In this document: positions 1 through 64,000 of the stretch, piece after piece
Position numbering within the stretch: the first letter of the stretch is position 1
Layout of the letters: each line of letters opens with the position of its first letter
Translations under genes and position numbers: made by a program
From: Bispira polyomma
Lineage: Eukaryota
Length of the DNA stretch: 64,000 bases
Direction of reading: 5' to 3'
Assembly: GCA_965649765.1 (NCBI GenBank)
Contig: OZ287757.1
Span: 31,496,001-31,560,000 of the forward strand
Notes under the pieces: generated by a model
Seen by the model: only the letters and a program-made list of their open reading frames with translations
What the model was told of the DNA's origin: nothing
Databases searched by the model: none

Positions 1-2560
1 GGGGGGCCAAGATTTATGCTGACGTCTCCGCAGAGAGCGGTCAGCAGAGGGATCCAAATACTGTTAACCCTGGGGTTGGGACGGCGGGTAATGTGAATTT
101 GAAAGGCTAAAAAAGAAGTGTTCACCTTTTCCAGGGAGGCTAACAGAGATGGACCAAGTGCAAATTGGTCGAATAAAGGTGTATTTGATGGAGAGCAGGC
201 GCTCCATTTATGTAGTCTGACACCGGCCAGAATAATACACGGGAGAAGTGTTAAACAGAACTTCCACATCTCAGAGGTGAAGGAGCAGTAGAGGAAAAGG
301 AGTAGCAAGAAAAAGAACCAAATCTAAGACACAGATAGACAGTATCAAAATAAAAGATGTAACCTATTGAATGCAAAAACACTTGTAGTATAAAAATAAG
401 TGAGGAAAAGGAAATGCGAAAATCGCAGCAAAAAACGAATGCGTAAAACGGGGAATGCGAGCGATAATAGCAGAAAGTTAAACAGCTAGGTGGTAAATGG
501 CAAAAAAAATTCCTATAAAGGCAGACAAAGTAAATATAATAAAAGGAGCTGTAGTTAATCAAAATATGGTATGTTTTTCGCCATAACTCACAGGTACACA
601 CAACCCAAAGTGAAACTCTCAAGTCTTTTATAATCAAGACAGAGAGTAAGAAAAGTCAACATTGCATTCGCAAGTTTATATACAAGGAAAATGCATTTAA
701 CAAATTGGGAGATCTTAGAGGCGTTAATCGAACTGGAAAGCAATAATGGTTCAACCACATCTATATCGCATCTATATCACACTATTTTTTTTACTCATAC
801 TATGTATGAGACACTCTGCAACTAAACCTCAATAGGGGGTTGGCTACTTTCGCCCTCTCAATGTTTTTTCTTTTGTTGTTTATAATTGTGCAAAAAGGGT
901 AAATAAAATATTATTGAGAGAAAGAAATGTATTAAAGTGTTAAAATATCATGAGTTTGTAAAGGATATACCTAAATTCCATCTGTCAAATTATTTTTCTT
1001 TAAATGTAAAATAGCTTTAATGTACATAGGGGAGAAAGGATGGATTTATGTCCAGTAGGGTATGCATTAGGTAAAGGATTTAATGGAGCATAGTATAATG
1101 TAATAAAATATTTTAAACCTATAACACCTACAGCATAGAATAACGTTAATCATTAAAGCTGTCAAAAGTAAAAACTAAAAAGCAAATAAATGCAACAAAT
1201 AGCTGTTACATTATTGCTAGAGCTTATATTTCCAGCACTGATCTGTCTGGGTATAACTCTTCCCTCAGTAAAAGCAAGTGGGGAATAAAAATGCCATGTA
1301 ACAGTGATATATGAACTAAATAGACCATTGTGTCCTTGTAAAACCTAGCAGAGGATATAATATTACTGTAAGGTTTGGTCTCTGGGAGTCTTGTGATACA
1401 GATAATTGTGACATGGCAATGATTCAGACATAAAAGGAAATGTATCATATTCACCATTGGTTTAAATTGATGGATTTTTATTACGAATTGTGTTACTGTT
1501 GTTAATGTTTAACAATGGGGATTTTTATATTTAATATAAATAGCCACAATTTTGCTCTGCTTTAAATGTAACTGAAATATGTTATTTTATTAAAACGAGA
1601 TTCTGAAAAGATGTAACACTGAGGTTATTTAAGTTGGATGTTTTTTATCAGTTACATCATTTATTGACATTTATTGACAGCTTAACATGCAGTGATTCCT
1701 TGATATGCTATTATTTTATAAAAACTATTTGATGTCATATTATAGCATCTTAAGTAACATTCACAATATGTTTTTACAACAGATCTGAAAGTATTTTTAA
1801 ACAATATTTATTGTATTTTTACTCTTGTATAGTCCAATATATTATATTGATTACCTTCATTTCCTTAGATTTCTGTACAAAAAAGTATGAGAAATGAAAT
1901 ATTATTTTTGTTTTATATATACATATATTGTTATGCTAAATGAATCATTAAATCTGTATATCTCTGTAATTCTGTGTTTTGATTTCTACAAGAAATATCC
2001 AAACATAATTTTATCACTATGAAATCATATCTTGATATTTAAAAATGGTTTATTAAGTTCCTGAACATATTCCATACTTTTTTAACCTCACTACAACAAT
2101 AATAGAAATCTTCAATGGTGTCTAGCATATTGCAATATGAGCACATAATGATGACTGTAATATGTTATTAATATTATACATTGGTGGCGAATTTAGCGAT
2201 CCTATTGGTTAAAATGCGATTATGTGACATAACATGAAACCTGATATGGCACTCTGAAAATTTGATATGGCCCTTGCTTCAGTATAATAAACACACATAA
2301 GCCTGACGACCATCAAGCCATATTGGCCTGACCTCGGGTGCATATATCCCAGTATGGCCCTCACAAACAGCTCTTATTCTAATATTATTCTTTGCTGGCG
2401 ATATGTCTCTCTCCCACACAATGTTGGCACACTAATTTCTATTCGAATCATCCTTGGCTGGACAAGTAACAGTTGTCAGGAAAATATTGTGGTTAGTTTA
2501 AATTCAGTTGGGTTACACCATTAGGCCCTATCAAGGCGGTTACATTCTCATGGTACTACT

Positions 2561-2780
2561 CAAAAGTCAGTTAAACAGTTTGGTTATATCATTGTTTTTG
2601 ATGCTCCCATTGTTTGGAATGCTTTTCCTGATGTGATTCGTGCATCCCCATCTCTAGCCTCTTTTAGAAAGCAGCTTAAAACACACCTGTACACCAAGAC
2701 ATACCCACATTAGTATTAATCATCCCCTGGCGTTCTCTGTGGTGCTTGACTTTGGTTCTGTCTCTGGATATTGAAATTAG
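2561..2780 (+). mobile_element. 3' end remnant of an L2/CR1-group LINE
   Basis: 2561-2713 translates to ...FDAPIVWNAFPDVIRASPSLASFRKQLKTHLYTKTYPH*, the typical C-terminal APxxWNxLP..IR...S...F...LKTHL motif of CR1/L2-group ORF2. The 3' boundary is approximate. Confidence 0.75.
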
Positions 2781-3604
2781 AACACTAGCCCCGGAAATAC
2801 CGTACTACCCTGAGCGGTAAATTTAACTGAAAGCTTCTCTGAATAAGAAGCTGTTGAAAGTGACGTAAAACTAAACTAAATTCAAATTCCTATTTTTGTC
2901 TTCTTAACTCGATCCTATGTCTGTAAAATAAATTCTTGTTGTTGATAATTTCTAACAAAAAAATGTACAGCCCATTGTACAATTGTGGGCCTATTTAAAC
3001 AAGGTAGATATAACAGGTACACAGGAAAAATGTCTCTTATACAGTTTCGGGCGCAGTGTTAAGGCATTGCCCTTGTCAGTCCTACACAACCTTAAATTCT
3101 CTGAGGGTATCAGACTAATACACAGGTAAAATGGTTAAAAGGTAAACATGTAAACATAACCCCCATGTTGCTAAGTAAAATGCTAAACAATGATTCTTTT
3201 GGGCTGTAGCCATAAACAGCAGGGTCTTTAAGTCAATAACAAGTCAGTTTGAATATAGCCACAGACAAGTGTGGCAGGAAATCAGAATTCTTTCTTTTAC
3301 ATTGTTTTTTTTTTTTTACAAACGGTTTTACATTATGCTTATATGTTTTTACAAGTATACGTTTTACAAAGACTTATTTTAGTGTTTGTGTGTGGAATTG
3401 ACAATTTCTCTTCGATAGTGCTACAGATTGCTCCTCCTGACAACCTCATGCTTGGTTTGACCTTTTTAGGTCGGGATTAAGGGATGGTCTAACCTAACTT
3501 ATCATTCTTGCTTTAGTCAAAATTTTGCGGAGTTAAACCAAGCTGTGAGGCTGTGACCAGGAGCGCTGTGGGTCTGTGTACTTTATATTTTCAGAAACTG
3601 ATTT

Positions 3605-4790
3605 ATGAACAAAATATTAAAAGAAAACATGGCTAAACAATCAAAGGCGTTGTGTAAAAAGTGTGATGAGAGACATGTCCCACCTACAGGCAAGAAATGT
3701 AACAGAATAAATGAATTAACTGAGGCTTTCAATAGCAATGATCCGGATGTAGTGGAGGGCCATACAGTGTCGGACACGCAAGTCAGTACTGGGGCTGCAG
3801 TGCGCCGTGCAATGGGAGCCGCGTCGGCAGGCAGTGGAGAGAGGATCAGCAGGACAGTGTCCAGATGCAGATATTGAAGGAATTACAACGGGTGAATTCA
3901 CGACTGGACGTGGTAGAGGATCAGGTAACTGAATCCAGCGTCAGGCGACAGAAGGACTTGCTGAAAAGTGATGGACACAAGTTAAGTAAAAATTCCAAAT
4001 TAAGTAAAACTTTACAAAGTAGTGTTCAGTGTAATAAGCAGAATGTGAGTGATAGTACATCTGACAGTGAATCCTCAGATGAGGAGCAAGTCCTGCTCAG
4101 TTTGTCTGCCCTAAGAAGCTCTGCTTCTTTCCAATGCTGAGTTGACTCTAGGTTAAGGGAACTGGAAAGAGACAGCAGAAATACAGGTAGTGAAAGCTCA
4201 AATAAAATTAAGTCAAAAAGGGGAGGTGCAGTAGAAGTTAAAGTAAAGCAAAAAATAGCTTGGCCTCAAGAATCCATATTAGGAGGGGTTACTAGAAACA
4301 GGTTATCTTACGATCAGTTGTCCATGTCACAATGGGTGCAAGGGTTTTGTAAAAACATAAGTGAGGAACCGGACAGAAATAAAAAAGATAAAATGGTTTC
4401 ATACATGTCTGATCTGATGGAGGATGCTACTGATTTTATGTGGCAGGGGGCTAAGGCGGCACACGCAGTGCTCTTGTGCGAGATGGAGCGAGGCTCGCTC
4501 ACTTGGGACGATACAAATAGGATAGATCGGATCTGTAGGGCACATGCACAAAAGCACACAAATAATAGCAACTTTACTGGGAAAAATTGGGGTGGAAAAT
4601 CAGAGAGCAATAAGAAACCGTGGTTTTGTAAATTTTATCAAACAGGTACCTGCCAACAAAGAAAAGACCACGAAATCGGTGGCAAACTCCACAGATATAT
4701 TTGCTCACATTGTATAGCTACTGGTCGTGTCTTGGCTCATCCTGAAAAGGACTGCCTCCTTGCCAAGAAAAACCTAGGGCAAGCAAAACG
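3605..4790 (+). pseudogene. E1 gag-like ORF (frameshift near 3865, stop at 4138-4140)
   Basis: N-terminal CKKCDERHVPPTGKKC knuckle, coiled coil MQILKELQRVNSRLD, WQGAKAAHAVLL block and C-terminal Cys/His fingers; collinear with E4 gag. Confidence 0.88.
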
Positions 4791-7232
4791 AGTAAGTAGC
4801 TGTCCTCTAAGTCCTAAACTGGAGGGCAGCTGGGTTAGTACCAAAGCCAGTCAGTTACAGACGGTAGAAAGTAGAGAAGTTGTCAATGGTTTTAGTGTTA
4901 AAGAAAAAACAGATGGTGTTAGTGTTGATAATACCGAATGTGTAAATGTAATTGATAGAAATGTCAATCAAAAGCAGGCAGAGGACTCTGCCTATTTTAA
5001 ACGTATACAGCATGTGACAAAACATGCTGAGAGATGTTTTTATAACAAAAAAGTTAGAAAAAGTGATGTTGAGAGTTTGTTAGTTCGCCCATTACAAAGT
5101 ATTATGTGCACATTTAGGGCGGTGAATTGTAATGTCAAAAATAGGTCTTATGCTAGCGTAGTTAAGGCTAGGCAGATACAGATGGACACACAATGTCGAA
5201 CTAAAAAACACGAAATCCAGTCGCAGCGTGTCAAAGAACTCAACGCGAAGTGTGCCAAAGTGGGTAGTGGCGTTAAAACAAAAAATTTACAGGAGAGAAT
5301 CGATAATGTAAATCAAAAGGATGAAGTTTCCCCCCAAAAAAGTGAACAAAGTGACGCATGAGAATAATAACTCGGCGGAAACAATGAAACTATTGTTTGA
5401 TGTAAACGGCATGCAGGACGACATATTCATTAACTCCATATTGTTTCCTGACAATGGGCGTAAGTCAAAGCAAGTGGTGGGGGATTGTGACAACTTCACA
5501 AAGCAAAGCTTACAAAGCAATCAGAGTTTCAATTTGGATTTATTCCAATTACTGAACAAACACTACCAAGTAACATTGGCATTACAAAAACAAACATTCA
5601 ATGTCCAATTCAGTTACACAATGAAGTCAAAAAAGGGGGTCAGCCAAATTTCTTGGGGGCTTGAATACCAGTGGCATCTCAATTACACACACAACAATGG
5701 AAGGCCATGTTAAGTGATTATTGGGATCAGCAATTGCCTCAACTTATTGAGTTTGGGTTCCCTTTGGGTTTCAATCGCAAATGTGAACTCAGGTGTGATG
5801 TGGACAATCACAAGTCTGCAGTGGAATATCCAAATTATGTTGAAGTTTACTTAAGTGAGGAAAAAAGCCACGGGGCGATAATAGGGCCGTTTAAGCAAAA
5901 CCCAATTAAAAAAGGTCATCATTCCCCGTTCATGACTAGACATAAACCCAATTCAGACAACAGTGTTATAATACACTTGAGTTGGCCCAAAGGTTATTCA
6001 GTTAATGCAGGGGTAGAAAAAGACAGCTATTTAGGAGCAGATTTTAAGCTCAGCTTCCCCACGATTGATGATCTGACTAGGGAATTAACCAAGCTAGGAA
6101 AAGGCGCTCATATCTATAAGTTGGACGTGAGTCAGGCTTTCCGTCATATGAAAATTGATCCAATAGATTATGACCTGTTAGGACTCAATTGGAAAGGTAC
6201 TTCTATAGATACGTGCCTCCCCTTTGGGAGTTGGCACGGAAGCCTATTTTTCCAACGCGTTAGTGACGCTGTACGTTACGTCATGCGTCAGTGTGGCTAC
6301 AGCATTATTAACTATATCAATGATTTTTTAGGGTACGGCACACCCACGGTAGCAAAACGTTCATTTCAGTGTTTGTACAAAACTATGAAAATATTAGGTC
6401 TCACTATTAGTCAGAAAAAATTGGTGGCTCCTAGCACACAAGCAGTGTGTCTAGGAGTCCTTATTGACACAGTGCAAGGCACAGTTGCCATACCAGAAGA
6501 AAAGCTACCACAAATTCGTGTGACGGTTAGCCAATGGCAAATAAAACTCAATGTACCAAAAAACAATTGCAATCATTGTTAGGCCATTTGCTATACATTC
6601 ACAAGTGCGTTAAGTCTGCAAGATGTTTTCTAAATAGAATGTTGGAACTACTAAGAGGCATCTCAAATCCAAACAGAGTAGTCATAACAGAAGATTTCAG
6701 ACGTGACCTCAGGTGGTTTGACAGATTTTTACCTCTGTATAATGGTGTGTCCATGTATGGGCATAAGATTATTGACCAAACCCTAGAATTAGACGCTTGC
6801 TTGTATGGCTTAGGTGGTAGATGGAGAAATCTAGTTTACCATCTTCCAATTCCACTCAATTTTCAAAGTCTTGGCATAGTCCACTTGGAGATGATTAATA
6901 TTGTAGTAGCCTTAAAGCTATACCAAAGTTATTGGACAGGTAACAAGGTACTCATTAAATGTGACAACAAAGCAGTTGTGAATGTGTTGCAATCTGGTAG
7001 GGCTAGAGACCCTTATTTATCAGCATGCGCCAGAAATATATGGTATATGGCTGCAGTTGCAGACATTGAAATTCAGTATAGACATGTTATGGGTAAAGAT
7101 AACAGAATAGCTGATCTATTGTCCAGATGGAAAAATTCAAGTAATAATGTCCAAGAATTGAACACATTAGTGGAAAATCCAGTATGGTTGAAAACGTCCT
7201 TAGAATTGACTTATATTGATGATACATTGTAA
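4790..7232 (+). pseudogene. E1 pol (linker + RT + RNase H), frameshifted
   Basis: ORF pieces 4318-5361, 5321-5713, 5671-6582 and 6534-7232. RT motifs KLDVSQAF and LPFG; catalytic YIDD mutated to YIND. RNase H motifs DAC / LEM / CDN / NRIADLLSR. Confidence 0.92.
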
Positions 7233-7244
7233 ATAACAGATACT

Positions 7245-8237
7245 ATGCTTTGTGTTGTAGAGCCTGGAGCAGTGCAGGTGTTACAGAGAAAAGCTCACAT
7301 GAGGCTACATACTGCATTCAGACCAAAGACCAGGCGTTGCTACCAAAGCTTATTCAGAACTTTTGTGGCTTTTTGCCTTTGTGTAAATATAGCACTTGAA
7401 TCTATTAATGTAAATGGCATCATGTCTTTTCTGGAATATTTGGTAGTAAATAAAGTATCAGTGCATATGGTAGCAAATTATGTGGCAGCTATAAAGCTAT
7501 GTGTATTGTGCATGACCTCAGGTTCCAATTATTTGACCACCCGAAAATGAAATACTTTATTAAGTCGTTAAAAATTAATAGAGGTCACACCATAGTCAAG
7601 AGGAATATAATGGATGTGGATACTTTGAAGAGATTAGTAGTGCAGTGTGCACATATCAGTAATGCGCATGTATACAAAGCCATCTTTTTGACAGGATTCT
7701 TTGGGTTCTTGAGATTGTCAAATATTGCACCTCATGCTGTAAGAGAATTTGATTTAACAAGACACTTAACTGGGGCAGATGTGTTCTTCGAAAAGCACAC
7801 AGTAAAGATGCTTTTAAAGTGGACGAAAACTATGCAAAATAGGAATAAAGTACAAATTTTAACATTACCTAGGCTAGGCTCTGGTTCCATATGTCCATAT
7901 GCAGCCTTAAAACGATTGTTTCAACTTTATAATCCTGGCGAGAAAGACCCTTTGTTTCAGTGCAAAACGACAAAGGGCTGGCAGGTGGTTACAGATTCAA
8001 GAGTAAGAAAAACTTTGGCATTACTTAATACAAAATTGGGGTATCCAGCAAATTACTGCACATTCCATGCATTCCGACGCTCAGGTGCCAACGTTAGCTT
8101 ATAAAGCTCATGTTCCTATACAGCAAATTAAAGAGCATGGCACCTGGACGTTGGACTGCGTATGGACTTATATTCAGTCCAATACTGGTTCCACAGAGGT
8201 GGCTTCCACTTTCCAGCGCCTGCTAAATGTCGTATAA
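7245..8237 (+). pseudogene. E1 tyrosine recombinase (frameshifts near 7500 and 8090)
   Basis: FLRLSN (catalytic R) and HAFRRSG; in the shifted frame HGTW...VWTYI, stop at 8235-8237. Confidence 0.92.
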
Positions 8238-8306
8238 ATGTACATACCCCTAAGGTTGGGTTTGAGGCTTTTATTTTATGTACTTCAAAATAAACTCATG
8301 TGCAAG

Positions 8307-8542
8307 TTTAGGTCAACTTGAATATTTGCTTCAGAATTACCAAGGCCCCTAAGATTAGGGTCACCTAAAACTCTTAAGTTAAGTTCACCTTAGTGGCCCT
8401 CAGGTTAGGGCAACCTTAAATTACCAGTTAGGTGAAATCTTAAACTCAGTTTAAGATCACCAGGAAACACAAACTTAAAATAATTCCCATACTGAACTTA
8501 AGTTAAAACTTAAACTCAAATGTTTGTTCAAGATGACCTTTA
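8307..8542. repeat. Array of degenerate TTAAGGTNACCTTAA palindromes in the E1 3' region
   Basis: Copies at about 8307, 8355, 8379, 8405, 8428, 8451, 8498 and 8528, separated by non-identical spacers. Confidence 0.75.
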
Positions 8543-9942
8543 CTTTAATTTTATACATTGTAATCAGTTAAGTAATATTGTGTAACATGTTAAAGAAATG
8601 TAAATAAAACGTAGTCTAGAAATTTATTTTATACAATTTTATATAATAAAATTATATACCCTCATTGAATTTATTATTGACTTGGGAGTGATGGGGACTG
8701 TTCCCCAATAATTGCAGTAGGTCTAAATGAGGGTTTGTTTTGCCCACAAAACAAGATCGAGCTTAGCTTCCATATAAAAGTCATTAAAATTAGATGAAAC
8801 ATGCATTTATTGCTTAATAACACGTCATTAAATGCCTATGACATATGACCATAATCACCATTATTAGTATCCTAGAGGCTACAAAAGTGACATGATTAAT
8901 AGACTTTTGTGTTTACACTTCTATGCCTGTTTTAGGTGTTTTTTTTAAAGTAGTATCATATGTAAAGAGTTACAAAATTTAAATTACATAAAATTATCAT
9001 AAGATGTTGTGGAATATTGTTGGAAGGACAAATAAATAGATGCTGTTCTTAGTATTCTTCATAGACAACTGCAATTTTGGCTTGCAATTTTTTTTTGCTT
9101 GCATCTGGAGATAGGATTTGAATTTACTTGGGTTTTACATCGCTCTTAACAGCTCAGATCATATTGCAACGGCCAAATGTAAGGGTGGAAGAAACTGGTG
9201 CTGAAGCACTGTAAACCTATGTTCTATGGCAAGTACCTGACAAACCCTTTATATTTCAAGTAGTTATTCGAGCTACCATGTTTTAGCCCTTACCTGAGCT
9301 TTTTGAAGACAAAATGTATAAACATGAAAAACCTTGGGTTACACAGTACTGTGGTAAGACTTTGGAGTGTAACACATTTAATATAACGGTTTAATATTAA
9401 TTAAGCTTTTATGTAATCAAAGCTGAATTTGGTGTGTCAATTTTGGTCCAAAAGATGCTGGAAGTAACTCTATTTACAACACAGACATATCTGAATCTTT
9501 CATCTACTCTGCATTAGATCAAGGAAATTGTTACACTCTCCAGTAATAAATAAGGAAATAAATAAACTAAAAAACTGCAGTTCATTGACTCATTTGACTT
9601 AACTTGCCTATATCTTGCCCATATTTAGATATATTTGGAACTTTAACTTCACCTTTAACCACTGTTTTCTATCAGGCATTGTCTTGGTTAAAGGAAGCAG
9701 AACACGGTAGTTAGCCCAGCTTTCTCCAACTCACCGGTCTCCAGCAATTCTAATAGTAACTTTTTCACACATACATGCCATGACTGAGATTTGAACCTGT
9801 GACTGCAGAGGTTGGAGGTGAATGTGTTACCTCTACACCTTAGAGACTCCCTATATCTATTGATTCAGGCATATGCAAAACAATAATATTTAGAATGTCC
9901 TCTCTTAAAAGTACTTATGAACTAAGTGAATTGATTTGGAGC

Positions 9943-9961
9943 GTTTTTTTTTTTTTTTTTT

Positions 9962-9992
<31 letters not shown>

Positions 9993-9997
9993 GGGGA
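9943..9997. repeat. Poly-T run directly followed by a poly-G run
   Basis: Seen directly; lengths may be affected by sequencing error. Confidence 0.9.
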
Positions 9998-11550
9998 GGA
10001 GTTCACTTGTCAATGTAAAATAATTTTGGTCTCTCATTCCTGGTGTTATAGATTGAATATAGTAAGTCAACATGTATCATTATTTAAGTCAATGTTGCTT
10101 GCTAATATTTGTTTGAATATTTATACCAGTAAATATCATCGTGCATGTGAAATATATTCATAAAAGCTTTGCAAAAAAAATTTCATAGTATTTCTATGTC
10201 TTTCATTTGTCCAAAATATGACATGTTAGTTGAGAACTGCTTTGATTCGTTTATACTAAAACCTGAAATTCAAAGAAATTATCACCCTCTTATGGTGTTC
10301 CGATAATACAGTTTCCACTGTAATGCAATTTGCATTTGTTCCAAGGCCTGAACGGAAACATCTTACTTATTTAGAGGATGCTTAGAGCAGGTGTTTCAGC
10401 TAAACCTTCATAAATAACTAAGTTGTACACAAATAGCATCTTCGCTCAATTGAAATCTAGTAGTGAGTTTGAAACTGTGGTTTGAAAGCAATGCAAATTT
10501 TCTTTAGGGTTTATTGGCCTCTTACTACGGAACCGCTGAAGTGTCATACAGATTTGATCAATTTGTTTCTCAAGAAACAGCTTATGTGGCCTTAGTTTTA
10601 GATTTCTGTGAAATTAGACATTTCAGCCAAAAATATCCTTTTGCAATAGGAATATTTTTAAAACTTGTGATGATCTAATTTTTGCTTTACAATAAATAGA
10701 CTAAATAACTTGTCACAATTCTTCTTTGTTATTGCCTTCCAGTAACCAAGGATTGAATTTCAGCCTCTCAATGGAAATATGATCTGTGAAAACAAAACTA
10801 TATATTTTAAAATGTGTCCTCTTTATTTATTATAGGACAAAGTTCATATCACGTTCCGCAATATTGACAAGGAAAACTACTATGTTTTTTGTGCATACAT
10901 GCATACTCAATTGACATAAAGATAATATCAAATCTAATGTTTGTTTTCCGGATTTCACCTACTGTTTATTGTCACAACTTTGGTACTCAAATAAAGCGAA
11001 GAGCATTTTTCATGTATGTGGTTTGTGGCCCACAATGTGTGTTAATAAATTAACACAAGTTAATACTGGATCAAATTTTTCTGCATCATGTCAGACGGAG
11101 AAAAAAATGGACACATTTCTTTGAGCTATAGAAGGTTAATAAATTGTTCATCTTATTCTACTATTAAGTAAAATGGTTAGAAGATGTTAAAAATAATCAG
11201 AAAGTTATGGTCTGCCTAATAAAATGCCAAAGTTAGTATATCTTATTTTGCATTGAAATAGAGCAACATTAATCCATGCATATAAAACTGTATTCAGAAC
11301 TGTAGTCCACGTGCAATATCTTCCTCGAAAGAGGAACTCATCATTAAGTAAAACTAGAAACTTACGGGACATGAAATGGTCAGTGAAACAAACATACCAC
11401 ATATATTTGTTTTGCTATAGTCATATAGATGTAATATTACTGGGTAAAATATCCAAAATATTTGTCTACTACTTAGTACTGGTTGTGTCCTACATTTGCA
11501 GGGACACATATGCATAACAGCAACGACAACGAGGCATTGATCATGTACTG

Positions 11551-12080
11551 GTAATAGCCCAGTCACACCCACACGTGATGACGTCTCCCAACGTAGCAAA
11601 GCAATAGCAAAGTGACGCCATTTTCACAAAGGGGGAGTTGATTGTGATGTTTTGTGATGTTTCGTAATGATGTTGGTACTCATACGCATGGAGCTGGAGA
11701 AAAAAACGAAGACTTTACTAAAAGGGATCATTACTTTCTACTACAGAGAGCTACTGCTATTTACGGCTGCGTTTTTGTGCGTTATGATGCTTAGTGAAAC
11801 GTTCCACAATGAATACAGACGAGTGGAGACGAATCACTACTTATTGCTACTTACACAGACGAGTGGAAACATCCTTAAGATTATTTCACGATTATCGTGG
11901 TAGCAGACTAAACTGAGACATTTCTGGAATGATATCATCTGTTAAGCAATGTCCGGAATGAACGCACCAGGGATACTCACTTTTGCATTACCTTCTACTA
12001 TGTCTGTACTAGGTTTCTAAACAATTGAAAATGTTACACACACGTAGATCCAGCATGTGTAGGTGTGACTGGGCTATTAC
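11551..12080 (+). mobile_element. Non-autonomous TIR DNA transposon, probably PIF/Harbinger-derived
   Basis: Perfect 19-bp TIR GTAATAGCCCAGTCACACC / GGTGTGACTGGGCTATTAC that extends imperfectly. The GCCCAGTCACA core resembles Harbinger TIRs. The interior (11690-11930) looks like a decayed transposase N-terminus (weak). No clean TSD. Confidence 0.65.
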
Positions 12081-12491
12081 ACACCTGCCTCCCACCTTTG
12101 CTTTCATCATGGATTCAAGCCCTGACATGTATTTTGGAAGGTTGGTAGTGGACTCTTGGTAGTGGAGACTGTTTGCAGTCACATTGCTGCTTAAGTACTG
12201 CTAAGTATACACATTTTAGTTAATTTAGACCAAAAATTGGGATTTCTACGACTGTTTTAGACAGTTCACCTGTGGCTAAGGCGCCTGCAGTGGCATATGT
12301 CCTCAAGTTTTTTTACTAGTGATTCAGAGAGTTTTTAGGATAATCTCGGGTTATCTTTGATTTAATAACCTGGCTGTTATGTGGGCTGAATCTTGTATGT
12401 GTGACCTAGCTTTTAGCAGTGTACTATCAAGACCCCTTCATCATTATATGAGGCCAACTCAATTTTAGGCATGCTTACTTAATGCTCTACT

Positions 12492-12748
12492 GGGGCCGCG
12501 GTGGCCTAGTGGTTAGCAAGCATTGCGCTTCACAATCACTGGTCTCTCACCTCTGGGTGGCATAAGTTCGAATCCCGTCGATGCCTATGTGGGAAAGGTG
12601 GTAGTTCCTTACTGTGGGCCGCTGTTTTCTCTGCAGAACCTTGACCGACTGTATGCAGTGTTTCCTCCAGCGTTTCCAACTGCCCGTCCCAATAGAACCT
12701 ACTAAAAGGTACTAGAGTGGACGTTAAATATCCAAATTCAAATTCAAC
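12492..12748 (+). mobile_element. tRNA-derived SINE, family 1 copy a
   Basis: A box TGGCCTAGTGG, B box GTTCGAATCC, (CAAATT)n tail; TSD CTTAATGCTCTACT at 12478 and 12749. Confidence 0.93.
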
Positions 12749-14915
12749 CTTAATGCTCTACTGGTCACCATAATGTGCAAGCAGATGTCACTTTCCTCAC
12801 ATGGGCATACTCACAGATCATGGCTATACACATAAAACCAGAAAAGAACAAGGTTGCATGCAACCTTTATAGCTTGGCTAACCACCCCTGGCTCCCACTC
12901 TATATAATATTACCCAGACTTTTACTTGAAAACATGTGCTTACATGGACATATAAAATCCTCTTTGAGTCATTTGATCTGCATGGATGGGGCATAATACC
13001 TGGATCAAGCTTTTATTTATACTATTTAGCATTGTGATTTCTCCCCTGTAAGTTACTATTTTAAGCTATATATTATTCTGGTCTCATTTGCCTTGTTTGT
13101 GAATAGGAAATTGCATTTATCTGATTTCCAAATCACATTACCATTTATTTAAAAGTAAAATTAAGGATTCTGCTCTGCTTACAATGGTCTTTTAGTAGAC
13201 ATTCGGATTCTGCTTAAACAGCCAAATAAATATCAATCCCACTTTTCCTTAATGTGAAAACATATGACAGACAATTGCACTAGATAATAAGTACATCTAA
13301 TAAGTACATCTAATTATTTGCCTAGAACAATACTTTTTCTTAAATCAGTTATGCTGGCTTTTTCTTTCGACATATACAGTTTGATCAAGTTGTTCATCTA
13401 GTTAAGGTGACCATAAATTAGGTGTCCTGACTCATTTACGCTTGAATCCTCTTGCTATGAATATAAGCATATAGTAGTTTAGAGATCTGCAGCATAATTT
13501 ACTCACCTTAAAAGTTTTGTGAAGCTTGCTGACACCTGGTGGTGCAGACAAACTTGACCAAACTAAGATAATTATGATATAATGTGTTCTTCTTTTAGGC
13601 GGCAATAAACTGAAAATTAATCTGAAGCCACTTGTGTCTCCAAGGTCACAGGCTAAGATGCTCTAAGAAACATTAACAAAAAAAGTATAAAGTATTTGAT
13701 CAAATTGCCTCCGCTTTTACATAACCTTAAGCATACTCCAACATAAAACAGCCCATCAACGTCTTTTGTCCAAGTAAAGTTCCTTCCCTTTAAAATCTAG
13801 CAAAAAAGAATTAAGAGAAAAATATTTGGAATTTACATCTGAAAAGACTGACACCAAGATCATATAAAGTTCCATTTGAACATGGATACATTAAAGCTAT
13901 TGGGGTAACCAAAGATGTATGAAGCAAGTGGGAACAACAATTGTGGTTTATGAGCAACACTATTCATGTTCCCCTTATCACACTCATAACTCACATAAGT
14001 CACAAAATGAGATACTCCGTTAGATTATGTCTTAATATCACGACAATAAATGACCATGACACATATGCTCTTTACTGAATTACTATTATGAGAAGCTACA
14101 AGTTGTAATAAATCATAGATTTTTTTGTTTGGAATTCTAGATACATTTGAAGTCTGATTCTTTGCAACTAATAATGAAGGAAAAAATTATTACTGAATAA
14201 ATATAACTGCAGTTCTTGCTTTAATTAAAATAATGACAGCTTGCCAAGGGTATTACCATCAATAATTATGTGGTGTTTGAGTTTAAGCTTGAGTTTAAGT
14301 TAAAGCATTTTGATACACAGAGGTTAAGTAGTATGTATGTGACAAAAAAGGTAGCATGGAACAGGGTGGTTATTAGGATGGTCACCAAATCCTGGATGAA
14401 GTTGTACATCAAATTTAGCTAATTATTTGCTGAGGCACCATAATCAACAGACATTCAAAAAAGGTAAAGAAATGGACTAAACTGATACAAAGATGATAAG
14501 CCTGGCTGATGATTAATTGGTAGCTGTGACCTTCCATGCCTAGACAGAATTAGCATCCTTTAAATCAAATCAAATTGTTACACCTCACTCTCATTTGTGC
14601 TAGAGTGTGGCTTTGCAAGTATCCCAATGAATCAACATTACTATGTACCATGGTCTATAGGGCAGGTATTCTTCCTACTAATGAAATGGCATCAAGTAAG
14701 TACAGATCTCACTTTGGGTAGGAATAATGACCAAACGAAGTTGGACCATCATAAATAAACCGTCTGACTAAGACAGCATTTTACTCAAAAAAGAAGGCTG
14801 TTAAAGAGTGTCATTAGTCTAGTTTATTGCATCATTGATAAGTTTCTTGGAAGAAGGTAACACAAAATGCATATGCTGCTTCAAAAATAATGCCACATAT
14901 CTGATTTCCTGTCAC

Positions 14916-15098
14916 TTCACCTAAGTGTGTGCCCAGCTTAAGGAAGTAACAAGGGGTGGTATTATAAATGTATATGGTGTAAAGATGTAGTAAAACTCTA
15001 GATTTGAGATTTTATTATTTACAAGTTAGGACATAGTATACATGTAAAGAAGGTTAAAATAGTAAATTTAAAATTTTGAAATAATTTTAAAACACCCA
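14916..15098 (-). repeat. E2 repeat B2 (copy of B1 at 16345-16498)
   Basis: Near-identical to 16345-16498, except that B1 lacks about 28 bp (~14930-14957). Confidence 0.92.
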
Positions 15099-15423
15099 TG
15101 GTTCATATAAACGTATTATCAATAACAGTATATACGTTCACAAATCAACACAAATAGGACTAGCCATAAAAGTTACAAATAAAAACAGCATAAAAGGTCA
15201 AAGCCTTTCACTGAAATAATATATTAGTCGTATAACTTCTATTTAGAGAACAGTACTAACCTGTGTACAAAGCACCAGGAATTTATCCATTATCATAACA
15301 TATTTCAGTTCACATAATAATCTTGTAAATATCTGTTCATCGTTTTAGACTACTTTTTAACACTGGAAACCCAGCCATGTACTTGGCCAGTATGCAAGTA
15401 TTAGCAGTATTTCAAGGTCAAGT

Positions 15424-15676
15424 GGGGGCCGCGGTGGCCTAGTGGTTAGTAAGCATTGCGCTTCACAATCACTGGTCTCTCACCTCTGGGCGGCGTGTGT
15501 TCGAATCCTGTCGATGCCTATGTGGGAAAGGTGCTAGTTTCTTGGGCCGCTGGTTTCAATGCAGAACCTTAACCGACTGTATGCAGTGTTTCCTCCAGTG
15601 TTTCCAACTACCCATTCCAATATAACCTACTAAAAGGCACTAGAGTGGACGTTAAATATCCAAATTCAAATTCAAA
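15424..15676 (+). mobile_element. tRNA-derived SINE, family 1 copy b (nested in E2)
   Basis: A and B boxes, (CAAATT)3 tail; TSD TTCAAGGTCAAGT at 15411 and 15677. Confidence 0.93.
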
Positions 15677-16115
15677 TTCAAGGTCAAGTACCCCTTAATT
15701 GGTCAAATGTTCAACATATTTTATGGGTTACTGTACAGGGGCAATCAAAAGCAGCTAGGTGGAGGAGGCCGGCCCTGCGGCACCAAATCGCCTAGCGGGG
15801 GGGGGGGGGGGGGGGGGTTCGTGATGTCCAGAGCTCTTATTCTACCCTGGCCTCCTAAACGTGAACTCAGGGAAGGTTTAGAGATCACGACCCCTCACAC
15901 AGACTCGGACTACTCCCCCCAGCGGCAAGTGGATGCGCCTGCCAGGAATTACCCACAAACCTTTAAATAGCAACTCTTAAGCATACTACATCCTGTTGGA
16001 CGTACTCGTATCGGATTTCAAATACATTTCCAGCAAGTTACATGAACGCACTCATGTCTATTTGTGGGTTATAACAATGCACTATTATATTGCTGTGGTA
16101 AGGGGAGGAAGTGGG

Positions 16116-16341
16116 ATAATTTTCCCTGGTGTTGCTTCTTCAGGGCCACGTTTTAAAATGAAGACTAGAAAAAGGTGGGAAAATGTATTGTTCTTCCACA
16201 CAAAGAGAATAGGTGTGTGTATGGCTGGATAGACAGAGTGAATAGTTAGTCGACTCGCCTCCAGGTATTAAGGTAGCTATAAATTTTATTATGTGTGGGG
16301 GTGAATTGAAGTAGCAGACCCCTTTATAGTCGTACTTGCTA
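16116..16341 (-). repeat. E2 repeat A2 (copy of A1 at 21560-21703)
   Basis: Near-identical to 21560-21703, except that A1 lacks about 80 bp lying between two TAGTCG copies. Confidence 0.92.
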
Positions 16342-16505
16342 CAGTTCACCTAAGTGTGGTATTTTAAATGTATATGGTATAAAGATGTAGTAAAACTCTA
16401 GATTTGAGATTTTATTATTTACAAGTTAGGACATAGTATACATGTAAAGAGGGTTAAAATAGTAAATTTAAAATTTTGAAATAATTTTAAAACACCCAAG
16501 CCAAA

Positions 16506-17432
16506 CTAGACAGAAGAAGGAATAGCAAAAGCAAAGGTGAGAGGGACTGTTGAAACTGCCTGTGATGTTTTCTGTAAGTATGTCCATACTGCTGATGATC
16601 TCCAAAGACCATGAGAAATGATGTTCTGCAGGTATACATTATTATTAAATGCAAAAGTTGTACCAGATCTTCTGAATGTATGGAAACTGTGAGATTTTTG
16701 TGGAATCCCAGAGTGTGTGAGTACTGAGGAGAGGGCAGAACGTATGTGTGTATCTATAATTGACCCATGTGGTGGAGAGCAGGCAGCAAACAGGGGAGAT
16801 GTATCTGGTATTGGTCTAGAATGTAATCGCTGTCGCAATGCCTTAACTGGGCATAATTCTTTGTTCTGTAGTTTTGGTATCTGTACAATGTGTACTTCCC
16901 CTCTTGTCTGTAAGTTTTTCACCCATTTTATTATTATGTGGAACCCTGGTGGGCCAAAAATTACATCTTTCCTTAGAGAGTGCTTAGTAGGATCAAACTG
17001 AGCCCTTGAATGTGGTGATATATTAGAAATTCAAAGAAAAGGAAAAAATAATAACAAAAATATAGCTCTGTATAGAATTGGATCAGAGAGGATTACACAT
17101 GATTTGGAAATGAGAAAAAGGTGGTGGTTTTCAAATATACCCCTGGGTTGTGGTCTAAATTGAGAGTTGTGTGTTAGACTTCTCAGAAACATGGCCACTG
17201 TATTGTTCTCGAAAATATTAAAGTCCCAGGAATATTTTTTAGCCATGAATTTTAGAGCCGACAGGTAATTATTGATTGCAGCAGGTGCAGTGCCATTCTG
17301 CACCAAGTATTCCATGAAAGCAATTACTATATGTGTATCTATAACATCCACACCAGCAAAGCAAGTAAATGCCATAAATGTCTTAAATTGACTGTTGTAA
17401 GTAGACAATGTCTTGTGTGGTTTCAGTAGAAC
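16506..17432 (-). pseudogene. E2 tyrosine recombinase (frameshifted)
   Basis: ORFs 17031-17408 and 16506-16922: LCPVKAL, HTFRRSG, HGLWRSSAVWTY. Confidence 0.9.
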
Positions 17433-17438
17433 CTGGAA

Positions 17439-20103
17439 TTATAAATGAATATCGAATTCAAAGAAATTCAGTGGGATTTGGTGCCACACGAAATTCTCTT
17501 GCATTAGTACTGTTTGTTCCTTAGTTGAAAATTGATCTGAATAAACTCTTGAAAGTGCATCTGCTACAGTGTTCTTTTTACCTTTTATGTGCTCTATTTC
17601 TAATCGTATGTCATATGTGGCTGATAACAGCCATATGTTTCTAAGGCATAGTGCCAAAAAATCGTCCCTAGTCTTATTGGAGCCAACCACTAGAACTACT
17701 GCCATGTTGTCACAGAAAAATCTTATTACATTGTCGAACCACTGCTTTCCCCATAACTTAAGTGCTAGTATAATATTTAACATTTCAATGTGTACAATAG
17801 ACACTTGATTATTGTACACATTGTGGAAAGGTGTTGCATAAATTTGATTATTGAAGCACCCTCCAAGACCTGTGAGGCATGCATCAATGTATACTATGTT
17901 ATTGCTGTCAATAATTGGAGAAATAAAGTTGATACCATTATAGTTCTTAAGAAATTTTATAAACCAGCTTATGTCTGCTCTCATTTTGTTTGTAATTTTA
18001 AATCTTTTGGCCTGTGCATTGGCCCGGAATACCATTAGGAGTCTATTAATAAAAGTTCTGGCTGGCTTGACACATTTATGGACATACAGTAATTTTCCTA
18101 AAATAGATTGAAATTTTCCTCTGGAAATCCATTGTTTTTCATAGACCTCCTTACACAATTGAAACATTTTTTCAATTTTTTCTTGGGTAATACTGATGGT
18201 TCCTGCCTGTATGTCTATATCTATCCCTAAACAGGTGACCTTAGTGTCAGTGACAGTTTATCTGGATTGGTGGGGAGGCCTAAAGAATCTACTAACTTCT
18301 GTAACTCATCAAATGCTCTATTTGCTGTGTTTTTGTTCGATATGCAGACGTAGTCATCGATGTAGCAGAACACAGCCGAACGCGACCGCTGGACCGCTGG
18401 ATCCACGTACTTGTCATCTTCAAAGCAGATCCCTAACTTAATTGCATCAACCGGGTCAACTCGTAAATTTCTGAATGCTCTGGCCACGTCCAGTTTCATG
18501 ATTCGTGCTTCCGGTGTAACTTGTATTTCTGCCACAATATCGTCTATCATTGCAAATTTTAAAACAAATTTTGTACCGTTGAATTCTTGCTTATCTACAT
18601 TGTCATTAAATACCCCTTGAGGGTATGATAGATTTAAAATTACGCGGCGTTTGTTTGTGTCCTTTGGGCGTGGGAATAGTGGGGAGCAGTGGGGAGCAGT
18701 GGTATAATTTACTTCCTATAGTCTTTACTGGGCACAACATGGCACCATGGGCACTTTCTTTCTCTAGATATTCCCCAACTGCCGTCATATAACTGGAGGG
18801 CAGAATAGTGGTTGTTTGCTTCTTGTATATTCAATTGATCAGGTTTGGTGAGAGATAAGGGGAAGCCGAATTTTAAATATTGAAATAATAATTTGTCTGT
18901 GTGATCTCTCAGGATTTTCTCCCAGTTGTCTAGATTTAAACCCGAAACCAGTGGTATTCTTGCCCCTCTTGGGAACCCCAGTTGAGTGAATAATATTTGC
19001 AATATCTAATAATTGTGGTATGCTTGATATAAGAATAGGCTCCCTATCTCGGCCTTGAAATGTAAAGCTTGTGTCTGATAATACAATGAAGCCCTTATCC
19101 TTATTAGGCACGTTAATGTCATAAAGCTTTTCCTTATTGGTAAGTTTCTTATCAGTGGAAAAATTTAGAAAATTGTCAAAGAGGTCGGACGACGCCATGA
19201 TTATCTTGTCCTGAACATCCTTGTTCACATTATGTACTTTATTCACATTACATACATTATTAAATGTATTAATACTATTTTTCTGCAAGTCAGCTTCATT
19301 CACTTCTAAAATATCGTCTATAATTCCTGTGATGTGACTAGTATATGTATTATAGTTGTTTTAATACATTCAATATCTTTGTTGTAGTTGTCATATACCT
19401 GTTTGGGTGTTAAGTCACCCATATCTAAATGAGTATCATTCAAACTGTAATTGACATCATCTGTGAATTCAGTTAATGTCACTTCAGTCACTATAGTATA
19501 CAAAATGGCCAGTGGACTAGTTGGTAGCTGTTCACATTTAATGTAGTTGCATAGTTGCTGACTGACATTATATTGCTGGACAAAGAACCCTGCTATGTTT
19601 GGTTTCTGAACCTTAATATGTAAAACTGGTAGTGGGTAATCCCAATAATTGAACTTATGTGACCAATTTGTCACTTGTATGGTGGCATTAGCCATTATTG
19701 TGTTTGCAGGCTTGTTTAACCAGTTATTATCATTAATCTGGTTATCACATTTCCTGTTCTGGGGGAGTACATTATTGCTACCAACTGTTTGCAATGCATT
19801 TGTATACAATAGTATATTATTGCTCTCAAATAGTATTTGTTTTCCTTGCAATACTCTGGCTTTTGTTTTACATGCTTTGGTAACGTCCTGGAAGATTTCA
19901 GCTGTTGTACTACAGCTTGAACTAAGTTGTGACTTCTGTTCATTAACAGTTGCTAAACTGTCTTCTAGATTACATACAGCTTTACTGACCTTTTCAGTTT
20001 CTAATTTTCTCAACTTTACATCACTATCAAGTTTTTTAAAATTATTACTCGACTTAACCTTGGTTACATTTGTTCTATCACATCTGCTAGCTTTTAAATG
20101 CAT
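17439..20103 (-). pseudogene. E2 pol (long linker + RT + RNase H), fragmented
   Basis: LKFGFPL, KLDVARAFR and YIDD; the RNase H ORF 17439-18167 has DAC / IEM / CDN / ADALSR. Several frameshifts and an internal RT deletion. Confidence 0.88.
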
Positions 20104-20226
20104 ATTCTAATGGACACTAATTGAATCACGTCTATTAAAATTTAATATTACAGTACAATAAACCCTATTGTTATTACCCCCAATACACTTTCCAAAAGTT
20201 CGTTTCACTAGTAGTTGGCCAATCTC

Positions 20227-21443
20227 CTAACTGCTGTTATTCGCTTTAACCTCATGTTGTTTAGATGAATTCGACTGGTAGCACTTGAATTCTGGGTGCA
20301 CTACATCCTTATGAAGCAAAGTGGCACAGTGCCAGCAAATGTGCCTGTTTTGCCCGTGATCTGTCTTGTTGTTACATTTGCCTGTGTTGTAGAGCTTACG
20401 AATGGTCCTGGAAGAACTGGACGACTGATTGCTATGTGAGTTGTGCGAGCCGTGAGAGTGAGATGAATGTGCCATGGCCATCTGTGATGCGTTGAGGCAA
20501 TTCAACGCCCACTGGGTGTTGTCACTCCACTGAAGGCGACCCTCTTCTATCTTGTGTATATTATGCAACCACAAAGTACGAACCACTTACCACGGAAGTG
20601 AAGCAGCATCCCGAAGAGATAAAATGACTTGCTGACACATTGCTTTTGAAATGACCGGGTCTGTAACCTGCATGGCATTGGCCAATTGCCCCGCCGCCCA
20701 CTTGGGTAGTGAGAGCTCGTCAAACATGGGCCGTTTCCTGGATGTTCCCCCCACCCAACCTTCATTTGCCCACCTTAGTTTGGGGTCTGCATCAGGGTAC
20801 ATCTGTGCTATTAAAACGCCCAGACCTTTGACATGGGGTCGGCTTACCTTGGGCAAGTGTCTTCTGTGCTTGGATCTCGTACTCTGCCAGCCGTTTATTG
20901 ACTAGTGCTTGAACGTCGGGCAGTGACTTCAATACATCCACTGTAGGCACTCTAGCGTCGGCCGTGTAATTGGTGTGAGCAGGAGGAAGCGTTGGCTGTG
21001 ACGGTGCAGTTACTACAGGTAATGGGTTTGCTACAGGCAGGTTGGTCTGTGTGGTAGCAGCCAGCCAGGTAGTATTCTGGCCTACCCGTGTTTCCATCTG
21101 GTCTAGATGATTCGTGATTCGTTCGTTGGATTTTGCGAGTTTGTCCAGCATCACAAGCATTGAAGCCATAATCTGTCCATCCGAATTCGGCCCTATGGGG
21201 ACGTTATGGTGCTGCTGGAAGCTTTGTAAACGAGGATCTACTGTCATGGCTGTGTAACCATTGTTATTGTCAATGGGAATCTGAGCAGATAATACCTGGT
21301 TCAGAGGGGTCTGTATCTCCGTGGTGCAGTTGTCACTGGCGTCACTGTTCACTAATTTTCGTTGTGAAGTTTTAGCTTTGCTAGTACTTTTACTAGTCTC
21401 TTTTTTTCTTGTTTTCTGATGGTGTCTTTTTTGTTCTACCCAT
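20227..21443 (-). pseudogene. E2 gag-like ORF, fragmented
   Basis: Pieces 20792-21352, 20587-20856 and 20227-20586 with FDELSLPKW, IEEGRLQW and C-terminal HICWHC...HPEFKC. Likely start ATG at 21443. Confidence 0.75.
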
Positions 21444-21559
21444 CCTCAATACACTTATATACCTATCTCAAAATTAATAAACAAACAAAGTAAACTAAAA
21501 GACTAAAGCATAAAACCAATATATAATGTTCATGTAAAAATAAACGTGGATTTTCACAT

Positions 21560-21703
21560 ATAATTTTCCATGGTGTTGCTTCTTCAGGGCCACGTTTTAA
21601 AATGAAGACTAGAAAAAGGTGGGAAAATGTATTGTTCTTCCGCACAAAGAGAATGGGTGTGTATGGCTGGATAGACAGATTGAATAGTTAGTCGTGCTTG
21701 CTA
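21560..21703 (-). repeat. E2 repeat A1 (5' terminus, internally deleted)
   Basis: Matches 16116-16341; terminus TAGCAAGC on the minus strand is shared with E3. Confidence 0.9.
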
Positions 21704-24700
21704 GTAGCTTATAAAGACATTTACATGAAATCCAGGCCAAGAAATTGATTGTTTTCAATTGATAGTATTATATAAACATGTAAACCTTGGCTTACATTGT
21801 TCTATGGTGTGATTTTGACATATTTTTGTGTAATGTATTGGCTCTTAAGTTATATGTTTTAAACTTTTATTTAATAAAAATATATTTTGATTAATTTCAC
21901 TTTTCATTTTTGATTAAAAAGATTAATTAAATCTGAGAGTTAATCTTTTAACAACACAGAAATTATGCTACAATAACACTAAGAACATTAAAAAGCTGGA
22001 GCATATTGATTATTTTTGGCCTAAGAGTTATAAAATAATGGGAAACAATGATTTGCAATTGTAGAGCAGTATTTAATTTTTAAAACTTATTGAATTGTTT
22101 TTTAGTTAATCTAGTTTTTTGGTTAAGTTGGTTTGTAATTTTATAATATCCTTTCTATCACAAGAACATTAAATGACAATGACACATTTGCTCTTTTCTC
22201 AATTACTATTATGAGAGGCTACATATTGAAATAATTCATATCTTTTTGTTTGGAATTCTTGATATGTTTGAGGTCTGATTCCTTGCAACTAATAAAGAAG
22301 GAACAAATTATTAGTGAATGACCTTATTTCCTGGTTAAAATTGTCAGAAGATTTTGTAATAAACAAAAAAATAGATGTTACTTTAGCCTTCTTTAAATAT
22401 AACTGCAGTTCTAGCCTTAATGTCTTAACTAAATCACCATTGGAATCCTTTAGGCTCCTCTATGAAATATTATTTTGTTAATTCCCTGCTTTCCGGGGTT
22501 TTGCTCTGCTCACAATGGTCTTCACTGATTGAATTGACATGTGTCACTACTTAATGCCTATTTGTGAGGATAAAATATTTACATTTAAAAGAAAAAAATC
22601 ATACAAGAAACATGTAATATTGGCCTAGTTAAAGCTATTTTAGCTCTGCTTGCGATTGGTATTGTACTCTTAGTTGATAAAATGTGTCATCACTTATTGC
22701 ATAATGTCACTTCCTGGATATATCCATATAAGTTAAAGTTATATTGGCTTATATGAGCGAAACAAGTCATTTCAGCAGCTTGTATTACATATGTATACTT
22801 TAATTTCATACAAATATTAGTCATATCTAAGCATTTGCCATGCCTAGTCTAATTGTATATAACCATAACGATTCACAATTATTTCTTAAAACAGTCTGCA
22901 TACCCTTTTTAAATACTCCTTCTCACTTATTATGTTAAGGTATATATTATTCTGGTCTCCTCTTCCTTTTTATGAACAGAAAATTGCATTTGTCTGATTT
23001 CCAAGCTTAACAAACCAGTAATTACATTACTACTTTTTTAAAGTAAAATTAAGGATTCTGCTCGAAGAAGACAGATAAATATCAATCCCACTTTACCATC
23101 ATTTGCATAACAATAATTTTTTTAAATCTCTCATGTTGGCTTTTTCTTTCACCCCATACTGTTTGTTTAAGTTTGCAAAAGTGGTTCATGTAGTTAGGGT
23201 GACCAAAAATTGAGTGCCCAGAAAAAAATTTAAATACACAATTGTTTCATGTTTCCAATGTTATAGTTTAATGACAAAATATTAAGAATAAATATATTAA
23301 ATATATTTTTGTTAATTCTTTGCTTTCTGAGCTTTTGTTTAGCTTGCAACGGTCTTTTAGTTAACATTTCACTGATTCAATTGACAAGTGTCATTACTTA
23401 ATGCCTACTTGTGAGACTAAACCATTACATTTTGTATTAAAAAAAGGAGTTAAATCATCACAGGACGCTAACGGGATTGCAAGGGAAGAATTCCGCGTCT
23501 CTGTATTTATTATTTTCTAGGGCTATTTTTTAAAGTTTTGCCATCTTAGCATGCATTATTTCCCTAGATAATGCATGGTTACAATTTGGAAACTGCAAGG
23601 AGTTTTGTTCACTGTGCACTTCTGCTCTTTAAAACATGATAGCAGAACATAGCTAGGTCAATAAGGTCAACATGTCATCCGAGAAGTATGCTGCATATCT
23701 ACAGTCCCTGACAGATGTAATGTACACAATCGTTTATAGGTCAAGATCATATCTCGAAGGTTAAAATACAATCTGATTATTACGTTGTTACATATTTTCT
23801 GAGATCTAGTTTTATGGCAAGGTTATTTCTCCAAGGTCAAATTAGGTCAGGTTAAAATGATTTAAATTCTTTTTAAATTTTTGTCCATCTTAGCTGTCTT
23901 ATGATTGATGACGGTTCTATTCATGTTATAATTCTCCATAAGGAAATACCAAACTTTTATACAAAAATAATTCCTAAACCTGCCCTGCTGTAAGTTTGTG
24001 TACCACAATATATATTTAAAATCTGATTATATATCTAAGTTTCCCACTGAAGCGTCTATTCAAATAATGACAGCTTGCCAAGGATATTACCATTAATAAT
24101 TATGTGGTGTTTGAGTTTGAGCGTGAGTTTAAGTTGAAGAACTTTGATACATAAAGGTTCAATAGTGTTCCTAGGCCACAAAGACAGTATGGAACAGGGT
24201 GGATAATAGGATGGTCACCAAATCCTGGATGAAGTTGTACATCAAATTTAGCTATTACTTGTCGAGGTACCTTAATCAACAGACATTATAAAAAAGGTAA
24301 AGAGATGGACTGAACTGATACAAAGATGAGAAGCGGGGCTGATGATTAATTGGTAGCCGTGACCTTTCTTACCTAGACAGAATAAGTATCCATTAAGTCA
24401 CATCAAATTGTTACACCTCACTGTCTTATTTGTGCTAAAGTGGGGCTTTCGAAGTATCCCCATGAATCAGCATTACTATGTACCATGGTCTATAGGGCAA
24501 GTATATTTCTTACTACTGAAATGATGTCAAATCAGTACAGATCCCACTTTGGGTAGGAATAATGACCAAACTAAGTGCGACCATCATAAATAAACTGTCT
24601 GACTGAGACAGCTTTTTAGACCAAAAGAGAGTGCTGTTAAAGAGGGTCATTAGTCTAGTTTATTGCATCATTGCTAAGTTTCTTGGAAGAAGGTAACGCA

Positions 24701-26672
24701 ATAACGCATATGCTAGTTCAGTAACTAATGCCACATATCTGATTTACTAGGTTATAAAGATAAATACATGAAATCCAGGCTCAGAAAATTATTTTTTTTT
24801 AATCGATGGGATTATATAAACATGTAAACATTGGCCTGCATTGTTGGTATGATGTTATGGTATGATTTTGACATATTTTAGTGTAATGTATTGGCTCTTA
24901 ATTTATATGTATTAAACTTATATTTAATTAAAACATATTTTAATTATTTTTAATTTTCATGTTTAGATTTAAAAGATTAATTAAATCTGAGAGGCAATCT
25001 TTCAACAACACAGAAATTATGCTACAATCCTTTGGAGAGCACCAAAAAGCTGGAGCTTATTGATTAATTTTGCCTGAGAGTTTTCAACTAATGGGAAACA
25101 ATGATTTACAATTGAAGAATAGTATTTATTATCTAAAACTTATTGAATACTTTTTTAGTTAATCTAGTTTTTTAGTAAAGTTGGTTTGTAATTTTATAAA
25201 ATCTATGAACCTGCCTTTTTACATGAGAGACATTTTATACTGCCCTGTAATAATTTAGGAAAATATTGAACTTTCCCTGGAGATAAACCGAAATTTATAA
25301 ACTCTTGTCCTACAAATGGGACATCAGGAATTTTCTTTCTGATGATTGTTTTATTTTATAGGTGTTTTTATATATAACAAAACCAAGCTATTATTAATAG
25401 GTGGGCATCAATTTTTTTAAACTGAACACAAGCATGGAATCTATGGTCCCCACATCTCTTTTCAGAGTAAAGTTAAGTAAACTCTGTCTATTTGAATTTG
25501 TTGCTAAAAAGCTCTTGTAAAGTGAGTGGCCACAAGTATAGGCTATGTTTATATACAAGGACTTTCACCACAGCCTTCACTTGAGATGCAGATAAGTTTG
25601 AGCCTCAGTTCTGGTTAAGAAGGTCTCACTAATTTGTTGTTTGTTTTGGTTGATCTCAAAGTATGTGGTTATTTGTCAAATTTTCATCATGCAGAAATAG
25701 ACTACAAAGTCATATCTATGACAGTGTTCCTTTTTGTAACAAAATCATATTATTTCTAAAAAATATTATTTTTTTAATATTTATTTTATTTATAATCAGA
25801 AAAAAAAGGTACAATAGTACATTACAATATTAAAGTTACAAATGCACTAACATCTCACATCACACACCAGCAATTTACTGAAGGCTTTACAATGCAGACA
25901 AAATTAAAAGCGATTTTAATTTAAAACTATAGAGAGGCTCTAACATTTAAAATAACTTTACAATGACGCACACAATAACCCAAATCTTTCTTTTAAATAT
26001 TAAAGATCTACCTTGATTATTACATACTTTTTCTTCCAAATATATTTTTAATTATATTAAATAAGATAGAATTTGCTTCAAAATTTGCTGAGCTAGCCAT
26101 ATATCCATACAATATGCTACAAATTGGTTTCTTATACACTTGTATACTTTTTAAAATATTATCTATCTTTTTAAATTTGCACTTTAAGGTGGTTTTCAGT
26201 TAAAGCAAGCTTATAACAATGCCATATATCATCATTAGTTTCCAACATAGAGGCAACTTGAAATGGCTACATGCCGTATGGAATGAGACCATGCCAATTC
26301 ATCTGGAACTGACGCCTTCTTGTTTTTGTTTTCTTCTTGCTAGCCTACGTATGTTTTGTCTTAATTGTAATAACCTTTCTGATCTATTGCTCTAGATACT
26401 CATCTAAAATACTCGATATAAGAAATGTATATACATATATATATATATATATAACCAGTGCAAAACCAGATTTTTTAGATGCCGGTGTAAATGCATGTAA
26501 TAACAATGAATCCAAATTAATAATCAGTGTATATTTTTACTTATGTTTTGTATTCAAAGACTTTCTGTTTCAAGTACAGCCAATCAGCACCAGCCTACTG
26601 TCATTCCCCTTACTGAAGAGAGAGGCTTAAGCATGACCGTTTATCAACATCCCCAAGGTTCTTTAGCCTGTT

Positions 26673-26927
26673 GGGGGCTGTGGTGGCCTAGTGGTTAGCA
26701 AGCATTGCGCTTCACAATCACTAGTCTCTCATCTCTCGGATCGGCTGGCGTTGGATCGACTCCCGTCGATGCCTATGTTGGAAAGGTGGTAGCTCATTAC
26801 TGTGGGCTGCTGGTTTCAGTGCAGAACCTTGATCAACTGTATGCAATGTTATCTCCAGCATTTCCAACTACCCATCCCAATATAATCTAAAAAGGTACTG
26901 GAATTAACGTTAAATATCCCAATTCAT
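26673..26927 (+). mobile_element. tRNA-derived SINE, family 1 copy c (more diverged)
   Basis: Same body; TSD TTCTTTAGC(C/A)TGTT at 26659 and 26928. Confidence 0.9.
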
Positions 26928-27269
26928 TTCTTTAGCATGTTCCTGCAGAATGGCAGATATAATGACAAACCCCACAATTTCAAGTAGTCTTCCAAGTGGA
27001 AAGATTCCTGGTCGCATGAGGTGAAATCAAACCTAGGTGTTACCCACTAACGTGGCAGTAAGACTAATGCAGTAGGGTGATATAACCTTATGGTAAAATA
27101 AAAGGACCAAAAGCTAAAAAAATATGTCTTTTGTCAAACCATATTTATCTGTATCACACGTTTACTACCTCTGTACTTCATCTGAGTGTTTACTATTACA
27201 TGTATTAGTATTTTTACTTATTTCATTAGGTTAGAACTAAACTGTATTGCATTTAAAATCTTTGAAAAA

Positions 27270-28420
27270 GAATCTTGTCACAATTTCCCCCAACAATTTC
27301 GCCGTGTGAACCTTTTTGTCCCAAACTGTAGCACATTGGGTAATGTAATCTGTCTAGTGCTGTGAAAAATCTGGGTTTTAATCAAAGGTCCACATGAAAG
27401 CTTTTTGCTATTTCAGAAGATGCCAGGGATAAATAGCCGGGTCTCTGTAAATTACCTCTTTTTCCTCTCACACAAATAACAGGACACCACAAAGGCCTAG
27501 TAAAAAGGTGAACAGTGATGTGATAAAAGGGACAGCCATGTAAATTTAATCTAGAGTTAGTTGGCGCTTGTCTCCTATTTAGCACAAGATGGGGGAGATC
27601 TTAGGGAAATGGAACCTAGTTACATAGTTAGATGTAATGTATGTCATACACGGTGTTGGGAGGCGGATGCCATTTGTTATGTGTTTTTTTTGTGCACACT
27701 AAACCTGAACCCAATCCCTAGTCACAATTTTGACTTGTGTAAATGTCCAAGGGATTTCATTTCAGTCCCTTCTCCCCTTTTTCTTTCTTTTAATTAAAAT
27801 CAAAGAAACAGGATTTACAAAACAAAAACCATCAATTGAACTGTAGAATTCATGATAAACTGTAGGACAAAGTTGTGTCACATTACTGAATAGAAAAAAA
27901 AAACATTTTGATAAGTAAAGAAAATCGGCCTTTAACCATAGGAAATAGATGCTAAGAGTCCTAAGCATTATGAAATAAATATAGTTTTATCATTTCCGTG
28001 TCAGTCAATGGTTATAAGTTTTGATATCAGAAGTTGTTTTTCTTGTGGTTGTCCATGCTAGACGTTTGGATTGTCTCAGGTAAGTCTCTCTTTAGTTTAC
28101 CACTGGCCAAAATACTAATTAAGTCTTAGACATACTATTTTTAGTGAATCTGGGACACTACTCTTTAGAAGACAGTTCCTAGAATTTTCTTAGTCACAGC
28201 CAATCAGATTATTTGGAAAAAATATTTGTAGCCAAGAAAATTGGTGGACACAAAAAAATTCAGAATAGCAGTCTTTGTGAATATACCAGCCCTGGCTCCA
28301 GATTGCTAGATATGTAACAAAATAATAGCTCTGAAGCATGCGTCTTTTGGGCGTAACACTTCTGACAAATGGCAACTAGAATGGATCATTATTATCATCT
28401 ACTATGTACTTTGTCAAACA
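27270..28420 (+). repeat. Segmental duplication, paralog at ~42730-44690
   Basis: Collinear matches, e.g. GTCACAATTTCCC at 27277/42733, AATCAAAGGTCCACATGAAA at 27380/42856 and GTGAATATACCAGCCCTGGC at 28277/44548. Confidence 0.8.
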
Positions 28421-30503
28421 ATTCAGAGCTATTTTATATTGATGTATTTTTGACATAACACCCACAGTGGCAACATAATATTAGAATAATCGATTTTAGT
28501 GTTGTGCATTAGTCATGCATAAGTCCTATGATGGCGATATTTGGCACTTTATGTATATTATATCAGAAGTTTTAAAGTTATATTTATAAACATTAATTGC
28601 ATTGCAATAGATCCAACTTAAATAACAGAGGAACATGTTTATTTGTTATACAAAAAAATACAATGAGAGATATAATGAGAGATTTGAGGCCGAGTTTTCA
28701 GAGTCAACTAAGAATCCTGAATGTAACTCGCTTGTGAAAGTGAGAAACCTGCTTTATTGGACTGTATATATTATTAATCAAATTTCAAACCCTAGGTTGT
28801 CCAATTACAGCTGACGGTATTTATTACTTCTGCAACCTATGTCTATTGGCAAGTAGTTGACACTCCTAAAATATTATTTTTCCTTCAGTTCCTCTCAGTA
28901 GGAAATTGTTATTTCAGCAAACTCCTTTGTCTACAAAATTAATATGTAAAGGGATCATTGAATGTTGGAAATAGTCTGTGGTGTGTATTTTCGTTGAATT
29001 CAACTATCTGTAACCTATTCTCTGAAAAATATCCTTCAGTTTGCGGTGATAGTTTTCTCTTGGGGTTAAAAGTGCGTAGAGTAAAAACACAAGGCACATA
29101 ATTTTTAAAAAGTCAATAAAAGATATAATACTGTGTTGTTCTAAAAATGTGTGCCAGTTCAATGTGAACCAGCCATCGTCAACAAAAGAAATTATCCTGT
29201 GCTGTTCCAGAAATGTCAGTTTTGTTAATCGTGAAGCAGTCTTAATATTTTGTATTTGTGTGCACTTATTGCCATAGGATTGCAATAATGATTGACTAAT
29301 TCATATCAAGTTTCTATCACCTCTAATTTGGTAAATGGTATGGCCCATATTTACCAATTTTAAAGATTACAACAATGATTGACCATATATAATAGGTTTC
29401 TATCATCAAAGATGGTAAGCCCAAGTTAGCCCAGTAATAACCACTTTTAAAAGTGAGCACTTTAATTAATTGAAAGAATGGTCTATTAGAACAACACTAG
29501 CTTTCTTAGAACCATATTTCATCTGGAGGGATGCTATGTTTGCAGTGTCTCGAGTACAGGAAATTGTAAGATATGTGTCTTTTTGACTTGTTGGCTCTGT
29601 GGTTTGCAAAATCGATTGTCAAAAATTATCAGTTCCCTATTGGAGGTGAAGTAGGAAATCAGCCTTATTGGAAATGGAGATGGAGAATGTGAAAATAAAA
29701 GATGCTGTTTGCGGTTTTATTTTTCTGTACATGTTAGTGGATATGTACAGATTCACATGAGAATATATTAAAATGTTATGGAATAAAAGTTTTAAAAATA
29801 AGCCCACGCAGGAGCATAACAAGCCCATGAATGCGGACATACAAAATAAAGCATAAGCACTACTATATAGTAAACCAATATATATGTGGGTAATCATGTT
29901 AAAGTAAAATTTTTAAAACAGTTACTAACACGACACCATGGTGGGACAAGCCCAATGCAATAATGACCTTCGAGCCATGCAAAAGAACATGTATAACCTT
30001 AAACCTGAAATTACTGTAGGTCATGTATACTTACTAAAATAGTTACTGATATTACACTGTTATGGGACTAGCCCAACAATTACACCATAATGACCTCGAA
30101 GTCATGAATTAAATTAGATGCAACCTTAGAATATGCCTTTGTGTGGGTATGCAGTTAACTTGCTGAAGTTGTAGCCTTACATTTGAGCAATGATCTGTAA
30201 AATACAAGTTTTATGTTCAATTGTGGGTTGTACCTAGCAGAGATAATTAGGGGCAAGGAGCCTTGGACACCCAGTCATCAAGTTTAGTAAGTATATGTCC
30301 ATGACTGTCCAGTATGGCCAAGTGATATTTGAAGTGATGTTTGTTATGCTGGCACAATGAAAGGAAGTGTGTAACACAGAAATAAAATATAGTAATAATA
30401 CTCGTTTGGTCATTTTTATTCTCATTGAACATATTAGTATGGTTAAAACATGAATATTCTACATTCTAAAACAGAGAAGAAAAAGGGCTAATGCCAAACC
30501 CAA

Positions 30504-31477
30504 TTATGTATTTTGTAGTTGTAGTTTGAAATTCATAGCCACTTTATGGGCGGCATTTGTGGATGTAAGGTATGAATATATGGCATCACTACGCCAATTT
30601 CCATGTATACGTATGTCTTGAAAAGCCACATTTGTGTTAAAAGAATATGTGGCGCCACTACGCCTGAAGCTATGAAATGTAAAGTGTGTGGGATCAAATC
30701 CTAAACTAGTAATAATTGATGCAAGTACTTGTCTAACTTTGGAAGCCAAAAGTGAAGAGTGGAAAGGAAAAGAAGGCAGAAGGAATACAGGGGGAGAAGG
30801 GGGAGCTGGAATAGCTTTAAACATAATTTTCAAGGCCTTAACAGGACACAAAATAGAGTTTTGTAAAGAAAGAATTTGGACTACTTGGAATTGGTCATAA
30901 GCCTGAAGGGTCTTAGACCACTTAATAGTAATAGTAGACCCCACTCGAGACCACTGAATATCCCCACGAGTAAGCCTCCTATCATTACACAACTCCCTGT
31001 GGGTATAAGGGACAAGATTTGAAATACAAAAGAACCCAAAGTAGGCCAACAAAAACAAAGCTTTGTAGACCACACCATTCCTCATAGAATCACATTTACA
31101 CACAATTTGTTTCAACATATCAATACCAATGACACCCTTAAACCTAGGAGCATACGGCAAATTATTTGTAACTGACTTCATGAACATTTTAACCTTGAGG
31201 TGATTCACCCCTGATAATGAAAGTCTATAAAACGTAAAATAATGTCTAATTACTGACAAATAGTTTGCCACAGTAGGTGGCTTCAAGTCATTCTGCACTA
31301 AAAACTCTAGAAAAATCATGACGTAAGCACACAAGGTGTAGTCGTGTATACCTATAAACATAGCCAATGCCAAAAATAACCTAAACTGTGCACTATATGC
31401 AGTCCTAGTTTTCTGTTTATAAGCCAACGGGACCCTCTGCAAAGCAGAGATTGCCAAAGCAGAGCCCAAGGGAGAAT
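30504..31477 (-). pseudogene. E3 tyrosine recombinase, open frame but catalytic Arg appears mutated to Cys
   Basis: 321-aa open frame without an N-terminal ATG. FFCISN where E1/E4 have FLR(I/L)SN; HSFRRSG; HGNWRSDAIYSY. Confidence 0.88.
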
Positions 31478-31483
31478 CTGAAA

Positions 31484-33613
31484 TTATATATCAGTATTTG
31501 GAATAAAAACCCGTGGGCAAATTTCCCACCAATTACAATCATAAAATTTCTCACATAATGTTAATGACACACGACCAGAAAACCAACGTGAAAGGCAATC
31601 AACGTCCTGATTGTTAGCACCATAAATGTGAGCATAATAAACTTGTATATCAAGGCTAGCTGTCAAAAGCCAAATAGAACGAGCATAAGCCATGAGTATA
31701 GAATCCCGTGAACAGCCCGAGTTCAATACAGCCACAACGGCCTCATTGTCACAATGAATTCGTATAAGTTTGCCTGTAAACAGCGAGTGCAACGTGTTAA
31801 GCATGACCCAAATATTTGCCATTTCCAAGTGCACTATAGTATACAATTCAAGGCCATTAGTTGGGTATGTAGCTGCATAAACATTAGTACCACACTTGGC
31901 CCCAACTCCTGACAAGGAGGCGTCAACATATACTTCAAAATCAATATTTTTGTGGTCGTGTATCATGACAGTACCATTAAACAAACACAGGAACTGATTA
32001 AACCATGCTAGATCTTGATGGAAGCCCTCAGAGAGGGGAATTCTATCAGTAGTGGCTGCCCGAAAACACTGCAGCATTCTATTTATAAATAATTGTGCTG
32101 GACGCACACAACGATGAACATACAATAAACGTCCCATAAGTGACTGAAAACCCCTTTTTGATGTAAATCGCCTATTTTTCCACCGACTACAACAGGTTTT
32201 AATTTCAGGTTATTTCTCAAGAGGTATTTGAACAGTACCTTTTTCAGCGTCCACAAGTATGCCCATACAGACTACTTGCCTACTAGCAGGAACTAATTTC
32301 TTGCTATTAATAGGCAAACCTAAATTATGCATTAACTGGTAAAGGGTATGATAAGCAGAGGTTGCTCGCTCAACACTTTGGACACCAATGACGTCATCGA
32401 TGTATCCTAGAATAGTGTAATTTTGAGAATGCATAGCAAAATGTAAAAAGTCCACCAATCGCTGCATTAATCCTGAGCCGTGCTTGTAGCCAAACGCTGC
32501 CGCCACGTCCACATAGAACTTATCATTCCAAGACAATCCCATGACGTCATAGCCACCAGGGTCTATTCGGAGGTTCCTGAACGTGCGACTTACGTCGATT
32601 TTATATAAATAAGCATCTTTGCCTACTCTAGCAATTTCATCAATAATGTGATCAATAGTGGGATATGTCAAACAAAAATCGTAACCGTCGTACACGTTAT
32701 CCTGAACACAACTATTTACAGAGACATTTGCTGGGTAAGAAAGATCAACAATAATACGACGTGAGTCGTTTGATTTGGGCCTAGACAATAAAGGCGAGAA
32801 ATGCATGCATTGGAATGGCTGTTTGTCGTAAGGTCCTGCCATAGCTTTATGACTGGTTTCAGTTGCAAAATAAATGTCAACGTCCCTAGGATATTTGAGA
32901 GCCGAGCTGTGATTATCTACCTGTGTATTAAATTGGAATTTTCCTCTATCCACACAAAGTGGGAAGCCAAATATCAAATACTCATATAAAATGGGGTCAG
33001 TATAATCTTTTAGCAAATCAAGCCATAAGGGCAGATTCAATTCCGAAGGGACTTTAATACGTGCTGATTTATAATTTGAAACCCCTGTTTTAGCTACGAT
33101 GGCATGAGCTTTAGCCACCCAGTCATCAAAAGAAGTGAAGGCCACTTGGGAATATGAACCAGACAAACAGTAATTACTAGGGCATGCTCGAATAAACCCA
33201 AAATGTTGGGTGTAGCGAGATTTAACACCAAGGGTGTATATAGGTAGAGTATCGGCCTGAGAAGAAGCACGTGTTTCAATACTTGTGACACTAAGGTCTA
33301 TATTTGGTAACGTGGAACTTACATCTACAGGGACACTTGATATATCGGAACTGATATTATTATCATTCACTATGAAACCATCAGCAACCTTTTGCATAGG
33401 TACACGAATTTGCTCAGTAATTTTATCCACATTACTATTACCATTAAAACTACTTGTACAAAATTTTGAATTAACAAAAACCCGAGAATGAACATATTTT
33501 GGCTGTTTATGTCCATGATTTTTAGTTTCTTGGAATTTTCCAATAAAAACAGAACCCTTTTTAGCAGTAAATATTTGTGTACGCCTATGCAAGTTTACTG
33601 TTTGGTAACCTCA
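31484..33613 (-). pseudogene. E3 pol (RT + RNase H), interrupted near 32210
   Basis: ORF 32210-33592 has KIDVSRTFR and YIDD; ORF 31484-32137 has DAS / LEM / CDN. Confidence 0.92.
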
Positions 33614-34799
33614 TTTTTTGGAGGTCTAACTTCTTTAATTTTTCTCAAGCAAGTACTCTCACTATGACCAAAAAATTTCTTGGTTATACCATGACAATAT
33701 GCACACCCATGCTTATGGAGTTCATTTCTTTCCACATGATCTGATTTCTGATGGCATTGACCCTTATTGTAGTTACGACAAGGTACAGCTGTAAGAGACT
33801 GAGCGGCTTTCAATTTTGAAGCAGTGTTTGAAGGGTAAACTACTCTTTGAGTATACCTATCTTTGAAATATCTTGAAATATCCTTCTCCATTTCTTGAAG
33901 TAAAATTTTGTGGGCTGTTTTAGCAGTAAACCAGCTCGTATCTTGACCATCCTGAAGTAACTAATGGCCATACCTTAACATATTCTGCTGAACTACAGCA
34001 TTTTGCTCTTGCAGAACACAACCCATAAAACCCTGACAAAATTGTACTGAGGTAAGCTCATCATATACAGGAGATTCCCTATCAGGTCCTAAACCAAACT
34101 CGTGAGGCCAATTTATACTAACTTTAGCAAAAGTGTCTCCTACTCTATACAACCCAGATTTAATCTTTTTACCTTGCACCCCATCGAAGTGGTCATGTCT
34201 GTCTGCTAAATCTAGTTGTGTCAAATGTCTATTAACTTCTGTCTGGATGGGCTGGTTTTCCCTCTGGAAGCTCATGGTAGGGATGATCCCGCGCTCCAGT
34301 TTGTCGAGTTCTGCATGGTAGTCTCTGGCAGGAGTAGGACGAACAGCTCTGGCTTCGGTAGTTGCAGTGGACGGCACATACCCAGTCCTCTGGGTAGTGA
34401 CAGGAACAGCCGTGGCAGCTCGGGTGGTAGTTGCAGACCCAGGTACAGCAGAAGTTCTAGCAGATAGGAAAAGATCCATATCTTTCTCTCTATCTTGTTT
34501 CAGTTGTTGGACCTGACCCTCGAGCTTCTGTAAATGAGCCATTATCTGATCCAACTTGTCTACCTGAGCCCTATTATCTGACCCTTGGTCCAACGCCACG
34601 GTACTAGCTTCACCAGAGCTCTCCTCTCGCTGTGGCTGGCCTGGAGGTATCTGTGTATCAGTGAACATTTCAGCCTCAGCCATATTGCCTAAGTTTGTCC
34701 TGACAGCAAACCGACAACCGTCACCAACTGGCTTGTCGTGTTTGACTAAACAGTGGTTACAAAAAGCAGATTTTTCCTTACCTTACCAGGTGGAATCAT
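33595..34799 (-). pseudogene. E3 gag-like ORF (in-frame stop at 33961; frameshift near the start)
   Basis: The frame upstream of ATG 34683 encodes CNHCLVKHDKPVGDGC, the same knuckle as E1/E4. A 5-bp duplication (GTAAG x2, ~34777-34786) disconnects it from ATG 34799. C-terminal CRNYNKGQC..H..HGCAYC..H....C. Confidence 0.85.
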
Positions 34800-34972
34800 G
34801 ACCTAACTCGTTCCACCACTCTACTGGTCACAATTCTACCTGTACACCACAAGGCTTTACTGGAATGTCACACACACCACCCTGTACCAGATCACAACGT
34901 ATTCAATAGGTAACAACAAATTGCCACAACATACACTATCTCAGCGTTGGTCACACACGTTCACTATAGCCA

Positions 34973-35087
34973 ACACATGAAACTGCTTCCAGTTTCTATA
35001 CAAATGTTTGTCCCAGCTAATAACACATGAAACTGCTTCCAGTTTCTAAAACCAATGGTACACCCACACGAAACTGCTTCCAGTTTC
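34973..35087. repeat. Three copies of the hairpin GAAACTG-CTTC-CAGTTTC in the E3 5' leader
   Basis: Exact 18-mers at 34979, 35029 and 35070. Confidence 0.9.
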
Positions 35088-38000
35088 TTACTACTATGGT
35101 TGTCCGTTCATTTGGCCACCCTCAGTAACTAAGAGGGACTAAAAGACTAAAACCCACTGCAGCGTAACCCAGGATTGCAGTGTTTTTGTCCACTTAACAC
35201 AAGTTTGTCCATCACCAGTTTATCCGTACCGTGTTAAGTCTGACACAGCACTTCTACCTTGTCCGCCCAGTGCTATGAATGGCAAAGTGATTAAGTTGTG
35301 ATGCCCCAAACCAACGAAACTACTGGCAGCACAACATTAATCAAATGCAAAGAGTGCATACAGTGTAGGGGTTTATATAGACACCATGAGGAGTGAGGGG
35401 AGTGGAAAAGTTTGGGGAAAAGTGAAGAGTCACAAGATACATTAATTGAACAGTCTAGAGCTAAATTTCCTCCCAGAGCAAAGAAAAGAGGTTGAACTGT
35501 CTGGGAGTGTGGACTTTGGGCCCCCAAAGTGAGGCGACCAGCAGAGAACCCAGCATGTTGAACTGTCTGAAATGTGTGAACTTTTTACCCCCAAACTTGA
35601 GGTGCCTATATGGAAACCCAGAAGGGACCTAAGTGTGAACAGAGTGAACATGATTGAACATAAGTGAACAACTTGCATTAGGTTATAACTTGCACAGCTG
35701 ACTGAACCTGCACGCACAGCACCCATACCATATTCGCCTAGCAGTGGGGAGTCCAACCTCTTAGAGCCCTTATTCCACCCTGGCTCCCTAAACGTGATAC
35801 TCAGGGGAGAGATAAGAAGGAAGGACCCCACCACCACACGGCACCAAACCCGAATTTCCCTACAAACAACAGTGTTAAGCAACTGAGTTTCCCTAATGAA
35901 TTTTATGAAGTTTATGTGCCTTACACAAGGTGGAAGGGGAGGGTGGATGGATTTGCTTATTCACGTGTTTACCCTTGTCTTGCTGGGTTTAAAATGGAAG
36001 AATATATGTGCGGGGACCACACAAGCTAATTCAGCAAGGTGTGTTATATGGTGATTGGTCAGTATTGGCTTCCTGATGGACAGAGTGTGGAACAAGAATA
36101 GTTTTTTTTAAATGTGTTTTTGGAACTGACACAGCAGCCTCCTAAAGTAGGCTTGCTAGTCACAGTACAGGAAATTGCCTTTTCTTCAGCTTCACTTCAA
36201 CAGTAAGATATGTGTCTTTTTGACTTGTTGGCTCTGTGATTTGCAAAATCGATTGTCAAAAATGATTACTGTTTTCTCCAGATTCAGCAATATTTCAAAA
36301 ATTTTATTGGGTAAAAAACTTATTATTGTTGATATATTGATTAACTAGCAAAGATTGGTTTCAAAATTGTTATCTCTTTCGGGTCATAGTTTTACACATT
36401 TATACTTTATCTGTAAATTAAAATGAATATTCAAGTATGTTTAGGACTTCATGTGTGTCCTAGACCTTTTCAGCGTCACCACAGTCATGATCCCTGTATA
36501 TAAAATGACTATATGAAAATTATGTTCCTGTCTTGTGCGTCTTATAATCCACTATTATGGAGATTAAGCGTCACAAAAGTTTACGCAAATTGCCATCTTT
36601 GGCTTCTTTTGTAAAGTAATGTCTGTGGTGTTCAATTTCTAATCACTGGCTTCTCATCAACATCCTATTTGTTCCTTCATCTAGGAAAAATTGTCAGACA
36701 CTTGCCGGACATTGTTGGTTTACAATGCTTCAGCGAGATATATGATCTAATCTGTTAAAAGTGACACAAAACAAAATTACATTTGTTACAATCTTTAGAG
36801 CAAAAATTATTTAATTACACAGTGTTACTGAAAAGTTTACAAAAAGAATTACAATTCCCTAGAAACAAATGACTGAGGGCAGAATGAAAAAGTAAATCTA
36901 CGTATAAAGTGAGGTCAGACTGATTGACGAGCTGGTATTGAGTCCAATGTAATTATTAACTTAGTAAAGAGTAACTTAGTAGAGAATATATTATGTAAAA
37001 GAAGTAATATATGTTTTCTATTTTAGAAAACTACCCAATCAGTCTCACTGTTTTTTGTCATTTATGGAAAATGGGTCCTGTTTACGAGATGCTTCTGAGA
37101 ATAACCAATATATTCTAAAATATTTATTGATACCTTTATTTAAAGCAATGCAATACCTTTGCAAATATAGTTCTTCCTTTTCATATTCTAACAATATACA
37201 ACGCAATATTATACAACTACAAACAATGGAAATCATACAATAGAATATTAGAATTAAAACTCGTAACTTTACCAAAAAAAATAAATTAAAAAGGTACATT
37301 ACTATTACATAATTAAACAGTTCTCTAAATATTCATGTGTACTTAAACGGGATACAAGTGCAGCTAACATGGTGCACAAAAAAACTAATTTTCATGTTTT
37401 TCGGTGCTAGATTCTGGGCTGCCATGATTTTTATTCTAAACTGCTAAAAGTGACATAAAACCTAACTAAATTCCAAATAATTTTCGTGGTACTCATTATG
37501 GCCAAAATAATTTGATGAATATCACCAAACCTACTGCAAAACGTATGTAATTTACTGCTAGTGTTGCTTCATGTTACCTAAATACTTCGGAAAAGATTCT
37601 TTTTGAGACCCAAAACACTAAATATGAACAAAAAATTACCACTGTCTACTGACATTTTCAAATGGATTTGTCAGCTTGACACATAACACACAGGGACCGT
37701 CGAGCTAAACATAGTATGACGTGGGAGACTGGATACTGTACTCCTTCTATTTTTGCCATCTTTTCTAAAGAAGCTCAAGCATAAACTCAGCTTATACTTA
37801 TGTAAAGGCTACGTCAAAACTTATTAACATCACAATAACTCATGCTTGTGACTACTCATGTAAATAGACCTGTCAGCACTGAATGCTAATGTGTGGTCAG
37901 CTTATACTTATCTTCTTCTAATCTTATCTTAACATTTGAGCTCGGATATGAGGGGTTTTTGGTTAAGATTATGGCTGCCGGTTATGATCTCACACTAAAA

Positions 38001-38518
38001 CCAAAACACTTAGAGTTATATAAGCACAGAACATAGACACGTATTTGAATAAGAATTAAAATAAATATTCAATAAACATTACAATACCTGCTGTGTTGTG
38101 ATCTCAGAACAGTTTATACAATGATGAACAGTAATTAAGCAAACACTAATTACCATTTTTTAAGATGCTACACCTACTGGGGACTAAAAGTATCTATAAT
38201 ATTAATAGGCAAGTCTGTTTAAGAGCTTGCAGGCTGCTATTTTTTGGTACTGTTGGAAATCTTGGAATTCCAAAGCGATTAATCCAGGGCGGTTTTAGTA
38301 AATTAAAATCATAGCTTCATAGCTTCATAGCTATTAAATTCATAGCTTCAAATATAAGCACTTTTCTTCTTTACAATTGCCATTTACGACTTTGACTATT
38401 GTTACTTGTCACTGCAACACCATTGTATAAGTCTTCAGTAAGCGATCTTTTACAAGTGAGCATTTCATCTAATAATGTGATCTACTGGCAATGACCATTT
38501 TTGGGGTTTACCAAGAAA

Positions 38519-38669
38519 TTTAAGTTTAGGGTTTTACGTCCTTTTCAACAGCCAGGGTCATATTGGGACAGTCCCACAGCATTAGTCACTTGTGGAAGGC
38601 AAACCCACACAGAGATGACAGCCTGTGATTAGATGTCAAACTTCCTAACCACTCGGCCACTGAGGACCC
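38519..38669 (-). mobile_element. Short tRNA-derived SINE, family 2
   Basis: Minus strand starts GGTCCTCAGTGGCCGAGTGGTTAGG (A box) and ends GGACGTAAAACCC. TSD GG(G/T)TTTACCAAGAAA at 38504 and 38672. Absent from the paralogs at 55930 and 62920. Confidence 0.8.
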
Positions 38670-38967
38670 AGGGTTTTACCAAGAAACCAGGATTTTATTG
38701 GTTCAATCAAGGTCATGTGACAAAGTTGTAAATCAAAATACTGACTCAGATGAACTTACTTGTTTATTTAATTTGGATTATTTAGAATAATATACTTTTA
38801 TAGTACAGATATTCACATCCTCAAACCTGATGACCTTAAAAGGTTGCTAAAAGACAGTCCAAAACTAAGGTTAAGTAAAGATTGATAAGCTTACAGGGAA
38901 GTTTACGGTGTATTTTAAACAATCCTTTACAAGGAAAAAAATATTGAATACCCGAAAGGCTTCCTAC

Positions 38968-39090
38968 GTAGGAGAAAGTTTGTCCGGTACTTTTCATCAA
39001 TCGGTGGTTTCCAGTACAGCACATCGTAGTGGTTTCCTCCACCAATAAATCTGGCCATCATCATATGACCTAAACAATGTTCAAAATAGT
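38968..39090 (+). mobile_element. Old SINE core fragment (Meta/MESC-like)
   Basis: GAAAGTTTGTC...TCGGTGGTTT...GGTTTCCTCCACCAATAAA resembles, from memory, the conserved core of invertebrate Meta-type SINEs; not verified by search. Confidence 0.4.
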
Positions 39091-41159
39091 ATACAAGCTG
39101 AAGTAAGTCAACAAAATATATGTTGAGCCTGCATGTGGCTAAACACACGACAGTGACAAAAAAATAAGGCCACCGAAGAAATTATATCAATAGCAAAAGA
39201 GCATTAACAGAAAAACACAATGTCATGATAGCAATACAGCCAAGGTGGCTCTATTCATGTTCATTAAAAAGATATATTTGAGCTCAGTTGTTGTGGCTTA
39301 CATTCTTTTTTCCGAGAGCCCATTTGGGGACATAAGTGGTATATCTCATGGTAACAGACATATAAGTCTTGCCTTCTTATATGCATAATCCTGTCATGAT
39401 TCATCAGGTTTAAGCTATTAGTTGACCTGGTAAAATAGGTCACTCGCTAAAGGAAATTAATGCAAAAGACATATTACTCATTATTTAGGGTAATAATGCA
39501 CTTAGGGCTTTTTAGATGTATTGATCATTTGTTTATTGTGATACATTATATATAATAAAAAAAGATGTTGTACTTACACAATATAAGCCACAGCCCTAAA
39601 TTCCTGGTTTGTCATTTTTAATTATGATAAAATGCCGATTTAACAATAACTGTACCTTTTTGCTTAAATTTTACCAGCAATATCACTTTATTTTTCAGTG
39701 CAAACTTGAAATTATTGAAATTTTATGTTATGTCCATTTTATTTTAAGTATTCAGTCGAATGTTTTTAAAAAGAAGGATAAATACACAAGAAATGGATTT
39801 CATCTTTAAACACCTCTGATTCTATATAAAAAAGTAATCAAATATATATTATTTTTAACCAAAATATAGATCTTTTAAATTTTATGATACACTAACCAAG
39901 GTTCTATACTCCTTACTTTTAAGTTCTCAATTTCACTGTTGATAAAAGTCTATCTACTATGGAAATATGGCACCAATACAATATTCACTAATTATGGTCA
40001 ATAAAAGTTTAACAGAATAAATTACACTGTTAAATATCTATTATATCATATCATGCACACTGTAACGAAAGTAATCATTAATGTAACAAGGTACAAACTA
40101 ATTTTATCCTCAGGTTTACATATCCACAGACAGTCAAGGATTTCCTTTTATAAAGCTTTATTACCCTCACCCCTGTTTTTTATCACAACACGCCAATGTA
40201 CACTGAGGCAATTGAGATATTTCTGTCTTAAACAAACAGCAGCAGTTTATTTGCAAAATAAGTCCGGGTGCTTCTTTTTCTTGGCCCTAGGTTGAGTTGG
40301 ATTCACCCTTTTTGAATTTTTTCTCTTATAAATGTAACTTTTGAAACAGAAGTCTTAAATCCAAAAATAATCAAGGCTTCGATGGTTTTCTTCTTGAGGT
40401 CTCTCCCCACATGGTAATGCCAGCCAGTAAATAATTATTTGGAGTAATAAAGACATATTGTCTTTGGGGAAATCTGTTTGTATTGGAACAAAAATTTGTA
40501 TTTTTATTATCTGCTTCATCATGTCATTTTAGTGCAAAAAGAAGCATTTGGAAATAATGTAGTAACAAGAAGAGCATTGGCCCACTGAAATGGTATTGGG
40601 AAAGAAATTCTGTGTGCTTTAGAGCTGTCCATTTTCATTCATCGCAAAGATCTCATTACATTTATTTGCTATAACAGCACACATGTTCTTTACAGATAGG
40701 GGGCCAAATGGACACCTCAATCAAACAATAATCTTGAAACCTTTGAAAACAGTTGTTTACTAAGATTGACAGAATGACCCTGAAAGAGAAAGTGTCAGTC
40801 TTACTATTTGTGGTGATGTATTCAGTTTAGATAAATAAAGTTATTTCAAAGTAGATTGAATAAAATGGGAACCTAAAATAGAAACTAAAATGTATTTACT
40901 TTAATGATACCTTTGTTGACTAGCACCAAGATAATGCTAGTTGGCGTCAGACTGAGTTTGAATACTATCACTGTATATCTGGAAATAGGCAGGTCTGCCA
41001 GTGTGGTAATATGTAAGGTTACCTAATGTGTGTTCAGATGTACTAATACACAGCGACTAAATTGCTAAGATTACGTAAATACTTCCAGGATTAAGTCCAC
41101 ACACATTAAAAAAAATATTTTAAAACTTGGAATGGCTATCAAAATATGGCCCCATTAAA

Positions 41160-41776
41160 CAATTTTTTTTATGCGAAGTCTCAAAACACAGTACACAGCT
41201 ATATACTTATCGCAGTATATTCCTATCCGATAATATATTGTGAAAATTAATGTTCAAATATGGTTATCAGCCTCATGTTCGCCAAAAATAATTTCAAACG
41301 GGGGGGGGGGGGGGGGGGGGGGGGGAGGAGGGGGGGCTGACCTGGATCCACCTATGGTGTGAAGAACATAGCTTACAAGGTGGGCCATGAGTGAACTCTA
41401 TGTCTTTCCGAAAACCAAAATCTGAACAAATTAATTCTCACAGTTTTCTGATGATAGAGTTTCTACTGGAATAGAATTTGTATTTGTTCCACAGCCTGCA
41501 CCCAAATATCTTACTTATGTAGTAGATGCTAAATGTATGTGTTTCATGTACACCTTCTTAGTCAACCAAGTTGTACTAACATCTCCATAAAGTTGAAACC
41601 TAGTAATGAGGTGAAAATTGCGATGTGATTCACAAGGAAAGCCATGCAAATTTAATTCAGGGTTCTTACTATGAAACTGCTGAATTTGTCATAGACCAAT
41701 ATATTATCGGATAGGAATATACCTCGATAAGTATATAGCTGTGTACTGTGTTTTGAGACTTCGCATAAAAAAATTG
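41160..41776. mobile_element. Foldback/MITE-like element with ~80-bp terminal inverted repeats
   Basis: 41160-41240 is the near-perfect reverse complement of 41697-41776; G-run at 41300-41337 inside; no TSD identified. Confidence 0.75.
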
Positions 41777-43906
41777 GCTCTCTGTACAATTGGACCATTC
41801 TGCAAAACAAATCCTTTGCAATAAGAATATTTTTTAAACTTGTGATGATCTAATTTTTGCATAACAAAACATAACGTGTTTTGTGGTACACAATGTGTGT
41901 TAATAAATTTGGACCTAATGCTGGACCAAATTTTTCTGCTTTAGCATGTCACATGTACATAAAAACATACACATTTCGTTGTATTTCATTCTGCAAACAT
42001 GAGGGAAAAATATACGGACATCCCCTACTGTACACCTATGCTCAAACACAGGTTAATCCCATGTATGGACTTAAAAATTAGTCAAGACTATTACTTTAAG
42101 GTCACAGGTCAAAATGCATATTTGACACACACCTACATATCTTGGTAAATATCTGTAAATATATGTACTGCCTATATGTGTGGTTCCGGTAGTCTGTAGT
42201 GTAATTGTTATTTCCTTAAATTTCACACCTTAGTCAGCAAAGAAAAAAAGTTTGTTTTTTAGTCATTTTTCAAAGTTCCGCCATCTTAGCATCCATTAAA
42301 TCTCCTAGATAATGAATGGCTGCAACTTGTTAAGAGTTCCATTTATTGTGCACTTCCACTTGTGCACTTGCAGAAATACCCAATAGACAAAAGGTCATGG
42401 GGTAAAAACCTGAATGTCTGATGTTAAAGGTAGGTTTCATTTTTATCTATCTTACTTGTCTTATCACTGACGACAGTTCTATTTATGTTATTATTCGCCA
42501 TAAGGAAATACCAAACACTTATACAAAATTAATTAGTAAACTTGCCTGAAATTAAAAATATATTAAAATAATGACAGCTTGCCAAGGGTATTACCATTAA
42601 TAACCATGTGGTGTGTGAGTTTAAGCATGATTTTAAGTTGAAGAGCTTTGATACATAGAGGTTTAGTAGTGTTCCTATGCCACAGAGACATTATGGAACA
42701 GGGTCGTTATTAGGACAGTCACTAAATTCAGGATGCTTTGAAACATAATCGTGTCACAATTTCCCACCACAATTTCCCAGTTTGAACCTTTTTGTCTCAA
42801 ACTGTAACACGTTGCGTAATGTAATCTGACTAGTGCTATAAAAAATCAGGGTTTTAATCAAAGGTCCACATGAAACCTTATTACTATTTTAAAAGATGCA
42901 GGGAGCAAGTTGTTCAGCTACATGGAGATAAATTACCTGGTGTCTGCAAAGGACCTGTTTTCCCCTACATAAATATACACAATACCACAAAGGCGTAGTA
43001 AAAAAAGGTGAACCGTGGTACTAGGTTTGATCAAAAGGACAGCCATGTTATTTTAATCTAGGGTTTATTCGCTCTTGTCTCCCATTTGGGGCAAGATGGG
43101 GCAGATCACAGGAGGGTGAAACATAGTCACATAGTTAGATGTAATGTTCATCACAGGGGGTGGAGGGGTATTTATGATTGTCTAAAATATTACATGGGAT
43201 ACCATGTAATATGGGTCAATTTCTATTTGACATATATATATCCTATTGCTAAGACACAAAGAAATCCCCCTTGTCATTTTTAAATCAATCTCACTGTAAT
43301 ACCTAGGTCACACATTAAAGGTTAGGCCTGGGGAATGGCTAAAACATTGAATCCCAGGTAATTCATGATAAAACCAGATTTATATTAGATAAATGCTGTG
43401 CATCTTTGAACTTTTCATCAAATATGGCTGTACTTGAAGAATATGAAGTCAAACTCAAACAAATTAAAGGATTTGTATACTTGTATACAACGTGTATATG
43501 TTTTTACCCGTGAGAAAGCTAACAAACTAAAACACTCATTTTTCAGCCATTTTACAACAAAGGCTACAGGTAATAAATATAATTTATCCGTGCATACACA
43601 GGCATATTCAGGGCCTGAAATATAGCAACAGCTTGGATGTAAGGGTCTTAACGTAAAACCTGTTTGTAAAAAGTTATAGGCCAGCAGAATTCCCTTGTTA
43701 GGATAGTTTAATGTTGTATCCTTGATGTTATTATTTATGCATAATAAATAATAACCCAACTCCCTATTCACAACTTTGAATTGTATAAATGTTTCCTCCA
43801 AGGGGATTTCATTTGGGTCCCTTCTTCCCCTATCTTTCTCTTTACATGATATCAAATGTGGCTTTAGAATTCAGGAAAAACTGCAGGACCACATTATTGA
43901 ATAGAA

Positions 43907-44150
43907 TTTGAATATTTAACGTCCACTCTAGTACCTTTTAGTAGGTTATATTGGGACGGGTAGTTGGAAACGCTGGAGGAAACACTGCATACAGTCGGTC
44001 AAGGTTCTGCAGAGAAACCAGCGGCCCACAGTAAGGAACTACCACCTTTCCCACATAGGCATCGACGGGATTCGAACTCACGCCGCCCAGAGGTGAGAGA
44101 CCAGTGATTGTGAAGCGCAATGCTTGCTAACCACTAGGCCACTGCGGCCC
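43907..44150 (-). mobile_element. tRNA-derived SINE, family 1 copy d
   Basis: TSD CATTATTGAATAGAA at 43892 and 44151; empty paralog near 27881. Confidence 0.93.
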
Positions 44151-45339
44151 CATTATTGAATAGAAAAACAACTTTTTAACAAGTGAAAGAAATTTACCTC
44201 AAACCATCTATATGGAAATAAATGCCAAGAGTCTGAAGCATGATGAAATGAGAGTTTTATCGTTTCAGTGTCACTCAATGCTTATAAGTTTTGTTATCAG
44301 AACTTGTTTTCTTGTGGTTGTCCATGCTTGACATTTAGATTGTCTTAGGTAAGGTTTAGCTAACTAATACATCTTGTGTGTTTACCACTAGTAAATATAC
44401 AAATTTAGTGAATCTGGGACGTGATTCACAAACATTTTTAGAAGACCGTTCTTAGAATTTTCTTTGTCTCAGGCAATCAGATTCTTTGTAACAATATTTG
44501 TAACAAATACAATTGGTGGACACAAGATTTCAAGAATTACTGTCTTTGTGAATATACCAGCCCTGGCCCCAGATCCATAGATATGTAACAAAGGAATAGT
44601 TGTAAAGTATTTATTCGTTGGGTGTAACACTCCTGACAACTGACAACAGAATGGTTTATTTTGTCGTCCACTATGTACTTTGTGAGATACAACCAAGTTA
44701 AAATAGGAAATATTGGTGATTGGTAACCTTGTCTATAAGAGCCTTATTAAATACATCATTGAAAATTATCAATAAACTTGAGCAAAAATATGTAGGGAGG
44801 ATGTTACAAACATCTACTGTCGATGGCTATGGACAAAGATGACTTTCAAACAAACATGGGGGCAAGTCATAACAAGAGTTGCCTTTTAAAAAAGACATTG
44901 ACACACTCTGTGATTAACACCTCTCAGTTTGGCTGGGTCGATTGCCTCCACCAATCCACAAATGCATTTCATATTATTTCTAACATGGTGGTACCCTTTT
45001 CTACGTTGGCACTCTTGCAGAGTAAAAAAACAAGATCACACCAAACTTGATAAAAATAGATACTAGCTCAGTAAATAAACAAACTTAGTTATAACTAGAT
45101 CATAGTGGTTACACAACAGGGAACATATATGCCATGGCGTAATTAGCTAGTGCTTCAAGTAAGTGGGGTAAAGCGTGATATATTTATTATCGCTACCGGA
45201 TACAGTCCAAACGTCCAAAGGTCATGAAATTAATTAACACTACATTTGGATTTGAAATCTTATTATATAATGTATATATACTTGTTTTCAATGCATATAC
45301 ATAACAATATTATAAATATTTTTTACAAAAGGTATAATA

Positions 45340-45592
45340 AATTTGAATTTGGATATTTAACGTCCACTCTAGTACCTTTTAGTAGGTTATATTGAGACGG
45401 GTAGTTGGAAATGCTAGAGGAAACACTGCATACAGTCGGTCAAAGTTCTGCAGAGAAACCAGCGGCCCACATTAAGGAACTACCACCTTTCCAACATAGA
45501 CATCGACGGGATTCAAACTCACGCCACCCAGAGGTGAGAGACCAGTGATTGTGAAGTGCAATGCTTGCTAACCACTAGGCCACCACGACCCC
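45340..45592 (-). mobile_element. tRNA-derived SINE, family 1 copy e
   Basis: TSD ACAAAAGGTATAATA at 45325 and 45593. Confidence 0.93.
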
Positions 45593-46681
45593 ACAAAAGG
45601 TATAATACAATGCACATGAAATATTGTTGTAATTTACAGTTGGAAGCCAAGAACACTACTGGAGGCTATTTATAAAATTGCATTAGTGTTAGCGAAAAGT
45701 TAAAACCATATAATTTTGAAAATAATGCCTATAAATAAATTACTGAGGGCAGAATCAAAATGTAAATGCACTTGTATAAGGTGGTGTCAGCCTGAGTGAC
45801 TGGCAGGTCTTGTGACTGATGAACGGAATCAACTTAGTATAAGAACAGGATAATTGTAAATGTATATGTAAAAGATGTACATATTTTAGAAAACCACCCA
45901 GGCAGTTTTTTGTCATTTATGCAAAGAGGGGTTATGTTCCCAAGACGATTCTGAGAATAACTAATATATATTTTTAAATATTTGCTTATATCTATATAAC
46001 ACAATGCAATAAGATTGCAAATAGACTAAAACGTGAAACTCAATATTATACAACTGTTTCACTCGTGGTGTCTAGGCTTCACGGGAGTCAGTCCTGCCCC
46101 CCTCTTAAAATTCTTAAGTTACCAGCCTGGTTTTGACAGGTAAAAAGTAAATGACATCATAAGGAATTCCACTTGTTACTAGGGGTTCAAATGTTTATTC
46201 TGAATTCTCATTGGCTCCCAACTTGGGGTATGCTTAAGAAATCCATTTTACCTTCAGTTTAAAATTTTCTAGTCAACAGCACAGACGTGCTGAGAGTTTT
46301 TTACAAGAATTTGTTTTTAAAAGTTAGATTTACAAATGTTTGGGATGAAACTGAACTGTCTTAGTGATTTTAGTCGTCAGTTATACACATGTGCATGGAA
46401 TTAATTACAAATTGAATATGTACATAACACTGGAAGTCGTGTATTGATGATTGGAAGTTCAAAGCAATTGTCAGTGTTGAAGCCCAGCTGATCTGTCAAC
46501 CTCATGCTTGGTTCGCCCGAAAGGGCAGCAAAAAGGGACGGTCTAACCTATTTCTGTTACTCACCACTAAATTGGGTTCTGAAACTTGAATTGGTTGGCC
46601 AAGCGTGAATTTGTCAAATCAGCACTGAGGGATTTGTTTTTCATCTTGTTTCAGAAAGGAACATTGACTTAAAAAGTAAAA

Positions 46682-47797
46682 ATGCCACAAAGCAAATCAC
46701 TATGTAAAAAGTGCATGAACAGACATTTACCCCCAACCGGGAAAAAGTGTAAACAAATGGAAGTGCTTGAACAGGTCACCCGCCAGTCTGACATGTCAGA
46801 CGCCACAGACACCCCAGTTCGTGGAAGACGGGAGGCAGCAGCGTCGGCGCCAGGAGGGATAGACAGCGTGCAGATGCAAATACTCAGTGAACTGAAGAAG
46901 GTCAACTCACGGCTGGATGCAGTTGAGGAGCAAGTTGCAGATGTGAGAGCAAAGGAGACAGACTCTGAACGGGACTTGCAAAAGTTAAGTACTGGTTTTC
47001 ACAAACATTCTCGTAAAGCTAAAAGAGGTACAAAAAGTAAAAAGGTGTGTGATAGTGACAGTTCCTCTGATGAGTCAATAGTACCCACTATGTCCGTGTT
47101 AAGGTCCTCCCAAGAGATACAAAGAGAAGTAGACAACAGATTGAGGGAATTAGAGCACGAAGGGGTCTGTCATGCAGGTAATTATTTTGTTTCAAAAATC
47201 AAATCCAAAAGGGGGGGAAATGTTGACGTGATTGTAAAAAATAAGGTGGCCTGGCCACATGAGTGCATACTAGGGGGAAATAGTAGGCAGAGGCTTGCAT
47301 ATGACCAGTTGTCACTCACACAGTGGGTACAGGGATTCTGTAAAAATATTTTAGATGAAAATGATAACTCACTCAAAGAAAAGATGATACAATACATGTC
47401 TGAGCTGATGGAAGACGCCACAGATTTTTCGTGGCAGGGGGCAAAAGCGGCCCATGCGGTCCTCTTATGCGAAATGGAGAGGGGAACTGTCTCATGGCAG
47501 AACACTTCTCGCATTGAAAGGATACGCAGGGCCCATGCACAAAAACATTTACTGGGGCAGGGCAAATCTACTTGGGTCAAAAGCAATGAAACGGGCAAGA
47601 AACCTTGGTTTTGTAAAAATTTCCAGAACGGGAGCTGCACTCATAGTAAGGATCATGAGTTTGGGGGGAAAACTTACAGGCACATCTGTTCTCATTGTCT
47701 GGAAAAGGGCAAAGAACTAAATCATGCAGAAAAAGATTGTCATTTTGCAAAAAAGAAAGTATTTTCAAAAAACGAGCATGTGGCTGCTCAACTTTAA
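46682..47797 (+). CDS. gag: Gag-like protein (N-terminal CxxCxxxH knuckle, coiled coil, C-terminal Cys/His fingers)
   Basis: 371-aa ORF; CKKCMNRHLPPTGKKC; CKNFQNGSCTHSKDH...HICSHC...HAEKDC; conserved with E1 and E3. Confidence 0.88.
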   Translation: MPQSKSLCKKCMNRHLPPTGKKCKQMEVLEQVTRQSDMSDATDTPVRGRREAAASAPGGIDSVQMQILSELKKVNSRLDAVEEQVADVRAKETDSERDLQKLSTGFHKHSRKAKRGTKSKKVCDSDSSSDESIVPTMSVLRSSQEIQREVDNRLRELEHEGVCHAGNYFVSKIKSKRGGNVDVIVKNKVAWPHECILGGNSRQRLAYDQLSLTQWVQGFCKNILDENDNSLKEKMIQYMSELMEDATDFSWQGAKAAHAVLLCEMERGTVSWQNTSRIERIRRAHAQKHLLGQGKSTWVKSNETGKKPWFCKNFQNGSCTHSKDHEFGGKTYRHICSHCLEKGKELNHAEKDCHFAKKKVFSKNEHVAAQL

Positions 47798-50265
47798 ATC
47801 CGAGTGAGGGCAGCTACGAAATGAAACTCAGACATGAAGGTTGTAAAAATGTAAGTGGTGAACAAAAAGCTTCTAGAAATGTAGTGAAACCAGTCGTTGT
47901 GTGTAAAGAAACCAGTAGATATACACCTCCAGTGCAGGGTGATCATTTTAGAACCAGAGTGTTTTATAATAGTCAGATTAATGTGAAAGAAACACAGTCT
48001 TTGATGGCTCGTACAACGCTCCAAAGTTTTAAGTTTAGGAACACACATGTTGTCTGGCCCTGTCAGAATACGGCTAGTAAAAGCATGACCAGAACCTTCT
48101 ACTCTCGAAAACAAAAACAGGCCGACATTAAAAAACAAGATCAGGACATTGGGGGCTTTTGTCAAAAGCAATATGGTAATACCACAGAATCCAAGATCGA
48201 TTGTGCAGACAAAAGGGTCGCAAAAACATTAGAATTGGACTCGGCAGACAAATTCAGGGGGCATAGTGACACGTCAGGTCACAACAAGGCATCAAGGGGG
48301 GACACGGGTAGCGACATGTGTGTTTCTAATCTTAATGGTGACAATGCACAAGGAAATGCCCACGCAAGTAATGTAGAGAAACCCATAATAGGTGGGTCAA
48401 AGGGTGTCACAAAGTTATTATATGATGTGAACAAATATTCCATTGATGACAAATTTATAAACTCGGTACTTGGTAGAAAGAAAGTATGTGAAATGGACAG
48501 TGTAGCACTAAATAGTGTTTTTAGTTTCACAAAGTGGAGAAAACAGTCTCAATTCGAGTTTGGATTTATTCCATTATCCGATGCTGTGACCGATGACAAC
48601 GGCGTATTACCTCACCACAGTACTGTGGTAGATCCGATTATGCAACACTTTGTTATCCAAAAAACTGGTGTTCATAATTTCAAAGGTGCGCGTATTCCGT
48701 TAAACTCCCAGTTAAAAGTCAAAAACTGGAAAAAGCATTTAGTACATTATTGGGATCAGCAATTGCTTCAGCTTATTGAGTTCGGCTTCCCACTAGATTT
48801 CAATAGACAGTGTCCTTTAAGATGGGAAGGGGGAAATCATAAGTCGGCCACAGAATGTCCCAAAGATATAGAAGTGTATTTGGAAGAGGAAACCAAACAT
48901 GGCGCCATAATCGGCCCTTTTAGTGAGAATCCAATCAAAACGGGTCACTGCTCCCCTTTCATGAGCAGAGAAAAACCCAATTCGGATAACAGAAGGGTGA
49001 TAGTAGACCTTAGCTGGCCTCCAGAGGCTTCCGTTAACGCAGGGGTGGACAAAAACCAATATCTAGGTCGTGAGTTTAACCTGACCTTTCCCACGGTTGA
49101 TCATATAACGGCTGAACTCAACAAGTTGGGTAGAGGAGCGTTCTTGTACAAAATTGACGTCAGTCGTGCGTTCAGGCATGTGAAAATCGATCCTCACGAC
49201 TATGACCTGCTAGGTCTTTCTTGGAAAGGGGCATATATTGACACCTGCTTGCCATTTGGTAGTAGACATGGCAGTCAGATCTTTCAAAGATTGAGTGACG
49301 CAGTGCGTTACGTAATGCGTTGTCATGGTCACAGCGTCGTCAACTACATAGATGATTTTATAGGCTACGGCACGCCGTCGGTGGTGCACCACTCATACAA
49401 TAAACTATTGCAAACGTTGCAAGACTTAGGTCTAACCATTAGCCAAAAGAAACTGATACCTCCTGCAACTGAGGCAGTATGTCTGGGCGTATTGATAAAC
49501 ACGGTAGAGGGTACAATATCAATACCCAAAGAAAAACTCGAACTTATACAAAAAACGGTCGAACAGTGGCATCATAAAAGTACTTGCACAAAACGTCAAC
49601 TGCAGTCATTGCTCGGGTTGTTGTTATATGTTCACAAATGCGTTAAGCCTGCCAGAACCTTTCTGAATAGAATGCTTGGATTGTTGAGATGTTCATATAA
49701 TCAAAGTAGTATTAAACTCACAAGTGATTTCCATAGGGATCTCAGGTGGTTCAGTAGGTTTCTGCCATTGTACAATGGGGTTTCCATGTATGACCATAGG
49801 TGTGTGGATCACGTACTGGAATTGGATGCCTGCCTCAGTGGCCTGGGGGGAGTTTGGAAAAATTGGGTGTATCATTTCCCCATAACCAAAGGTTACATGA
49901 GCTTAGGAATAGTACATCTGGAGATGGTCAATATTTTGCTGGCCTGCAGGCTTTTTCAAAGGGAATGGACCAAAAAGAAAGTACTGATAAAGTGTGACAA
50001 TCAAGCAGTAGTGTGGGCCTTACAAATGGGCAGAGCTAAGGATCCTTTTTTGGCTGCCTGTGCAAGGAACATCTGGTATGTCGCGGCATTGGCTGATATC
50101 GAATTCCAGTACGTCCATATTCTGGGTAAGCAAAATAGAACAGCTGACCTCCTGTCAAGGTGGCAAAACACTACCGAAAATTACAATGAATTGCATAAAT
50201 ATGTTACTAAACCTGTATGGCTAGCACCTGTGATACAAATGATCAATGTAGATAACGAGTTGTAG
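47695..50265 (+). CDS. pol: Reverse transcriptase / RNase H (probably entered by -1 frameshift at 47767-47773)
   Basis: 856-aa ORF with KIDVSRAF, LPFGSRHG and YIDD; RNase H DAC / LEM / CDN / ADLLSR. No protease, DDE integrase or methyltransferase motifs seen. Confidence 0.95.
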   Translation: MSGKGQRTKSCRKRLSFCKKESIFKKRACGCSTLNPSEGSYEMKLRHEGCKNVSGEQKASRNVVKPVVVCKETSRYTPPVQGDHFRTRVFYNSQINVKETQSLMARTTLQSFKFRNTHVVWPCQNTASKSMTRTFYSRKQKQADIKKQDQDIGGFCQKQYGNTTESKIDCADKRVAKTLELDSADKFRGHSDTSGHNKASRGDTGSDMCVSNLNGDNAQGNAHASNVEKPIIGGSKGVTKLLYDVNKYSIDDKFINSVLGRKKVCEMDSVALNSVFSFTKWRKQSQFEFGFIPLSDAVTDDNGVLPHHSTVVDPIMQHFVIQKTGVHNFKGARIPLNSQLKVKNWKKHLVHYWDQQLLQLIEFGFPLDFNRQCPLRWEGGNHKSATECPKDIEVYLEEETKHGAIIGPFSENPIKTGHCSPFMSREKPNSDNRRVIVDLSWPPEASVNAGVDKNQYLGREFNLTFPTVDHITAELNKLGRGAFLYKIDVSRAFRHVKIDPHDYDLLGLSWKGAYIDTCLPFGSRHGSQIFQRLSDAVRYVMRCHGHSVVNYIDDFIGYGTPSVVHHSYNKLLQTLQDLGLTISQKKLIPPATEAVCLGVLINTVEGTISIPKEKLELIQKTVEQWHHKSTCTKRQLQSLLGLLLYVHKCVKPARTFLNRMLGLLRCSYNQSSIKLTSDFHRDLRWFSRFLPLYNGVSMYDHRCVDHVLELDACLSGLGGVWKNWVYHFPITKGYMSLGIVHLEMVNILLACRLFQREWTKKKVLIKCDNQAVVWALQMGRAKDPFLAACARNIWYVAALADIEFQYVHILGKQNRTADLLSRWQNTTENYNELHKYVTKPVWLAPVIQMINVDNEL

Positions 50266-50267
50266 AT

Positions 50268-51281
50268 ATGGAATTAATGATGCTATGCTTTGTTTCAGGG
50301 CACAGGCTCCTTGAGAAGCTGGGTGCACAGGCTAATACAAGGTTGAAATCTGCCTTCAGACCAAAGACACAGAGCTCCTACACACAGCAATTTAGAACTT
50401 TTGTGGCTTTTTGCGTGCATGTGAACGTGCATTTGCAGGCAATGTCTGTACAATGCATAATGTCTTTTCTGGAGTTTCTGATGTTTAATAACATATCAAG
50501 CCAAATGATGGCGAATTATCTCTCAGCTATAAAGGCTAATTTCACAATGCTGGGCCTTTCTGTGGTCCCCTTTCAGCATAACAAAATAAAGTATTACTTA
50601 AAAGCTGTAAAAAGGAATAGACCATTGTCGGTCACAAGACATAATATATTAGATATAGAGATGCTAACAAACATCATATCCCTTTGTGATAGCTTCAAAC
50701 TGGGCGTGGTCTTTAAGGCGGTTTTTCTGACTGCCTTTTTTGGCTTTCTGCGCATTTCGAATCTAGCACCACATTCTGTGGCTGCCTTTGACAGAACTAG
50801 GCACTTAACCCCAGCTGATCTATTCTTTACAGGCGACTCTGTCAAACTACTTATAAAATGGACCAAAACTCTGCAAAATAGGGATAAAGTGCACATCCTT
50901 ACTCTCCCAAAGCTTTCTAATCATAAACTTTGCCCATACAAGGCCTTAAAACACTTGCTGAAACTATGCAAACCACTCAGATCAGAACCCTTATTCCAGT
51001 TTGAATCCTGTCATCAGTGGCAGGTGCTTACTGATACACGTATACGTAAAGTTCTAGCAGCAATAAATGTAAAAATGGGTTTGGCACCAAACCACTTTAC
51101 TTTTCACACATTCCGGCGTTCGGGTGCCTCGTTTGCTTATAATTCAGATATATCGATACAACAAATCCAGCAGCATGGCACTTGGACGTCGGACTGTGTC
51201 TGGACATACATCCATGGGGATGCCACCATGAGTGAGAATGTTGCTAAATCCCTGCAGACTACACTAAATGCGATGATGTGA
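50268..51281 (+). CDS. Tyrosine recombinase (phage-integrase family)
   Basis: 337-aa ORF with the full catalytic set: FLRISN (R), HTFRR (HxxR), HGTW, VWTYI (Y). Confidence 0.95.
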   Translation: MELMMLCFVSGHRLLEKLGAQANTRLKSAFRPKTQSSYTQQFRTFVAFCVHVNVHLQAMSVQCIMSFLEFLMFNNISSQMMANYLSAIKANFTMLGLSVVPFQHNKIKYYLKAVKRNRPLSVTRHNILDIEMLTNIISLCDSFKLGVVFKAVFLTAFFGFLRISNLAPHSVAAFDRTRHLTPADLFFTGDSVKLLIKWTKTLQNRDKVHILTLPKLSNHKLCPYKALKHLLKLCKPLRSEPLFQFESCHQWQVLTDTRIRKVLAAINVKMGLAPNHFTFHTFRRSGASFAYNSDISIQQIQQHGTWTSDCVWTYIHGDATMSENVAKSLQTTLNAMM

Positions 51282-51405
51282 TTACCCTACGTTTCATTGG
51301 GCTTTGAGGGTTCTTCTAATGTTAATTGGTATGGTCTTATACGTATACATGTCATTTAAGTACTTATGTAATATAACTATGGTGAAGGTGACAGTAACAT
51401 GGCTC

Positions 51406-51618
51406 TAAGGTCGCCTAAACAGGTTAAGATAACCTTAAACTAATTAAGGTCACCGCTCGATGGTGAACCAATTTTTGAACATAAGTTAAGGTAACCTTAA
51501 TGTGGTGTAAAGTGTAATTTAAGGTCACCTGACGTTGGTGACCTAGTTTGAAGTGACAATAGTCAAGTTAAGTTCACCTCAAACTGGTTGTGTAAAATTA
51601 AGGTCATCTTAGATGGTG
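51406..51618. repeat. Array of TTAAGGTNACCTTAA palindromes in the E4 3' region
   Basis: Copies at 51406, 51424, 51444, 51486 (perfect), 51519, 51568 and 51598. Confidence 0.8.
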
Positions 51619-52244
51619 ATTGTATGGTATAATGTAAGCTTGTATAATCTTGTATAACCTGGTGTGATATGTAAATAAATAGTAGTCATAACGTTTGTAT
51701 ATAATAAAAGAGTACCCGCAATCATGCGCTTGTTTATGACTTCGGCTTGGGGAGGTGGGGACTGAACAGTATGACAGCATACAATACTCTAATACAATTG
51801 CAACTTGTAACATTTTTACCACCAAAACATATAGAAAAACTACATGACTTGGAGAAAATGAACAGTTTTCAAAGTCCTATTCCTGTGTACTAGAGGGGGT
51901 TGGCTACAAGTGCAGTTACCAGGGTGCAAGATGAAAAAAAAATATTTTCATCTTTCTCTGTGCTAAAGCTAATATCGATAAATATGTAGCAGAGAGGCTA
52001 CTGTTGGACCATTTTTGTCATTTATTTGTGCTTGAAAATTAGTCAGGAACAAGACCAGAATATATATAAAACTACACAAGTTTGCAAACAAAGGGGGTAA
52101 GGCTTTAGTGTTGCATTTTTGTATAACAAATATATTTAAAAAGACTACAGGTACAGTTAGAGCAGTGCAATAAGAATTCTACCTCTGTCAGCACAAGAAC
52201 TAATACTAAATAAAGCTTCTTATTGCTTTCATTAGGGCTTAGAA

Positions 52245-52497
52245 TTTGAATTTGGGTATTTTTACGTCCACTCTAGTATCTTTTAGTAGGTTATATTGGG
52301 ACGGGTAGTTGGAAATGCTGGAGGAAACACTGCATACAGTCGGTCAAGGTTCTGCACTGAAACCAGCGGCCCACAGTAAGGAACTACTACCTTTCCCACA
52401 TAGGCATCGACGGGATTCGAACTCACGCCGCCCAGAGGTGAGAGACCAGTGATTGTGAAGCGCAATGCTTGCTAACCACTAGGCCACCACGGCCCCC
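52245..52497 (-). mobile_element. tRNA-derived SINE, family 1 copy f
   Basis: TSD CATTAGGGCTTAGAA at 52230 and 52498; empty paralog at 59681. Confidence 0.93.
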
Positions 52498-54469
52498 CAT
52501 TAGGGCTTAGAAGTAAGATTTATTTGCTGTCTGTTGAAACAAATATTTTCATCATCATAGAAGTAGAGAGACACTTAACAATGGACTTAAAGCTCTCCTT
52601 TTTCAGATCCTTACATAAATTAATAGTAGTGTGGTTTACCAATTAATTACTGAGATGTCATGGATGAAGTTATGGTATCCAATATTATTGATATGTTGCA
52701 TATAAGACAAAATAATAACATAATGTTTACATACAGTGAGCCAAATTTAATGGTAAACTTTGTTCTGTACAATGTGACTTTTTTGCCCTGTTTGAATTGA
52801 TCTGTACATGTATTTTTTGTGTATTTGTGGTTTTTATAGTGTTTTTGCCGACCCCAAGAAACTGGTCTGTGATACTTATTTGTCATTTATGATTATTTTG
52901 GGGTGTTTAATTTTACACATAATACGTCAGAACATTGAAAAATACAGCCTGGTTCAGGGAGGAAATAAATAATGTTTCATCTGCATCTTTTATTAGGAAT
53001 AAGTAGATTCTGTAACCCAAGCTGTGACATGGAATTTCTGCATTGATTGTAGGACAAAGTTCCAATTTAACGGCTTAGACATAAAAATTAAAGAATTTGT
53101 ACGCTTCTATATAATGTGTATATATGTTTTTACCTGTGAGGAAGCTTGTGTATACTTAGCTAATAACTTGTAAATTGGCAACAAATATGTAGGCAACAAA
53201 TATGTAGGCAACAAATATGTAGTCTTTTTTTTAAGTTGGATCTATTGCAATGTAATTTATGTTCATACCCTTCAGAGCTTGTATCTCACTCATGCCTAGC
53301 TCATCAGACCTGGACTGCTAAAAAGTCATCGACCTTTAGAGTTTTCAAAGTCAATCAAAAATCCAAGTGAGTAACTGTATTTTAACTCGCTTGTGAAGGT
53401 GAGAAGTCTGCTTTATTGGACTGTATATATTATACATCAAATTTTAACCCTTAGGTTGTTGACTAGCAGCTAACGGCATGTATTACTCCTAGAACATATG
53501 TCTATTGGCAAGTAGTTGACACTCCCAAAATATAGTTTTTTTCCTTTAGTTCGTCGCAGTAGGAAATTGTTATTACAGCAAACTCCCTTGTTTACAAAAT
53601 TAATATGTGAAGCAATTATTAAATGAAGCTACTAGTCTGTGGTGGTTTTTTGCGTGAATCCAGCTATCTGTAACCTATTACTTAAAAAATGCCCTACAGT
53701 TCCGAGCAATAGTTTTTTCTTAGGTCAAAAGTGTTAACCCTATTTTACAATATCATTAAAGAACATGATTCTGTGATGTTTCAGAAATGTGTGTCATTCT
53801 TGTTAATTGTGAACCAGCTTGTATATTCTTTTTGGATGCACTTATTGCCACAGGAGTGCAATAATGATTGACTAATTCTTATCAGGTTTCTATCACCCCT
53901 TATATGTTAAATGGTATGGCCCGTATTTACCAATTTTAAAGATTACAACAATGATTGACCAAATTACATCAGGTTTCTATCACCCCTAATATGTTAAATG
54001 GTAGGCCCCGTAATTGCCAATTTTAAAACGGAGCTTTTTATTAAATGGAAACAATAGTCTATTAGGAGAACAAGAGTAGATTTCTCGAAATCATATTCCA
54101 TCTGGAGGGAGGCTATGTTGGCAGTGTCTCGAGTACAGAAAGTTACCTTTTCTATAGCTTAAGTTAAGCAGAAGGATATGTGTCTTTTTGATCTGTGGGT
54201 TCTGGGGTCTGCAAAATCTATTGTCAAAACTTGTTGTTTTGTGTTTTTACCATATTCAGCAATATTGAAAAACTTTAATAGGTAAACAACTTATTATTGT
54301 TGCGATACATTGATTAACTAGTAAACATCGGTTTCAAAATTGTTTTGTGTCATAGTTTCACATATTTACACTTTATCTGTAAATTATCTATAAACTTAAT
54401 ACTCAAGTATGTTTAGGACTTTATGTGTGTGTCCTAGACCACTGTTTTTGGTATTGATAGCAACATTGG

Positions 54470-54600
54470 TTGGTTTCTTATATGATGCTTCTAAGTTGTG
54501 AAATGATCTGTCTCGTTATATTCGCACTGCCTCATCACTTGTTTTAGAAAGAAGCTCAATACCTACCTTTTTAGCAAGGCTTTTCCATCTTAGCCTCCCT
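54470..54600 (+). mobile_element. L2/CR1-group LINE 3' remnant
   Basis: Decayed DASKL*NDL..YIRTASSL..RKKLNTYLFSKAFP* motif. Confidence 0.6.
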
Positions 54601-57600
54601 TACCATTTCCAGCATTGCTACATATGAAATTATGAAAATGATTTTCCTGTCTCATATGCCTTAGAATCTGCTAGTACAAAGGGCAAAGTGCTACAAAAGG
54701 TAAATTAGATTGGTCTCCAGAAATTATTAATCCCACAATACTTCCCCAAGTTAGACTTTGTATTTACAAATATACACATGTTATTGACAAAATAATTGCC
54801 ACCTGTGAATTCTGTTGTAAAGTAACGTTTGCGGCATTCATTTCATAATGGCCTTTCACAAAGAATGTTTGAATCTTGTTGGTTCGTTCAGATGGGAAGC
54901 TTTAACAGGTACTTGCCGTTGGTAGTTAGTGGTTAACAGTGCTTTAGTATCTGTTTCAAACTCTATAAAATCTGGGCAGCCATGATATATGATCTTAGCT
55001 GTTGAAAATAACATAAAACCTAACTAACTAAAGGTAATCTCGTGGTACTCTTTAGAGACAAAATAATTTAATGAATTTCACGAAACTTACTGCAAAACAT
55101 ATGTAAATTACTGGCAGTCTTTTTGAGACCTAAAAGCAAAATATGAACAAAAAATGACTGCTGTCTACTGACATTTGCAAATGCAATTATCAGCCTGACA
55201 CATAACACACAGCTGCCGCCAAGACCGAGCCAAACATAGTACTATGTGGGAGACTGAGAGATGGTACTTCTTCTATTATTGTATTCCTAGGGCCATCTTC
55301 TCCAATGAAACTTTAAGCACAAACTCAGATTATACTTAAGTAAAGGCAATGTTCAAACTCATTAATAAGCATTAAAATAAATATTAAAAAAAATTAAAAT
55401 ACCTGAGTGTTATGACCTCATAACAGATCATACAATGATAATAGTAATTAAACAAAACCCTAATAACAATGTGTTAAGATACAACACCTATTGGGGACTA
55501 AAAGTATCTATAATATTAATATGCAAGTCTGTTTTAGAGCTTGCAGACAACTATTTTTTGTACTGATTGAAAGCTTAGACTTTTTTTCCGAAACGATTAA
55601 TCTGGGAGTATTTTACTCGGTTACACTTTATATTTGCAAATATAAGCATGTTACTTCATTGCCATTCAGGACTTTTGCTATAGTTACTGTCACTGCAACA
55701 CCATTGTATACGTCTTTAGCAAGCGATTATTTACAAGCAAGCTCCACCATGAAACATGTGTATCATAGGCAACGTCTAATTTAGTATTATTCCTCTATTA
55801 CTAGTGCATGTCTGTGTCACAGACATGAGGTATATCAGTTAAAATACCCACATTCCATTTATCAAAGTAGGCAAATGGCGTGTCAATATTTCATCAAATA
55901 ATGTTACCTGCTGGCAATGACAATTTTTATGTTTTACCAAGAAATCAGAATTTTATTTTTTCAATTAAGGTCACGTGATCTAGTTATAATTCCAAACACT
56001 AACTCAATGGAACCAAACTATTAATTTTATTTGGATTTTTTAGAATAATATACTTTCATACTGCAGATATCGACATTTTGTTAACAGGCTGAGATCCTCA
56101 AACTCGATGACCTTGAAAGGTGCTGGAGGATTGATAGGCACACTGGAGAGTTTAAAGTGCCCTTTTCAAGGAAAATCCTTGTCAAATATTGAATGCCCAA
56201 AACAGCTTCCTTATGGGAGAAAGTTTGCTCTGTACTTTTTGTTGGCTGTTGGCAAAAAGAAAAAAAAGTCACCGAAAAAATAACTAAAAAATAGCACTAA
56301 AAAAATGTCATGATAGAGGAACAGCCATAAAAGATATATATTTAAGCTTAGTTGTTGTGGCTTATATTCTTTCTCCGAAAGCCTATTTCAATGACAGTAG
56401 TTTTATATCACGTGGTAACAGACAGATAAATTATCCCTTCGTATCTGCATTATCCTGTCATCATTCATTAGGTTTTAGCTATTAGTTGATTGGCAAAAGT
56501 AGGTCATTCTCTGAGGCAAATATAATACAAAAGACAGTAAATAGGGCAATAATGGACTTAGGGATATGGTATTTTTATGTATTATTAATTATTTATGGTG
56601 ATAAATTATATGTGATAAAAACAATGAAGATCTTGCACTTACACAAAATAACGCCCAGCCATAAATGCCTGATTTTTATTATTATGAAGGGCCAGTTTTA
56701 CTATAAATGTACCTTTGCTTAAATTTACCAGCAACAATCAAATTTATATTTTTTCACTTGGTAAAAGTTTTTTTTACTTTATGCCTATGTTATTTGAAGT
56801 ATTCACTCACTTTTATTTGATTTGGGTATTCGTTCGAATATATACTAAAAGGAAAACAAATATACAAGAAATGGATTTCATTTTCAAACACAACTGTTAA
56901 AAGGCTTACATATTTTGTTCATCAACATTTTTCACTTGTACCTTCCTGGCTCTGTATAAAAGATGGTAAAATGCCAATTATTTTAAACCAAAATATAGAT
57001 CTTTTGAATTTTAAGATACATAAACACAACTGATCTAATGTTCTACACTATTAAAAAATACATACAAAAGTTCTCAACTTCAGTGTTGATGAAAGTTTAT
57101 CTAAAATAGAAAAATGGCATACATATATTATTCACATATTATGGCCATTAAAGTAAAAATAGATTGTTTTACACTAAAATAACCACTGCTTAGTAACAAA
57201 AGGAACCATTTGTGAAAAAAGCTCTAAACTAATTTTATGTACAAATTTACTTATCCATAGACAGACAAGGATTTCCTTTTATAAAGCTTTATTATCCTCA
57301 CCTTTGCTTTTTATCACAGCACACTAAATTACACCAGGGCCATTGAGATATTTCTGTATCTTACAAACACGAGCAGTTTATTTACAAAATTAGTCCGGGT
57401 GATTCTTTTTCTTGGCCCTAGGTTGAGTTTGATTTACTCTTTTTGCACTATTTTCCCTTATAAATATAAACTTTTGAGCGAAAAGTCTTAAATCTACAAA
57501 TAATCAAGACTTCAATAATTCTCTCCTTGAAGTCTCTCTCTTCATGGTAATGCCATCCAGCAAATAACTTTTTAGAGTAACAAAGACATATTGTTTTGGG

Positions 57601-60600
57601 GGATATCTGTCTGTATTGGAACAGACATTTGTCTTTTTATTTTCTGCTTCATCAATTCTGTTTCTGACGGGAAAAGTTAGAAAAATAATGTGGCAAAAAA
57701 AAGAACATTGGACCACTGAAATGGTCTTGAGAAAGGCGTTCTGTGTGCTTTAGAGCTGCTGTCCTTTGAAATTAACACAATATCTTTGGAGTTTTGATTC
57801 ATCACAAAGATCTTATTACATTTTGTTTGCTATAGTAGCACAACTGAACTTACAAATATGAGGTCCAAAGGAACACCGCAAGCAAACATTCATCTGAAAC
57901 CATTGAAACGGTTGTTTACTGGGATCAACAGAATGACCAAAAAAGTGTCAATATAAGAATTGTGGTGATGTATGAAGACAAACTAGAGTTGTTTCAAAAT
58001 ATATGGAATGAAATAGAAAAACAAAATGAAAACTAAAATGTATTTATTTGACGAATATCTTTGTTGACTTACATAAGAAAATGTTGGTAGGCGTTGGACT
58101 GATGACTGACCAGTCATGGATTGGAGTCTCAGCATTTCACAATTTAGGAATGGGCGGGTCTGCCAATGTGGTAATAGGTAAAGTTGATAGAATGGCCTTT
58201 AGCTAGATTGCTGATATACATGTTACCTTTACCTTTTAATGTGTATTTACATGAATCAATACATAGCGACAAAACTGCTAAGATTTTGCTAACTTTTCCA
58301 TTGGAATGAAATATAACTCTTACATAAATATTTTAATTTTTCACACATCAACTGTGTTTCAATATGTGTACCATGAGTAAATTCCCATATGTTAAAATAC
58401 AACATTTTCCAACTTCGAATGGCTTTCATATTCTGAATATCAAAATGTTTACCCAGTAAATGATTAATGTTCCAATTTTAATGTTTGAAGTGACATGACA
58501 CAGGTATATACTTCTATGGTATGATCCTATCCCATAACATATTGTGAACGTCAATGTAATAATTTGGTGGCCAGACTTACCTGCAGTGCCAAAAATGATT
58601 TCAAAAAGGGAGAGGGGGCTGGAGCGGCCTATGATGTGAAATGACATAGCTAACAGGTGGAGAAAGAGCAAACTGTGTGGACTACATAAAATAGCATCAT
58701 AGGGCTATGTGTCTGTCAAGGTTCACGTATCGGGTCTCCTTAATTCTGACGAATTAATAAATAGCACATGACAAAATTTGATAAATGGTGATTTTTACCC
58801 CAAATGAGATGTAGTAACACATAAGAGAAGCCTAAGTGTTTCTGCTATCCGAAAGTTTATGTGAATAGATTTTGTCAAAGTTTATGAAATACCTAAAAAA
58901 TCCAGTGCTTTGGGTGGTCCAAATTGAGTACCAATACCCATATCCATACCCATACCAATATCTATAACAAATGGATAAATATCATATTCACTATGTATCT
59001 GTCCTATTTAGAAGAGGTGTGTCATTGTACAATGTTGGAGATTAGCTGTCAAGCTGTTCTAAATTAGGGTAATCACCAAAAATGCTTAGCAAAGTGCAGG
59101 ATTTCTAGAGGAAATGACTGTCATTATAAAGGCTTCCTAAGTGGGTGGGTGGCTGTTGGTGTAAGGAGTTCTTACACTTCCGATGACACACAAAGTAGAT
59201 CTGCTTTTTGCCTCTTTACTGGGGAGGAAAGACTTATATGGATTGATATTTATCCAAATACTTAAATTCAAAATAATCTCAAAATATGTCCTGAATGTAC
59301 ACAAAATATATTTAAAATGTAACTATAGATTTGACTTCCTCGCTGAACACTCTATTAAAATGAATACTAACATGTCTAGGTTATTCCCATTCACATGGAA
59401 TATCTCTGCATGTGGTATATGAGTTTAGGCATGACTTTGAGATTAAGTTTAGGTGTCCTATAAATACAGCCCTGGGTCATAAGTAAGATAATTTCTTGAT
59501 ATGTTTATTCCTAAATAACCCAAATCTGCAGTACTGGTGTGTATGTATACAGAGAGGGATTGAGTGTAAATAAATTGATGAGGCAAAAAAGGTACAGGTA
59601 CAGTTAGAGCAGTGCTTGGAATATGAATTTTATTTCTGTCAGCACAAGAACTAATATTAAGTAAAGCTTCTTATTGCTTTCACTGGGGCTTAGAAGTAAG
59701 ATTTATCTGCTGTGGTCTGTTGAAAAAAATGTTTTGATCATCAATAGAAATAGAGAGACACTTAGCAATAGACTTAAAGCTCTCTCTTTTGAGATCCTTA
59801 CATTAAATAATCCAAGTGTGGTTTACTAAATAATTACTGAGATGTCATGGATGAAGTTATGGTATCCAATAATATTAATATCTTGCATATAAGACAAAAT
59901 AAAAACAGAATGCTTACATAAAGTGAGCCGAATATAATGGTAAACTTTGTTCTGTACAATGTGACTTTTTTGCCCTGTTTGAATCGATCTGTACCTGTTT
60001 TTTTGTGTATTTGTGGGTTTTAGGGTGTTTTTGCCGACCCCAGGAAACTGGTCTGTGTCACGTATTTGTCATTTATGATAGTTTTGGGTTATTTAATTTT
60101 ACACATAATACGTCAGAACATTGGAATAACAAAGTCTGGTTCAGGAAGAAAATAACTAAGGTTTCATCTGCATCTATAATAAGGAATAAATTGATTCTGT
60201 AACCCAAGCTGTGACATGGGATTTGTGCATTTGTTTAACCGACAATTTGATATGTTGACTGACCATATGATGTGTTTGACTAAGGATATAAATATTTGTC
60301 TGGCTATATAAGATTATGGCCATATTATTTATTTATTATTTAGGGTGTGACATTGCTTTTGTCACGTCTTGTGTCATATCATGACAGTTAGTTTACTATT
60401 GGAGAAAATCTGAAAAGGTTCTGTTAACTCTTGGTAACTTTGATAAGAGCTACATATAACTCATACCAAATCCAGCTTTATTTGAGACCCCAACTTGGCA
60501 ATCTCTTTTCTTTGGAGCATGTACTGCACTCATGCCTAGCTCGACATCCACTTTTTGGCCGAGTTTTCATAGTCAACTAAGATCCTAATGGGCAACTCTA

Positions 60601-61489
60601 GATTTAACTCGCTCGTAAAAGTAAGAAACCTGCTTTATTTTTTATTATACATCAAATTTAACCCTTAGGTTGTCGACTAGCAGTTCCTCGCAGTAAGAAA
60701 TTATTATTACAGCAGACTCTACTGTTTACAAAATTAGATCTGAAGACATTATTGAATGCTGAAAATAGTCTGTGGTGGGTTTTTTGGGTGAATCCAGCTA
60801 TCTATAACCTATTACCTAAAAAATATCCTACAGTTCCAGGCAATAGTTTTCTCTATGGTCGAAAGTGTAATAAATGACATGATTATATGCTGTTTCAGAA
60901 ATGTGTGTCAGTCTTGTTAATTGTGAACCAGCCTTTGTACTTTTTTGTGCACTTATTGCCACAGGGGTGCAATAATGATTGACCAATTCATATTAGGTTT
61001 TTATCACCCCTAATATGTTAAATAGTAGGCCCCTTAATTGCCACTTTTAAAAGTGAGCACTTTATTAAATTGAAACAATGGCCTATTAGGAGAACAAGAG
61101 TGGGTTTCTTTGAAACATATTATATCTGGAGGGAGGCTATGTTTGCAGTGCCTCGAGTATAGGAAATTACCTTTTCTTTAACTTAAGTTTGGCAGTCAGA
61201 TCTGTGTCTTTTTGACCTTTTGGCTCTGTGATTTGCAAAACCAATCTTCAAAAACTATTAGTGGTTTCTCCATATTCAGCAATATTGCAAAAACTTTAAT
61301 GGGTAAAGAACTCATTATTTTTGTAATATATTGCTTAACTTGTTAGCCTTTTCGGGTCATAGTTTTACATATTAACACTTTATCTGTAAATTATCTATAA
61401 AATTAATACTCAAGTATGTTTTAGGAGTTCATGTGTGTCATAGTCCTAAAACTATGGACTGTTTTTGTTATTGATAGCAACATTGGTCA

Positions 61490-61610
61490 GAATGCTCCTA
61501 AGCTGTGAAATAATCTGTCTCATGATATTCGTACTGCCTCCTCACTTGTTTGTAGAAAGAAGCTCAATACCTATCTATTTAGCAAGGCTTTTCCACCATA
61601 GCCTCCCTTA
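61490..61610 (+). mobile_element. L2/CR1-group LINE 3' remnant (duplicate of the 54470 copy)
   Basis: Same decayed motif at the paralogous position. Confidence 0.6.
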
Positions 61611-64000
61611 ACCTTGCCAGCGTCGCTACAGTCATGACCTCTGTACATGAAATAGCTAGAAAAATAGTGAAAATGATTTTCCTGTCTCATACGCCTTATA
61701 ATCCGCAAGTATGGAGATTAGGCCATATAAAAGTTAGATTAGATTGATCTCTAGAAATTATTAATCTCACAATACTTGCAAAGTTAGACCTTGTATTTAC
61801 AAATATACACATGTTGTTGACAAAATAATTGCCACCTGCAATTTCTGTTGTAAAGTAACGTTTGTGACATTCACTTCATAATGACTGGCCTCTCAGAAAT
61901 TTTGGTTTGAATCCTGTTCCTTCATATGGGAAAGTTTATCATGTGTTTGCAGAATCTGATTCCTTCATATGGGAAAGTATCAGGTACTTGCTGTTGGTAG
62001 TTAGTGGTTACTAGTGCTTCAGTACTTGTTTTGTATACCCTTGAATCTGGGCTGCCATGATATATGATCTAGTCTGTTAAAACCTAAATCTAAATTATAA
62101 ATTATTTTTGTGGTACTCTTTAGAGCCAAAATAATTTAATAAATTTCACTAAACTTACTGCAAAACTTATGTAATTTACTGGTAGTGTTGCTTAATGTTA
62201 CCTACACGCTTTATTTTTGGAAAAGAGTCTTTTTGAGATCCAAAAAGCTAAATATGAACAAAATAATGACTGCTGTCTACTGACATTTGCAAATGCATTT
62301 GTCTGCTTGACACATAACACACAGTGGCTGCCAAGACCGAGCTAAATATAGTACTAGGTGAAAGACTGGAGAGACTGTACTCCTTCTGTTATTGTATTCC
62401 TGGGGCCATCTTCTCAAATGAAACTCTGAGCACAAACTCAGATTATACTCAGGTAAAGGCTATGTCTAAACTCATTTATATGAAAATAGCATACACTTGT
62501 GACCATTCATTTTAATAGAGCTTTCAGTACTGAAATATAATATACAGTTAGCTTTTACTTCTGATGTTTTTTTAAACTGATATTAAGAGTTGAGTTTGGC
62601 TATGGTTCTTTGGTTAAGATTATGCACCCGGTTATAAATCCGCATTTAAAGCACTTTGCTATTGTTACTTGTCACTGCAACACCATTGTATACGTCTTCA
62701 GCAAGCAATGATTTACAAGAAAGCTCCCCCATGAAACATGTGCATGTGTATCATAGGCAACGTCTAGTTTAGTATTATTCCTCTATTACTAGTTCATGGC
62801 TGTGTCACAGACATGAGGTATATCAGTTAAAATACCCACATTCCATTTATCATAGTAGGCAAATGGCGTATTAATATTTTCTCAAATGATGTTATCTGCT
62901 GGCAGTGACAATTTTTGGTGTGTTACAAAGAAACCAGGATTTTATTGTTTCAATCAAGGTCACGTGATCTAGTTATGATTCAAAACACAAACCCAATGGA
63001 CTTAACTTTTAATTTAATTTGGATTATTTAGAATAATATACTTTCATATTACAGATATCCACATCTTGTTAATAAGCTAAGATCCTCAAACCCCATGACC
63101 TTGAAAGTTGCTGAAGGATTGATAACCACACTAGAGAGTTTAAAGTGCCCTTTCTTTGAAAACCCTTCTCAAACGGTTTCCTTTGTGGGAGAAAGTTTCC
63201 CTGTACTTTTTGTTGGTCGATTGCAAATAAAAATAAAACCACCGAAAAAAATAAAAAAAAAAGAATAGAAAAATAGCACTAAAAGAAAAAACACAATGTC
63301 GTGAAAGAGGAACAGCCAAGGTAGCAATATTTATATTACCTTATAAAAAATATATATTTATTTGAGCTTAGTTGTTGTGGATTTATATGCATTTTCCGAG
63401 AGCCTATTTCAATGATAGTACTTGTATATCACATGGTAACAGACAGATAAGTCATCCCTTTGTATCTGCATAATCCTGTCATAATTCATCAGGTTTCAGC
63501 TATAAGTTGATCTGCAAAAGTAGGTCATTCTCTCAGGCAAATAAAATACAAGAAACAGTATTTAGGGCAATAATAAACTTGGGGATATGTTATTTTTATG
63601 TATTATTTATTTTTCATGGTGATAAATTATATGTAATAAAAACAATTAAGATATTGCACTAACACAAGATAACGCCCAGCCCTAAATGCCTGCTTTTTAA
63701 TTATTATGAAGGGCCAGTTTTACAATAAATGTGCCTTTGCTTAAATTTACCAGCAATAATCAAACTTATATTTTTCACTTAGTAAAACTTTATTTAATTT
63801 TATGCCCATGTTAGTTGAAGTATTCACTCACTTTTATTTTATTTGGGTATTCACTCGAATATTTACCAAAAGGGTGACAAATATACAAGAACTGGATTTC
63901 CTCTTCAAACACAACTGTCACAAGGCTTACATATTTTGTTCATCAACATTTTTCTTTAGTACCTTCCTGGCTCTATATAAAAGGTGGTAAAATGCCTATT

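Follow-up and report, generated by a model that had tools for sequence, protein, structure and literature searches.

A Covarying Stem-Loop at the Tail-to-Head Joint of Ngaro-type Elements Is a Candidate Attachment Site for Their Tyrosine Recombinase

Elements with a tyrosine recombinase gene in a 64,000-nucleotide stretch of Bispira polyomma DNA (the window, which contains no N runs) have ends that complement each other. As a rule, the last 6-20 nucleotides pair with a segment 25-36 nucleotides inside the 5' end, and a 7-9-bp hairpin lies between the two. Because the element's end (B) is complementary to a segment inside its beginning (A), one long imperfect stem-loop can form wherever tail meets head. 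We found this hairpin and covarying end complement in all 14 families analyzed, ten of which come from four other assemblies. That the stem-loop at the joint is the attachment site of the recombinase, probably read as a fold, with the internal B1-A2 junction acting also as a template that restores the ends, is a reading to which we give a little less than even weight. A sequence-only reading of the window had suggested either a folded recombination site or a splint that aligns the ends; it is partly supported, and both of its options are still live.

Results

Ngaro-type Architecture of the Elements

Judged from their architecture, the elements in the window are of the Ngaro type, DIRS order. 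E4 has a gag-like ORF, RT/RNase H, and a tyrosine recombinase in this order on one strand (Pfam: RVT_1, RVT_3, Phage_integrase). The recombinase catalytic set R162, K197/K200, H280, R283, W306, Y314 is invariant or nearly so in a 10-protein alignment, and the four recombinases of the window are mutually 35-51% identical. Split direct repeats in the order A1-[ORFs]-B1A2B2, the architecture described for Ngaro/PAT elements (PMC8547959, PMC4157794), are present in E2 within the window and in genomic copies of the E4, E1, and E3core families; the arrangement A1-I-B1-A2-x-B2 is also seen in the relatives L031, L032, L035, L037-L040, L043, and L044. [quoted passage not shown] A methyltransferase following RNase H, as in DIRS1-like or PAT-like elements, is absent from ORF2 of E4 (856 aa; the Pfam scan returned only RVT_1 and RVT_3, and the RNase H-like match stops at residue 823). 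The window copies E1, E4, and E3 contain no long terminal or split repeats, A2-x-B2 being missing there; E1, E4, and E3core in the window are single-unit copies of families that also have A-I-B-A-x-B copies. The features are as follows.

46059 to 51764, plus strand: E4, single-unit A-I-B copy (Pfam; ends read in 19 genomic copies; empty paralogous site at ~37218/37222)
46682 to 47797, plus strand: E4 gag ORF
47695 to 50265, plus strand: E4 RT/RNase H ORF (Pfam)
50268 to 51281, plus strand: E4 recombinase (YR) ORF (Pfam)
46059 to 46088, plus strand: E4 5' hairpin (termini from genomic copies)
46089 to ~46108, plus strand: E4 CAGTCC and C-rich arm (same source)
~51744 to 51764, plus strand: E4 G-rich 3' arm (same source)
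3047 to 8700, plus strand: E1, single-unit copy with broken ORFs; 5' hairpin 3047-3076, CAGTCC 3077-3082, GGACTG 8695-8700
30272 to 35730, minus strand: E3core, autonomous, nested in S3; 5' end 35730, CAGTCA 35704-35699, 3' end TGACTG 30277-30272
35731 to 36162, minus strand: S3 5' part (A), starting TGACTAGCAAG; CAGTTCC 36128-36122
29630 to 30271, minus strand: S3 3' part (B), ending GGGAACTG at 29630
14913 to 21703, minus strand: E2, decayed Ngaro-type element with split direct repeats and broken ORFs (repeat alignments; tblastn of YR 17429-16557)
21703 to ~21560, ~16498 to 16342, 16341 to ~16116, and ~15098 to 14913, minus strand: E2 parts A1, B1, A2, and B2, respectively (repeat alignments)
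16286 to 16365, minus strand: E2 internal B1-A2 junction, joint between 16342 and 16341 (sequence and A1/A2, B1/B2 alignments)

Ends and Forms of the Elements

A search of the genome with E4 returned at least 13 near-identical copies. The ends of the family do not vary among 19 copies, whose flanks are unrelated and show no duplication; they read TCACTCG at the 5' side (46059) and GGGGACTG at the 3' side (51764). The start had earlier been placed at 46056; the 19 copies together with four real tandem junctions move it to 46059. Genomic copies of E1 begin at query position 8, which corrects the start of that element to 3047, and its tandem copies join query 5661 to query 8, i.e. the last base to 3047. 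(Tandem junctions of E1, E3core, and S3 were taken from coordinate tables of genomic copies and from the window's own ends.) Precise empty sites were found for E4 and E3core, and the window's paralogous empty site agrees with the E4 ends. Insertion occurred without target-site duplication in 19 E4-family insertions, in E3core within S3, and in L039 within a satellite, the exception being a 105-bp duplication around S3 in the window. A host unit of ~7 kb, which provides the empty-site reference for E4 and S3, occurs three times in the window (36164-40500, 52500-57000, 59700-64000; 76-94% alike). Past the recombinase gene, the B region contains arrays of short palindromes (TTAAGGTCACC-like units), at 51420-51620 in E4 and at 8340-8520 in E1.

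The E3 of the sequence-only reading does not hold up as one element. Its ends belong to S3, a 1.07-kb non-autonomous element, and the recombinase-coding E3core is nested inside. S3 query positions 1-433 and 5893-6534 adjoin (433 next to 5893) in many genomic copies, from which it follows that the ends assigned to E3 are those of S3; the junction of the S3 end with A (AACTG joined to TGAC) is found at six genomic loci. E3core, query 434-5892, acts as one unit with its own A (434-852), its own B (5669-5892), and its own tandem forms. Its insertion into S3 is precise and without duplication, and many genomic S3 copies are empty at that point. Around the S3/E3core composite, ~105 bp of host sequence is doubled (29527-29629 and 36164-36266; 97% alike, one with a 26-bp gap), which differs from every other insertion examined, none of which was duplicated; paralogous empty copies of this host stretch at 54132-54234 and 61156-61258 are only ~83% alike.

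The E4 family comes in three forms: single A-I-B units of 5.7 kb (the window copy and seven others, near-identical, with exact ends at unrelated loci), tandem A1-I-B1-A2-x-B2 copies of 6.7 kb (L002, L003, L004, L008, and one decayed copy), and free A-x-B units of ~0.98 kb at five loci. Its spacer x is unique sequence, with a fold no more stable than that of shuffled versions (z +1.9). S3 and the A-x-B units, which are short and non-autonomous, share the same ends. A reversed order of A-I-B-A-x-B was never seen in tandem copies of the three families examined.

E2 provides a real 3'-to-5' junction, as had been noted from the sequence; it is, however, the known B1-A2 junction of Ngaro/PAT-type split repeats, as the A1/A2 and B1/B2 alignments demonstrate. 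Its fold comprises GGTGAA(cTG)/(CAa)TTCACC as the outer helix and TAGCA..TGCTA as the inner hairpin. E2 A1 (21682-21703) lacks 76 nucleotides that are present in A2 (16253-16341) between two CGACTA direct repeats; gone with them are the complementary segment and the hairpin's 3' half. The spacer x of E2 contains a nested SINE/MITE-like insert (15425-15675). This ~250-bp repeat is found in both orientations, 84-96% alike, also at 12488-12747, 26673-26889, 43876-44159, 45317-45600, and 52221-52504.

The stem-loop had been proposed to stand in place of long terminal repeats. E2 itself is organized as A1-I-B1-A2-x-B2, and the E4, E1, and E3core families have copies of this organization; the proposal therefore fails, and the stem-loop sits beside the repeats. 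In its strong form, it would have single units such as E4 replicating alone, with the miniature stem-loop instead of terminal repeats, and the eight near-identical single-unit E4-family copies with exact ends at unrelated loci are what this predicts. Against it, every family has tandem A-I-B-A-x-B copies, the complete loci retrieved from ERZ22147071, another assembly (L031, L032, L035, L037-L040), are all tandem, and single and A-x-B units are expected from recombination between B1 and B2 or A1 and A2; we consider the strong form very improbable. Solo AB repeats have been described in Cafeteria Ngaros (PMC8547959). More speculatively, single units and A-x-B circles could arise by site-specific deletion between the B1-A2 junction and the element end.

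End Complementarity across Families

All eight complementary segments on which the sequence-only reading was built are correct. They comprise CAGTCC 46089-46094 / GGACTG 51759-51764 in E4, CAGTCC 3077-3082 / GGACTG 8695-8700 in E1, TCAGTTCC 36129-36122 / GGAACTGA 29636-29629 in S3 (the former E3), and TCAATTCACC 16309-16300 / GGTGAACTG 16350-16342 in E2; the final A of GGAACTGA (29629) is flank and does not belong to S3. E3core, which had not been used in formulating the pattern, obeys the same rule: it ends TGACTG and has CAGTCA at +27. The outer helix is often far longer than 6-10 nucleotides and reaches ~20 bp.

We then asked for the same arrangement in recombinase homologues from public assemblies, using loci with clear A1-I-B1-A2-x-B2 organization. 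The check that had been called for, joining 3' to 5' ends of further families and folding them, returned both pairing and covariation, and every readable junction fits the rule. The 3' ends and their complements in A are listed below.

L031, L046: 3' end GCACTG, complement CAGTGC
L032, L035, L036, L038: 3' end GGACTG, complement CAGTCC, with G-rich/C-rich extensions to 14-20 bp
L042: 3' end GTGGACTA, complement TAGTCCAC
L043: 3' end CGTAATG, complement CATTGCG (one T.G)
L044: 3' end CAATTTAA, complement TTAAATTG

No recognizable repeats or junction were found in L034, L041, and L045. L032:3136-9127 (the same locus as L033) contains a 3-kb internal tandem duplication of part of the RT and recombinase gene, which gives two recombinase ORFs.

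The 14 families fall in at least seven clades with differing terminal sequences, and the terminal tetranucleotide covaries with its partner (ACTG/CAGT, ACTA/TAGT, AATG/CATT, TTAA/TTAA). Pairing within a family beats pairing between families of different clades. In alignment A4, which comprises seven families, 93% of the cells pair, compared with 37-48% when partners are slid; six pairs are altered on both sides, and the covariation score is 0.34 versus 0.18, a level that none of 500 shuffles attained. Seven of the 14 families have the GGGGACTG/CAGTCC core in common by descent, which counts against our preferred reading. At a random window position, a perfect complement of the preceding 6 nucleotides lies within +20 to +50 in 1.0% of cases, and of the preceding 8 nucleotides in 0.06%. 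Complementarity that arose by chance and has no function would be compatible with the weak folding scores of the E2 and L043 junctions taken individually (z -1.8 to -1.9), but is already contradicted by 14 of 14 families with the complement at a fixed position and with compensatory changes; we regard its probability as negligible. A polypurine-tract reading of the G-rich B end was rejected: it would suit one clade only, the ends of E3core, L042, and L044 not being purine-rich.

Fold Geometry and Strand Bias

The joint is always found at the inner end of the outer helix, and the first 1-5 nucleotides of A are unpaired. A 3-nucleotide bulge at a fixed place, inferred earlier from two of the elements, is not general; what recurs is 1-5 unpaired nucleotides directly 3' of the joint, the unpaired nucleotides at the joint ranging from 1x1 to 5x4. 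Within the GGGGACTG clade, the T at +1 lies opposite a T in five families (E4 by eye). Real junctions fold on the sense strand with z-scores of -1.8 to -5.8, the weakest being that of E2 (-1.84), a decayed copy.

The sense strand is more stable than the antisense strand in 12 of 13 families by our own script and at nine of ten real junctions by the folding tool, with a gap that is small under DNA energy parameters. By our count, the cells of alignment A4 hold 12 G.U and 2 A.C oppositions, and the inner stem retains G.T oppositions at the same or shifted positions. This wobble pattern favors a structure of the sense strand. The single-stranded cDNA of DIRS-1, the sole one known for the order, is antisense (PMC7192593), and the conserved wobbles on the sense strand therefore weaken the simplest version of a folded first-strand cDNA.

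The bias toward the sense strand fits a structured RNA no less well than folded DNA, which speaks against our preferred reading. The main rival, which strikes us as rather unlikely, is that the stem-loop matters at the RNA level only: it would form in read-through genomic RNA at B1-A2, or be split between the 5' hairpin with its C-rich arm and the G-rich 3' arm, and the recombinase would act on ordinary duplex. It could be a packaging or reverse-transcriptase recognition signal, or bring about a cyclization that guides template switching and restoration of the ends, i.e. the splint proposed before, now in RNA and in addition to the split repeats. The sense-strand wobbles and the more stable sense folds are in line with this, as are the loop motif (..AGG), which this genome's families and the L031-L038 families retain, and the essential role of the ICR in DIRS-1 (PMC7192593). 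So are L037 and L040, both of which begin at +6, just before the inner stem, and have the look of unrestored cDNA from a transcript without the loop nucleotides. An RNA role by itself, however, does not tell why the breakpoint of integration falls at the edge of the helix in each family, nor why targets imitate the arm of the outer helix. In addition, AATAAA-like signals precede the B end by ~45-60 nucleotides. Should the element use them, its transcript may, as we read it, stop short of the G-rich arm, which would block 5'-3' pairing.

L037 (3583, 10304) and L040 (3583, 10285) are independent copies within one family, short of a full B2 by 3 and 22 nucleotides, respectively, and their sisters L038 and L039 have full ends. 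Both may stem from cDNA that was inserted without being restored, and the point at which they begin may be that of the transcript. A self-cleaving ribozyme at the joint was considered and rejected, there being no Rfam match and the joint being unlike a hammerhead NUH site: Rfam covariance models gave no match in the window at gathering thresholds, and at E<=1 none in L002:6700-8300, which covers a real junction of the E4 family.

Integration Targets

For one family, E4, we reconstructed the targets of 19 insertions. They share G at -7 (13/19), A at -4 (11/19), T at -2 (12/19), T at -1 (14/19), and A at +1 (11/17), a consensus that agrees with the B end GGGGACTG at -7, -4, and -2. On these sequences, the targets imitate the 3' arm of the element. 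A trinucleotide shared by both ends, as in DIRS1-like elements, was rejected, since one of the 19 left flanks ends CTG and only one right flank starts TCA. A palindromic target was rejected as well: over 16 insertions, just positions +/-1 and +/-6 rise above control, and weakly so. The target of E4 in the window, ACTGTT/AACAGT (46050-46058 with 51765-51773), is a perfect 12-bp palindrome centered on the insertion point; other E4-family targets are weakly symmetric. The host flank left of A1 resembles the element's own B end in L032:566-574 (6/9) and L043:3369-3383 (10/15), which fits either target mimicry or insertion beside an old B end.

The terminal nucleotides are invariant and the targets share only few positions. 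This argues against a two-strand exchange over a 6-8-bp overlap, from which heteroduplex-derived variants would be expected; none were seen. The same argument bears on the possibility that the joint is an ordinary duplex site, in which inverted repeats bind recombinase subunits on a double-stranded circle and nothing folds. Core sites of tyrosine recombinases are inverted repeats, and where a protein binds a palindrome, both arms change in step. It is a double-stranded circle, too, that is integrated in the accepted DIRS/Ngaro model (PMC3266345, PMC7192593). The breakpoint, however, lies ~15 nucleotides off the dyad axis, which would place the symmetry-related cut ~30 bp away and not at 6-8 bp. 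Duplex binding also leaves the consistent asymmetry of G.T over A.C unexplained, and the 6-8 terminal nucleotides are invariant on both sides while targets share 3-4 positions only, against a two-strand exchange across a heterologous overlap. We consider a plain duplex site improbable.

Discussion

Proposed Role of the Joint

We read the joint as the place where the recombinase acts, probably on a folded substrate. The tail-to-head stem-loop can form in B1-A2, in a circle, or by pairing of the two ends of one strand. The recombinase would then recognize the arm of the outer helix and exchange a strand exactly at the 3' edge of this arm, the partner being a chromosomal site whose left half mimics the arm (G at -7, A at -4, T at -2). 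The partner strand of the arm is supplied in cis and covaries with it, so that the recombinase probably reads the site as a single sense strand folded back on itself or as an extruded hairpin, an argument that has been used for attC. Replication would then complete a single strand exchange, in the manner of integron attC and CTXphi attP. The internal B1-A2 copy may double as a template that restores ends absent from the transcript. Restoring missing transcript ends is the accepted role of the ICR or B1A2, and the ICR is essential in DIRS-1 (PMC7192593).

Further points count against this reading. The stems are irregular, their two tiers are short beside the two arms and spacer of a classical core site, and there is no fixed extrahelical base. 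Inverted repeats covary, too, where a dimeric protein binds duplex DNA. The unreversed A-I-B-A-x-B order is not easily explained by a circle with two equivalent junction sites. A wider scenario, drawn by analogy, is that Ngaro-type elements integrate via a folded single-stranded attachment site, with a single strand exchange at the helix edge that is resolved by replication, and that A-x-B units are cassette-like circles, excised and re-inserted between junction sites; in this full form it is doubtful.

Comparison with Known Systems

[quoted passage not shown] Like B1-A2 of Ngaro/PAT elements and the ICR of DIRS-1, the junction described here is an internal tail-to-head copy downstream of the recombinase gene, of the kind thought to template restoration of the transcript ends (PMC7192593). 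It differs in that a covarying stem-loop spans the joint, with the breakpoint fixed at the helix edge, whereas the papers just cited give Ngaro elements direct repeats only, and in that a unique spacer x of 45-786 nucleotides parts A2 and B2. In DIRS1-like elements, with their ITRs and 3-bp circular junction, the joined ends likewise make a palindrome, and integration takes place at the joint without target duplication into targets that have a few nucleotides of the joint (PMC3266345). NTT termini are common there (PMC3266345), and the left flanks of our elements end TT. The palindrome here, in contrast, is small (~50-80 nucleotides), with the joint off-center and a 5' extension hairpin of 26-34 nucleotides, and there are neither long ITRs nor a trinucleotide common to both ends.

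With integron attC sites, the joint has in common that structure is kept while sequence is free, and that an imperfect hairpin with unpaired bases is formed (here in silico only). The crossover likewise falls on one arm, where the basal helix ends; insertion into targets of minimal consensus is precise; and unit circles bounded by such sites (A-x-B) are conceivable. The differences are that core boxes (RYYYAAC / GTTRRRY) are missing, as are extrahelical bases at set positions, the cores being ACTG followed by T after the joint, opposite CAGT, or unrelated, and that the recombinase lineage is eukaryotic and distinct. At attP(+) of CTXphi, a forked single-stranded DNA hairpin mimics the duplex target of XerC/D, and a single strand pair takes part in the exchange, which replication resolves (PMC3442271); the likeness lies in the fold proposed here. 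CTXphi relies on host recombinases and the phage plus strand, whereas the enzyme here is the element's own.

Integration in the DIRS order has been argued from sequence since 1985, and to our knowledge the substrate of its recombinase has never been defined. What has been demonstrated for the order so far is limited to the requirement for the ICR and the occurrence of single-stranded cDNA (PMC7192593). A structure-conserved site with a fixed breakpoint is a concrete biochemical substrate, which predicts the point of cleavage and the compensatory mutations that would rescue it. The signature, a terminal complement at +25 to +36 with an inner hairpin, also helps to locate the exact ends of Ngaro-type elements and of their short non-autonomous derivatives. 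Should the fold indeed be the substrate, site-specific recombination of single strands would occur in animals as well as in bacteria, and the mechanism of integrons and CTXphi would have been reinvented there.

What the first reader, a model, noticed from the sequence alone, without database searches (positions are those of the whole stretch)
46497..46549. Structured non-coding motif shared by four divergent elements, 360-480 nt from the 5' end
Seen: E1 (3441-3495) and E4 share CAACCTCATGCTTGGTT (AACC/GGTT stem). A second hairpin follows that is replaced but still paired (GACCT-TTTT-AGGTC versus GCCC-GAAA-GGGC), then AAGGGAYGGTCTAACCT, within otherwise unalignable leader DNA. E2 (15872-15830) and E3 (35807-35762) share CCCTGAGT(A)TCACGTTTAGG..CCAGGGTRGAATAAGRGCTCT. 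Common core: stem-loop with TCAYGYTT, a short segment, then AAGRG..TCT. Inference: an RNA packaging or RT-priming signal analogous to retroviral psi or hepadnaviral epsilon. The priming mechanism of these elements is not well established.
Basis: partly seen in the sequence, partly recalled or inferred. Interest (0 to 1): 0.78.

Follow-up and report, generated by a model that had tools for sequence, protein, structure and literature searches.

The report
Conserved RNA folds in Ngaro retrotransposons
A group of little-studied animal jumping genes keeps a sequence in front of its first gene that is predicted to fold into a conserved RNA stem, and this stem likely marks the element's full-length RNA for packaging and copying; a sister group keeps a different predicted fold near the other end.

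Summary
E1-E4 are Ngaro-type tyrosine-recombinase retrotransposons (A1-gag-RT/RNaseH-YR-B1-A2-C-B2).

The E1/E4 motif (motif I) is the top of a roughly 140-nt structure. TCAYGCTTG pairs with a CAAG arm 90-100 nt downstream, with compensatory changes across 24 families. Inside the stem sit a covarying hairpin and an invariant AAGGGAYG with no conserved partner. The motif lies on the sense strand about 180-200 nt before gag in 30 of 30 gag-selected copies, usually just ahead of a splice-acceptor-like YAG.

The E2/E3 motif (motif II) is not near the 5' end. It lies in spacer C between A2 and B2 of a separate clade. 'E3' is a third-clade element nested inside a solo copy that carries motif II. Homology of the two motifs is suggestive but unproven.

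There is no Rfam match and no fit to known ribozymes. The most likely role is a psi-like signal on the genomic RNA that is spliced out of the gag mRNA. This is inferred: no RNA data and no second species were available.

The parts
46059..51764 (+). E4, clade I Ngaro-type element, A1-leader-gag-RT/RNaseH-YR-B1; this copy lacks A2-C-B2
   Evidence: ends from copies; domains
46059..46304 (+). Repeat A1; holds donor-like ACAG|GTAAA (46136), ATTGG (46210) and TCAGTT (46254)
46487..46512 (+). Motif I 5' arm with invariant TCAYGCTTG (46502)
46515..46526 (+). Motif I inner hairpin, GNRA loop in 8 of 24 families
46533..46540 (+). Invariant purine-rich AAGGGAYG with no conserved pairing partner
46599..46624 (+).
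46649..46654 (+). TTTCAG, predicted splice acceptor; pyrimidine tract plus YAG in 22 of 24 families
46682..47797 (+). ORF1 (gag-like, Cys/His-rich ends), with a conserved donor-like CAG|GT at 47177/47178
47659..50265 (+). RT/RNase H ORF, no methyltransferase match
50256..51281 (+). Tyrosine recombinase ORF with acceptor-like TTTCAG (exon would start at 50299), in phase with the gag donor
51307..51764 (+). Repeat B1
3047..8700 (+). E1, clade I element (3' end approximate)
3430..3594 (+). E1 motif I: TCATGCTTGG 3446, AAGGGATG 3479, CCAAGC 3538, TTTCAG 3589; gag ATG at 3629
14913..21694 (-). E2, clade II element: A1 remnant 21694-21560, B1 16498-16356, A2 16341-16116, C, B2 15098-14913
15752..15956 (-). 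Motif II of E2, in spacer C; core 15872-15830
35731..36166 (-). 5' part of a clade II solo A-C-B carrying motif II (core 35807-35762); it continues at 30271-29630
30272..35730 (-). Nested third-clade element X (the gene-bearing 'E3'); neither motif found in it

Best explanation
Motif I is a sense-strand sequence kept about 180-200 nt before gag in clade I Ngaro-type retrotransposons, predicted to fold into a long stem with a branched head, and it likely acts as the signal by which the element's Gag/RT proteins pick out the unspliced genomic RNA for packaging and copying. SHOWN: the conservation, fixed orientation and position, and the compensatory changes. PREDICTED: the fold. INFERRED: (1) proteins bind the invariant top of the stem and the AAGGGAYG tract; (2) the acceptor just downstream removes the structure from the gag mRNA, so only unspliced RNA carries it; (3) clade II, whose leader is short, does the same job with motif II in the 3' spacer C, where it would not hinder translation. 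Motif II also has a self-complementary tract that could pair two RNAs.
For: Present in 30 of 30 gag-selected loci, always sense, E<1e-21 (these are the top 30 of 111 matches and 14 are E4-family). RNAalifold, given no structure, finds the long-range helix, with AU 10 / GC 9 / UA 1 at one pair. The named structure has 83% of cells paired and 22 double changes against 7.2+-2.6 shuffled (0/500), with 23-47% paired when slid. G-U cells outnumber A-C 35 to 15, and 8 of 24 hairpin loops are GNRA, which favours sense-strand RNA. The core is more conserved than pairing needs. A YAG with pyrimidine tract follows in 22 of 24 families. The elements appear to use splicing: a donor-like AG|GT in gag in 38 of 40 copies across three clades, and an in-phase acceptor before YR. 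None of the 30 gag-selected genomic copies lacks the motif. Analogues: purine-rich packaging signal on top of the pararetrovirus leader stem (PMC5902531, passages) and the MMTV purine loop bound only in unspliced RNA (PMC8096270, abstract).
Against: No binding, probing or RNA data. All DNA comes from one genome, so families are related and the shuffle test is not a probability; the structure was also drawn from these sequences. Folding z-scores are lower on the minus strand in 17 of 24 families, and E4 alone scores only z -1.5. The only conserved donor upstream (16 of 24 families) lies in repeat A, 5' of CCAAT- and initiator-like words that may mark the transcription start, so the leader intron is uncertain. 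Clade X lacks both motifs by pattern and by model. Absence of intron-less copies is equally expected if the leader is never spliced.
Confidence: 0.45

Rival explanations
1. Splicing regulator: the stem controls use of the adjacent acceptor, by masking or presenting the branch-point-like YTGAC in its 5' arm, and so sets the ratio of genomic to spliced RNA. This may coexist with the best explanation.
For: Fixed distance to the YAG. GAC is conserved even where its partner mismatches (pairs 23-27 only 67% paired). The elements carry other conserved splice-like signals.
Against: It does not explain the invariant AAGGGAYG, or a comparable fold in clade II, where no acceptor before gag was seen in the leaders printed. 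The donor is uncertain.
Confidence: 0.22
2. Translation element (internal ribosome entry or ribosome shunt) that lets ribosomes reach gag past a long leader full of ATGs.
For: The stem ends about 55-60 nt before the gag ATG in E4 and is followed by A/U-rich sequence. There are 4-10 upstream ATGs per family. The layout recalls the pararetroviral shunt (PMC5902531, passages).
Against: A short upstream ORF ends at the stem base in 11 of 24 families, against 14, 7 and 7 in control windows. Shunt stems are reported as not conserved in sequence (PMC5902531), whereas this core is invariant. Motif II lies downstream of all genes.
Confidence: 0.13
3. New self-cleaving ribozyme or RT-priming structure that creates or templates the primer.
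For: Invariant core at a junction. Motif II's loop (UUCACG/UCCACG) recalls the loop of HDV-like ribozymes (recalled, not from a call). The DIRS primer is unknown (PMC7192593, sections 3 and 26).
Against: No Rfam match at either motif. My descriptors for HDV-like, hammerhead, twister and pistol gave no hit conserved across 24+15 rows. Cleavage at either site would cut A1 or B2 off the genomic RNA (inference). No shared transfer site was found.
Confidence: 0.1
4. DNA-level element: a promoter or enhancer, or a fold of the single-stranded cDNA.
For: Short invariant words could be factor sites. DIRS cDNA is single-stranded (PMC7192593, abstract). Minus-strand z-scores are as low or lower.
Against: Compensatory pairing over 90-100 nt, G-U excess and GNRA loops on the sense strand. 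No antisense placement among the 30 gag-selected copies. Promoter-like words lie in repeat A instead.
Confidence: 0.1

Closest known systems
Ngaro superfamily of tyrosine-recombinase retrotransposons (order DIRS): the host elements
   Same: gag, RT/RNase H, YR, no methyltransferase match, A1...B1-A2-B2 repeats, solo A-B copies (bioRxiv 2021.08.05.455354, PMC8547959, PMC4157794; passages)
   Different: Unique spacer C of 170-760 nt between A2 and B2. Most E4-family copies stop at B1. I found no paper describing cis-acting RNA folds or splicing in Ngaro (searches; open-licence library only).
Retroviral psi (e.g. the MMTV purine loop)
   Same: Structured leader before gag with a conserved purine tract; possible link to unspliced RNA
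   Different: No tRNA primer site noticed. The acceptor lies between the motif and gag. No binding shown. The sister clade's fold is at the 3' end.
Pararetrovirus leader stem-loop (CaMV, RTBV)
   Same: Long basal stem, purine-rich sequence near the top, A/U-rich stretch before the first ORF
   Different: No conserved short upstream ORF at the stem base; much smaller; acceptor-like site downstream
Hepadnaviral epsilon (recalled)
   Same: Irregular stem with bulges near the 5' end of an RNA that is reverse transcribed
   Different: Branched head; no matching transfer site found; no terminal-protein domain seen
HDV-like ribozymes (recalled)
   Same: Motif II loop letters resemble their L3 loop
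   Different: Double pseudoknot not found

Membership tests
Ngaro retrotransposon (host element) | RT/RNase H plus tyrosine recombinase, no integrase | tested here: met
Ngaro retrotransposon (host element) | Split direct repeats A1...B1 A2 B2 downstream of YR | tested here: met
   full layout in 5 of 19 gene-bearing E4-family copies
Ngaro retrotransposon (host element) | No methyltransferase domain | tested here: met
   no Pfam match in 24 window ORFs; RNase H runs straight into YR
Ngaro retrotransposon (host element) | RT groups with named Ngaro references | not tested
   no reference sequences on hand; trees hold only this genome's copies
psi-like packaging signal | Conserved RNA structure in the untranslated genomic RNA | tested here: met
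   (predicted structure)
psi-like packaging signal | Specific Gag binding and requirement for packaging | not testable with these tools
   needs experiments
psi-like packaging signal | Present or folded only in unspliced RNA | tested here: inconclusive
   acceptor-like site in 22 of 24, donor uncertain, no RNA runs
epsilon-like priming signal | Bulge sequence repeated at the 3' transfer site; protein priming domain | tested here: inconclusive
   no conserved partner for AAGGGAYG in 25 elements; bulge repeats not tested directly
Known self-cleaving ribozymes | Match to family model or catalytic-core topology | tested here: not met
Pararetroviral ribosome shunt | Short ORF ending just before the basal stem | tested here: not met
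   11 of 24, against 14, 7 and 7 in control windows
One family joining motifs I and II | Mutual detection by profile and shared fold | tested here: inconclusive
   models do not cross-detect; core matrices rank the other motif 1-103 of 14,000-18,000 positions, chosen post hoc; five candidate intermediates lay in no element

The most novel reading that the evidence does not exclude
Motifs I and II descend from one position-independent RNA signal that recruits Gag/RT and starts Ngaro replication. It moved between the two segments that follow repeat A: the 5' leader, where it is spliced out, and the 3' spacer, where it has a dimer palindrome. It would be the first defined packaging or priming signal in DIRS-order elements and a direct handle on their unknown priming step.
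Probability: 0.2. Interest if true: 0.85.

Novelty: new variant of a known kind. Interest (0 to 1): 0.6.

Why it matters
How tyrosine-recombinase retrotransposons choose their RNA and start reverse transcription is open; PMC7192593 states that no primer is known for DIRS-1. These are two well-bounded, clade-wide RNA folds that are absent from Rfam. They give concrete nucleotides to mutate in a retrotransposition assay, and the E4 family is young and has open reading frames. The conserved splice-like signals also suggest how such elements express their recombinase.

Tried and rejected
Motif inside repeat A: rejected for all four elements. Known ribozymes and Rfam families: no match. Shunt layout: no enrichment. 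Long-range partner for AAGGGAYG: none conserved. Intermediates between I and II: five candidates lay in no element.

Scans of metagenomes, viral contigs and prokaryote genomes gave nothing. The one pattern hit, L281, has no gag and is a chance match.

Expression: no RNA holder listed. The three runs laid look like DNA and show no splice-type joints, which is no evidence either way. The Gag fold prediction had not finished, and Pfam names no Gag domain. The genome cannot be searched with an RNA model, so patterns and fetched loci were used. Several stretches were fetched on the wrong side of minus-strand hits and held no RT; they say nothing about motif absence. No supplements were read.

Full report
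Setting. The window lies in a 1.04-Gb genome (G000:C10). E1-E4 encode a gag-like ORF, RT/RNase H and a tyrosine recombinase, with no methyltransferase match. The E4 family begins at 46059. Of 19 gene-bearing copies followed at the 3' end, 5 read A1-leader-ORFs-B1-A2-C-B2 and 14, including the window copy, stop at the end of B1; two further loci are solo A-C-B. This is the Ngaro layout described in bioRxiv 2021.08.05.455354, PMC8547959 and PMC4157794 (passages), with an added unique spacer C. An RT tree of this genome's copies gives three clades: I (E1, E4), II (E2) and X (the genes of 'E3').

Motif I is real. The two-word pattern matches twice in the window against 0.06 expected, and 184 times in the genome against 4 for the control. 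Of the 30 matches given as loci, 23 lie in element leaders (22 with a gag hit) and 7 do not. Ninety instances fell into 28 clusters. I dropped four (L024 deleted, L201 broken 5', L209 interrupted, L210 not an element) and aligned 24. TCAYGCTTG, AAGGGAYG and an AAG about 90-100 nt further on are invariant. To avoid selecting on the motif, I searched with a Gag from another assembly. All 30 loci returned (the top 30 of 111 matches; 14 are E4-family) carry the motif on the sense strand just before gag.

RNAalifold finds GCTTGR paired with YCAAGY, with AU 10, GC 9 and UA 1 at one pair. In single-sequence folds this helix has probability above 0.5 in 22 of 24 families. The AACC/GGTT stem exceeds 0.5 in 0 of 24, and only 9 of 24 keep its four pairs. 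These counts ignore relatedness, and the structure was drawn from the same rows. G-U outnumbers A-C 35 to 15 and 8 of 24 inner loops are GNRA, pointing to sense-strand RNA. Against this, z-scores from my own 25-shuffle routine are lower on the minus strand in 17 of 24. E1 scores z -3.7 and E4 only -1.5. AAGGGAYG pairs locally in different ways in different families and has no shared distant partner in 25 elements, so its conservation needs another cause, most simply a protein or a tertiary contact.

Neighbourhood. A pyrimidine tract and YAG follow the stem in 22 of 24 rows (one has TTTCTG, one is cut off), then the gag ATG. A donor-like ACAG|GTAA sits at a matching place in repeat A in 16 of 24 (my note said 17). 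It lies upstream of ATTGG and TCAGTT words that may mark the start of transcription, so the intron is not established. Prompted partly by earlier AI notes, I checked other splice-like signals. AG|GT lies at one place in gag in 38 of 40 copies from all three clades. An acceptor-like site precedes YR in 35 of 38 by a loose pattern, and it is in phase with the donor in E4. A shunt-type short ORF is not enriched.

Motif II is elsewhere. In E2 it lies between A2 and B2. All 20 E2-family 5' ends go from A1 straight into a short leader, and 0 of 5 checked held the motif. In 12 elements picked by the motif it lies downstream of YR: between A2 and B2 in the 11 that show both repeats, and between the B copies in the twelfth. 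A deeper lineage and further families repeat this. In the window, 36166-35731 and 30271-29630 are contiguous in other copies, while 35730 is the 5' end of a separate family. 'E3' is therefore a nested insertion just after motif II. Motif II has its own fold: a hairpin with CATCACG/TTCACG in the loop inside covarying outer stems, with 95% of cells paired over 14 pairs in 14 rows. A tract just downstream is in the top tenth for self-pairing in 13 of 21 related instances, using different letters.

One family or two? The motifs share TGAS-N-TCAYGYTT and a later AGGG or AAGRG. Neither covariance model finds the other. Core weight matrices rank the other motif between 1 and 103 of 14,000-18,000 positions, but I chose the blocks after seeing them. 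Five candidate intermediates lay in no element. In I the TCAYG is in a stem and in II it is in a loop. I put homology near even odds. Both follow a copy of repeat A, which would make a move between leader and spacer easy (inference).

Mechanism. Best reading (0.45): a psi-like mark on the genomic RNA that Gag/RT binds, likely removed from the gag mRNA by the adjacent acceptor. Clade II would use motif II at the 3' end. The analogues are the purine-rich signal on the pararetrovirus leader stem (PMC5902531, passages) and the MMTV purine loop (PMC8096270, abstract). Rivals are splicing control (0.22), a translation element (0.13), a ribozyme or priming structure (0.10) and a DNA-level element (0.10). 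That motif I is a selected RNA structure I put at about 0.85-0.9. Clade X lacks both motifs, which any model must explain.

Known versus new. There is no Rfam match at the motifs in the window or in 16 loci, and no conserved fit to recalled ribozyme descriptors. Searches returned no paper holding all their terms; the listings of 24, 41, 71, 88 and 100 showed none on RNA structures in Ngaro elements. Subscription literature and Repbase were not searched. PMC7192593 (abstract, sections 3 and 26) says the DIRS-1 primer is unknown; PMC6681497 (passages) notes A2-B2 solo forms in VIPER. Limits: one genome, no RNA data, no experiment.

Noticed in passing
window 47175-47179 and 50293-50299 (+); matching sites in E1, E2 and X: A conserved splice-donor-like site inside gag and an in-phase acceptor-like site before the recombinase suggest that YR is made as a spliced Gag-N/YR fusion in all three clades.
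   Followed up: partly
E4 family, L031-L055: 14 of 19 gene-bearing copies end at B1, and solo A-C-B copies exist. This may reflect recombinase action at the internal B|A junction.
   Followed up: partly
window 35086, 35045, 34995 (-): The clade X leader holds three copies of a small perfect hairpin (AAACTG-GAAG-CAGTTT), a possible stand-in for motifs I and II.
   Followed up: no
window 35730/30272; L208:227-570: Two cases of a Ngaro element starting in or just after the spacer C of a clade II copy, close to motif II.
   Followed up: partly
window 46059-46304 and 51740-51764: The end of B is complementary to part of the start of A, so the B|A junction could form a hairpin. A also ends in a conserved hairpin, preceded by ATTGG and TCAGTT words.
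   Followed up: no
window 12488-12744, 15424-15675, 26673-26948, 43876-44159, 45317-45600, 52221-52504: A roughly 270-nt SINE-like repeat in six places, one inside E2's spacer C.
   Followed up: no
window about 52500-64000 and 36000-40500: A degenerate segment of about 7 kb is repeated in tandem, with a third copy about 17 kb upstream.
   Followed up: no
L261-L272 versus clade I: Clade II gag starts lack the N-terminal Cys/His motif seen in clade I.
   Followed up: no

Follow-up and report, generated by a model that had tools for sequence, protein, structure and literature searches.

Partial splicing separates the genome from a subgenomic message in the env mRNAs of retroviruses, the pol mRNAs of foamy viruses and the gag RNAs of copia/EVD, and the known spliced products are Env, Pol or Gag, not a fusion of Gag with a recombinase. 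A closer case is found in MLV where, as described in PMC10496198, an alternative donor in gag joins an acceptor in the end of pol, and the resulting SD' RNA (SDARE) encodes P50/P60. According to the same source, P50 consists of the N-terminal part of Gag and the last 116 aa of the DDE integrase and is an accessory protein, the active integrase being derived from Gag-Pol.

Ngaro-like elements are defined in PMC9210276, PMC3783388 and PMC8547959, the last of which describes solo A-B relics for Ngaro, and PAT-like and DIRS-like elements are stated to carry a methyltransferase domain after the RNase H (PMC4157794, PMC3783388). Their recombinase (YR), following Poulter and Butler (2015) as quoted in PMC13003380, lies in the -1 frame with an overlap with RT/RH, and its expression is probably by frameshifting. 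No description of a splice between the N-terminal half of gag and YR (Gag-N/YR) was found in the accessible parts of the literature, including PMC9341512, PMC7192593, PMC2632668, PMC6681497, PMC4157794, PMC8547959, PMC10496198, PMC3783388, PMC12477816, PMC9210276, PMC13003380, PMC9940879 and PMC4495291; a mention in the core Ngaro reviews, in supplements or in Repbase/Dfam annotations is possible.

In this study, four elements were analysed from a stretch of 64,000 nt of Bispira polyomma (contig OZ287757.1), referred to here as the window. It appears very likely that their YR is translated from a subgenomic RNA made by splicing. The donor would be a phase-1 site at a Gly codon in the middle of gag and the acceptor a site at the end of pol, and the predicted product of the join is a fusion of the Gag N-half with YR.

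Elements in the window and their classification

The genome containing the window is 1.035 Gb. The window holds four elements, E1 to E4 (Table 1), each with gag-like, RT/RNase H and YR frames in this order on one strand. In pol, Pfam returns RT and RNase H-like families only, and the frame stops about 35 residues past the last RNase H motif; neither Pfam nor inspection of the C-terminus gave a methyltransferase after the RNase H of the kind found in PAT-like elements. YR takes the place of a DDE integrase (PF00589, E 2.5e-5, which is under the curated cut-off, plus SAM-like matches), and its catalytic motifs are invariant or nearly so across 29 sequences. In L002, a copy 99.7% identical to E4, the repeats are ordered A1...B1 A2 B2, with a spacer of 275 nt between A2 and B2; A1/A2 (245 nt) and B1/B2 (458 nt) are each 100% identical. 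The terminal repeats of E4 and L002 are direct only, without the inverted terminal repeats and ICR of DIRS-like elements. By the published definitions, the four elements are Ngaro-like YR retrotransposons (order DIRS), and not PAT-like or DIRS-like. In an RT tree of 38 rows, built without reference Ngaro, PAT or DIRS sequences (six of the 44 chosen lacked a full RT match), E4 and E3 fall into two distant supported clades, interleaved with metagenome loci.

Solo A-spacer-B relics are present in the genome (e.g. C10:48512055-48513007 and C5:16812788-16813741), and many genomic copies, E4 of the window included, end at B1; both are expected from recombination between the repeats. One copy of the L171 family has a doubled A2-B2 end (C11:27521614-27524348). 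A degenerate unit of about 7 kb, apparently non-coding, is also repeated at least three times in the window (28.5-40.6 kb and 52.5-64 kb), and one of its copies is interrupted by E3 in the interval from about 29.6 to 36.2 kb. Six copies of a dispersed repeat, about 280 nt long and SINE-like by size, lie on both strands (12488-12744, 15424-15675, 26673-26935, 43876-44159, 45317-45600 and 52221-52504).

Table 1. Coordinates of the elements, frames, repeats and predicted introns in the window
Feature	Position	Strand	Remarks
E1 element	about 3045-8701	+	gag and YR both broken
E1 predicted leader intron	3126-3594	+	
E1 predicted intron	4187..7260	+	
E2, degraded copy		-	repeats at 16116-16252 and 21560-21694
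E2 predicted intron	17433..20847	-	join out of frame
E3 element	30272-35730	-	
E3 predicted intron	31478..34172	-	2695 nt
E4 element	46059-51764	+	
E4 A1 direct repeat	46059..46304	+	5' end of element; matches A1 and A2 of L002
E4 predicted 5' leader intron	46140..46654	+	CAG/GTAAAA ... TTGTTTCAG; 27 nt before gag ATG
E4 coding exon 1 of predicted fusion	46682..47177	+	165 codons plus 1 nt
E4 gag-like ORF	46682..47797	+	371 aa
E4 predicted intron	47178..50298	+	3121 nt, phase 1; removes gag C-half and all of pol
E4 pol frame (RT, RNase H)	47659..50265	+	-1 relative to gag; Pfam RVT_1 E 2.6e-10
E4 YR exon	50299..51281	+	R, H-x-x-R, H/W and Y catalytic motifs
E4 B1 direct repeat	51307..51764	+	window copy stops here, without A2 and B2

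Predicted splice sites and the joined reading frame

A preliminary description had placed one donor in the middle of gag and one acceptor just after the pol stop in each element. All eight sites read as written, and phase 1 was confirmed for the four donors, which are CAG/GTAATT at 47178 in E4, CAG/GTAGTG at 4187 in E1, AAG/GTAAAA at 34172 in E3 and AAG/GTAAGC at 20847 in E2. The fusion of about 492 aa that had been predicted for E4 is obtained when its exons are joined: 165 codons plus YR give 492 aa with no stop and with the junction peptide as given. The joined exons of E3 give 527 aa, also with no stop.

An in-frame join had been claimed for E1, E3 and E4. The junction itself is in frame in all three, but an open fusion does not follow for E1, a copy which is broken elsewhere. 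Since the gag halves of both E1 and E2 are broken, the open fusion comes from E3 and E4 only. In E2, described as out of frame with a YR start that looks deleted, the join indeed enters a frame other than that of YR, and YR lacks about 13 codons at its start; the donor codon is Gly only in the upstream gag frame, the downstream motif being shifted. As also claimed, the YR frames of E2 and E3 lack an ATG upstream of the first YR helix. E1 and E4 do have an in-frame ATG at this place.

Conservation of the donor

Conservation of the sites and of their phase had been named beforehand as one of the tests that could refute a spliced fusion. It was run on copies from the same genome and from metagenome records, and in both the sites and phase are kept far beyond what the protein would need. 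For the E4-type set, 60 of the 124 YR matches to E4 were fetched, which with the four elements of the window gave 64 sequences, or 28 families at 85% DNA identity. An anchor in the C-half of gag could be located in 50 of them, and the other 14, without the anchor, were left unscored for the donor. The donor reads AG/GTA in 48 of the 50 scorable copies, AG/GCA in one and TG/GTA in one.

The use of codons at the donor was compared in 14 family representatives, eight of 22 having been dropped for stops. Among the 12 that are aligned in the donor column, Gly is encoded by GGT in 11 and by GGC in one, and never by GGA or GGG; the remaining two also carry AG/GTA. This is the most biased of 20 four-fold columns in the aligned gag stretch (0.92, the next being 0.64), and each of the seven further columns of conserved Gly has three or four codons. 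The Gly codon is flanked by an invariant A on both sides, at the third position of the codon before it, which encodes four amino acids in the set, and at the first position of the codon after it, which encodes five; each is at the top of 72 variable columns. The codon bias and the fixed flanking bases indicate a constraint on the RNA and not on the protein. In the E3-like set (40 of 126 matches to E3, related copies that were left unclustered), the best donor near the motif is in phase 1 in 30 of 35 copies; such best-site counts come from scoring matrices that are approximations, and counts across families do not represent independent events, as the families share ancestry.

Conservation of the acceptor

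The acceptor motif TRCTATRCTTTG..YAG matches in 56 of the 64 E4-type sequences, always in phase 1. The eight misses comprise four other motif types (E2, E3, L059 and L060) and four mutated copies. The spacing between the motif and the AG varies (1-3 nt), which puts the motif in differing frames relative to YR while the phase of the AG stays fixed, and the ATG within the motif reads ATA in many families. The motif as a start peptide of YR was ruled out by this ATG/ATA variation and by the frame shifts. Among the E3-like copies, the best acceptor AG is in phase 1 in 33 of 40; four of the seven misses chose an upstream AG with the homologous in-phase AG present, and one has lost the site. At the protein level, similarity starts immediately 3' of the acceptor AG.

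In the E1/E4 clade, a TRCTATRC motif is conserved 8-11 nt before the acceptor AG (50283-50290 in the window, and homologues). It resembles the usual branch-point consensus but does not fit it, and it may serve as a branch point or have a regulatory role.

Translation of YR from an ATG of its own, with reinitiation after termination at the pol stop or with transcription from an internal promoter, would make these AG sites incidental. E4 has ATGs a few bases past the pol stop; for 24 of 48 families, including those of E1 and E4, every copy has an in-frame ATG upstream of the first YR helix; and prokaryote-style gene calls often begin there. However, there is none in 19 of the 48 families, among them young multi-copy ones, and in five more it is present in some copies only; therefore, an own ATG cannot be the general route. 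Both the behaviour of the motif that holds the ATG, with its ATA forms and shifting frame beside a constant AG phase, and the beginning of protein similarity right at the AG also speak against this route, which we consider very unlikely.

The same sites in other organisms

Seventy-eight metagenome loci with 25-44% YR identity were collected, of which 56 with a YR start formed 48 clusters. Comparisons with control windows in this set are strong contrasts and not exact probabilities, given the approximate matrices and the shared ancestry: the best AG in the 76-nt window before YR is in phase 1 in 44 of the 48 clusters, against 23/48, 13/47, 21/47, 15/47 and 22/44 (94/233 in total, with lower scores) in five windows shifted into YR, and the best GT in the 36 codons before the KSG-type motif falls at a phase-1 Gly in 13 of 14 gags, against 14 of 70 in five control windows. 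The gags of L082 and L096 are without the KSG-type motif, and in these two the best donor falls at a phase-1 Gly a little further along. At the protein level, Gly followed by K/N/T/S/I/M/R stands before the motif in 62 of the 65 motif-bearing matches, and in 7 of 65 in the upstream window.

These families also bear on the proposal that ribosomes undergo a programmed -1 frameshift where pol ends, which would give a Pol-YR fusion. A short -1 overlap of pol and YR is seen in E4 (7 nt) and E3 (4 nt), such an overlap is the commonest single class (15 of 44 families in this genome and 20 of 46 metagenome clusters), and in one copy, L176 (4016-6466), pol and YR lie in one open frame of 816 codons. 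However, YR is in the same frame, in the +1 frame or non-overlapping in 55 of the 90 families, with gaps of up to 293 nt. A slippery heptamer lies within the -1 overlap in 6 of 44 and 1 of 46 families, respectively, and E4 has none. Moreover, a frameshift leaves the mid-gag donor unexplained, and we regard it as a highly improbable source of YR.

L176 still keeps the acceptor, and its sister L177 is without the pol-YR fusion. The overlap of gag and pol in E4 is about 140 nt long and in the -1 frame (47659-47797), and contains slippery-type heptamers at 47666, 47749, 47767 and 47793; thus, a frameshift may produce pol even if it does not produce YR.

A precise Gag-N/YR join in two records

Two records, L126 and L127, are 99.2% identical and have YR but no pol. 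Their YR differs from that of the pol-bearing L138 by 14 mismatches in 1293 columns and carries the same lesions, and the match begins exactly at the TTTTGCAG acceptor of L138. Ahead of YR, 139/139 residues are identical to the N-half of a full Gag, P0282, which continues with Gly-Glu-Gly, and the break falls after the first base of that Gly. Only one G is common to both sides of the junction. This speaks against a deletion by microhomology and against a (k-mer) mis-join during assembly, both of which were therefore rejected for L126. It was also ruled out that L126 is the element's own spliced form, since its gag differs from that of L096. As L096 is the closest full relative of the YR side, the join is chimeric, and it is likely to come from a nested or neighbouring insertion. 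The YR of the two records is broken; they may share one study, and the molecule, RNA or DNA, is unstated. With the parent acceptor known and the parent GT predicted only, the join shows what appears to be a precise, in-phase use of both kinds of site across families. Taken together with the conservation of sites and phase, this join in two records of related elements strongly supports the spliced Gag-N/YR fusion that had been proposed.

Scans of IMG/VR and GTDB gave no match to the parent gag DNA of L126. Another member of the P0282 gag type, P0285 (488 aa), was considered as a Gag-YR fusion and rejected, as its gag runs into a DIRS-order-like RT. A distant relative of this gag type in the genome of the window, L139, has CAG/GTGAGA at a like Gly-Glu. 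L139 also has an in-phase TTTTCAG acceptor inside the conserved RNase H end (L139:4040-4056, G000:C9), at this one locus only; an acceptor in this position would account for the small overlap of pol and YR that has been published. L126 carries an SGNH/GDSL hydrolase ORF (865-1536; PF13472, E 5.9e-12) immediately upstream of its gag N-half, and weaker homologues are located downstream of YR in L071, L080, L086 and L102.

Predicted leader intron and other possible uses of the acceptor

A leader intron is predicted, with its donor in the A repeat and its acceptor 16-50 nt ahead of the gag ATG, and a similar pair is found in most of the E1/E4 clade. The leader acceptor scores at least 3 in 15 of 41 clusters overall, compared with 1-7 of 41 in six control windows. 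Since the leader intron of E4 holds 10 ATGs, the unspliced genomic RNA may be a poor gag message.

The YR acceptor might be real and yet be joined to this other donor, which is conserved in A1 of the E1/E4 clade, so that YR would be free-standing; L126 shows that acceptors are reachable from a foreign donor. However, the leader exon of E4 has no ATG, and beyond the acceptor the first Met comes at residue 48, within the N-terminal domain. E3-like families show no evident leader intron, and the mid-gag donor and its phase would be left unexplained. This reading is scarcely probable, as is its variant in which the splice is real and the fusion is cleaved, or the Gag part gives only a start codon; for cleavage, Pfam reports no protease domain in pol. 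A phase-1 splice from gag to YR remains our preferred explanation.

Searches for spliced products

Three sequencing runs mapped on E4 contained no joint at 47177/50299; their depth is flat, multi-copy and DNA-like, and has no bearing on expression. In protein collections, which consist mostly of gene calls made without regard to introns, none of 150 Gag-N homologues runs on into YR, and a weak search found no YR protein longer than 403 aa; the best 120 of 413 YR matches are gene calls of 255-381 aa. The eight matches of the L126 Gag-N are all unspliced gags. For intron-less copies, four families gave 1406, 1945, 3099 and 882 first-look candidates, and none was found among the 35, 28, 31 and 21 that were scored (115 in total).

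Structure of Gag and a possible mechanism

The N-terminal half of Gag had been described as a knuckle and a coiled coil. The CCHC finger and the coiled-coil helix are present, and a second conserved helix has to be added to them. In E4, the Gag consists of the CCHC finger, the coiled-coil helix (60-95), the second helix (144-164), a linker, a folded core (170-292) and C-terminal Cys/His fingers. The conserved second helix ends at the donor, and the AlphaFold pLDDT is below 50 at residues 164-169 around it; the donor is thus placed by the model in a predicted flexible linker directly after the last conserved helix of Gag-N. The core is modelled with confidence (pLDDT 89). Its best Z is 4.9, with no Foldseek match at E 0.001, and neither the whole Gag nor the core gave a fold match in PDB or BFVD; these searches did not lead to the assignment of a capsid fold. 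The neighbours of Gag in the ESM Atlas are unnamed clusters.

The likely scheme is as follows. The unspliced RNA would serve as the genome and as the message for gag and pol, and a fraction of it would be spliced to give Gag-N/YR, which would be without the core and the C-terminal fingers. Partial splicing, from a donor that is usually without a G at +5, would set the dose of YR, and gag would provide the start codon that is absent from many YR frames. It is a speculative guess, towards which we are somewhat more sceptical than inclined, that the finger and coiled coil of Gag-N oligomerise with full-length Gag and thereby load YR onto the RNP that makes the cDNA.

If the splice is true, the real YR protein would have about 490-530 aa, with a zinc finger and a coiled coil in front, and would not be a stand-alone enzyme of 330 aa. 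Biochemical and tool work with these recombinases would be affected, as would the choice of copies to be regarded as intact. The host spliceosome and small-RNA pathways would gain a control point over integration, and the elements would have a cis-loading route for their integration enzyme without a polyprotein or a protease.

Comparison with known systems

The elements share with Ngaro the order of gag-like, RT/RNase H and YR frames, the split direct repeats, the lack of a methyltransferase and the solo AB relics; the E4 family differs from published Ngaro by the 275-nt spacer between A2 and B2. PAT-like elements are alike in having YR with RT/RNase H and split direct repeats, but carry the methyltransferase (PMC4157794, PMC3783388) that is absent here. 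DIRS-like elements also have YR with RT/RNase H, and are set apart by inverted repeats with an ICR and by the methyltransferase. In published Ngaro, YR is a separate and often overlapping ORF for which a -1 frameshift has been proposed (PMC13003380), whereas the evidence here points to a spliced Gag-N/YR fusion. A conserved splice would replace the guess of a frameshift given for YR expression in the review quoted in PMC13003380.

It is possible, at close to but below an even chance, that the Gag-N/YR splice is a general and ancient route to the integration enzyme in animal Ngaro-type elements and in at least one unrelated gag type. The phase-1 sites would then be interchangeable between families, so that splicing could shuffle Gag and YR modules, and the Gag half would load YR onto the element's own particle, doing the job that the Gag-Pol fusion does for integrase in LTR elements.

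A donor in gag and an acceptor at the end of pol stand here in matching phase, as in splicing of the SD'/env type. The SD' RNA of MLV is packaged and re-integrated (PMC10496198), whereas no intron-less copy was found among the 115 scored candidates of this study. MLV SD' is the nearest precedent, as both have a donor inside gag, an acceptor at the end of pol and, here by prediction, an in-frame fusion of the N-terminal part of Gag with an integration enzyme or a part of one. The difference from MLV P50 is that here the whole YR would depend on the splice.

Follow-up and report, generated by a model that had tools for sequence, protein, structure and literature searches.

The gag and pol genes of E4, a tyrosine-recombinase (YR) retrotransposon in the 64-kb window (the whole stretch of DNA analysed), are very likely linked by programmed -1 ribosomal frameshifting: judged from sequence, the heptamer A_AAA_AAC at the end of gag would be the site that gives Gag-Pol. 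Such frameshifting at gag/pol is a textbook mechanism. The E4 codons at the heptamer are TCA AAA AAC (S-K-N), with pol in the -1 frame. The heptamer, its gag phase, pol at -1, the 6-nt spacer and the 10-bp stem, all described in the original prediction, were each borne out by the sequence (Table 1). A second heptamer in E4, A_AAA_AAG, 18 nt upstream, was considered as shift site and rejected because it is not conserved. At A_AAA_AAC, a minority of ribosomes would move back by one base and read on into pol, tRNA-Lys and tRNA-Asn presumably re-pairing together from AAA AAC to AAA AAA. The transframe product would read ...S-K-N/R-A-C-G..., giving a Gag-RT-RNase H fusion of ~1,190 aa beside the 371-aa Gag. 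Pausing of the ribosome would come, in the E4/E1 clade, from the stem that follows after 6 nt. The shift ratio would determine the amount of RT packed with Gag.

Table 1. Positions in the window of the E4 features and of the related E1, E2 and E3 junctions.
Feature	Position	Strand	Remarks
E4, Ngaro-type YR retrotransposon copy	46057..51764	+	A1-ORFs-B1; without the A2-spacer-B2 tail of siblings
gag-like ORF1, 371 aa	46682..47797 (gag ORF 46673-47797)	+	Cys/His fingers near C-terminus; tail FSKNEHVAAQL*
Predicted splice donor CAG/GTAATT, phase 1 in gag	47175..47183, cut 47177/47178	+	conserved
pol ORF (stop to stop), -1 frame	47659..50265	+	low-conservation linker, RT, RNase H
Slippery heptamer A_AAA_AAC, gag frame	47767..47773	+	in phase, checked base by base
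6-nt spacer GAGCAT	47774..47779	+	sequence and alignment A1
Predicted stimulatory stem-loop, 10 bp plus 4-bp upper stem	47780..47817	+	folding; encloses gag stop TAA 47795-47797
YR ORF, stop to stop	50256..51281	+	PF00589 E 2.5e-5, below curated cut-off; SAM-like N-terminal matches
Predicted splice acceptor, pyrimidine tract and CAG/G	50280..50299, cut 50298/50299	+	phase-matched to gag donor
E1 junction	4785..4831	+	shortened A run joins gag/pol in frame; stem 4798-4807/4822-4831 kept
E2 gag stop TAG then G, candidate readthrough site	20227..20229	-	pol continues in frame in clade
E3 junction, decayed site	33611..33619	-	A_AAA_AAT overlaps TGA in -1 frame

E4 carries gag, RT/RNase H and then YR, all co-oriented, and its siblings are 98.5-99.7% identical across ~5.7 kb. 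Split direct repeats in the order A1-ORFs-B1-A2-B2 were found in 4 of 8 E4 siblings (siblings named: L031, L032, L034, L035 and L039), with an A2-B2 gap of ~275 nt. In a Pfam-type domain search, RT scored above cut-off and an RNase H-like match below the curated cut-off; pol ends ~40 aa past the RNase H motif AD.LSR. No MT, protease or integrase domain was found in E4 pol. The marks of DIRS1-like and PAT elements (an MT domain and, for DIRS1-like, inverted terminal repeats with ICR) were absent from the E4 group. For comparison, Ngaro features were taken from excerpts of PMC4157794, PMC3783388, PMC3266345 and PMC8547959. The lack of a methyltransferase after RNase H separates Ngaro from DIRS1-like and PAT. 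E4 is a Ngaro-type tyrosine-recombinase retrotransposon by its structural features, and structure alone can mislead in classifying such elements (PMC4157794, excerpt). The label 'gag' is given by position, as E4 gag had no significant Pfam match; an ESM Atlas search with it returned unnamed clusters at 0.91, of low recognition value. A scan of 40 metagenome stretches gave a single locus (L269), discarded because its ORFs are unlike those of a YR retroelement. The original prediction had called the element protease-free, and this agrees with the lack of a domain match and of the motif hhD[ST]G[ASC] in all 60 pol homologues searched. The motif DTGSD in E4 was rejected as a protease: in the window copy it is not set among hydrophobic residues, and 5 other clusters do not have it.

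Slippery heptamers match 401 times on one strand of the window and 402 times on the other, so a heptamer by itself is not rare and the evidence rests on conservation, not presence. For this, 151 distinct junctions in 34 clusters were collected, from one genome throughout at the DNA level. One cluster with a false anchor was removed, and the 25 of the remaining 33 lying outside the E2 clade were used for the heptamer count. Looked for across families, as the original prediction had proposed, A_AAA_AAC stood in the gag frame upstream of the gag stop in 21 of these 25 clusters, which are related by descent, so that the counts are of non-independent events. The other four have A_AAA_AAT, G_GAA_AAY, a deletion or no heptamer. 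Clades sharing A_AAA_AAC have only 32-38% identity in the Gag C-terminus. Lys-Asn is present at the gag tail in 102 of 118 copies and is spelled A_AAA_AAC in 91 of these 102, compared with 2 of 34 Lys-Asn pairs in the gag body. In all 21 representatives, the codon just before has A as its last base although the residue varies (S, A, P, T); A makes up 22% of fourfold sites. Of the occurrences of AAAAAAC, 93 are in the slippery phase and 8 are off-phase, against a background of 1 in 2079 gag codon positions. Cluster 22 leaves almost no alternative shift position, as its heptamer has a -1-frame stop 3 nt to the 5' side and the gag stop 3 nt to the 3' side; clusters 23 and 25 are similar. The -1 frame is open from the gag stop to YxDD in E4 and 6 siblings, and in copies of 7 other clusters. 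Moreover, among 60 long homologues of pol taken from ENA assemblies, 13 start with KKR-x(1-3)-[SG]C, which is the -1 reading of the junction. By its spelling and phase, the heptamer is under selection at the nucleotide level, beyond what the protein needs. According to excerpts of PMC5009743, A_AAA_AAC belongs to the heptamers at which mammalian ribosomes shift most readily, and spacers at -1 sites are typically 5-9 nt long.

Ten pairs, including two G-U, make up the E4 stem (47780-47789/47808-47817), which has an MFE of -19.2 kcal/mol. Its folding z was -4.39 for a 43-nt segment taken around the stem and -2.64 for a segment of 77 nt. Among E4/E1-clade representatives, 6 of 11 had a downstream z below -2, and 83.8% of the cells in the stem alignment pair, against 36-56% when the alignment is slid. 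The 3' arm GGC AGC is kept in 15 of 16 sequences (background: GGC 22/128, AGC 34/193), a constraint at synonymous sites. Covariation did not exceed that of 500 shuffles, the observed value being reached by 118-150 of them on four measures and by 83 on a fifth; this alignment left out 4 of 21 sequences, two with another stem and two interrupted. Visual inspection suggested a pseudoknot in E4 between the loop GAGT and an ACTC farther 3', but it was rejected, since alignment A1 shows no conservation of the ACTC partner. None of 10 E3-clade representatives had a good downstream fold, and 16 aligned E3-clade junctions gave no consensus structure. By folding and alignment, the stem is conserved only in the E4/E1 clade and is not universal.

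The original prediction had also drawn on E1 and E3. The E1 stem stood (z -3.10), as did the in-frame fusion of gag and pol, but E1 does not serve as a supporting example. The fusion was found in the E1 window copy only, its frame terminates at 5361, short of RT, and the siblings L070 and L073 have A_AAA_AAC followed by the gag stop two codons on; E1 is best read, from its sequence, as a decayed copy. For E3, the heptamer A_AAA_AAT (33619-33613) is there as described, but a working -1 entry to pol is not: its final base starts a -1-frame TGA, leaving the -1 frame open for 2 codons, so no Gag-Pol would come from the E3 copy at this site. The E3 stem CAGTAAA/TTTACTG was not upheld either (z -0.25; siblings differ in the 3' arm). 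The E3 cluster itself has A_AAA_AAC in 7 of 10 copies.

Other routes into pol were weighed. A separate Pol could start at its own AUG, through reinitiation, leaky scanning or a shorter transcript, with the heptamer reflecting a needed C-terminal Lys-Asn. E4 does have an in-frame ATG at 47821, 24 nt past the gag stop, although it is not conserved, and an early pol Met (codons 12-22) is also present in clusters 14, 16 and 33. However, the first pol-frame Met ranges from codon 12 to codon 301, and some open stretches have none; in most clusters it is at codon 52-301 or absent, with the frame open before it. This pre-Met stretch is stop-free over a median of 92 codons against ~7 expected, a value somewhat inflated because the copy with the longest -1 frame was taken as representative. 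Nor would a need for Lys-Asn fix its spelling as seen at the gag tail, and we consider an independent start of Pol improbable. Pol could also be reached by splicing, with the gag donor joined to an acceptor that lies at the junction or 3' of it. The conserved phase-1 donor and GTAAGT in E1-type junctions favour this, but most families are without GTAAGT. Sites resembling acceptors occur in the linker in every phase (phase 1 in 8 of 26), and 9 of 21 representatives, the E4 family among them, have none, which makes this route very improbable. Across clusters, neither a conserved pol AUG nor a conserved acceptor was found at the junction or in the linker. Together with the conservation across families, this much strengthens the original prediction of Gag-Pol by -1 frameshifting.

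Slippage by RNA polymerase II or RT could also add one A, giving some RNAs with gag and pol in frame. The A run is indeed an indel hotspot, longer in L082, L089, L136 and L239 and shorter in E1 and L125. However, transcriptional slippage needs neither the codon phase nor the final C, both of which are fixed here, and a run of six A is short for efficient polymerase slippage; we regard this as the least probable of the routes. Contigs of X1 and X3, two of the three sequencing runs listed, cross the junction with no indel listed, but they possibly come from the source sample and so are not independent support. Ribosomal frameshifting at A_AAA_AAC is preferred to these routes.

The E2 clade is without the heptamer, and pol lies in frame behind a conserved UAG-G in 30 of 32 copies, which suggests that this clade reaches pol by UAG readthrough. 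Gammaretroviruses use UAG readthrough between gag and pol. The E2 clade shares with them the gag UAG followed by G and pol in frame, but instead of a strong downstream fold, for which no conserved example was seen behind the E2-clade gag stop, it keeps a CAA-CNA-CYA-G-like motif 9 nt after the stop.

For YR, the phase-1 donor in gag and the acceptor upstream of YR are both conserved, which supports the splice part of the original prediction (GagN-YR) and suggests that YR is made by splicing. The spliced RNA would join gag codon 166 to the YR exon (product ~492 aa). In the contigs of X1 and X3, to which this search was confined, no joint between the predicted donor and acceptor was present. A pol-to-YR frameshift was rejected for these families, since the final 30 codons of pol hold heptamers in 7 of 29, at scattered positions, and the YR frame varies. 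A review quoted in PMC13003380 (excerpt) proposed a frameshift from RT/RH into YR. Here, in contrast to that proposal as quoted, the frame of YR is variable, a conserved acceptor precedes YR, and it is at gag/pol that a slippery site is conserved.

According to excerpts of PMC5009743, the gag/pol -1 signals of retroviruses and LTR retrotransposons combine X_XXY_YYZ, a 5-9-nt spacer and a 3' stem-loop or pseudoknot, and a 2003 survey cited there found pol at -1 in 28 of 51 animal elements. The E4 group shares with these the heptamer type, phase, spacer, gag-end position and the predicted pair of Gag and Gag-Pol, and in the E4/E1 clade also a predicted 3' stem. Unlike them, it has a tyrosine recombinase and split direct repeats and is without protease or DDE integrase, and the E3 clade is without a local stem. 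In the literature searched, no gag/pol frameshift was described for the Ngaro/DIRS group; Goodwin and Poulter 2004 and Poulter and Butler 2015 may note the site.

Little is documented on how elements of the DIRS order express RT and YR, which lie in separate frames; the one statement found is the frameshift into YR in the review quoted in PMC13003380. The conserved signals indicate recoding at gag/pol and splicing of YR, and not frameshifting into YR. A protease-free Gag-Pol fusion is implied, which, having no protease, would not self-process; it would remain uncut, or a host enzyme would cut it. Pol annotated from its first AUG would be truncated. The sister clades (the gag tree being a quick tree) offer a natural comparison of frameshift and readthrough. 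Altogether, we lean slightly towards the view that Ngaro elements follow a protease-free, retrovirus-like programme, with a recoded Gag-RT-RNase H and a spliced GagN-recombinase possibly co-assembling, in which sister clades would have switched between frameshift and readthrough, paralleling retroviruses.

E4, one of four related tyrosine-recombinase (YR) retroelements (E1-E4) in a window of a 1.04-Gb eukaryotic assembly, carries gag-like, pol and YR ORFs, and its eight siblings are 98.5-99.7% identical across ~5.7 kb. Split direct repeats (A1-ORFs-B1-A2-spacer-B2) were found in four of the eight, and E4 stops after B1. By structural criteria E4 is Ngaro-type, fitting those in the covered parts of PMC4157794, PMC3266345, PMC3783388 and PMC8547959. 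No methyltransferase domain was found in these elements, nor any protease domain or conserved protease motif, in line with the original claim of an element with no protease. The B1 end lacking A2-spacer-B2 recurs in four of the eight close siblings (L033, L036, L037, L038), and these truncated copies look like the product of recombination between B repeats; in complete copies, A2 and B2 lie ~275 nt apart. The window also holds a dispersed ~250-280-nt repeat of SINE-like size in both orientations, similar sequence interrupting the junctions of loci L135 and L224, and a segmental repeat with a period of ~7 kb (82-94% identical).

Features of the window copies (window positions)
Feature	Position	Strand	Remarks
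E4 gag-like ORF	46682-47797	+	
E4 pol ORF	47659-50265	+	RT PF00078, E 2.6e-10; RNase H-like match below cut-off
E4 YR ORF	50256-51281	+	PF00589, E 2.5e-5, below cut-off
E4 heptamer A_AAA_AAC	47767-47773	+	
E4 first pol-frame ATG	47821	+	
E4 linker R-x-F-Y-N-S-like motif	~47955-47975	+	
E4 acceptor-like site 5' of gag	46640-46656	+	
E4 predicted YR donor; acceptor	47177/47178; 50298/50299	+	
E4 B1 end	51307-51764	+	
E2 gag stop, TAG then G	20229-20227	-	clade loci L199-L228, L263-L268
E2 linker block	19318-20106	-	also L264:1669-4713, L265:1637-4585
Dispersed repeat	43876-44159, 45317-45600, 52221-52504, 12488-12744, 15424-15672, 26673-26889		
Segmental repeat	~52500-64000 vs 36000-40500		

The E4 gag/pol junction matches the original prediction in its heptamer and phase, its 6-nt spacer and 10-bp stem, and in having pol in the -1 frame. 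Since slippery-type heptamers number ~400 per strand across the window, the presence of one proves nothing by itself. For conservation, 268 loci were collected from the genome with the DNA and Gag of E1-E4 as queries. We kept the 199 records with an intact C-terminal Cys/His finger anchor, excluding loci without it, which gave 151 distinct junctions and 34 clusters at ~75% nucleotide identity; one cluster was removed, its false anchor being a second match within a locus already counted. This sample is small and query-biased within a far larger family (9025 first-look candidates).

Outside the E2 clade, A_AAA_AAC lies in the gag frame upstream of the stop in 21 of 25 clusters, which are related and thus not independent events. 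They cover the E4/E1 clade and the E3 clade, which share only 32-38% identity at the Gag C-terminus. A test not presupposing the heptamer found Lys-Asn in the gag tail of 102 of 118 copies, written A/AAA/AAC in 91 of the 102, compared with 2 of the 34 such pairs located in the body of gag. All 21 representatives have TCA, GCA, CCA or ACA as the codon just ahead of AAA AAC (22% of fourfold sites end in A), and AAAAAAC occurs 93 times in the slippery phase and 8 times off-phase, with a background of 1 per 2079 codon positions. The heptamer of cluster 22 is bracketed by stops, one in the -1 frame 3 nt upstream and that of gag 3 nt downstream. The four exceptions are A_AAA_AAT with an open -1 frame, G_GAA_AAY (a tolerated slippery variant), a deleted copy and one that lacks any site.

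E3 had been put forward as a second frameshift example; the T of its A_AAA_AAT opens a -1-frame TGA, so the window copy cannot shift productively, and the stem proposed for it scores no better than chance (z -0.25). A_AAA_AAC is present in 7 of the 10 copies of its cluster. For E1, the stem was borne out (z -3.10), and the in-frame gag/pol fusion was seen, among it and its close siblings, in the window copy only: the siblings have a normal heptamer and gag stop, and the fused frame stops at 5361, upstream of RT. Among genomic copies, the A run is a hotspot for indels (L082, L089, L125, L136, L239, E1 4785-4789), some indels putting gag and pol in one frame.

Directly downstream of the heptamer, 6 of 11 E4/E1-clade representatives fold at z < -2, while control windows do so only once and twice across all 21 representatives. 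In a stem alignment of 17 of the 21 junctions (excluding two that carry a different stem and two that are interrupted), 83.8% of cells are paired, against 36-56% for slid partners. Covariation among these 17 was not above shuffles, the core being invariant or changing from G-C to G-U. Synonymous sites of the 3' arm remain C (GGC AGC in 15/16; background GGC 22/128, AGC 34/193), consistent with pairing. Among E3-clade representatives, a good downstream fold was found in 0/10, and 16 aligned junctions (of 17) yielded no structure. Because this clade keeps the heptamer without a conserved fold, the heptamer is general and the stem clade-specific.

Whether pol could be made by another route was also considered. 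E4 has a pol-frame ATG; across representatives the first such Met falls from codon 12 to 301 or is missing from the open stretch. The stretch before it is stop-free over a median of 92 codons, somewhat inflated because representatives were chosen for long frames; the density of stops off-frame would predict ~7. Within the linker, the pol stretch before RT, acceptor-like sites showed neither conservation nor phasing (11/8/7 over three phases), and 9 of 21 representatives had none. Outside this genome, 60 long pol homologues were examined at the protein level in ENA assemblies, and 13 of them begin with KKR-x(1-3)-[SG]C, which is what this junction encodes when read in the -1 frame. The otherwise divergent linker has an R-x-F-Y-N-S-like motif, sometimes repeated and kept in 51 of the 60 homologues, which may be a cleavage or binding site.

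The E2 clade (8 clusters, a single branch of a quick gag tree, SH-aLRT 100) has no conserved heptamer. Its gag ends in TAG then G in 30 of 32 copies, a CAA-CNA-CYA-G-like motif lies 9 nt downstream, and pol continues in the gag frame for 1015 (L264) and 983 (L265) codons through RT. Stop-codon readthrough in place of frameshifting is likely here, at a candidate site. Use of the TAG as a splice acceptor is possible in one cluster, where a pyrimidine tract is present, but seven of the eight representatives lack one. Together with candidate readthrough, frameshifting makes two recoding-like solutions at one junction, which argue that the Gag-Pol fusion itself is selected. E2-clade linkers are longer and share a TNW...LxQ...GFY-like block without a Pfam match, possibly an extra domain.

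For YR, an RT/RH-to-YR frameshift was proposed for Ngaro (Poulter and Butler 2015, as quoted in the part of PMC13003380 covered). Of 29 loci with a readable pol end, only 7 have a heptamer within the final 30 codons of pol, at scattered positions. Across the 29, the YR frame is -1, 0 or +1, and a pyrimidine-rich YAG often lies 6-72 nt past the pol stop. In 31 of 55 sub-clusters, a strict AG/GTAA phase-1 donor sits ~520-570 nt upstream of where the finger ends; several more have AG/GTAG or AG/GTAT at that position. The conserved donor, the acceptor before YR and the varying frame favour a spliced GagN-YR, as originally predicted, over that frameshift, and the predicted E4 sites are phase-matched. 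Just 5' of the gag ATG there is another acceptor-like site, with a pyrimidine tract and TTTCAG, possibly marking a 5' leader intron.

Sequence analysis establishes the junction arrangement and its conservation. Very probably, tRNA-Lys and tRNA-Asn slip in tandem on A_AAA_AAC, helped in the E4/E1 clade by the stem; the products would be a minority Gag-RT-RNase H fusion of ~1,190 aa and a 371-aa Gag. According to the part of PMC5009743 covered, A_AAA_AAC ranks with the heptamers most prone to shifting on mammalian ribosomes, and the usual spacer is 5-9 nt; 'DIRS' and 'tyrosine recombinase' do not occur in its first 300,000 of 449,034 characters. For Ngaro, no description of a slippery site at gag/pol, of readthrough or of a GagN-YR splice was found in the main-text literature covered in part (PMC8547959, PMC3783388, PMC6681497, PMC9210276, PMC4157794, PMC7192593, PMC3266345, PMC3212892, PMC13003380, PMC5009743), the describing group's two key papers lying outside it. 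The frameshift signal belongs to a well-known kind and the mechanism is ordinary; the real surprise is the probable switch between frameshift and readthrough among clades, and the result makes an under-studied expression question directly testable.
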